A program made the position numbers and the translations under genes. A stretch of DNA of 63,439 bases, filler included, from Collodictyon triciliatum (taxonomy: Eukaryota): NCBI GenBank assembly GCA_043381765.1. It is 6 parts of 6 records of this genome, joined end to end, with 100 filler letters (N's around TTAATTAATTAA, not from the genome) between each part and the next. Parts side by side here need not be neighbours in the genome. Positions count along the whole stretch, not along the records: positions 41,196 to 54,816 come from JBHJMP010001953.1; 5 more parts are not named here. The stretch is one strand, 5' to 3'. Positions 1 to 63,439 of the stretch are shown here, in pieces (the first letter of the stretch is position 1; each line of letters opens with the position of its first letter). The notes beneath the pieces are model-generated. The model saw nothing but the letters and a program-made list of their open reading frames with translations, did not search any database and was not told the origin of the DNA.

Positions 1-107
1 ATTTCTATTTCTATTTCTATTTCTATTTCTATTTCTATTTCTATTTCTATTTCTATTTCTATTTCTATTTCTATTTCTATTTCTATTTCTATTTCTATTT
101 CTATTTC
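1..107 (+). repeat. (ATTTCT)n microsatellite
   Basis: Perfect hexamer array at the scaffold start. Confidence 0.95.
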
Positions 108-184
108 ATTTTACAATAATTCTTATCCTATTGATCATATAGAAATTTTGAAACTTGTTTTGTACTTGAAAATCATCATCACAG

Positions 185-3100
185 ATGGAACGCTTGTGTG
201 TCGCGTTTGGAGTGCATCGGCAGATAAGACCATTTGTGTGTGGAATGCTATTGGAACCCTGGAATGCATCTGCTCCATTGATTTGTCACCGTCTCCAATA
301 TATTCTTTGGTATTAAAATTTTTTCAATTATTTTGATCGCAAAAAAAGTGATTCATGAAATCCTATTTTGATTCACCTTACTATTTAATAACCCTTTTTT
401 TTTTTTTTTTTCGGCAGCTCACTCCCGATTTTATCATTAGTTAGCTGTGGGAATCAACAAAGTCTGGGTTGCAACAGACACCGGAATCAGTATCTACGAC
501 GCATCCAACTTCAGGAATGTAAAGTCCATTAGTTCACCTTCGAGCAGCTCTTTGCCCATCACTGCGGTTACCCGTTTATCAGAGGCTCAAGAAATCTCGG
601 TCAAGTACATTTGGAGTTCCACAGGAACCAACGAGAAAATTTCATTGTGGAAACTTGAGTCGTGGGTCGATGTGCATGATACAGACAGAAAAGACGTGTT
701 TGCTGGCCGAAGTAAAGCCATGAATATACTTGCGCACAACATTGTCCTGGAGAGTCAAATTAAAGGGTTGGCAGACCAGAAAAAGGAACTTACTCGCTTG
801 GTTGATGAGATGCAAGGAGGCATCAAGCAAAAGGCATCAGACGAGTTGAGAAATCAGTAAGCACATTCACCCAGTACGAATCGGGACAAGTCCATAATGT
901 TCGATGTTTGTATATTACTCCTTTTTTTTACACATCTTGCCACTGAAACAGACAAAGTGCTTTATTGCAAGAGAATGAGCTACTGCTTAAGAAATTGCAA
1001 GATATTGAGGACGTGAATAGAACTATTGAATCTAACAGAAGTGACTTGATAATGGATATTGAGAGGCTGAAGCGGGATAGAGACAGACTCCAAGTAAAAC
1101 CTTGTTTGAGACAAGAACCCCCTTTTCATACGTTTCGATGTAAAGCTAAGGCGATATTTGTGTAGGAAAAAATTGAGCAGCAGGGAAAGGAAATAGCGGA
1201 TATTTTGGAATCGAACTCTAGAATTGTGCGATTGAATCGCGACCAATTTGAAAGAATGGAGGAGGACAGAAAGGCTGAATTTAAATTAAGAATGGTGAGA
1301 TATTTTCTAGAGTTGATAGGATATGAGTTGTGGTGCTTTCATTTTGCAATCAAATCCTTTCTAGAGAGATTAAACAAAGTATTACATATAGGATGAATAC
1401 GAATCAATTTTAACAAAAAGCAAAAATGCTTTCGAAGATCAAATGAAGTAAATTATTTTATCCGATTGATTAAATGCTAAACAAAAATATTTTGGTTTCT
1501 TCGTCCAAGTTAACTTATCCTGCATATATTAATATCAAGGATAATACAAAGTGCTACTTTTAAATATATTTTAGTGTGGTGTAAATGTGTTTTCAAATAA
1601 AGTACCTTTTTCTCCTTTCATAAATTGCAGAAAATTGAAGCAGCAACATAAAAAAGAGTTAGAAATCATTATAAAGAAGTACGAAGATGAAAAGAGCCAA
1701 ATTTTGAACGCGCACAGAAAAGAATTGGACAGAATTGAGGTTGCCTTTTTTTCATACATCAAACAGAGTTTAATGATTTTTGGTATGCTTTATTTTCGAA
1801 ATTATACCTCATCAAGTGCTCGGGTTAATTTTAGAATGTAGCTAGAATCAAAAAAAAATTATGATGCATTTAGATTAGCAACGCACACATTTCCAACACC
1901 ACTCGGGAGCAACACCGAAAGGAAGCTGAAGGATATATCTTTGAAATCCAAAAACTGAAAGAAGAACACCAGCAACTCCTTATTAGCCTCGCGGGAGAGA
2001 CTCAAGTAACACCGCATTTTTTTCAGATATCCATATTATGTTTATTATGGGAATAAAAACAAATATATAGCTTCTTCCTTTTCAACTCTCTTAAATAAAT
2101 ACTCTGTGGCCAGGACAATCTTGCAAGGCTCGACAGTGATTACAAAGCAGAGATAAAGTTTATGAAAGAATCCTTTGAAGGATTGCTCGCCGAAAAAGAG
2201 TATTACTTCGATGATCGACTAGTACATAAAAAATAAAGATGGATATGTAAGAATTAATCAACTCATTCTTGTAAAACATTTTCCTGTGTTACTTTGTAGA
2301 GAGGAAATAGAAATACTGCAAAGTTCAAAAAAGGAGGAAATTTCAAAACTGAACCAGAGACACGGAGACGAACTGAAAAGAGAGAGACAGAGACACGAAA
2401 TTGAAAAGTCAACTGTCGTGGATAGCTTGAGTTCAACGAAGGTACATCAATTTATAGTGTCTTTCGTCGCTCTATCTTGACATCACCAACACCTATTTTA
2501 TGAAAGAGAAATACAAAACAAGATACTGTAAACCAATGCCAGCTTTTAATTTAACACAATAATGAATATATACGTAAGGATAAAGAAATTCAAGATTTGA
2601 AGACCCAAATCGACCGAATCAAAGACCAGCATAAAAAGGAGTTGCGCAATAGAGAGGAAGATTATCGCCTCCAAAGAAGACAAATGGAATATGAAGTGAA
2701 AGACGTAATATATATATTATCAAGAATTCAAAGTAATCAAGGAAAGCTATTGCCCATTGTGTTGAACGCGGTGCATACCATACTTTGCTATTTTTAATGT
2801 ATTATCATCTTTTCATGTTGTATTCCAATTGCAGAAAGAGGACAATTGGAGGAGGCTGCTGCGTGACAAGGATTTGGAGATAAGAGACCTTAAAGAAGAC
2901 ATCCAAAATCAAAGTGAGAAGCAACGCAAAGTATTTTCTGATAGCGACGAACGCATTGATAAACTAAAGCGTCAGAATGAGGCTGAATTGACCAGCTTGA
3001 GAAAACTTTGCGACAAGCAGATTCAAGTATACCCATTCATATATATGTGTGTAATATGTGTAATTTTTTTCCAGCGAATGAATAAAAGCTACTTTAGTTT

Positions 3101-5166
3101 TTTACATGTCAAAAACTGAGAAGATGTTGGGAAATGGCATAAATAGGAAATGCAAGAGAAACTATTCGAAGAGGAAAGATGTATTTCCAAGCTCCAGGAA
3201 GAAAATGCCAGTCGCTGTAGAAATCTAGAGGCGGACATTCGACAGGTTGTTTCCCACATCATAATTTAGTGTGCTTCATACGTTTTGATTAGACATACTC
3301 AGCGTTTCATTCTCTAAATTAACGATGTAGCCATCCACAAACCTATTCCTTCTCATCTCTATGATTTGTTTGTTTCTAAAACCCAAGCTCGACGAAAGTC
3401 GTCTTTTGCAAATCTCTGACCTCATTCGGACAATCGACCAACTTAAGCACCAACTTAATGAAGTGAGATTGTGAAAAGAATACATTCTTATTATTCTAGT
3501 CGCTGTTTTTTTCTTTCTAAACACGAAAAAGTAAAGAACATGTGCGGTTTTTTGGATTGCCTAGTAATTTTTCTGGCATGATTATCTTCTAGGCTTTCGA
3601 AGACGCCCAGAGAAGAGAGGAGGAACTTCGCTCTGAATTCCAAAGAGAAATACGAGAAAGAGAGTAAGAGTGCTAAACAATCGTCGAATAATCATCCCAA
3701 TATAAAAAAGCATTTCAATGAGCAAATCTCGCGTAATTTTATCGAAAAGATATTGTCGTGGCTTTTCCAGGCCGTTTCTTCTCATCATCCTTGAACAATT
3801 ATTTGCAGTGACGCAGTGAAGAGACAAAAAGATGAAACGCTCTTGGTCATACAAAGATGTAATGAAGTCACTGGAAAAAGCTCCGAGGCTGCAAGCGCGG
3901 TATGGAAATACTCATATACACACACGTGAATGCTAGTTGGCCAGGTGAATTGAGATAGGGATTTACTCAACAATTTTTTTCCCATTTGTGGCTCTTTATC
4001 AGCTAAATGGTGAGATTGCAAGACTAACTAGTATGTTGGAGAGCAAAGAGGACGAAATCGACAAAGTTCGTCGCGAATGTACTCAAAGAATAGACGATAT
4101 TCGCGTGAGACATGACGAAGAACTAAGAAGAAAGATAGGAGACAAACAGCTTCAGGTGCTTTTTCCTTTTCCACTCTATGTTATAGTCGAGCATATATTT
4201 GTGCGCATAATCGCTATTCGTATATCTATTCCCACACACTCATCCCTTTCGTTCGCCTGTAGTATGAAAACATCACAGCCAGAGCAACTGCGTTGGAAAA
4301 GGAAAAGATTGAACTCAGGAACAAAATGGACAAGGAAAATGGGGACGTATGTCAATCATGTTAGATGACAGTTTCTTTTTTGTTTCTATCATTTTGTTTT
4401 GTTTTTTTCTTTTAACGATGAAATCCTCATGTTGTGATTCCAGCTGAGAGCACAGATTGACAAACTGAGCCGCCGTATTGAAGAGATGAGTGCCACTTTG
4501 TCGAGCTCCGATGTCCCCAAAATCGAGTTTTTCTTGCAGGAATCCGCCCAGGTGAATAAATATATTAATAAATCCATTGGTGCATATTCCATTTGTTGAG
4601 ATATTATTATCACAAAGACGTTTTGATCGCATTCCCATTGCGTCTGTAAAAAGCTCTCCAGTCAATTCGAAAACGCATTCTCTCTCCTTTAAAAATATGA
4701 ATCATTGAGCATGAGAACTTTTACAATTAGGTGCTGAATCTGCTGCAACAGGCAGCCACGAAAGCAAAGGACATCAAAGCAGCTTTGCGAAACAGCGGTG
4801 GAATATCTTTCGAGTCAATCCGAATGTATTCTGCCGATACGCTCGTCATATTACACAACTGTGCAAGTCACCTGGAAAAGACTCTGTCTGCAATATCATC
4901 CGACTCACAAAGGCACCATCTCGGTAAGAATGAAAATAGAAGAGAAATAAAAATCATCTGATAATGGTATGATTTCCCAAGTAAAGATGAGGCATTATAC
5001 AACCAGCTAGAGCCATTACTTTTCCACTGCTTTTTGCTTCTTTTTTTACTTTCAATCGATAGGTCTGCGAAGCTCCATTCCTTCTGATGCTGATTTGCAA
5101 GAGAAACTCGCACGGCTGCGTGAATCGTATGCAAAGTTTTGGCAGGAACTCGATGTCGCTGTGTGA
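185..5166 (+). CDS. WD40-repeat plus long coiled-coil protein (5'-partial, about 17 exons)
   Basis: GT-AG splicing gives a continuous frame. WD40-like motifs (VWSASADKTICVWN, VWVATDTGISIYD, ISLWKLE) are followed by E/K/Q/R-rich heptad exons. Stop is TGA at 5164-5166. Confidence 0.8.
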
Positions 5167-5513
5167 TTGGGCTTGAAATGATTTGGCCGCTGTTTTTGTC
5201 GATCTTGTATAAACAACCATGCAGCCTCTTTCATTTTCATTTTAGAGGGGATAAACAAGAGTATTTATTATTACCGGTTTTGCATGTGAAAGAAAAGGCT
5301 TGAAGTCCTCCTTCATGGTAGAATTAATTTGGAGTGGATTGCAACGAACTAATCACCGATTAATTGAAAGGGAAGAAAAAAAAACAAGGAGAATAGGATA
5401 ATGAAGTGCGCCTCGCTCGCTCTACCGAATCTAAAGCTCGAGACTCATCGCGCGCTATTGCAATACATCGTTTAATGTTTTTGGTGAGTAATTGAAAAAA
5501 AAAACCTTAGAAA

Positions 5514-7296
5514 TCAGTTTTTGTAAGAGAGAACCTCATCAAGACGTCGGATTCCAACATTAAGATTTCTACTGGTCAGGAAAATAACAAGAATGAAGGA
5601 AGGAATGAAAGTAGGAAAGAAAAATGAAAACAAGAAGAAAATAGCATTTAGCTATGATGAATAACAGAATGTAAATAGTGGAATAGCTGCAATATTTTGA
5701 TATGGTTCGGAGGATTATGTCGAATGGTTATTGGCCAAGGACACTCACTTTCCATCGATTATCCCTTCCTGCCGAAGAAGTTCGTTTTCCAGCCGTGTCT
5801 TCTCCTCTTCTTGTCTCCATTGCTGCAAGACAGGCAAACGAAGAACGCATAAATATGTTACCGCGGAAGCAGATCGTTTACATCACATGTAATATCGCAC
5901 TTTGGATCCATTTAGATTTAAGAAAACGGATAAAAGGATGGCACTATATTCATCTATTGTGCGTCACCCACCTCGTACGATTTGTTCTTGACGTACTGCA
6001 CGAAAAGGTTGGTATTCAGAAGTTGATAAATCTGGTCGCGAGCTCGTGAAAACAGATTCGGGTCTGTTTTGTCTATAGCGCGTGTTTAAATAATGTTTCT
6101 GATTTCTTATCTTAAAGTGAATCGTATGCAATGCAGAAGAAGGATTAAAAAAAAAAAAAAAGGATTAATGAGGTCTGGTACACATATTAATGTTCGATTC
6201 ACGAAAAGTACTAGTGCTTTCCAGAATGGCATCTCTCACTTCCCATGAAATATTGATTTCTTTTTCGGACCCGTTTGCGATAAATATTCGAATTATATCC
6301 TGCAGAAGGGGAAAAAAAAAGTGATTGTTTTTGAAGATGAAGCATTCAAACGCTTTGAGTGGCAAGACCAAACTCCTCATATTGACTACCTCTGTGTGAC
6401 TAACGACATCTGGTGATTGGTTTTGAATCATTTGCTCCCGAACTAAAAGCTGCTCCCAGAATTCTACGTTTTCCAAGCAGTATTTTTGGGCCGCATATTC
6501 CTGCAAATTTTATTTGAATGGGAAAATTTTATTGAATTACGTGTGTTTGGAAGAGCAATTGGTTCCTTCGCAAGATATGCATTAAAGTAAAAGTAAAAAG
6601 TAATAAAAAAAATTATCTGAATTTTCTATATGATGAACGAAGGATGTCGAAAATAAGATGGACTCACTTTAAAATTTGCTCTCCATTCTTCGTCCAGTAA
6701 CAAGTCATCCAAACGAGAGCCGAAAAAAAATGGATTGGCTCTGACAAGATAAGCATAATTGAATTGAGAGGCGAAAAAAAAAATAATCAGGCGTTAACTA
6801 TTTGAATCTTGTTTTCGAATATGAAAATTAAAAGCCAGTGCCATTCTTTTCTACCTGCGAAAAAGATTTTCGAAACGTCTTAGATAGGCTCGGTCGTCTC
6901 GAATGCATGCCCACAGACTCTCTCCAATTGTGAACCAGTAATAGTAGTTGATGTTCCAAAGAATCTATATTTTATTTTTCATTTCATTTGGCTTTGACTG
7001 TGATATAAAAAAAAAAAAGCTGGCAGGCCGATATACTACGATGAAAAGAAATTCCCATGTTGTTAGAAATACAAATCTCAACCACTGGTAAATATCGGCT
7101 TGTTTGAAAAGAAAGATATGTTGAAGCATACGATGAGAGTTATCACAGCTCTTCCAAACAAATACTTCCGCCAGTCGTTGATGATTATGAATGATATTAC
7201 CACCGTCGCAAAGACAGAAAACATTCCGCCCATAAAAGCTACTCTATTTTCGTTAAACTCCTGTCGAACTGATCGAGTGAGCCATGAGAATATCTA

Positions 7297-7384
<88 letters not shown>

Positions 7385-8265
7385 AATGCTTAGATATGGT
7401 TGCAAGAGTAATATATATCGATTTGTTTATTGCATCTTTTTTCTTAACTGTTCAATTATTTGATATTGAAAATATTGGATGAGGTGGGACAAACCAAAAG
7501 GAAAATATGAGGAAATATTATAAACATCCCCAGGACGATGGTCCAGGCAATATCGTCGACCACACAGAGGCCGTTGTCTTCTTTGGCTCCCCTTTCAGCA
7601 ATAGACACTTTGCAAAAGCCATGTGGACAAAGAAACGAATATTTAATTTTGGTTATGATATGATATACGCTTGTATGATGCCGACATGAGTGGTAAGTGC
7701 AGAGGAAAATTGATACAAAGATGCAAATTCGGCGGAGCGTGTGTGTACGAAAGATATAAATGTAGCACTATTTGATTAAAAAATAAGCTGTAGTTTTCAT
7801 TCACTCACCGATAGAAATAAAAAGAGAAGGAATCAGGCTTATTAATATATAGACGTATGATTTCCTTGGGAGGGTCCTTTGTTTTACAAGTATAAAGTAT
7901 GTCCGGATGGAACGGACGACAAGGGAATAAACGAAAAGATTTTGTCCAAGCAGTAGCTGAACCCAATCTGAAAAACAGGAAGAGAATGTAAGAACCGTTT
8001 GTTTGAATGGTTATTTTGAAGGAGTGAATTTCGCTTTTAATATGTAAACGATGCATTTCAGGCAAGTCAAATCAAAAAATAACAGATGCAGTTTTTGATT
8101 GAGAGAAGAACAAGAACAAGAACAAGAACAAGAACAAGAACAAGAACAAGAACAAGAACAAGAACAAGAACAAGAACAAGAACAAGAACAAGAACAAGAT
8201 CACTTTTCAGCAAAGAACGTCATGTTACTTACAAATCCAATAAACACAATCCGAATCAGACATGT
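5514..8265 (-). CDS. Multi-pass membrane protein (class C GPCR-like TM region) fused to a C-terminal RGS domain; 5' end in the N gap
   Basis: Spliced exons read DCVYWIYWVQLLLGQNLFVYSLVVRSIRTYFIL / LCVVDDIAWTIVLGMFIIF / LTRSVRQEFNENRVAF / ILWNINYYYWF. The RGS motifs follow: LDDLLLDEEWRANFKEYAAQKYCLENVEFW, IFIANGSEKEINIS, LFSRARDQIYQLL. Stop is TGA at 5514. Confidence 0.8.
7296..7385 (+). repeat. (AAAG)n intronic microsatellite
   Basis: Perfect tetramer array abutting an acceptor of the RGS gene. Confidence 0.95.
8107..8198 (+). repeat. (AGAACA)n intronic microsatellite
   Basis: Perfect hexamer array. Confidence 0.95.
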
Positions 8266-9385
8266 CTAAGTGGAGGTGTTTATTAACTACCTAATCACCG
8301 TCAGACATGNNNNNNNNNNNNNNNNNNNNNNNNNNNNNNNNNNNNNNNNNNNNNNNNNNNNNNNNNNNNNNNNNNNNNNNNNNNNNNNNNNNNNNNNNNN
8401 NNNNNNNNNNNNNNNNNNNNNNNNNNNNNNNNNNNNNNNNNNNNNNNNNNNNNNNNNNNNNNNNNNNNNNNNNNNNNNNNNNNNNNNNNNNNNNNNNNNN
8501 NNNNNNNNNNNNNNNNNNNNNNNNNNNNNNNNNNNNNNNNNNNNNNNNNNNNNNNNNNNNNNNNNNNNNNNNNNNNNNNNNNNNNNNNNNNNNNNNNNNN
8601 NNNNNNNNNNNNNNNNNNNNNNNNNNNNNNNNNNNNNNNNNNNNNNNNNNNNNNNNNNNNNNNNNNNNNNNNNNNNNNNNNNNNNNNNNNNNNNNNNNNN
8701 NNNNNNNNNNNNNNNNNNNNNNNNNNNNNNNNNNNNNNNNNNNNNNNNNNNNNNNNNNNNNNNNNNNNNNNNNNNNNNNNNNNNNNNNNNNNNNNNNNNN
8801 NNNNNNNNNNNNNNGTGTATACATCTTTACGGTTTTTTCTTCCTTTTTTTCTTTTTCTTTTTTCCTTCTTTTCTTTTTTCTTTTTTTCTTTTTTTCTTTT
8901 TTGTTTTTGTTTTCTTTTCTCTTTTTTTAAATGGAACATTCACTCGTTCGGTCTTGTCAGCGAGCGCGGAAAAGGACACAGGCAAACTTGCAGATGTAAA
9001 AACAGAGGTCACAAACGCGGTTGTTTATCGAAGGTCGATGCAAAAGAGAACACATATGTTACGGAGGTAAAACAAAACAAAATAAAATATAAAAAGAAAG
9101 AATGATGAATGGAAATATATTGAAAAATAAAGTATGAAGTGAAATCATCCACGATAATGAAGCCCTGCGCTTCGTTCATGCGACAGAGAGAAAAGAAAAG
9201 TAATGCGCTCCTGGCCTATCCATCACCAACCTTCAATATGGAACACGATATATGATGATGAACGACACAATACAGATGGTGCGGTGGTTGCCTGGGATGT
9301 TTGCCTGCCTTGAAAGGCCAGAACAAAAGACAGCGGTAGGCGGGGATGATATCGCGAAATACTTGTGCGCACACAAGAGAGACAA

Positions 9386-12300
9386 TCAAGGATAAAACTC
9401 CAACCCATGGAGGGAAATCAGCTCGAGTTTGCTCGCAGACGCATCACAGACTATGATTTTGTTTCCCGGAGCCACTGCACAGCCAGCCGGCGACCGAATG
9501 ATGACTCCAATCTCATCACTGCACGGTATTTGCTGGATGATCTGGCCATCGCTCCCAAACAGAAACAAGCACGGGCTGTTCTCATCGGTTAGCAGCAACG
9601 TATCGCCCGGTCCGCGGCAGATGTGAACCCAGTCGCTGGTGTTTGGGACCTGTGAGTTGCAGAGGCATTCCCCTTGCAGGCTGACCTGTCTCAGCCACTT
9701 GCCTTCATCACACACGCACCAAATCGAGCCGTCTGACAGCACAGCCACCCCAGTCGGCTTGCGCAGAATCCGGGACTCTGCAGACTCGCCGCTTGTCTGT
9801 GCGTCTTGAATCAGGTGAACCAGCTCCCCTTGGAGCGAAAAAATCTGGACCCGGTTGTTCCCGTAGTCTGCGATGTAAACGAATCCCTCCGAGTCCAGGC
9901 CTATGCCGAAGACAAGGTCCAGCTGGCCCGGGCCGCTTCCGTGCGAACCCATCGACCGGAGGAAGTGCCCCGAGGAATCAAAGAGCTGAATCCGGTAGTT
10001 CCACAGATCGGAGACAATGACGGTCCCGTCCAGCGTGATGCATATGTCCACCGGCGTGTTGAACTCCCCAGCATCGGAACCAAACCTGCCAAAGGAAAAG
10101 AGCCATTGCATGGAAGGCGATAGGACAACAATCCGGTGGTTGCATGTGTCCACCACAAAGACTCGCCCATCCATTGGATGGATTGCGACTGCATGCGGTG
10201 AATTCAGATCTTTTTTTTCTCCTGCTTCTGGCTCTGGCTCGATGGGTGCGTCCTTCGTTGTGTCATCAGTTTCATGTGCTGTTGGCATAGCCGCTGCTCT
10301 TCCGTCTGCAGAGTCACTGAGATGAGGCGGTGTTGGAAGAACAACCCAGCTAGGCTCAACTTCGCTCAGAGATACACACCCCATTGGGTTTCTGTGCTCG
10401 CTAGGCTGGAAAGGCAAGATTAAACTGAAGCTCGGGTCTAAACTCAGCGTCAATTGGACTTTCTGCTGGGCAGTGGAAACGCTCCTGTGCTCGATGGACA
10501 TCGTTAGGCCGTTTCGTGCTTGTCGAAGCTTGAATGCTTTTGCGGCGCTCTCGCTCATCTGATGGGCTTTTGTAGAAACAACAAGGCTGTGTAGTGTTTG
10601 TCGCCGTACGGACTCTAGATTTTCGAATTGGTCCTTGAGCTTCTCCAAAGCCTGGTTTTGCATCTTCATTACCTGAAAAAAAGTTTCAGTGAAAAGATTT
10701 CTAATCAGCAACTTGTGCTTGGTTACGATTGGTAATAATTTGGCTAGGAAACTCGAACAAGGTCAAATGATTTTTTTTTCTTCCTTATTATGTGTCTACA
10801 CTGGAATAAATACCAAGAAAATAAGGCAGTTATTTGAGCTTATCAATTCAAAAGAAGAGAAAATAAGCATTACGTCTTCTAGAAAATCCTCCTCTAATTT
10901 CTTCACAGCATCAATGATTTCCTTAGAGCGCATCTTAATCTGTTCACCGAATAAGTTTGCATTTTCTTTGACCTAATAAGGAATATGGTGAGTCACATTT
11001 TTGTTTAAAAAGTATATATTAAACAATGTAAATCATATGTCATAATATAAAATGCATAAAATTACAAGCGAAATAGTCAAAAAAAATGTAAATTTTAAAC
11101 AGTGCACAACTTCTATTTGATTCTTGTATAATATCACGCTCGATATATCACAACCAAATGGGCATTTGAATAACTTATGCGTGTACTTGTATCAACAAAT
11201 ATTTTTTGTTGAGAAAATAAATTACATCTTTGAGATTTTGCGATATGATGTACTGCTTGGTTTTGATTTCCTCGGCAAACACTTCCACCTCAGGCTTCAG
11301 CCTACCCAGAACATCGGATGAGGCAGCAATATCTTCACCCACGGTGACATATCCATGACCAAAATGTCTATCAGAGAAGCATATGGAACAAAAAGGCCTC
11401 GGGTCCTGACAGTTTGTGCACAAATATTCAACGGCATAACCCGGGTGGGTGGGACAAGCTTGTGAATGTAGTGGCTGGTCCCTGCGTTCATGGTCTATTT
11501 TTTCTGATATATCTCTATGAATAAAAAAAAAAAATGAAAATATGACTACTTGTCATTTTATATTTGGCTGATCGGTAATTGGTAGCTTTTTTTTCTTGTT
11601 ATTTTTGTGAGAGGATTTTCATTCAAAAGTACATGCTTTAGAATCATTTATCTTTTTAAAAAAAAAATATAAAATGAAAAAGGTTGGGCTTACATAACCA
11701 AATGCGACTGAGAAAACATTGTGTCATGAATGGGGAGACAAGTGGGACATAGATACCCACAACCAAATGTGCAGTATTTCTCAGACTCATTCCTGCATGA
11801 AGTAAAGAAGCACGTTGGATTCCTCAGCCTCCCTCTTTTATGCGGAATGCCTTGTTCGCTTGCGGATACGCCAAGACTTGAAGCGTGTCTCGATGCAACA
11901 TCGCTGTCCTTCTCCGATTCCTCGTAAGGGCGTTTCAATGAGTGCGAACTAGATGGCTTCTGCGCTAAATCAGATTCTGTTGAGAGGTGATTCGAGGGTT
12001 CTTTTTGTTGCTGGAAGATTGGGTTCGATGCGGCTGTTTGTGCATTTGCATCCGGGGCGGAATATGGAGTGAAGTAAAGATGGTCTAGGGTAGACGGATT
12101 GTCATGTGGGCTGAGTCGAACTCCCGAGGGTTGAACGCCATCAGGTGACTTTAAGCTGCCTTGTGGAGTTGGACTTGGATTTAGACTCGGACTTGGACTT
12201 GGACTTGGGTTGATTTTACTAAGCATAGTGACCGACGATGCGTCCAACTGCAAAGAAGGTGGCTTTGTAATATGCTCTTTGTTTAATGAGGCCGAATGGC

Positions 12301-13447
12301 TTCCTGGCTGACTCGAGGACTTTGACTGAATTGAAGTCTCTGTGCGGTTTTGCTTCGTAGCGTGAGTGGACGGCGCAAGAGTGAGATGATTGAGGAGAGT
12401 GTCTGTATTGACAGTGTTTGCCGCGGAGGCTGATTTCTGTCTATTGGCTATTTGTGCCTGGGTTTGTGTCTTTTCCGGTGCGATGTTATGCACGTCATTC
12501 CGCACTAGATTCGAGGACGGGCGCGTGGTGTTATTTGCCGTTGTGTTTGTTGTCGATGCAGAGTGGGACAAATCGGTTGCCGGAGAGATGATTACGCTCG
12601 AGGGCGTTTGGTTCTGGTTTGGGCTCTTCCATATCACCTTCTGCTGACCAGGTTGGGTATGGTCCTTGAGCAGCTTGCTTGCGCCAGCAACAAACGATGC
12701 AGACGACTCATTGTCCGACTCCGCAAGGATGTTTACCACACTTGGACGCGTCCCGGGCTTTGGTGCATTTATCGCCGGTGTTCCTTTTGGATTGGAGAGA
12801 TGCTGCGGACCAGCATTGAACGAGACTTTCGGGAGGTTTTCGATGTCCTTCGACGTGAGGAAGTGTGGATGCTGACAGACTGGACATGGGAAGGACGATG
12901 AAGGGCCGGTCTTTTGCGCGGGGCGCTTTTCAAGGGCAGCTGCAATGTTTGTCCGGCCTTCAGCCATATCCTTTGCGCGGTGGCGGATTGCCAGGCGATT
13001 TCCCGTGGTTATTGTGCGGCCGGAGTCGTGCGATGCAGAGTCGAGTGTGTGTGTCTGTGCAGTGCGTGGCGGGCGTGTGAACGGGCTGAAAAGGAGCGGC
13101 GTTTGTGTGGGTTGTTGGGCCATCAGAGTTGCGGGAGTTGGCGTGATTGGCATCTGCATCGGGGTTGACATCTGGATTTCATGCTCGCTGCTGCTTCGAC
13201 TTCGGCTTTGGCTTCGGCTTCGGCTTCGGCTTCGGCTTCGGCTTCGGCTTCGGCTTTCAGAGTCAGAGCCTGAGTCTTGGCCTTCCGAATCGCTGCTTTC
13301 CGAGTGGATGGAGTGCAGGATTTCGTTGAGGCGGGCGAGGTTGAACAGGCATGGCAGGCAGCAGAGATGGCCGCACGTAAGCAGTCGTGGATCGTTGAGT
13401 GTGCCTCGGCAGATCGGGCACAGATGCGTTGTCCGCGCGGTGTGCAT
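9386..13447 (-). CDS. TRIM-NHL-like protein: RING (split), two B-boxes, coiled coil, NHL beta-propeller; 4 exons
   Basis: RING CPIC..LTCGHLCCLPC...CPVC. B-box1 C..C..YCTFGCGYLCPTC..H..H and B-box2 CPTH..YLCTNC..FCSIC..H.GH. NHL repeats (LNSPHAVAI, FNTPVDIC, IADYGNNRVQIF). GT-AG junctions are in phase. Confidence 0.88.
13196..13257 (-). repeat. Coding (CGAAGC)n repeat encoding an RS dipeptide tract
   Basis: Translates SRSRSRSRSRSRSRSQSRSR within the TRIM gene. Confidence 0.9.
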
Positions 13448-13467
13448 CGACCAAGTGCGGTGTGTCT

Positions 13468-13637
13468 TTATTTTATTGGGTATTTTATTGGGTATTTTAT
13501 TGGGTATTTTATTGGGTATTTTATTGGGTATTTTATTTGGTATTTTATTGGGTATTTTATTGGGTATTTTATTGGGTATTTTATTGGGTATTTTATTGGG
13601 TATTTTATTGGGTATTTTATTGGGTATTTTATTGGGT
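13468..13637 (+). repeat. (TTTTATTGGGTA)n 12-mer tandem array
   Basis: About 14 copies running to the scaffold end, starting about 20 nt upstream of the TRIM ATG. Confidence 0.93.
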
Positions 13638-13737
13638 NNNNNNNNNNNNNNNNNNNNNNNNNNNNNNNNNNNNNNNNNNNNTTAATTAATTAANNNNNNN
13701 NNNNNNNNNNNNNNNNNNNNNNNNNNNNNNNNNNNNN
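13638..13737. other. Artificial scaffold linker 44N-TTAATTAATTAA-44N (also 27360-27459, 41096-41195, 54817-54916, 60965-61064)
   Basis: The identical 100-nt spacer, with stops in all six frames, occurs five times. Confidence 0.97.
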
Positions 13738-13804
<67 letters not shown>

Positions 13805-28810: not shown

Positions 28811-29474
28811 CATAAATGTACTCTAGCCATTAAAGACCCACAGGCCTTTCGCTCGCGATAATATATAGATAAATTTTTATTATTAAAACTATCTCACGCT
28901 CTCTGCTACTCCGTTTGTTTAACACAAGTGATATAAAAAAAAAGGATTTGCCTGCATTTTTTTTTTTTTTTGCCTTTTTACCTCTACCTTACTGCCATTT
29001 TTTTTTTGATTTTTTACATATCTTCGAAATGGTATTTACCGAACAAGGTTTCTTTTGATTCTTATGCTTTGGCGAAATTTTTGTCCCACCATCAAGCGAA
29101 GAAAAAATACAAGAAAAAAGAAAAGAAAAAACCGTAAAATAAAGCAAAGCTAAAAAAAAATAGTTATCGATATTCTGTCGTGGGGATTCACATATTCGCA
29201 AGAAGGAAAAAAAAAAGCAAGCTTCCTACGCGGATATTCAGCGTGTTACATATGGTAAGAAATTCAAACTTACGTCGGAATCTTTCCTTATCGAGCGAGA
29301 TTACATATGACAGAAAAGCGAAATAAAAAACGGGGTGTTGCGAGACGCTGAGTGAAACATTGCCAGCATCTAGTGTATCGACAAGAGTATTTTATTTGTG
29401 TAGTAGCATGTACCTCAATTCGAGCCAAATACCACAACTTAATCGGCTGCCTTTCGTCATCGTGAGAGGGTCTT

Positions 29475-30614
29475 TTATTGACCTTCTCCGTGTTCGTCTC
29501 CATTCTCACCGAGCTGGTCATGGAGTCCCTGGGTTAACCGAGAGTTGAAGCGGATGATATCGGAGTGGATGGCGATAAAGCGACGTGCGACATTAACGGG
29601 CTTCTTCAATACAATCCACTGGACGACTTCTGTGCATGGCGGGGTAGTGAAGGAGCCGTCGTAAGCGTAGAACTCGTCCAGAGAGACTTGGCTCAGCAGT
29701 GGAGACCATTCCAGTGGGGCATTTATCTCGACAGAGCCAACAGTCCTCGGAATCTGTGGAAGCCACAGCCACTGAGAGTGGATACACTGCAGGCGAAGCA
29801 AAAGGAGAAGGCCATACCAATAGCCCAGAAAATGAAAGACATAAATATACCTGGTAGACGAACTGGTCAAAGAAGACGTTGCGGTTCTCGCCAAAGTCGA
29901 GAAAGATGCCAACGACCAGGTAGCGGCCTTCCTCTGAAAGATGCACGGCGTGTAGCTCCATAGGATAGTGGCGACCATCAACCACATGCTCACTTGGTCT
30001 ATTGCACATTAAGAAGACGAAGAAAACATGAAGTAAGGGGACGTATGGACAGATGGGCATATGAGTAGAAGGAAAGAACACACACAGACTCACCCGTGGA
30101 AGTGGGCCTGGACAAAGTTGTAGCGCACACCCATGTAGAGGACGTAGTTCTCTGCGCCTGACGGGTTGTTGATGACATCAATCTGGAAAGCGTGTCCGTT
30201 GTTAATGACAGTGACAGGGCTGGCAAGCGGGACCCAGTTGACAACAAGCTTGTTGATCGAGATATTGGGGTCGCGGTTGACAGTGGCCGAGAATGTCAAA
30301 TCCAGCGGAGATTGCTTGCGTCCATCCTTGCAGGCTGAGTATTCGGGCCTGAGGTCGCCCCAGTGGGCAGCCGATGTGTCTCCAAAGTACGACCAGCCGT
30401 GAGTCTCGGACTTACGAAACTTGTGCCAGTGGGTTTCGGTTGGCAAGCCGACATGCGATTCACTACAGAAGGGGCTGCTTTCGAGGGCGCGACGGACAAG
30501 CGTGTTGTTGATGGCTGGGGCGTATGCAGAGGCGGCTGACAGGTCATTGGGGCGGCTTTGAGTGTGGCCTATGACAGCCAGGAAGAAGAGTGCTGCAAGG
30601 AGGGTGCGGTTCAT
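29475..30614 (-). CDS. Secreted alpha-carbonic anhydrase, paralog 1 (3 exons: 30614-30094, 29998-29851, 29753-29475)
   Basis: Signal peptide MNRTLLAALFFLAVIG. Motifs WSY..W...C..G..QSP, NNGHA, QAHFHGPSEH, ELHAVH and YDGSFTTPPCTEVVQWIV are present, including all three Zn-binding His. Confidence 0.93.
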
Positions 30615-30768
30615 TTGCTGTGGCCTTGTGTTTGTCATGAGTGAGTTTTTCTCGTGTGATTCGGTCGTCTCTGTGTCGAGAAATGGTTGTCCTGTAGCCC
30701 CATTGCTGATGCTTTTGATGGAGCGATTTTCGGGGTGAGCAAAATTGCTTTGGAAGAAAGTCTTGCGG

Positions 30769-30776
30769 TATTTATA
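30769..30776 (-). promoter_or_regulatory. Candidate TATA box (TATAAATA) upstream of CA paralog 1
   Basis: Lies about 155 nt upstream of the ATG. Paralog 2 has TATTTAAA at about 34307-34314. Confidence 0.4.
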
Positions 30777-32941
30777 GGCTTAGGTTCCTTCTATTCGTTT
30801 CCATGATGTGGCTGGGAATGGTCTTATCCAATCCGTCTTATTCAATCGACATCATGTTGAATGTGGAGCTTCGCATCTTTTGTGGGTCGATGGGTGATCA
30901 GTTGCGGCGGCATCTTTTCCAAAGAGCGGATTTGCCCGCGTGGTTGTAGTTGTCAGGTGCGTCATCGCAGAGCATGTAAAAGAATTCGTCATTCCAGATT
31001 TGAAATTATTTTGTAATTTGCCTTTATGGGACGTCATGCTTCATGACAATTTGGCTTGTCCGCTGTTCGGGTGCACAGTGTGTTTCTAACATGGAAATTC
31101 CGTTACTCGCGGGGCTGTTGTTGTGGTTTGTCCGGGTTGCTGGGTTGCTGGGCGCAAGGCGAGGGGAAGGGCTGGTGGAGATGGGGATTTCCTTTTGTCT
31201 GTCTCGTTGGAGAGGCCTGATTGGTGGGATGGTGTGGAGTGCTTTGCTTTGTTTGCGTTGAGTTGATTTAATCGAAATGGGTGTCCTCGGGATTTGTGGT
31301 GGTTGCGCAGATGCTAAAATATCACAGGATAATCTTCTTTATCTGGGACGAAAAAAAGAAAAAAGAGCGAGCATAAAGATAAAGGACGCGATGTGTATAA
31401 TTCAGCAATATGCTTTTATCTTTATTATCGCTTTTAGTAAAGCAGCTGAATAGTTAATATGAGAAAAGTAATGGAGGAAAATGTCAGATGCAGGAAAAAT
31501 AGACTCGGGAAATTCGAGAATTGGGCTTACGTGGGAGGGAGTTTTTTTTATAAATAAATAAAAACAATTATCAACAATAAAATGCTATTGTATAAATATC
31601 TCACCATATGTAGTTTCCCATTCCTGAGATGTTTCCCTTTATATAAGTCTATTATAACATAAGAGTATGATGTCAATTTGGTTCATACAGCCTCGAATTC
31701 CGCTGAATTTATCTGTCGATATTCATCCGAACTTAGCATACATGTGATGTTGCTACCTTTTCGGTCAGCGGTTTATGTTGTTGATGGTGGTGCTATGGTA
31801 AATTACGATGCAAATCATGATAATAATGTTGTGTTAGAATCTAATTATGTCGGCATCGAGTAATCCATAAAATATATCAGTCCTCGTCTTTAAATATCAG
31901 ATTATGTGCATAAGATTTTCTCCTTTATTCGAGTTAAAGAGATTATGTGCATAAGATGATAATGTCTGGTCTGATAGATAAACAACCAGAGGAGAATCGC
32001 GTTTATGTGTCATGGCTGACTAGTCACATAATCCTCAACTTACTTACCGCTTGAGTGCACTAAGGTTGCTGGTTGTCTGTGTAATAGCTATATGTGATAA
32101 TTTATAACATGATGGATAAGTACTTTCGTCGCCCAGCACAGCGGTATATAACATGTAGTGAGATCTCAAGAAAGTCGGGCTAGCCTCAACGACAAGAACC
32201 CTATCTGGACAATTACAGGGCCTTAATCCAAATTCACCTTTGGGTGTTTTGTTAGGTTATGGCTGTGCTTTGGGTTTAGGGAATAAAAAACGATATGTAA
32301 AACATCTGAGCTGTCTGTATTTGATTTCATTACATGCTCACAGACAATTCGGACATAAAAATATAGCACTTGAGGTAGTCTTTTTCCTTGTCATGTTTTT
32401 CTATTTTGACTCCTTCAAACTCCCTACAAGATATCTAGTGCCTCGAGCAGCATTCTACAAACTACAAGAGCTCTTTCGATCAGAAGCAAATTGGCCGGCC
32501 TGTGTTCTTCGGGTGTATGTGGATCCACCCTCTAGTTTTGCGACTGAGCGATCTTCTGCAACAAGCCTGAGGGCTTCCTTTAACCAGGAAAAAAAACACG
32601 GGGCCAAACTCCTCCTCCTTATTCCGCATGGCCCGTCCCTTAGTTTCTAGTTGCAAGAAGAAAGTTACATAAAGAGGATAACGCCATGTTTATCTCACGT
32701 TGTATGTTGCCTCAGTCGTTCTCTAGGCAACTGCACCTTCGGAGCCTGTTTGTTACATCAGAGCAGATACAAGCCCAGCATTTAAACACGCGTAGAATTC
32801 CAGATAGGGAAACGAGAAGCCTGCGATGCCCGTGCCAGACAAACTCGCAGGAAGTCTCTCCGGATGTGACAGTCCCCATATATGATTTATTCCTCTGTGG
32901 AAAGGAAAGGAAGCAGTGTGAAAAGTAGGTTGTGTATGAGC

Positions 32942-34079
32942 TTAGTTGTCGTTCTCGCCGAGCTGGTCGTAGATTTCCTGGGCCAGGCGGGAGTTGAAGT
33001 GGATGATATCGGAGTGGACGGCAATGAAGCGGCGAGCAGCGTTGACGGGCTTCTTAAGCACGATCCACTGGACAATCTCTGTGCAAGGTGGGGTGGTGAA
33101 GGAGCCGTCATAGGCGTAGAACTCGTCCAGAGAGACCTCACTCAGGAGGGGCGACCAGTCGAGCGGGGCGTTGATTTCGACGGAGCCGACAGTCTTGGGA
33201 ATCTATACAGCAGGGGCGAGATAAAGTTGCTTAGAATGCAGCTGCTGCTATTGTTACTATTTCTGACACGGGGCAGCCACAGAGCCGTTGGGATAGTGTT
33301 TGTGTGCCTGAATGCCAAACAAACCTGGTAGACGAACTGGTCGAAGAAGACGTTGCGGTTCTCTCCAAAGTCGATGAGGATGCCAACGACCAGATAGCGG
33401 CCAGACTCTGACAAATGGACGCAGTGGAGCTCCAAGGGCCAGTGGCGGCCTTCGACAAGGTGCTCGCTGGGACTGTTTCGGGCGGTTCCAGATTTAGACA
33501 TCATATTACAGGGGGCGTGACATGGAGGGAAGGAGGAGGCATATGGGAGAATGAGGGAGCAGGCACACCGACTCACCCGTGGAAGTGGGCCTGGACAAAG
33601 TTGTAGCGCACGCCCATGTAGAGGACGTAGTTGTCTGCGCCGGACGGGTTGTTGATGACATCAATCTGGAAGGCGTGGCCGTTGTTGGAGACGGTGACGG
33701 GGCTGGCAAGCGGGACCCAGTTGACCACAAGCTTGTTGATGGACACGTCGGCGTCGCGGTTGACGGTGGCCGGGAATGACAGGTCGACGGGAGACTGCTT
33801 GCGTCCGTCCTTGCAGGCCGAGTAATCGGGCTGGAGGTCGCCCCAGAAGGCAGCCGAGGTGGCGCCGATGTAGGACCAGGGCGAGCCGGCCTTGCGGGCT
33901 CCATGGGGGACGCCAAAGTGCGATTCGCTGCAGAAGGGGCTGCTTTCGAGGGCGTGGCGGACAAGCGTGTTGTTGATGGCCGGGGCGTATGCGGAGGCGG
34001 CTGACAGGTTGTTGGGGCGGCTTTGGGCGAGGCCGATGACGGCCGCGAGGAAGAGTGCTGCAAGGAGGGTGCGGTTCAT
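32942..34079 (-). CDS. Secreted alpha-carbonic anhydrase, paralog 2 (3 exons, same intron positions as paralog 1)
   Basis: Same motifs (QAHFHGPSEH, ELHCVH, YDGSFTTPPCTEIVQWIV). Coding sequence is highly similar to 29475-30614. Stop is TAA at 32942. Confidence 0.93.
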
Positions 34080-36904
34080 TCGCTGTGGTGGGCTGTCTGT
34101 TTGTCCCTGTGTTTGTATCTGCGCGTGGGTTAGTAGTGTCTCTGTGGGCTGTCTGGATTCCTCGCGTCTGGTGAGTTGCTGGGGCTTTTGTGTGCCGGAT
34201 GGACTTGGTTCGCAATGCTTCTGAGTGGCTGGATGATGTTGTGATGTAATTGATGAAATGAATACACGCAGGGGGAAGGAAGAAAATCCTGCTGCTGGGT
34301 GGGGTGTTTAAATACTCGTTCGGCCGTCATATGCAGCATTTATTTTTTCTGTACAAGAGGGCTCGTGTCCTTCATACAATTAACAAAATAGGTAATCATC
34401 CTATTTAGGCACGCGCACCAATTTTCCTGCTGGTCCAGTGATTCAGTGCAGAAACATGATGCGCGCTTTTGCTTGTTCGCCGCTTGTGCTTCGGGAATTC
34501 GAGCGCGTGCCTTTAATTCTTTAATGTATATATTCGATTTGATTGAGGCGCGCGCTTGGTAATTTTATGTTCGCTATTCAGTAACAGTCGCGCGCAGAGA
34601 ATCGCTATTGGCACTGAGTTTTTCGATGAAATAAGAGCTCAGGGTGATCATAAAGAGCAATAGTATTGAAATGAGTCTAACCACCTTTGAAAAATATGTT
34701 GTGTGATTCCACCTTTCATCCGTCGCGATTCCTTGGCAAGTCCCTATACCTTTGAAATCGCTGTGGTGTGGCGTGATGAAGGGAAGTGCTTGGGACGAAC
34801 TTTATCTGTTTCTTATCCAGCATGAATTTTGCTCTGCCGTTGATGCGCGGTGTTGGGAAATAAAAAAACCCAAGGAATTGCGTGATTAAATTGTTGATAT
34901 CGACTATGAGACTGGGTTTAGTGATAATAAGTGGTGGTTTGTGGAGTGAGACGGAAATCGAACCATCAGCCTAAAGGAAAACCTGTGCCTCCTCTGTTGC
35001 TTTTGCCTAGTGTACCTCGCTGCAAACAAAGTGTTGCCGAATTACACAGTTGAACAATTTTACTTCTTCGTGGCCTCTAATGTGTCTCTGGGTGTTTTCA
35101 TAGGCAGCCCCTATCAACAGCGCTTCTGCAATGGCTAGAAGGAGAACCTTTTCTTTCAACCAAAACGCTCACAGCGTCCTGACTTATGCCAACTTTCTAT
35201 ATGGAGCCTAGTTGTGTTCCTTGTTGTCCATTCATATGGTTGCTGAGGGTGAAGGAATGGGAGGTTCGTTGGTTTCTAGCATGGCCCACGATTTGTTTCC
35301 TGTCTTGTTTCTTGCCTAACTGCCTCTCGTTCATCTCAACCGTATTGTTTTTATCATAATAAGTGACATGGAATGTTTGATTTGGTTGGAATTCCTTGTA
35401 AGCCCAATGACAAGGCACTTTGAATGCACCTAGCACGAAGGAATGGGTAAGCCTGGACTCATCGTTGGCTTTTTCCTCACACTCAGACACACAGGCAGAC
35501 ATCCTTGTGGAGAGGATATGTGGGTTTTGGTCGATACCCTGACAACCCCAAATTGCAAAGTGTTCTACTCCAAGCATACAAGCAGATACCCTCCAAAGGA
35601 ATCCCTATGAAGCATAGTAGTGCATGTAGTTGCGAGGTGTCGTCATCGCTGGCAACCTCGGAGATATGTGGGGCAGGTCGAGCTTTTTAAGATATACTCA
35701 TTTGCTCATGTCGGTTTGTTCAGTCTGTCTGTCTGTCATATGGCCCCTTCTTCCTCTTCATTACAGGGTTGCGTCATGGTCTGGCAGGACAAAGTCGATG
35801 GGGCGTCTATCCCTTGTTATATCTATCATTCACGCTCAAAAGACACTTCAAACACAATACAAATCATTTGTTCTTCTTTTCTCCTTCTTCTCCTGGTGCA
35901 TTGCCCCCGCCGTTTATTCCTGTTCTATCACTTGTTTGCAGCATCTCCTTTCTTGTCTCTGTGTGTCTACCATTTATGATTTCTTGCATGTCCCAACGTC
36001 CTTTCAACAGAACAGGCGGAGTTTTTCGCTTCCTTTTGTTATTTTTTATTTTATTTTATTTTATTTTATTTTATTTTATTTTATTTTATTTTATTTTATT
36101 TTATTTTTATTTTTATTTTTATTTTTATTTTTTTTGACGACGTTTTCGTGAGGCGTATGCTTCCACACATGCTCGGCATTGGAGAGGGAAAGCAATAAAG
36201 AAAAAAAAAATGAATGAGGTGACGAGCCAGCAGTTAAGAAGGCGAGAGACAGTGGTTATGATCGGGATCTTGTTTGTGTCCACCGATCGGGTTATTCGTC
36301 TGTTGTTTTTTAAGGGTTGATTGTGACTATTATTATTCTTATTATTATTTTTCATTATGCTCCTGNNNNNNNNNNNNNNNNNNNNNNNNNNNNNNNNNNN
36401 NNNNNNNNNNNNNNNNNNNNNNNNNNNNNNNNNNNNNNNNNNNNNNNNNNNNNNNNNNNNNNNNNNNNNNNNNNNNNNNNNNNNNNNNNNNNNNNNNNNN
36501 NNNNNNNNNNNNNNNNNNNNNNNNNNNNNNNNNNNNNNNNNNNNNNNNNNNNNNNNNNNNNNNNNNNNNNNNNNNNNNNNNNNNNNNNNNNNNNNNNNNN
36601 NNNNNNNNNNNNNNNNNNNNNNNNNNNNNNNNNNNNNNNNNNNNNNNNNNNNNNNNNNNNNNNNNNNNNNNNNNNNNNNNNNNNNNNNNNNNNNNNNNNN
36701 NNNNNNNNNNNNNNNNNNNNNNNNNNNNNNNNNNNNNNNNNNNNNNNNNNNNNNNNNNNNNNNNNNNNNNNNNNNNNNNNNNNNNNNNNNNNNNNNNNNN
36801 NNNNNNNNNNNNNNNNNNNNNNNNNNNNNNCCAATTCGCTTGAATTGAAATGAAAACTAAATAATAAGTAAATAAAAAAATACCTAAGATGGCCTTTTAT
36901 GTAG

Positions 36905-39900
36905 GATATCAGTGCTATCGGATCAGCGATTTGCAATACATCCCCATCTGCTCCTTCCGAACCAAAACCCCTTCAGTCTCACAGACCACTCCCACCAACA
37001 AGTCGCTCACACCGCGGCACTTCTGAACCCAAGACACGGTATTTCTTTAATACACATCATAATGCTTATTTTTTGTATCTGCGTATATCTCTTATGATAT
37101 GCCTGGTAGCAAAATCTAGTAGTCTAGATATATTGTAAGTCTAAATGAACCTACGTTAGACCTAGTCGCTCAACCACTCCAACTTACCGGTCCTCATCTC
37201 CTCGAACACAACAGCCTCTTTTAATCAAGTCCTCTCTTTTGAGTCCAAATTCTAATCAAAATGAACTTTACCGTGGAATCCTACTCCAGAATGACTTTCA
37301 AAAAACAAGCGAACTTTTTTACCAACAAGTAAGATACAGAGATTCGCCAGTTACTTATGTAAACTACATTATATAAATTTTCTAATGACATTTTTTTCCT
37401 TTCATTTCTTTCCTTTATTGCAAGCTCGTATGAGTTGTCCATAGTTATTGAATCTTCTTAGATTTCTCAGGAACACATCTTCATTTTTATATGAATTGGT
37501 ATTTAACCTATCTAGTCTGAGTATGCCGATGATAAGACATATCCAATATCAGACCGAATAACAGACTTGGTCATTCAAATCAACCAATGGATAGAAACTA
37601 GAGACTTTGAATTATCGAAATGTTTACTGAAGACTATACATGTACAGTGAGTACAGTAAACTATGATGTGCTAAAACATTTATTATGGTACCGATAATCC
37701 AGTAAAAACACGCTCTTTTAGCAAGCTTTTTTTTTTTTCAAAATTGCCATTTAGATTAGATGAAAATGATGTCAGTACTCTTTCAGCTCTAAATCCTGAT
37801 TTCGTCACCTTGGCTCTTCGACTGATTTTCAGCGACTCTTTAGACGTAAACGGATTTCCACATGGATAAATAGGATTTTTTTAAAAAAAATGTATTGGAC
37901 TATCATGATAGTATATTAATTGTGTTTTGTGAAAGTTTTTCAAGTTAGGGTTGTGGTGGATTCTGAAATCTGTTGGCTTCGTTCTTAACATTCAATATGT
38001 TGAGTCATTCCAGGTTCATTTCCTTTATATTAATTTGATAAAGCATTCATCAAAACTATTGCATATCATTGATCGTAAATACAAGTTTATAATTCGATCA
38101 TTTTTCCCAAAAAAAAAAAAAAAAACAGTATGCGCAGAAAGAGTCCATATTGAGTAATATAGGAAAATATTTTTCGAAAAATATTTTTTATAATGTGAGT
38201 ACAGTGGCTAGAAATAAAACTCTCTTCGGATGAGGAGCCTTCCCTTCCTACCGAAATAGTACATATCCTCTCATTCACATGTCATTATGTTCTTATCAAT
38301 TTACGACATTTAACAAATATCAGCACAATCTGGCATTACTTTGCCAAGTACTCTCAAAAGATGACTACGCACCTTTGAATAGGATTTTATTTCAAATGAA
38401 GTACTTTTATCGATGTTGATATGGATGATACCAAAAAAATGTACATATTTCTTTCATAAATTTCTTCATCACATTACAGAATAGACAACCATTTGCAATA
38501 TGTATAAGGTACCAAGACAACAATATACTGCTGTACACAGGCCTTTTGTTGCATCGCATATCAGATTCTAAAGGGCTTCATAGCATCTATTCGTATCTGT
38601 GAGCGAACTATCTGCTGTTGTTTGTTTGTTTTTTCCTTTATTCGATTCAAAGTATCTGTTGTTGTTTTTTTAAAAGTGACAATTTACAATCTTTGGATTG
38701 AATAAGGGGAAATGATATTTTGTAATGATCATAAATTAGTGAATAAGTAAATAAGTCTAAAAAAACTTCTTTCAATTTCAAGTCATCTAATTCAAAGTGG
38801 CATACTCTAATGAAACAGATCTCATTGCATCAACAAAGTCTTTTCCCAAGCTGTAACTTATCACCCACATATTCTTCAAGTTTATTTTGAAGTCCTTATC
38901 CATTATAGTGAAATCATAAGGTTTGTTGAAAAATGGGCCTGTTTCAAAAAAAGAAATGAAACAACCCCTGATGTGGCTCATTGCATTGTTTTTTTTTCTT
39001 CTTCTTCTTTCAATAACTCATATTTCGTATGACAATGACTAAGCTCAGTTCCCCTTCTTTGCAGTCTTACAGGAATAGCATTTTTGTTTATGAATACCAA
39101 ACGGAGAGAGTTAGCGAAGCCATTTTTATTGCCTAGAGAGTGGGAGCTTTTACAGAATATAACGTGGATTGTTGATGTAAAAACTTTGGGCCATTTACTT
39201 AGCATTATGTTTGTTTAAATTTTTTATCATTACTTACTGTCTAACTTATCACTTAAGAAAATAAATTATGTGGCTTATCATTTTATGCTAAACAATTTTG
39301 TGTTCAAAAAAGGATTCCTATGAGAAAAAGTGACGCAAATTGGGCTCAAATATCCTTGAATGTATACTCGATGTTTTTAATTGAGATGAGCGCTATGCAA
39401 CGTGAAGTTCAAGAGATTCAATATGGAATGGTGTATTTTTTCTTGCATTTTACTTTGCTTTTCAACTGTAATGTCTTTTACAAACACATACCACTAGATA
39501 TAATTACATCTGTGATAATTTCTTATTTTCGGTCTTTAATTATTTATTGTTAATCAAAAATAGATTTATCAACAAATTATTTCCCTTCTGGAGAATATCA
39601 CAGACAATGCTGACATAGTCCTCTATATCTCTGATTTGATTTGCTGGCTTGTTGATTTAGAGGTTGCAAGGTACTTATGAAGCTGTTTTCTTTCTTTTTT
39701 AACTGCGCAGTTAGTTTGAATGAAGTATTACTTTAAATATTATTATAATTGCTATTAATTATTCCACAAAATGATAAACAAATTCTGTTTAACTTGAAAA
39801 TCATATATATCTGTTTCTGCGAAGATGCTTGAATTATTGATTTAATATATGTAATATCCTAGAGGAATGCCAGATACCACAACAGCACTAATTTATCTCA

Positions 39901-40946
39901 GAGAACATATTTTCAACATGCCTAATGACATCAGGGTTAACTTTGCCGTTGCATTCCTACGAATCGTGACTCACTACTTGATGTTTCGGTGCCCACGTAA
40001 CTTGCGCACGATTAAGAATCTGTCCAAAACCATGTTTAAGCTTGCCTACTCATCTTTCAAAACCAAAAGCAGTCCATATTATTCTATCGTCACCAAGAAA
40101 TCGATTGAGAAGTGCTTATATCACTGGATGCTATTAGGCCAGCCGTTTGATATTTCTATTTTTGCAAGTGCTGATTCCTTATCAAAATCTAAAGAACGTG
40201 AATCACCAAAATGCAATTTGGCGAACGATGAGATATTCGGTTGGTGGATTACAGTATATCTCGAAGCTGTGAAGAAATATGTGAGTACTGTACAAAATAT
40301 AACAAGCAAAAAAGAACACTATGACAGAGTAGTTGCCGGGATTCCATTGGTGGTTGATGACTTGACCAAAATTATATCGGCTGGGTATGTAATTTATGAA
40401 GGGGAAACCCCTTACACTCTGTATTATTCTTATTTTTCAATAGGAAATCGGTGTCTAAAAAAGAAAATATGTTTTCATGCTTTTGGTTACTTCTTTTTAC
40501 CATACGCTAAATTTAACAATCCCACATACTCCCCCCTTAAATATTGTTGAAGTATGCCCCAAATTGATTCTTCTGCTCTTCGTAACTGCTGTTGGGTACT
40601 GAGTAAAACAGCGCGCTCTTTTGGTGTGGAGAACACATCTACCAAATGGTTTCATATTTTTCTTTTGTATTTTCCTTTCCCAGACAATATCCCAGCACCA
40701 TTGATTTGACGTCGATGCAATTTCTTTTTTCCATGCAAGAATTTTTTTTTGTCAGTTTGTTTCGAGAAGGAGGGAATCGTATTAATCATTTTTGCTTCAT
40801 GCCAACAACAGGTATCTCAATGGCGCAACGCAATCTCCCCGCAAAGGAATCCACCCTATCGAACCGATGGTTATTTGCAATATATTTCATTACATATATG
40901 TCATGTGTAGGTCGCATCTGACTTTGTCCATGTGCCCTCGCTTTCG
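36905..40946 (+). CDS. Multi-exon protein of unknown family, mostly alpha-helical (ARM/HEAT-like?); partial at both ends
   Basis: About 14 exons join in frame with GT-AG sites (e.g. SEYADDKTYPISDRIT, LGLWWILKSVG, MPDTTTALIYLREHIF). No family motif was recognised. Confidence 0.65.
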
Positions 40947-40966
40947 TTAGTTTTTTTGTTCTGTGT

Positions 40967-41095
<129 letters not shown>

Positions 41096-41210
41096 NNNNN
41101 NNNNNNNNNNNNNNNNNNNNNNNNNNNNNNNNNNNNNNNTTAATTAATTAANNNNNNNNNNNNNNNNNNNNNNNNNNNNNNNNNNNNNNNNNNNNAAACA
41201 CAAAAAACCA

Positions 41211-41353
41211 AAAAAAACCCAAAAAAACCCATAAAAACCCATAAAAACCCATAAAAACCCATAAAAACCCATAAAAACCCATAAAAACCCATAAAAACCC
41301 ATAAAAACCCATAAAAACCCATAAAAACCCATAAAAACCCATAAAAACCCATA
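41211..41353 (+). repeat. (ATAAAAACCC)n 10-mer tandem array
   Basis: About 13 copies immediately upstream of TAF7. Confidence 0.93.
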
Positions 41354-41450
41354 AGGTAAAAGGGACGGCTTAGTCATATATATATATATTTATAAAGCTC
41401 ACACGCAGGTTGTTGATCTCTTCCCTTCTGTAGATCTCTTTACGACAGGG

Positions 41451-43925
41451 ATGAATGGGCCGTTTATTATCCCTGGAGATGACCTGCACCCAGAAGACCA
41501 TGTTATATTTCAGGCGAGCTCTCAAGCATCATAAAAGTAACTCCAAGAAAAAATGAGGCCAATCATAATCTTGCATTTGAAACTGCACAGGTTCCTCCAC
41601 GGCTTGCTTCTGTCGTTCAAACGATGGTCGATGCCCAGGATTTCTCTGGGTTGACTTTTTGCATGAACGAAGATGGTGTGTTCATGAGCATGAGCATGAA
41701 AAAAGAAAAAAAAAAGAAAATCTTTTTATAATTACTAGTAATAATCTGATGAAAAAAAAAGAAGAGATTACGGTGGGATATGACGGAATTATATTTTTCA
41801 AGCAATTAAAATCATAAATAAAAAATTCATGATAATAAAATAGTATAGTGAAGGCTTTCATTTCTGTCAATATTTTATGGTGTCTAAATGAATACTTAAT
41901 CAGTCATGAAACTGATTGCAAAATGGTACTTATATGACAAATAATTAAGGTCGAACAGGGACGTGCGAAATTGCTGGGGAAACGCTTTCGATTTCACTGG
42001 TTGATTTGCCAAGATTGATTGAAACATACAAGACCGTAGATCATTTCAACGTTTACAAAAGTGCAGATATATCACAGGTAAAAATGTGCCTTTTCATCGT
42101 TCTAATACATACTTTGTTCTTGGACCGTTGTGTTTACATTTCCACTATTTAATACTCAAAGATGTTGGTTGTTCACCCTGCTGACGTTAAAGTTTCTCTT
42201 GATTATGAAAGTGGAATTACTCCTCCAACAACAAAAATCAAAGGAGCAAGCTACAGCAAATTATTATCCAAGGTATTCTCTATATATATCTTTCCTTTCA
42301 ACAAGGACTGCAAATTATTATAGAATATGTCAAAAATGATTTATACATATATATTATATTGCATTTTTACCTTCATCCATTACTCTCATACTTTCATCCC
42401 ATGTTTTCCAAAATTAATACACAGATAATTAGTTGTAATTGAACCAGAGCATACACTTACATGTTCTATGAATTTTGAAAAGTACTCCAGGGAAGATATT
42501 GAATGGGCGGAGGCAGAGGTTTTGAAGTTAATACAAGCCGGACCAAATGAAACGATTGATATCCAAAAGAGAAGAAATATTCATATATAATTTTTTTTCG
42601 TCTCCAAAAAACATTTTTACTTCATTTAATCCCATCATTCATTTTATACATAAAGAATCTAAATATTGCGCTATATAGATACTAGACAATAACTGAAAAG
42701 ATGGCGAATACATGCCTTTTTCTTTTACATTATCAAACATGGTTATACACTTTAACTTGAAAAACAAATGAGCATAGTGGACGATATTCAGCCAACTGAC
42801 ACAGCAAGAGAAAATGAAGTTTGTGTGGATGACATTTCTGAAAACGAGGGAGATAATGAAGATGACCTAATTTCCGACATATGCTCAACAGGAGACATGC
42901 AAAAAATCATGACTGAAAACGCACCTATAGAGGTATTTTGAATACTTTTTAGATGATTTTTTGACAATAAATGAGCTATGTTCCTTTCTTTTTCTTTATT
43001 TGGCATATTTATCAATTAGTCACATGAACTGATAATTTTCTCAATATAAACCTTTTGATTTGATGGAGACCTCCATTGAATATGAACACTTTTCAACAAT
43101 TCCATAAAAAACAGCTGTTGGGTTTTTTTAGAATTATTTATATGTGCCAAAGGTTATCTTCTGAAAGTATATTATATAGGTTGATGCAGAGGGGCAGCGT
43201 CCTACCGATTCTACCAATCGTCTGCTGACTGATGACCAGTCGGAGCCTACCCAAGCTGAATCGAATCTTATTAATGAAATCCTTAATCATGAGGATATCG
43301 ATGTTGTCTCCGTAGTTAGCGAAGTTGGAAACACTCAGGTGCAAAACACAAATACAGGCGAATGCGCGACACAGGAAACTATAGTGGACTTCTTTGTTGG
43401 CGCCAAGGCATCTCAAGAATTAGAAAAGCAATTAAGCGAACCAAATACAACCGAAACGCAATTTAAAGGCGATGAAGTCATGGCTGAAATCTTACCCGAC
43501 GCTCCACAAGAAGTAGTTGACCCGCGTGTCCTTGAGTTAAAGGCATCTTTGATTCCAATACAGACCGAGGTTGACGAATTAAAATCCTCCATCGATTCAT
43601 TAGAGTCTCAAATCACCACGATTAGCAACCCGATTATGAAGGTAACTATAATATTCATGCTTTTTTTAAGCAAAAATGCTTTCTTTTTTTTTTTTTAATG
43701 TTCGTTGCGCATGATAAGGCTCTAAAAATCATATAACTTACTTTTGGCTACACCAAATTATTTGCAACCTTCCGGTTTAAAATCAGATAACAAATACTAA
43801 TATATTTGATATAGAGTCGCCAACAAAAGAGACTGGAGGAGTTAAAGGGGAAACTATCCACCAAATTGGAGGAAGTTGCTGCAATAGACGCGGATATCGA
43901 TAAAATTATAAATCCGAGTGCCTAA
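41451..43925 (+). CDS. TAF7: TFIID subunit TAF7 (TAFII55)
   Basis: EDHVIFQVPP; DGRTG...LVDLPRLIETYKTVD...YKSADISQMLVV; ESGITPP; EAEVLKLI; acidic linker; C-terminal coiled coil ISNPIMKSRQQKRLEEL. The model requires one GC-AG and one AT-AC intron. The start codon is tentative. Confidence 0.88.
42559..42765 (+). other. U12-type (minor spliceosome) AT-AC intron in TAF7
   Basis: Donor G|ATATCCAAAAG, branch-point-like CACTTTAAC at 42748-42756, acceptor AAAAAC|AA about 10 nt downstream. Splicing restores ...GPNETI-E-MSIVDDIQP. Confidence 0.78.
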
Positions 43926-44333
43926 TTTTTCTGGTTTCTTTTCAACAGTTTATTGAGAGAAAACAAAGCCGAGGAAACTGCCTTCGCCTCTAGGGCAAGA
44001 AATGAGCTGTGGACGAGACAGTGGAAAACCCCGGATTGTGTGATTGGAGTTTTGTGTTTTGGGTAGAAGGAAAGAAAAAAGAAAAAAAATATAGAAAGGA
44101 GAGAAAATGTTCTCACACGCAAACTATTCTACCCGAGGCGAATCAACTTCAACGCGATTTCTGGTTGTATTCGAGACAGACAAAAGAGCGGATAAAGTTG
44201 TCGAGTCGATAAAAGTACGCACGTGGCAGGTGCTTGTCAAATCGATTCCGACGAGTCCTTTCAACCATCTATATTAGACAAGATTTACATCCTATTTCAG
44301 TCCACAGGATGAGTCTTTTGGGGAGACAACGGG

Positions 44334-45500
44334 TCACTTTCCCTGCGTTTCTTGCTGGGCGACTCTGACAAAAAGTGATACAGTTGTTTGTCTGGAATTA
44401 TCGGAAGTGGCGCTTGACCGTCCCCTGGCATCGGGACCATGCGTAGCCAGCGGTGGACTTTGCTTAACAGGAGTATGGATACGCGTTTGTGGTTTTAGAA
44501 ACATACGCTCCTGCTTGCTCGGACTGTCTTTGGTGTGTGAAGTTCCAAGCTTGGATTCGACTTGTGCTGTTTGCTCTTGCTCCTTGGTTCTCGGTGCGAC
44601 GGGCTGGAGCTGGATAAACGGACTATCTTTGGTGGGCGCTGGTTCTTGTGTTGCCTTCGCTTTGGAGTTTCCTTTCGGATAAGTAACGAAGACTGCCTTG
44701 TTGCTTCCTATGTTAACCATATTCACGTCAGTCTGAATGGGTAGTTTAAGGGGGGATTTCTCTCATGGTTTGGAGATGCACTGCTCTTGGGTCTTGCGAT
44801 GTACGGGCTTGTCCGGCGTTGGCGGTGGAGGGCTCGAGTGCGAGGATTCTGAAGAGGAACCAAGATTTCCTTCCATGTCATCGTCGCTGTCGCTGTATGC
44901 GCGTATCTTCTGTGAGTCTTGCAGATTCTGTTGTTGCCTGGCCTTGGCTTCCTTGACTCCGTTGCTGCTTGTCTGCTTGGCAGGTGTATTCTTTTGCGGG
45001 GCTTTTACTTGTCGTTCATTGTTCGCGGCTGGCGGACGCTCTTTGAGGATGTGCTTTGGACACTTTTTACCCATGACCGTAAACTTTGCAGGGAGCTGGT
45101 TCTTATGACAAAGAAGCTTCACCACGGCCGTGTCTGTGAAGAAGCCTCTGTTCTTTTTAATCTCCACGTGGGTCGGTCTGAACGGCTTCAGCTTCTCGCG
45201 AAGTTGCGGCCACACGTCCAGCGGTAGTTGTTAGAGCATTACCGAGGTCTCTGTTGGTTTACTTCTGCTGAAGCTGATTGTAATATCGATCAAACTTACC
45301 TGCTTCAGCTTCAGAAGCTTTCGGGCGTTCTCTGCAGTGCGGAAGGCGATCAGGCAAAGGCCTTCGCTGTCTGGTAAGCGCAATTGGATGGACTCTTCCC
45401 AAAGTTTGTTTGCTCTCAAGAAGGAGGCGAGCGCATCTGTGAGCCTGCGGGTCTTGTTCTTGTTGTAGACTTCTTGCTCGACACTATAAAAGAATTCATT
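44334..45500 (-). pseudogene. Intronless reading frame with RRM-like N-terminus and low-complexity tail, interrupted by two in-frame stops; possibly a decayed non-LTR retrotransposon ORF1
   Basis: ORFs 45419-45231, 45215-44763 and 44726-44334 share one frame, broken by TAA (45231-33) and TGA (44763-65). The segment EGLCLIAFRTAENARKLL resembles RRM RNP1 plus helix. No ORF2/RT was seen. Confidence 0.5.
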
Positions 45501-46368
45501 CTGCCAAAATTAAAGGCGCAAAAACCAGTGAGTCTAAGCTGTCTTGTTCCCATTAACTAGCCACACGATAGTGTTCTTTGCTTTCAACTATGCAGAAATT
45601 ATTTCTTGTATCCACCACCTTACAGAAAGGAACAAATAAGGGCGACCTCACCACACAAGACCTTTTTGCATGTAATAAAGTGTACATGTAATGCCCCGCC
45701 GAACACTTCAAGAAAAGCTCATGCTTTAGGGTCTTGGTCGAGTCTAACTCTGAGCACAATATGTTTGAGAGGCATTATCGAATCGGCTGGAATATTGCTT
45801 CTTAATCTGTAAGCAGTCGTATTCCAATGTTCACACACACCGCGGCCCATGCACAGCGACAGAATCAATCACACCCGCGTCATTACTTGGACTCTCCCGT
45901 GCTCTTTTTTGCAGGGTGGATGAATAATAAGCAAAAACACACGTCCTGACCTTTCTCACAAGAAACAAAAAAAAAGACAGGATGCGCACAAATGCAACAG
46001 CCTGCTTCATCTTACAAGTCCATGAAACCTACACCGTTTCCTTGGCATCCACAAGCAGCAAACCTGAATCGGCAAAACGTGCTCGATATGGTGTGGCGAA
46101 ATTCCTGTGTCCTCTAATCCAAAAATTAAGATATATAAGTATATATTAACACACCATTTTGAGTGTATGAAGATACAACACCTATAATGCATTTAATTAA
46201 AGGATATATAGTATTTTCCATATATAGATTTACTGATTCTGGAATACATGTCTACCAAAACGCCATCCTCTTTGTATGCGGTTGTCATTTCATGCTTCTG
46301 TCATAGTCGTAACCACAGGAGACACAAACAGAGTCAGACAAACCCACCTCCAAACACGCAAAGGCCGT

Positions 46369-49300
46369 ATGTCGTTCTTCAACTTGGTCCGTAAAGCAGT
46401 CTCTGGGGATCGCCGCCGCTTCAGAGAAGGGGACTTTGACCTGGACCTTTCCTACGTCACGGATCGACTAGTTGGTTTGTGCTTCCTCGTCTTCCTTGGC
46501 GCCTGTGTTGTTGACGGGATGTATAATAAGGCCATTTGATTTCAGCCCATTTTATTGTTATTGTTATTGTTAATATTTATGTTGATGTTGGTATTGATAT
46601 AAATGTTGATATTGATGTTAATATTGATGTTGATGGTGATGTTGATGGTGATATTGTTGATGTTGATGGTGATATTGTTGATGTTGATGGTGATATTGTT
46701 GATGTTGATATTGATGTTGATATTGATATTAATGTGAGTGTTATCATTAGCATTTTTTTAACAATATGCTATGAAAAACACATTTTTTTTCGTCCTCGAA
46801 GCGATGGGCTTTCCAGGATCAGGTTTAGAGGGAACTTATCGCAACAACATCGACAGCGTGTCCCGATTTCTGAATGCGCGCCACGGTTCCAACTACATGG
46901 TTTTCAATCTGTCGGATCGATCATACGATTATTCAAACTTCAATCATCAGGTGCAGCTTAAAAATCATCACCCAGAGTGTAGAAAGTTGTTGGGCTGTGC
47001 TATTTGGTGTTTACCTTCATGAATGACCTAGGTTGTCGAGTGCGGATTCTTGGACCATCATCCTCCTCCCCTGAAAATGCTCTTTGAGATATGCCACAGG
47101 ATACACATATGGCTCTCCATAGACTCTGAGCATGTCGCTGTCGTGCATTGTTTAGTAATAATGACTTATTCAGAAAACGAATACCATGTACTGGAATCAA
47201 TATCCAAGTTTCAGATGAATACCAGCTATGGTCTGCATCTTTTCTGAAAAAAAAATATATGTTCAACAGGCTGGAAAAGGGCGCACAGGAATCGTAATTT
47301 CATCTTACTTGTTCTATGCTGGATTCAGTAACAGCATCTGGCAAGGATTGTTTCATTTTGCCGTACAAAGGTCTGAAACAGAAGAGGGCGTGACTATGCC
47401 CTCCCAAATCAGGTTTTGTTACAACCTCTCTCTCCTTTCTTTATTTCACATTAAAGCGCCAAAAGCAATCAATCCCATAGAATTGAAAGCAACGTTTCTT
47501 TACTCTTTGTAGTTGATTGCTAAAGTTCTTGTGCTTTTCCCAGTTTCTGAAAGCATGTAATTTGTCGCTACATAGGTATGCGTTTTTATTTAGTGAAGTC
47601 ATATCAGGAGCCCTCAAAATTCACCCTAGGCCGATGATTTTGAAGGTATATACGATTAATTATTGATGGTTTATTTATTCATATTTCATTCGAAAGAAAT
47701 AGACATTTTAACATTATGATAGAAATTAGATAAATATATTCATTCTAATTCGACGTATTTTCATATAAATTCTCTTGTATAAACAAAATTTGAAAAAAAA
47801 AGGAAATTGTGATGAAAGGCTCTTTTATGCCGCGTTTTGAAAGGGTTGGATTTTGCCCTCTGCTATTTATTTATTCTGGGCGAAAACTGATTCATTCTTC
47901 CGCGTGGAGAAATGGAGAACAAATGTATTCATCAAAACACACAAGATTACCCATCATTCATTGAATCCATATGGATAATATACTTTAAATTGTCAATAGG
48001 ATACCTTTATCATTTTTTCTATTGCATCTAGGCCGTATGTGACTCAGACCCCAGGACAACAATTCGTGCATCCGTGTCGGTGTCTTGTATTTGGAGACAT
48101 AACTGTACACATGTATCATGAGCCAGTATCATCATTACCTTTACCTCTTCGTAAACACAAAACTATTGCATTTCGATGCACATTGCATACGTCCTTTCTT
48201 GAACAATCTGCCGTGCAGTTCGACGAAGTTCCTGGTATTGAACTTCCTTAACATATATTTGATAGTCTCTCACAATTATCTTTTAATATTTCTGCATAAA
48301 GGGCTGATCGTTTCTCTCCCCTATAACGAAGGCAAAATAAAATACAAGATAAGGAATCACCTTAATTGTTGTTTCAACTTGAAGTAATATTGTTGATATT
48401 TATTTTCAGAAAATCTGAAGGCTCCAGCGATGACGAAGCGAAGGTCTTTATCGAACGCAGCAGGAATTCGAGATATTGTTTCGAGTGCTTATGATTTAGA
48501 TGGACCGAGTTTTGCAGAAAACACAAGACCAAAAACATTGGAAGATGAGATGGGTAAATCAAAATGTGGCGTTGGTAACTTTGCAGACTTTTCAGCTGCA
48601 AATAAGTACCTTAATTTAAAGCCGTCATTCCGAAATTCTGTCAGTCTTTCAAATTCAACGACACATATTGGATGGAAAGAGGTTCGTGTGCAGCTTCTCA
48701 AAGACGATTTAGACGGACCACATCTGGACAATCAAAAGTTTTTTTTTTCACTTTTTAAATGAAGAATCTTGAAAGAACAAATTCAATGTCACATTCATAG
48801 TTATGGAAAAGAGAGCTCTATTAAAAATAACTGTTTTAATTCAAAATTTATTTATATCATCGCAGTGTTCGATTTGCAGAAGATTTTGCTGTTGAATTCG
48901 TTTTTGATTGTCCAATGTCCTCCATCATCGATCAGAAAAGTCCAGAGCCTGCCACTGAAGCGATGGTTCGACGTAGAGATAGAGAACTCGAACCGTCCAT
49001 CACAATCGACCATCATTTCAAGAATATCGTAAGAAGTCATATATTGATTTGTTCTAATTACTAAAATTTGAGTACTCTGGTAGAATCCCGCTTTTCATAA
49101 TAAATTGGAGAGCAATATCATAGCAGGCGGTCATCATGACTTGTATTGATGGCATCTAATGCAGCTCCCATTTTTTTAACCAATGAATGTAGCCTCTGCA
49201 AAATCACATTGACGATATATCCAAATTCTGGAGCCGGTCAGAAAATCTCTTCATAGAGGCATTAAATCTCCCTGTCCCGATGGTCTCTGCATCCTTGCGG

Positions 49301-49816
49301 ATGTCTCAATTTGTCCCTGATGAGTATCTACAGAATTATGGAGACACTACAGAACCAATTATCATATCATCCCGAACAATCTCACAGGCCCATCCACCAA
49401 TTCGCTCGACATGGAAATCATCCAAGGCCAATTCCCATGCTCACGTTCTGCCAACACGAAAATTCACTCCCGATGAGACAACAGGCTCGGGTACTAACCT
49501 CAGTCAAAGTGCACCGCAAAATTATTTAGAGGAAGAAATCCAGCTTGAAGAACAGAGCCACTCTTCTGCTGCTGCACATGAACCTGTTGGTGATGCTGAG
49601 CTGGACACGCCAGCAAACAAAAGTAATCAATGCAGTAATTTCCAGTGCCAGAATACCATACTTCATCTACTCGAGAGGATGCAGTTACTTCAGATGGAAA
49701 ATGAACGTCTTCGAAATCTGCTGGGCCAGCAGAAAGAAACTCCCTCAAGTTTGGAGCCAAAGCAAAACGAAGCCACATCCAGGCGTGTGCGCAGCTATAG
49801 TTACGGTCGTTCATGA
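46369..49816 (+). CDS. PTEN: PTEN-like phosphoinositide phosphatase (phosphatase + C2 + tail)
   Basis: VRKAVSGDRRRFREGDFDLDLSYVTDRLVAMGFP, EGTYRNNI, FLDHHPPPL, HCLAGKGRTG, GVTMPSQIRY. C2 motifs VFGDI..FRCTLHTSFL..KDDLD..RFAEDFAVEFVF. Confidence 0.92.
46553..46732 (+). repeat. Degenerate (GTTGAT)n repeat in PTEN intron 1
   Basis: Imperfect GTT/GAT/ATT triplet array. Confidence 0.85.
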
Positions 49817-50338
49817 AAAATTGCATGTATATCGTGAATCCTCTCTACTTTTTTTTCTCGGTTATATACCTATGCACATTAGCGGAACGTTTTTTGCTTT
49901 TTGTTTTTTTTGATTTCATTTTTCCTTTTCCTTTTTTCTTTTCATTTTTTTTAAAACACTCTCAACCCTTATTAAACAACCAACTCCGCACATCCCACTT
50001 TCCTTCTCTTACCATCTCGTGCCGCTGACATGCAACGCAAGCAGAGAAGTTTGAATGAAATCAGGAAATCCCTCTGTAGCATCCATGAAAAGTCTACCTT
50101 TTTGGTTGTCTGTTTGCGTTGCCGCACATATAAATAGTTTGACAGATTGTTGTAATTTGGCACTGGAATTCCTCCTACTTGCACACTTCATTTTATTCTA
50201 TTTTCCCGTCAAAAGCATTCAACCGCGCACTTTCTCATTGTCACTGCAGTGATTATATATTTCTGGTGAACCAGAGACAATCTTGCTTCCGCTGCTGCTT
50301 GCTTCGCTTTGAAGTCCTTTGTTTTGCAGTCCTTCACA

Positions 50339-53300
50339 ATGTGGAAGCGGATCGCGCTGGGGCTCGGACTCGGATCAGGACTCGCGCTCGGACTCTTCCA
50401 CGGGACTTACGCCTTGGCAGGCGAAAACGACAGTTCTCTCCATGAGAGCCCGGTTCTGTCCGAGTGTGTTTGGCGATATCGAAACACGGTGCGGACTCTG
50501 CGTGGATTACAAGCGGTAATCAATGATATGTTTATTTCTCTGCCACAACAGTCTCCCGTCGAATGTCTCCTATGATTTTCGTTTTTAAATGCGCGTTGAT
50601 GGGGATGAAGTGATTCAGATATATAAGTTGGCTGAAAGTTGCACGCATATAGTGTTCTCTAGTTTACTTGGATTACACCTACTCACTTCGAGGATTGGAT
50701 GAAAAAACAAAAGAATACAACGAGGCAAAAGAAAAGGTTTTTCTTCCACTGTTATTTGCATTGCATTAGTTGAACCACACATATTTTGTTTTGTATTTTG
50801 GACATGTGTACTATATAATTACCATCAAGTGCTGCACTTTATTGAAAAGGTGCATGCGCGCTCAGCCGAAAGGATATACAATCTCTGCATTTTGAATTCT
50901 GGATTATACATAAAAGGTTTCTATTAAATATAACTACAAAGAGCTCCAATACTTACAAAACAACTGTAATTTTTCTTTTCAGAACTCACGTTCTACCAAA
51001 GAAATTATTTGTCTCTTTCCTTTCTTTTCATTTTGATGAATTAACATTTGAATGCAGAATTAATCTAACAAGGATGACATGTCTTAAGCCGGACAGTATT
51101 TAGGGTCGCTGATGGGCATACTACCGCGCGAGTATCATAATAGACTTCGCATGCTTCAGGACAAGGTGAACGCTTGCTTTCCTAGGATTAAAAAATTAAG
51201 TGAGATGATTAGGTTTTTTTTTTATTCTTTTTATAATGCCCTATTTTAACAAAGAGGTATGATTTTATAGGCGCCAACATCATCATGGGGGTTGATTAGC
51301 AAATCCATGGAAGAGTCATTTGGGCGTAATTTTGAAGAAAAGTAATTCACAATCACAAAAGAAACATGCCTAATCAACTCATTTGATTATTCAATATTGA
51401 ATGGACTACTATGCTTTCATAGATTCTTACTCATTGATAAGGAAGCGATTGCATCGGGAACATTGGCTCAGGTTTGTCGGGCAGTTGTATTTACATATAT
51501 AATCTTAATTTTTCATAATTATCGATGTCATTGAATGTGCTGATTATACAACCATCATTTCAATAGGTTCATCGGGCTACATTGCGTCAAGGAGCCGAGG
51601 TTGCTGTCAAGGTTTTGAATATTTGTCCATAAACTTTTTCAAAATAACTATTTGGATATATTTTACCTCAAAAACTAACACATATTTAGATACAGCACCC
51701 TGGTCTAAAATCTACAATCGCATTTGATTTTCTTTTCTTGGAGTTTGTAGTCAATATTATTAGATGGGTTCGTTTTATTCCTATCAAAATAATTACATCA
51801 GAATAATCAAACGAGTTAACCCTCTTATAAAACAATTCATTTTTTAAATTTTATTCAGAAAAATGAAGACATCGACCTTACAAACGTTTTGCTCGAATAC
51901 AAAAAGTCCATATCACAAGAAATAGGTTTTTTTAAATATTTTTAAAAATAAAAAACAATTAGAGGTTCCACATTGATTCTTATTTATAACAGACTTCAAT
52001 CAAGAATTGGCCAACATGACCGAGGCCAGAACACTGATGAAGGATATTCCATTCATCGTAATACCAGCAGCATATAAGGTATGCAGCAGAAATCTCTCAC
52101 ATATATTTTCATGCCCTTTGCCCACAGGGTCATGAAAACTCTAACGAATTAAGGAATTGTGTTCTTCAAGCATCATTACGATGGATTTTGTTGATGGTGT
52201 CAAATACTCTGATAAAGAGGCAATTACATCAAATGGAATAGACTATAAAAAGGTTTCTTTATTTTATAAGAATATCAACAATGTGGAAACCTGAATTATC
52301 GATGCATATATTCATCAGCTGGAGTGAAAATGACGAATCGCATTATTATTATTTTTTTAGGTTGTGATGCGGCTGTACGATTTCATATCCCACCAGGTAA
52401 CATGAGATATCAATATTTCTATGAGAATTTCAATATTAGAACGAAGAAATCGTGACAAGCTCTTGGCTGAACCCTTCATGATATCCTTCACCAAAGATGT
52501 TTGTGGATGGCTTCGTGCATTGCGACCCCCATCCAGGAAACATTCTTGTCAGAAGAAATCCTGATAAGGCATCGTTTCTCAAATTGACGTAGCTTTTATG
52601 AATGAATCCATGAAGAGAAATATGCAAAATTTTAAATCTTTTCCTTCATCTTTTATTGTTGAAGTTAATCACATACCCACCCAACAACTTTTGATCAGCA
52701 AGATGACGTTCAACTCATCATACTCGACCATGGGCTGTATCACCGGTTTGATATCGAGTTCAGGTGACATTAATCGCCTATTTCCCTCACTTTGTGTTTG
52801 TGTATTATATTTATTAATGTGCGAAACGCACTAGGAGGGACCTTTGTCAGCTATGGATGGACTTGGTTTCTTATTTGAAAGAATCGAGAAGCATTTAAAA
52901 GAATATCTGGTGCATAATTAGAGACTTTATTTTAGTTTTGTTTTCAAGGTCGTCAATATGTTCTAGGTATCTGGTCAAATCAGGGGCAGCACAAGGTTTT
53001 TCGAAAAGTATGGGATACCTTTCCAGGAGAAGATAATCGCAAGTGTGATTTTAAAGGATGTTTGGACATTGGGGTAATCATTCAGCAGATGGTATTACTG
53101 AAACATTTATATGTTCTCGAGAGATAGCATTCATCACTTTGATATTTATTTCGCCTTAAGAAAGGAGAAAGTGCGGTCGACATTGCAGCTGAAGACGAGC
53201 TCCGAGAGTAAAAGACCCAGCGAACTGGTCTCTCTGGTAATTGACGTAAAAAAATCATTAATATTATATACCCGGCGTAGTTACACATATTTTGCATTTT

Positions 53301-53781
53301 TATACTAATAACTTTGAATATCAAATTTGTACAAGAAGACTGTTTTTTTTTTCTTTTGGAGGTGAACATTGAGTATATCCATGACACCAGTTGATTATCC
53401 TTTCTATCATCACAAAGTTACGCGCCGAAGGAATAAAATGGTTTCAGGATTTTCATCGAATTCCAGAAAGCCTTTTTTACTTTATTAAAATTGAGTATAA
53501 CTTCCTTACAAATGCAAAAAGAAGTGTACCATGTAATTTTACAATAAAATAGACCTTCTTGTTCATAAGCACAAACCATTGTACCATTTCATCAAAGAAT
53601 AACCGAATACATGTCCATAGAAATCTGCTCTATCTTTCCATACCAAAAGATGAGCGCTACTTGAATAGACGGTCAGTTCCTCCTATTACGCTGCAATCCA
53701 GAAAAATGTTTTCTTACTTTTGAATATGTTAGGGTTCTAGTATTCACAAAAAATGCATGGAGAGGAATCCATAAAGAATGA
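50339..53781 (+). CDS. ADCK1: ABC1/UbiB/AarF-family atypical kinase, ADCK1/5-like
   Basis: NSGLYIKAGQ, LQDKAP, AIASGTLAQVHRATL, VAVKIQHP, EIDFNQE, ITMDFVDG, GFVHCDPHPGNILV, ILDHGLY. About 16 exons. The N-terminus resembles a mitochondrial targeting peptide. Confidence 0.88.
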
Positions 53782-54399
53782 GATAGGTGCAAACAGAGGA
53801 TAAAACACAATCAAGTGTTCAGACGTTACACTCTGACATAGTCAGAAAATAAAGTCTTCACATGTTGTATGCCTTATCAAAGCGCCTGTTTTGCTCGTGT
53901 GTTGTCTTCTTTATACTTAAATAACAGGCTGTTGTGCTGTATCATTTATCGCAACACTGTAAGCATTCGACTTGCGATTTTCTCCAATGTTGAGATGTCT
54001 TCAGTTCTTTTTCTATTGTCTATTGTTAAGCCAGAGTATTGTGGGGACAATGCAACCATTTCTCCGTCAACCACAGCCTTTCTTTAAAAAGGAATCATCG
54101 GGTGCCTCCCAAAACGAGTGTATTCGGGATATTTCTGACTCATTTCGCTGCGGAATACGTTCATTCCATAAAAACGCCTGTTTCATCTTGGCAGTCTGGT
54201 TGGGTGCATTGTTAACAGCTGGGTCATCCAAAAAATACAGTGTTGTTTGAAAAATAGAGCTGACGTTTTTTTTTTACAACCTCATTAGACGGCGATTGGC
54301 AGATCATATAAAACTTGCTTCACATATACACACAAGAGGTGAAAAGACACAGACCACAGGAATAGGGCCTTTCATGGTTTCTGGACACCAATTAACGAC

Positions 54400-54587
54400 C
54401 TATATCATACCATTTATTTCATTTGGAAGAGAGGCATGGTCTATAAAGTCACAGGCAACCATATAAAGCCATGGAAAGATGTGCAAAACAATGCTGTGCA
54501 CCAGAAACATTCTATGCCCTTTTGGAATATGCGGAGTGTGACTTCGCTCGGTCTCTTTCGTGACTCACGCCTTTCAACTCTAATATC
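54400..54587 (-). CDS. Possible terminal exon of a gene truncated by the scaffold end
   Basis: A CAG acceptor at 54588-54590 is followed by open frames of 25-60 codons. The upstream repeat is T-rich on this strand, as in other introns. No motif recognised. Confidence 0.25.
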
Positions 54588-55501
54588 CTGATAATAATAA
54601 AAGCTAAAATTAATATGAAACCATTTCGTTTCCTCCCTTCAATCAGTGCTGGATTTGGTTGTAAGCTTGAGAAATAAGACCATCTGTCTCAAAAATCATG
54701 AATGGTGAGTGAAATGTGGTACGAAAAAGAAAAGAAAAAAGAAAAGAAAAAAGAAAAGAAAAAAGAAAAGAAAAAAGAAAAGAAAAAAAGAAAAGAAAAA
54801 AAAAAAGAAAAAAAAANNNNNNNNNNNNNNNNNNNNNNNNNNNNNNNNNNNNNNNNNNNNTTAATTAATTAANNNNNNNNNNNNNNNNNNNNNNNNNNNN
54901 NNNNNNNNNNNNNNNNGAAAAAAAAAAAAAAAAAACAAACAATTTTTTTTTTTTTTTTTCAATTTTTTAAAAAAAAAAAAAAAAAAAAAAAAGGAGTAGC
55001 AGTGCATGATTCAAGGGTTTCTTAACACCAAAGGACTTGACATCTATGAAGAGGTAGAAAAAGGTTTATAAAAGAGGAAACGTTGTTTTTTCAGTATTTT
55101 TTTTTAAAAAAAAAATGAAGCGATTCTTATATCTTGTGTCTTGTCTGATCTTATGGATTAAGTAACATCCATCTCCAAGTACCAAAGGTCAGAGCTTGCA
55201 TAAACAAAATTTTTCGAATTTAAAAGAACGAATCTTAGACAAAATAAAATGATATCAATATTAACAAAAATAGGACCCGTTTCAATTGATTGAATATGAA
55301 AAGGTGAATATCAAATTATTATTTCTTAAGTGGACATTTTTGAATAAAAATAAATGAATTCAAATTTAAAAAAAAGGGGGATAGTTCAGCAATATTTAAA
55401 AGCTTCAAATGGATGTATTGCAGAGAAGTGACATAGAAGCATAAAAGAGCATGAGCTAACAAAATGTAGAGAGACTCTTTATTTTATTGCATCATCAGTG
55501 C

Positions 55502-56848
55502 CTATTTGCCTTCATCCTCTTCATTCTCCTCGTACTCCGAGTAATCAAATACGGGTTTCGGCTGAGTTTTCTCGTATGCCTTTGTGAAGACGGGATTGTC
55601 TATGACATGGTTATATTACTCAATTACCAGAACCATCGTACATTTTTTTTTCATATTCTAGTAAAGCGTCTGCGAAAAGTTCATCCTGTTATGTGAATAA
55701 CCCAATCTAGGAATCATACTTTTCGCTGCCTCAGCGTACTTCAAAAGCGCCTCTCTTGGGTCGATATCTGAAATAATTGTGAATTATTTCAGTCAAAATA
55801 TAAGAAAATAATATAACAAAGATGTATTAAGTAGAGGCGATTTATAATGAGTAAAATAAGCGATATTGTGGCATAGTTCATTCTGCTCCAAGTATATTCG
55901 ATTACCTCGGTCGATAGGCTTCATGATGTCTTTCATGATAAACTGTGTCAGGCTACTTCCAAGACGACCACCAACACCGGGGCCCTAAATTAGAATACTT
56001 AATAATAAGTATCGAGAGTTCATAAATTTCATATTGTATATGAAGCCAGCAACGAGTTATTTGTTTCTATGTTGATCTGTTATATTTTAATAAAAGGTTT
56101 TTTTTAAAAAAAATAATAATTTAAATCATCAAAACAAAATAAGTGCCAAAATCAATTCAACCTGAATGGGATTTTCGGGAATTTTAGATTTCGATGGGTC
56201 CATCCTGTCTTTAACTCGTTGTCTCTTGCGGCTATTAAGAATAAAAGTAACCCATATAAAAAATAAATTAATATCAAGGTATCATGAAACAATTTGGAAG
56301 TCTTACAAAAATCATCAAGTTTTTTTTTTCTATATATAAACTTGCCTCGGTTCAGGTTTCAGAATTGCATGGGGATTAACGATTGGTCTGTGACGAAAAT
56401 AATGTGAGGGATTAAATTTTCGAATATCGCCGGTATAGACGATTTGATTTACACGCACATTGGGTCCCCAAATAATCTCGTATTTCAAGTGTGGTTTGTT
56501 TAAAATTAAACAATATATATTACAAAGCAACCTGATAAACTCTTGAATTTCATCGGAGGGGTCAGACTTTCGAACTTTTCGGGCGGCACATAACTTCGCT
56601 CCGTTATGCGAGAGGCCAGGGTCGTAAAAAACATGTGTTTGTCCTTTTGAACTGCCCACGATAATCTATGTTGGATGGTATCTTTTAATTCGTGTATTAA
56701 CTTATTATCGAAATAAAATGGAACCGATTAATACAAACCTGGTTAATTTTTGGATGCCACAGCATCCTAATAACGCTTGTTCCTTCAGCTATGCCATATT
56801 GATTTGTCTAGGACAGAACTATTAATCAGGGAGTGTCGCGTGGTAGTG

Positions 56849-56947
<99 letters not shown>

Positions 56948-59900
56948 GCCCAAGTGCACATAGAACATAGTGATAGATATGCAGTATGAACAATATTGAT
57001 AGCTCTACCTTTTTCAGAGTTGATTTATCATAGAAAACAAGGAGACCACTGTCGTTAGTTTTTTTAACAGAAGTTCCTTTGATTAACAGAAGATTAGAAA
57101 TAAAAAATTTGGTCCAAAAAGGAACATGAGAATGTGCACGTTTTGTACCTACTCTCGAAGAGAGGGCAATCAACATCCACAGAGAAGAAAGATAATATGT
57201 AGTCGCAATGGTGGTATGTTATCAAAGTTGGGACTTGAAGAAATTTTGTAACGAACCTGTGACGATGTACCTATCATCAGGCGAGAATATGCAATCAGTC
57301 ATATCATAAAAGTTGGGGAGGTTGTTGAATTCCTCCAATGCCACTTTTGATTGTCTGATATCCCAGACTGAATAGAGGAAGGAAAAGGAAAAAGTTGAAG
57401 AAAAGAAGAAAATCATGTAATAAAGAATGGAGTAATATTATTTATATGGCCAACAAATTATAGTAATCAAATAAGGATGAATAATTATATTATGCAAACT
57501 AATATGAGGCAATATTAAATGTGCGTTGAGGCGGCAGTTTTTTTTTTCATATATGTAACAATAAAACAAAGGTGCACGATGAAATTACAATTTTGTTTCT
57601 ATTGAACAAGTTATACAATAAATCCCCAAAATATGAAATATACGACCAGCATTAATGAATGACAACCAACCTTTCAAAGTAGAGTCTGCACCTCTGGATA
57701 TAATTGTATTCCCATCAACAGACATTCTGACACTCGTGATTCCCCCAGGAGCATGTGCCGATGGTAATTCCTTGATTATGTTTTATTTTATTTACTGAAA
57801 TTTTATATTTGCATTGTTTCTGAATAAAGATTAGTGTTCTCCTTTCAATTTGACATTGATTTAAGTTGGAAATTTTATGGAGAAGAGAGCCGCCACTTAC
57901 AAAAATAGGCTTTTGATAAGGCCCGTTTTTGGACCACCCTTGGATATTACCCGAATCGGTAGCTGTTTATGACATTCAAAAAGAAAAAAATTAGCACTCT
58001 AACGACCATGAGTATGATTGCTTCTCTTCACATGCATGCAAATATTGATAAACAACTCAAATGATAGGTATGGATTAATCAGGAACAAAAAGAGGAAAGT
58101 TTCAACAGACCGCATAAAATCATGGCGCCTTGTCTAGCCCACGAGGCAGATGACACAGCTACTTTAAGCCCTTTTTGGTTCACCTTTATGAGCTATGATG
58201 ATGGGGATTGATTCAATTATCGAATTATCATTAATAAGAATTAGCAGTGAAAGAAAAGTGCAAAAAATGGGAAACCCAGAATAGAAAAAAAATCAAATTA
58301 AAATGAATCATACCTGTTTGTGTCTCTTTTCGTTGTTGGCATCCCATATTCTGCGATGTATTTTAAAGATGATTTAGTACGATATGGAAGGAATTTACAA
58401 ATGTTTTTTTTTCGAATCTGGACTGATACAATTACCTAAGAGTTGCATCTTTTGACGCAGTGAGAATGGTATCGTGTTCAGAAGGGTGCCATCTCCCGCT
58501 GACGACTGTTGCTATGTGGCCTCTTTAGGAAATGAATAAGCAACAATTTGTCAGTGAAAATCAATGTGTCGGAATGATTAATTATCAAGTTATTGCGAGA
58601 AATCCAATAATTGATTTCTCAAGCAAAAAATTCAGTTGCAAACGTTCCCCTCATAACAAGTTGACATACAAGATGGAGTTGACATACAAGATGGAGTTTA
58701 CAGAAGAAAGGTAAATTAAGTGACATACTTAGTTTGGGCCATATCGTACAAATACTGGTCTCCTTTTATGAAATCAGCTCTGTTATCAGAGGTTATTATT
58801 ATTATTTTTTTAATATCCTCTTGGTCATCCTGAGGTTTGTTACGAGTATTTCAAACTTACAAATGAAAGCCATCTCTATCATATATTTTCGGCTGGGAAG
58901 ATGATAGCGTCACGAGCAAACGATCTCCACTGGGACTGTAATCCAGGTCGAAAATCTGGGATAGCCCGAAAATCTCTTTAAAATAACAAATATGACCACA
59001 TTATGAGTGAAATTCAGTGATACACGCCAAGATTATGCTCTCTTTGTTTCCCTTATAAAACCTGGTATCCACTGGAAGGTTCGATGGATCGAAAAGCATT
59101 CATTCGTTGGTCCATTCCGTTGAAGTCATAGAATTTTAAAAAGTAATCAAATGACCCGGTAATTAACCGCGAGCCGGATGGGTCTAATGAAATGGCGCTC
59201 ACAGCCTGTAAATGATATAGTTGCAATTATAAAGCGATTAATCTTCTCTTTTTTTTAAAAAAAATAAAGACAAAAATAAATAAGACGAAAAAAAAAAAAA
59301 CAGAAACAATATTCTAATTATGCACTTTATCATGGCCTCGAATAACAGCTTCATTCGTCATAGGAAGAGGTTGGGGCTCTGTGTCCTCATCATTATCCTA
59401 TATTGGGGTTAAGAATATTGTTTAATTCATCAAAAAATATCGAAAATAATGTATTGAGATGTTCTCAAGATTATTATTGTTATGTTGTAATTCATGAATG
59501 TTCTTTCTATGCGTGTTATAAATAATTTATGGGTATAAAATGACTTTGTTCAAACGAAGATGAAAAAGGTAATCTGAAAAACTTACATCTACTTCTTCAT
59601 CACCAAAGAACTTTGCCTTCTCTACATTCGATGTTAATGGCTTTCTTTGTTCAAATAACTGACCTTTACCGATGATATATCCATTTAAATTGCAATTTTT
59701 TGTGTTGTTGTTTCATTTCAAGGGTTGATGGATTTATGCCTACCTTCGTTTGATTCATCCTTGTCGGCATCACTATTACCGTCTTCTTCACTGCTTTCAC
59801 TGTTCTCAGGTATTGCACTAAATTTGGGCCCGACAAAATCCTCCTCCTCTTCTTCCTTGGATACAATTAGAACTTCCTTACTTTCTGTAGCTGCTGGACT

Positions 59901-60964
59901 GTATGGCTTTTCGTATAGAGTGATTATGATTAATCTTGAAAAATATATGTAAAATTATCCTGCAGATGGAGTTACATCAGTTCTAAGAGTAGTTACAAAG
60001 AAATTTTGGCTATACAAACCTTGTGCTTTGATGGTTCTTTTTCATCATCAGAACCTACAGGCAAGTTAGCAATCACTTATCGATGATGTAATCATTGTGA
60101 TAACATTGATACTGTCCAAATAGTCTTGTATGAACCACACCAAACCATTAACACACCACACACCATTGATATTTATTGATTAATATTAGAGACGATGGTG
60201 TTCAGGAATGATAATATCACAAACAAACTTGGACGGGGAATAAATGCTGGTCGAGGAGGGCCAACGAGTTTATTTTCCGCTTGTCCTTCGCGAGACAGAT
60301 GAGCAAGTCTTGGCGGCCCAGCAAATGACTCTAAGCGAACGGGTTTGAAATTTTGAGATGTTTTCTTTTCTCCTTCGCCATCACTGCCTTCGTCGATGTT
60401 TGGGGTTGGTTTAGTCTGACCAGTGCCAATATTGCCAAACTTCAGGATTGGAGCTGACTTCTAAGTCGTTGGGAAGGAGATGAAGTGGTCAATTAAAAGT
60501 CTTGTTATCAGCCCATTAATGAGCTCCTGCATGAGTTGAAGTTTTTTTTTTATTTTTCAAGAAAAAAAGGGGAAAAAGGGAAAAAGTCATTGAATAGTGG
60601 CAATTTGCAATATTTCATATTATTTTTATTGGAAAAAAAGAATTTAAAGAAAATGTACTTGTTTCGATTTTTCTGGGGCTTTTTCCTTTGCAGATTTCGT
60701 CCTTTTCAGTATCGTTAATAATTAATATATATATTTTAAAAAGAACAGCATTTATTCGTGGTGAATAGCGTAATAGAATAAATTTTCATTTCACTTTCTC
60801 CTCTTCTTTTCCTTTTACAAAAAAAAATATATGCAAATCAACTCATTTTGAGTTTATCAGATGATTATATGTTGGACGAACCCTCCGAATGAAGTTGGGA
60901 GGAACATCTTCAGCATAGAACGCTCCTCTTCATCATCTTCATCGAATATCGCGAGCTTCTTCTT
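55502..60964 (-). CDS. WDR70: WD repeat protein WDR70/GAD-1 (5'-partial)
   Basis: FLPTSFG, VGPPRP, IRGHDKAVSAISLDPSGSRLITGSFDY, FIKGDQYLYDMAQTKGH, TDCIFSPD, WHPKINQI, IVNPHA, SRKRQRVKDRMDP, GPGVGGRL, DPREALLKYA, AYEKTQPKPVF. Stop is TAG at 55502. Confidence 0.92.
56848..56946 (+). repeat. (TAA)n intronic microsatellite in WDR70
   Basis: Perfect trinucleotide array. Confidence 0.95.
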
Positions 60965-61245
60965 NNNNNNNNNNNNNNNNNNNNNNNNNNNNNNNNNNNN
61001 NNNNNNNNTTAATTAATTAANNNNNNNNNNNNNNNNNNNNNNNNNNNNNNNNNNNNNNNNNNNNTTTTTTTTTTTCTTTTTATTTTTCTAAAAAAAAAAA
61101 AAAAAGATTAAAATATGCTAAGTTAAAATCAGAAAAAATGTTAATCTAAAAATATTCGTCTAAAATTGAGTATTTTTTTGTCAAAAAAACCTTTAAAAAG
61201 ATTGCTCTACCGGCAGTTCTGAAAATTTTCTTGGATATTCACTAG

Positions 61246-63187
61246 AAATACGAGCAAAAAGTTCAGCCGCTACGTGGTCATCAACATGCAGTCATATGCG
61301 CAGTATACAATAGTACTTTTCATCACATTGTATCAGTTGATAACGATGGGTTGGTAATTGTATGGGATCCAGATAACGGCAATCGAATATTTCAATTTCA
61401 GGATGGCAGTAATGTATATATTTAATCATTGAAGTTTTTCTTTTTCCAAGTCTTACTTTCTAGTTATTTAGCTTTCTTTATTTTCCGAATGGACCTGCTG
61501 ATAAGGAAATCAATATGCTATCACAATTTAGTCCAAATGGAATTCATCTGTTATACATAAATCCGAAAAGAAACTCTTAGTAGCCAGCAGTGATAGTGTC
61601 ATCAAGGTACATAAAAATATATCTACATGTCTATGTACACCTTAAAAAATACATCTGATATTATAGTTTTTTTTTTGGTTTATTTGTTTAATTTGTCTGT
61701 CTGTCTGTTTGTTGTTAAAAAAAGAAAATAATGTAAATTTGTAGATTTATCACATTTTTCTGATTTCTGAATTATTTTCATATATTCTAAACTGTATGAT
61801 TTTTTCTTTTACTCTATTTATATTGAATCGAATAAAGAGAAAAACTTTACTATAACTTAGGCCTGGAACTTTAATAACGGATCTACGATCCAAGAATATA
61901 TATTCAAACCGGATTCTGATATATGTCTGGTACTCCATCGTGTTGAGGTATTAATATACAACCATACACATATATTTATAATCAAAAAAAATGAAAATGA
62001 AAATGAAAAGAAAATGATTGATTCTTTTTTTAAGGACGCAAATATGGGATCATTTATTATTTATTGTTATTTTAGGGTAGCATCAGCATGATTATTGCAA
62101 TTTCTTTCAACCAAAAAGTGGTTATATGGCACGAAGTCGCGGATGGTTCAGGACAAAACCAAATATACAAGCAATTTACTTGGTCAAGATATAAATTATG
62201 CAAATACAGTCCCTTTACCATATCTGTTCAAAAATTGTATTATCAACAAAATATTCTATAGTTGTAAAATATAAAGAAAATAAGGAAATTATTCACATAT
62301 GATTATACCGTATGTAGTCCCAGCGGCCCAGTAATATGTGCAGATTGGGCCTCTCCAAACCACTTTGCGATTGGGTGTGGAGATGGGAACATTCATGTTT
62401 ATGGTTTGGATACTTGCTCTATAAGACTTACGTTATCTCCATATTCTTGGAAAACTGAAGGAAAGCCCGGAAAGACTACTATCGAGCAAATAGTGTTTTT
62501 CACCGTGGATACGATTCTCTACATCATGGCTGTTGTTACCGACGGGATACTCAGGATATGGAGTTGCTCCAATGGAAACATTACTTGTGAAGTACACGCA
62601 AATCATCCAAATGGGGAATCAATTAGCATAGTTAAAATGAATAAAGGATTCTCAAGAATGATATCTGGAGATACCTCGGGTTATGTAAAAGTGAGACGGT
62701 TATGAAAAAAAAAGTTCCCTCAAGATTGTACAATTTTAACATTTTGATTGAGTATATGTTGGCTCTTTTGTGAAATAAAATAACCTTCTATTTAATTTTT
62801 TTTTTTGTACCTTACTAGGTATGGAATATAAACACAGTTTCGAAGCATATGAAATGGAGCGATCGATATCAACCACTCTTTTTGTGGAAGGCTCACGAAC
62901 TGGCAGTTACTAGGTACGACATATCTTCCTCCAAGGGCTCATTTTAGTATACTAGCAAGAAGTGGTATCACTTTGCTACATGGATCTTAAATCGACCCGA
63001 TCTGATTTACATACAAATAGTAAACGCTTTGGAAACAGAGCAACAAGAGATGAGTAATCAGACATGGAGTCATGTCTGATATTTTATACTAATATCAATT
63101 CAATACTTAGTCTGGACATATACGGAGATAAAGATATGATTCTTACGGGTTCTACCGATTTCCAAGTCCGCCTCTGGACAGTAGATG
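61246..63187 (+). CDS. WD40 protein of the WDR49/WDR64-like family (internal fragment)
   Basis: GHQHAVICAVYNSTFHHIVS..VIVWDPDNGNRIFQF, AWNFNNG, MISGDTSGYVKVWNI, WKAHELAVTSL, ILTGSTDFQVRLWTVDG. Confidence 0.75.
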
Positions 63188-63309
63188 GTGACTTTTAAGT
63201 TTACAATATGCTTTTTTAAGCTTTAATATATATTTTCAATGGCTCAACCTTAAATTAAATGTTTTTTATTAAAAAAAAAAATACATGCAAAAAAAGCTTA
63301 AGCAGAATC

Positions 63310-63439
63310 TTCTTTTTCTCTTTTTCTTTCTCTTTTTCTTTCTCTTTCTCTTTCTCTTTCTCTTTCTCTTTCTCTTTCTCTTTCTCTTTCTCTTTCTCTT
63401 TCTCTTTCTCTTTCTCTTTCTCTTTCTCTTTCTCTTTTT
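63310..63439 (+). repeat. (TTTCTC)n microsatellite
   Basis: Hexamer array at the window end. Confidence 0.92.

What the first reader, a model, noticed from the sequence alone, without database searches (positions are those of the whole stretch)
42559..42765. Minor-spliceosome AT-AC intron in TAF7 with a non-consensus donor (ATATCCAA)
Seen: the TAF7 exon ...AEAEVLKLIQAGPNETI runs into a stop and has no GT/GC donor in the phase needed for the next acidic exon. Cutting at G|ATATCCAAAAG and AAAAAC|AAATG restores ...NETI-E-MSIVDDIQP, with a CTTTAAC branch-point motif about 10 nt upstream of the AC. Known: U12-type introns have a near-invariant RTATCCTT donor, a TCCTTAAC-like branch point close to the 3' site and often AT-AC ends, and many protist lineages have lost the minor spliceosome. 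Inference: this organism retains a minor spliceosome, and the AA at +7/+8 may reflect divergent U11/U6atac pairing. It is the only AT-AC intron I found among the introns I traced.
Basis: partly seen in the sequence, partly recalled or inferred. Interest (0 to 1): 0.82.

Follow-up and report, generated by a model that had tools for sequence, protein, structure and literature searches.

The report
RNA-confirmed AT-AC intron in protist TAF7
A 207-base intron in the TAF7 gene of a freshwater protist is cut out exactly at AT...AC ends and carries the signals of the rare minor (U12-type) splicing system, so it is a real but fairly ordinary example in a lineage where minor splicing has apparently not been reported.

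Summary
Contigs from two metatranscriptome RNA runs of two studies join 42558 to 42766 and skip 207 nt with AT..AC ends. The spliced gene reads as a 400-aa TAF7.

At this RNA-defined intron the donor is ATATCC. A CTTTAAC branch motif has its A residues 10-11 nt before the AC. By window frequencies each feature has a chance of about 0.4%.

A third cDNA run holds a contig that keeps this intron while both neighbouring GT-AG introns are removed. That is typical of slowly spliced minor introns.

The best reading is a U12-type AT-AC intron (about 0.85). The main rival is a U2-type AT-AC intron (about 0.1).

Not shown:
- Any minor snRNA or minor-spliceosome protein. No genome is held, and the 63-kb window has none.
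- Any link between AAA at +7 to +9 and altered U11/U6atac. This rests on one intron.

The nearest TAF7 relative is a Diphylleia rotans (CRuMs) transcript at 54% identity. The scan had noted U12 AT-AC introns before only in human genes.

Verdict: a new member of a known kind, of modest interest.

The parts
41451..43925 (+). TAF7 coding region: 8 exons, 7 introns, 400 aa
   Evidence: Model built from the RNA joints and translated. Pfam TAFII55_N on exon 41949-42077. The N-terminal 125 aa are 53.6% identical to a Diphylleia rotans TAF7 transcript.
42483..42558 (+). TAF7 exon 5 (..YSREDIEWAEAEVLKLIQAGPNETI + G), upstream of the AT-AC intron
   Evidence: Contig pieces 42480-42558 in X3 record 13 and X4 record 16, with 0 other letters. 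Frame.
42559..42765 (+). AT-AC intron: 207 nt, phase 1, 25% GC. It is intron 5 of 7.
   Evidence: Joint 42558->42766 in RNA contigs of X3 and X4. The intron is retained in X1 record 1. Phase and GC. It is single-copy in the window, and the printed ends show no terminal repeats.
42559..42567 (+). 5' splice site ATATCCAAA: U12-type core ATATCC, then AAA where the consensus has TTT
   Evidence: Sequence. Consensus [G/A]TATCCTT as quoted in the abstract of 10.1101/2020.10.12.336362.
42750..42756 (+). Branch-point motif CTTTAAC, with A residues at 42754 and 42755, 11 and 10 nt before the last intron base
   Evidence: Sequence. The same heptamer lies in the branch region printed for a U12-type intron of Monodelphis RNF121 (Table 1 of PMC7367187). 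The published optimum distance is 11-13 nt (PMC3584512).
42764..42765 (+). 3' splice site AC, the first AC downstream of the branch motif
42766..42932 (+). TAF7 exon 6 (acidic; AA completes the split codon GAA, then MSIVDD...)
   Evidence: Contig pieces 42766-42913 (X3) and 42766-42897 (X4). Translation.
41514..41590 (+). Probable GC-AG intron, 77 nt, phase 0
   Evidence: X2 joint 41510->41588, 'both 4' and 'between: not known'. A cut 3 nt to the right gives GC..AG and joins ..EDHVIFQ to VPPRLA.., which matches the Diphylleia protein.
41676..41949 (+). GT-AG intron, 274 nt, phase 1
   Evidence: X3 record 12 has pieces 41651-41674 and 41949-42075. Only 24 letters lie on one side, so this is weaker support. 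Frame.
42078..42161 (+). GT-AG intron, 84 nt
   Evidence: Joint seen in X1, X2 and X3.
42273..42482 (+). GT-AG intron, 210 nt
   Evidence: Joint seen in X1, X2 and X3.
42933..43179 (+). GT-AG intron, 247 nt
   Evidence: Joint seen in X1.
43642..43814 (+). GT-AG intron, 173 nt
   Evidence: Joint seen in X1 and X2.

Best explanation
Window 42559-42765 is a genuine 207-nt intron of a protist TAF7 gene. It is removed precisely at G|ATATCC...AAAAAC|AA, and it is most likely a U12-type (minor-spliceosome) intron of the AT-AC subtype.

Shown:
- The exact junction in RNA.
- The restored 400-aa TAF7 frame.
- The ATATCC donor core.
- The CTTTAAC branch motif 10-11 nt from the 3' end.
- A partly spliced cDNA contig that keeps only this intron.

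Inferred from established knowledge of U12 splicing (review PMC3584512):
- A U11/U12 di-snRNP recognises the donor and the branch site together.
- A U11-48K-like protein reads +1 to +3, and U11 and later U6atac pair from +4 on. Here that pairing could cover only TCC, because +7 to +9 are AAA.
- The first AC 10-11 nt downstream is used as the 3' site.
- Removal is slower than for the neighbouring GT-AG introns.

The retained form reads into a stop and would give a 164-aa product ending just after the TAFII55_N domain.

It follows that the organism should possess a minor spliceosome. The organism is probably a relative of Diphylleia, in the CRuMs group.
For: -: the AT..AC joint 42558->42766 is in RNA contigs of two runs from two studies (X3 depth 21.8, X4 depth 3.5), and both contigs are identical to the window in the flanking pieces. 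The X3 contig also has the upstream GT-AG intron spliced out.
- X1 record 1 (901 nt) covers 42480-42930 unbroken while introns 42273-42482 and 42933-43179 are removed. This run is cDNA: a loose end reads like a template-switch oligo (my recollection of that oligo), and GT-AG introns are spliced out in its contigs.
- the splice restores a 400-aa TAF7; the junction region aligns without a gap to a nematode TAF7 (P0129), so no micro-exon is missing.
- at an RNA-defined AT..AC intron, ATCC at +3 to +6 has a chance of 0.42%, and a YYTTRAC 8-15 nt before the end has a chance of 0.37%.
- the intron is in phase 1. Minor introns are biased away from phase 0.
- the seven GY-AG introns traced here start GCGAGC, GTGTGT, GTAAAA, GTATTC, GTATTT, GTAACT and GTAAGT. 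None has TATCC.
- Literature: 353 U12-type against 24 U2-type AT-AC introns in five species, and 0 AT-AC among 94,072 C. elegans introns (PMC1557818 Table 1). Table 1 of PMC7367187 shows accepted U12-type introns with A at +7 (rice GTATCCATCA) and with CTTTAAC in the branch region (Monodelphis RNF121). The optimum branch-to-3' distance is 11-13 nt, either A can be the branch, and minor-intron genes are enriched in information-processing functions such as transcription (PMC3584512).
Against: - Positions +7 to +9 are AAA instead of the consensus TTT. With human-like U11 and U6atac, pairing beyond +6 would be lost.
- No minor snRNA or minor-specific protein of this organism could be looked for. 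No genome is held, and the window has no snRNA hit at the gathering score or at E<=1.
- It is the only such intron found. The 7 RTATCCTT sites in the window are what chance predicts (about 7 by my arithmetic from the counts), and the two candidates I read in sequence are not donors: the perfect ATATCCTTT at 46207(-) lies inside what I read as an ordinary intron, and a GTATCCAAG at 59864(-) reads as coding.
- The branch motif discriminates poorly here. U2-type introns of this organism also lack a polypyrimidine tract and carry CTAAT/TTTAAT-like motifs 9-17 nt from the 3' end (also TCTTAAC before a GT-AG acceptor at about 59400).
- Retention rests on one contig of a slightly different strain or species: 6 other letters and 1 insertion in 451 nt.
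- No orthologous genomic locus was available to test conservation of the intron.
Confidence: 0.85

Rival explanations
1. It is a U2-type ('type II') AT-AC intron. An ordinary major-spliceosome intron would have changed its first G to A and its last G to C, and its resemblance to a U12 donor would be accidental.
For: - Such introns exist: 24 in five species, with SCN4A and SCN5A shown experimentally (PMC1557818).
- U2 donors in this gene include GTATTC and GTATTT, only two or three changes away from ATATCC.
- G at -1 fits U1 pairing.
- +7 to +9 (AAA) do not fit U11/U6atac.
- The branch motif and the missing pyrimidine tract are shared with local U2-type introns.
- The presence of a minor spliceosome is unproven.
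Against: - Type II introns are defined by a good U2-type 5' site apart from +1. Here only -1, +2 and +3 could pair with U1 (my own pairing count, from the recalled U1 5' end).
- C at both +5 and +6 is seen in 0 of 7 local GY-AG donors.
- An exact ATATCC has a chance of 0.42%.
- Type II introns are about 15 times rarer than U12-type AT-AC introns, and none was found in C. elegans, which lacks the minor system.
- Selective retention of this intron in X1 fits slow minor splicing better.
Confidence: 0.1
2. The junction is not made by splicing in the cell. It would be a reverse-transcriptase template switch, an assembly chimera in the contigs, or a deleted DNA copy.
For: - The runs were available only as contigs, not as raw reads.
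- Whether the joined form also stands in DNA runs was not given (table 5b).
- X3 and X4 are environmental samples.
Against: - The identical junction occurs in two libraries of two studies.
- Only 1 nt of shared sequence lies at the joint, whereas template switching needs longer direct repeats.
- The X3 contig also splices the upstream GT-AG intron.
- The frame is restored.
- The ends fall exactly on ATATCC and 10 nt after CTTTAAC.
Confidence: 0.02

Closest known systems
U12-type (minor-spliceosome) introns of the AT-AC subtype, as catalogued by SpliceRack, U12DB and intronIC/IAOD
   Same: AT-AC termini, an ATATCC donor core, a branch motif one wobble-compatible C-to-T change from CCTTAAC, branch A 10-11 nt from the 3' site, no polypyrimidine tract, phase 1, a host gene in transcription, and incomplete removal in a partly spliced transcript.
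   Different: +7 to +9 are AAA instead of TTT. The machinery was not demonstrated. The intron lies in a protist whose nearest sampled relative is Diphylleia (CRuMs). I found no report of minor splicing for that group (the 2 hits judged irrelevant by title and abstract; no mention in the main text of PMC10639083).
Physarum polycephalum minor introns (Larue, Elias and Roy; bioRxiv 10.1101/2020.10.12.336362)
   Same: This is a protist minor-intron system with non-canonical signals. Its branch motif (TTTGA) sits 9-12 nt from the 3' site, and the U12 snRNA has co-evolved with it.
   Different: In Physarum the donor stays [G/A]TATC[C/T]TTT and the branch motif changed. Here the branch motif is near-canonical and the donor tail differs. 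Physarum has more than 20,000 such introns, whereas here there is one. Nothing shows a shifted consensus or changed snRNAs.
U2-type AT-AC (type II) introns, for example human SCN4A and SCN5A
   Same: AT-AC termini, and G at -1.
   Different: Type II introns match the U2 donor consensus after +1. This one has TATCC at +2 to +6, the U12 hallmark.

Membership tests
U12-type intron (AT-AC subtype) | Terminal dinucleotides AT...AC, defined by RNA | tested here: met
   Joint 42558->42766 'AT..AC' in contigs of X3 and X4. A 1-nt shift (TA..CA) fits the data equally well but matches no known intron class.
U12-type intron (AT-AC subtype) | Conserved donor core RTATCC at +1 to +6 | tested here: met
   ATATCC at 42559-42564. 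The chance of ATCC after AT is 0.42%. It is found in 0 of 7 local GY-AG donors.
U12-type intron (AT-AC subtype) | Extended donor consensus TT(T) at +7, +8 (+9), which pairs with U11 and U6atac | tested here: not met
   AAA at 42565-42567. A at +7 does occur in an accepted U12-type intron (rice GTATCCATCA, PMC7367187 Table 1). I did not see frequencies for AA at +7/+8.
U12-type intron (AT-AC subtype) | Branch-point sequence like TTCCTTRAC, close to the 3' splice site (optimum 11-13 nt) | tested here: met
   CTTTAAC at 42750-42756, with A residues 11 and 10 nt before 42765. The chance is 0.37%. The same heptamer lies in the branch region printed for a U12-type RNF121 intron. The distance rule is from PMC3584512. 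Caveat: local U2-type introns have similar near-3' motifs.
U12-type intron (AT-AC subtype) | No polypyrimidine tract | tested here: inconclusive
   No tract lies upstream of 42765, but the GT-AG introns of this gene lack one too. The feature therefore does not discriminate here.
U12-type intron (AT-AC subtype) | Minor snRNAs (U11, U12, U4atac, U6atac) and minor-specific proteins present in the genome | not testable with these tools
   No whole genome is held. The 63-kb window has no Rfam hit at the gathering score, and its only hit at E<=1 is a chance sRNA match. This says nothing about the rest of the genome.
U12-type intron (AT-AC subtype) | Splicing depends on the minor and not the major spliceosome | not testable with these tools
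   This needs snRNA blocking or depletion, or in vitro splicing.
U12-type intron (AT-AC subtype) | Intron position and type conserved in orthologues (supportive, not defining) | not tested
   No genomic TAF7 locus of a relative could be fetched: two metagenome scans found none. The Diphylleia transcript P0121 stops before this position. A TAF7 + 'U12-type' literature search gave 2 papers, of which 1 was listed, on retroviral Gag interactions, irrelevant by its title and abstract.
U2-type AT-AC (type II) intron | [quoted passage not shown] | tested here: inconclusive
   TTG|ATATCC shares -1 G, +2 T and +3 A (and T at +4 with 3 of 7 local donors), but it has CC at +5/+6, seen in 0 of 7. A sample of seven is too small for a species-specific score, and the SpliceRack score threshold of 75 could not be computed.

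The most novel reading that the evidence does not exclude
This intron would be the first sign of a working minor spliceosome in Diphyllatea/CRuMs, the sister group of Amorphea. Its 5' splice-site rule would be shortened or shifted (ATATCC followed by A-rich +7 to +9) and matched by changed 5' ends of U11 and U6atac. That would be a donor-side counterpart of the branch-site/U12 co-evolution described in Physarum.
Probability: 0.1. Interest if true: 0.6.

Novelty: new member of a known kind. Interest (0 to 1): 0.35.

Why it matters
[quoted passage not shown] A survey of more than 3,000 genomes found them in 64% of genera (PMC10639083).

An RNA-verified AT-AC intron with U12 signals adds a data point for a deep-branching, barely sampled protist lineage. 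That lineage is probably diphyllatean (CRuMs). The main text of that survey does not mention the group, and my searches found no report of minor splicing for it (the 2 hits judged irrelevant by title and abstract).

There is also a practical point. Annotation pipelines that allow only GY-AG introns would truncate or mis-splice this TAF7. The same problem was described for Physarum.

The unusual AAA at +7 to +9 is worth a genome-wide look. As a single case it proves nothing about altered snRNAs.

Tried and rejected
- Whole-genome search for U6atac: no genome is held.
- Rfam on the window: nothing at the gathering score. At E<=1 there is only a chance IS128 match.
- Protein word searches found nothing with the acidic exon 43180-43641 or with the TAFII55_N exon.
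- Metagenome-contig scans found nothing with the acidic exon or with the Diphylleia protein P0121. No orthologous locus was therefore obtained.
- The exhaustive HMMER search with the 43-aa exon gave only 10 proteins at E<=0.001, mostly short fragments. Only P0129 reaches past the junction.
- Pfam does not detect exons 41483-41680, 42162-42272, 42429-42557 or 42768-42929 on their own.
- A BEACH-domain search for lineage gave at most 59% identity to a mix of fungi, animals, amoebozoans and other protists, so it gives no placement.
- A permissive motif-plus-open-frame scan for more U12 introns gave 207 combinations, which is uninformative. The candidate at 59864(-) reads as coding, and the one at 46207(-) lies inside what I read as an ordinary intron.
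- A transposon-like origin of the intron was rejected. It is single-copy in the window, and the printed ends show no terminal inverted repeat and no flanking duplication.
- The contig-end repeats, such as (AAAAACCCAT)n, were considered as telomeres and rejected. Nearly every contig end carries its own, different simple repeat or A/T-rich run; one end (60964) has none.
- Runs X1 and X2 show no spliced AT-AC form. With contigs this is not evidence of absence.
- Earlier notes of the scan: none for this genome. There were only human U12 introns elsewhere, and they did not change my reading.
Full report
**What the window is.**
The 63,439-base window is AT-rich eukaryotic DNA, 26-52% GC per 2-kb window and mostly 30-45%. 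It is not one molecule. It consists of six contigs joined by N44-TTAATTAATTAA-N44 linkers at 13638-13737, 27360-27459, 41096-41195, 54817-54916 and 60965-61064. Nearly every contig end falls in a simple repeat or A/T-rich run. Only 41196-54816 is physically linked to the finding. No whole genome is held for the window.

**The gene.**
Exon 41949-42077 matches Pfam TAFII55_N (E 3.7e-11). I built an 8-exon, 400-aa TAF7 from the RNA joints. It starts at ATG 41451 and stops at 43923-43925. Its seven introns are:
- 41514-41590: probably GC-AG, from an X2 joint whose cut is ambiguous by 4 nt.
- 41676-41949: GT-AG, with only 24 letters of support on one side.
- 42078-42161: GT-AG.
- 42273-42482: GT-AG.
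- 42559-42765: AT-AC.
- 42933-43179: GT-AG.
- 43642-43814: GT-AG.

**Check of the observation.**
Read through, the exon stops after ...NETIDIQKRRNIHI, giving a 164-aa product.

The decisive test was RNA.
- One search for public runs found four holders, and I laid all four on 41400-46500.
- The joint 42558->42766 ('skips 207, AT..AC') stands in one contig of X3 (depth 21.8) and one contig of X4 (depth 3.5). These are metatranscriptome libraries of two different studies.
- Each contig has 79 letters on the shorter side and 0 differences from the window in the flanking pieces.
- The X3 contig also has the upstream GT-AG intron removed.
- The joint could lie 1 nt further right (TA..CA), but only AT..AC matches a known intron class.
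- X1 and X2 have no contig with the joint.

**Partial splicing.**
X1 record 1 (901 nt) has pieces 42160-42269, 42480-42930 and 43178-43433. The AT-AC intron is kept while both flanking GT-AG introns are removed. X1 is labelled 'RNA?'. It behaves as cDNA, because GT-AG introns are spliced out in its contigs and a loose end reads like a template-switch oligo (my recollection of that oligo). X1 is a slightly different strain or species: 6 other letters and 1 insertion in 451 nt here, and 11 in 256 nt in the next exon. Retention in a single contig is therefore suggestive only.

**Is it more than chance?**
The motifs alone are weak evidence.
- ATATCC occurs 47 times, RTATCC 63 times and ATATCCAA 10 times on the two strands.
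- The 7 RTATCCTT sites are what 63 x 0.11 predicts (my arithmetic on the counts).
- Motif-only scanning gives 8 ATATCC...YYTTRAC...AC combinations from 5 donors. A permissive scan gives 207.
- Frame restoration alone is weak too: 49 donor/acceptor pairs restore the frame on paper, 39 AT-AC and 10 GY-AG.

The RNA contigs run unbroken over 42480-42558 and from 42766, so none of those alternatives is used there.

Conditioned on the RNA-defined ends, the picture changes. ATCC follows AT at 0.42% of sites, and a YYTTRAC with its A 8-15 nt upstream precedes 0.37% of positions. Both together are about 1.6e-5 if independent (my product).

**U12-type or U2-type?**
Several points favour U12-type.
- The six most conserved donor positions match.
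- The branch motif differs from CCTTAAC by one C-to-T change that would still allow a G-U pair with U12 (my inference from the recalled U12 box).
- Its two A residues lie 10 and 11 nt from the 3' end. The published optimum is 11-13 nt, and either A can serve as the branch (PMC3584512, passages).
- The intron is in phase 1.
- TAF7 belongs to the 'information processing' genes in which minor introns are enriched.
- The seven GY-AG donors traced here are GCGAGC, GTGTGT, GTAAAA, GTATTC, GTATTT, GTAACT and GTAAGT. The last is from a BEACH-gene junction chosen by homology. None has TATCC.
- Base rates point the same way. SpliceRack counted 353 U12-type against 24 U2-type AT-AC introns in five species, and none among 94,072 introns of C. 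elegans, which lacks the minor system (PMC1557818, passages and Table 1).
- Table 1 of the intronIC paper shows accepted U12-type introns with A at +7 (rice GTATCCATCA) and with the same CTTTAAC in the branch region (Monodelphis RNF121) (PMC7367187, passages).

Several points count against it or are neutral.
- +7 to +9 are AAA where the consensus is TTT.
- The local U2-type introns also lack pyrimidine tracts and have TTTAAT or TACTAAT-like motifs 9-17 nt from the 3' end. A GT-AG intron near 59400 even has TCTTAAC 11 nt upstream. The branch motif therefore discriminates less here than in animals.
- No second U12 candidate stands up. The two I read in sequence fail: the perfect ATATCCTTT at 46207(-) lies inside what I read as an ordinary intron, and a GTATCCAAG at 59864(-) reads as coding.

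I put the U12 reading at about 0.85, a U2-type AT-AC intron at about 0.1, and an artefact at about 0.02.

**What could not be tested.**
The minor snRNAs and minor-specific proteins could not be examined. No genome is held. The window has no Rfam hit at the gathering score and only a chance sRNA hit at E<=1. The co-evolution idea (AA at +7/+8 matched by changed U11/U6atac) has a precedent in Physarum, where the branch motif and the U12 snRNA changed together (bioRxiv 10.1101/2020.10.12.336362, abstract and Results part 1). Here it rests on one intron.

Conservation of the intron in orthologues also could not be tested. Two metagenome scans found no related locus. The only close protein, P0121, stops before the junction. 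At the protein level, the spliced product aligns across the junction with a nematode TAF7 (P0129) without a gap (25.9% identity over 201 columns). This argues against a missed micro-exon.

**Lineage.**
An exhaustive HMMER search of 1.84 billion representatives with the 43-aa TAFII55_N exon gave 10 proteins at E<=0.001. The best, P0121 (E 2.8e-10), carries the EukProt label Diphylleia rotans. It is 67/125 (53.6%) identical to the spliced N-terminus. The next listed hit (P0122, no aligned stretch reported) has E 4.8e-06, and the next with an aligned stretch (P0123) has E 3.1e-05.

BEACH-domain hits are at most 59% identical and taxonomically mixed. The RNA holders X3 and X4 are freshwater metatranscriptomes. 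The organism is therefore probably a freshwater relative of Diphylleia (Diphyllatea, CRuMs). This rests on one gene, so I give it about 0.5-0.6.

**Comparison with what is known, and novelty.**
This works like, and most probably is, an AT-AC U12-type intron. The defining dependence on the minor spliceosome is untested.

Minor introns were found in 64% of 1,844 genera surveyed (PMC10639083, section 'Minor intron diversity', part 1). Finding one in another protist is therefore expected.

The searches for a report in this lineage were:
- CRuMs + U12-type: 0 papers.
- Diphylleia + U12: 0 papers.
- Collodictyon + spliceosome: 2 papers, irrelevant by title and abstract.
- The main text of PMC10639083 has no mention of Diphylleia, Collodictyon, CRuMs or Mantamonas.
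- TAF7 + U12-type: 2 papers, of which 1 was listed, irrelevant by its title and abstract.

Earlier notes of this scan concern only human U12 introns.

**Verdict.**
It is a new member of a known kind. Interest is modest (0.35). The one open lead is the A-rich donor tail.

Noticed in passing
13638-13737, 27360-27459, 41096-41195, 54817-54916, 60965-61064: The window is a chain of six contigs joined by N44-TTAATTAATTAA-N44 linkers. Four of the pieces are about 13.6 kb long. Nearly every contig end is a different simple repeat or A/T-rich run, for example (AAAAACCCAT)15 at 41203-41354 and (TTGGGTATTTTA)n up to 13637; one end (60964) has none. These are assembly breakpoints, not telomeres. Genes in different pieces are not shown to be neighbours.
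   Followed up: yes
43950-45500 (ORFs 44334-44762 and 44763-45230 on the - strand): Directly 3' of TAF7 lies a sequence covered by hundreds of cDNA contigs in X1 and X2. They are 90-99% identical to the window, summed depths run into the thousands, and many variants and irregular joints appear. It looks like a highly expressed multi-copy family or mobile element. The one ORF scanned, 44763-45230 (-), has no Pfam match; ORF 44334-44762 (-) was not scanned.
   Followed up: partly
41514-41590: The first TAF7 intron appears to be GC-AG (CAG|GCGAGC...CACAG|GTT, 77 nt). This comes from an X2 joint whose cut is ambiguous by 4 nt. The spliced peptide ..EDHVIFQ/VPPRLA.. matches the Diphylleia TAF7.
   Followed up: partly
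P0121 (EukProt Diphylleia rotans transcript), compared with window 42272/42273: The Diphylleia TAF7 transcript ORF ends ...AQLLSK-VRIDS, exactly where the window gene has its GT-AG intron after ...KLLSK. This suggests a shared intron position that is retained in that transcript assembly.
   Followed up: no
29475-30779 and 33142-34307, - strand: Two paralogous alpha-type carbonic anhydrase genes lie in one contig. Pfam Carb_anhydrase matched the one ORF scanned, 30090-30779 (-). Their exon ends are near-identical (..YMGVRYNFVQAHFHG), and the regions are GC-richer (45-52%).
   Followed up: no
9386-13400, - strand: A TRIM-like gene: a RING-like motif and two B-box-like cysteine motifs (read by eye in the ORFs), followed by NHL repeats (Pfam NHL, E 3e-23). 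This architecture is best known from animals.
   Followed up: no
18773-26081, - strand: A large BEACH-WD40 (neurobeachin-like) gene with very long exons. The junction 20617..20352 is a GT-AG intron with a GTAAGT donor, chosen by homology.
   Followed up: partly
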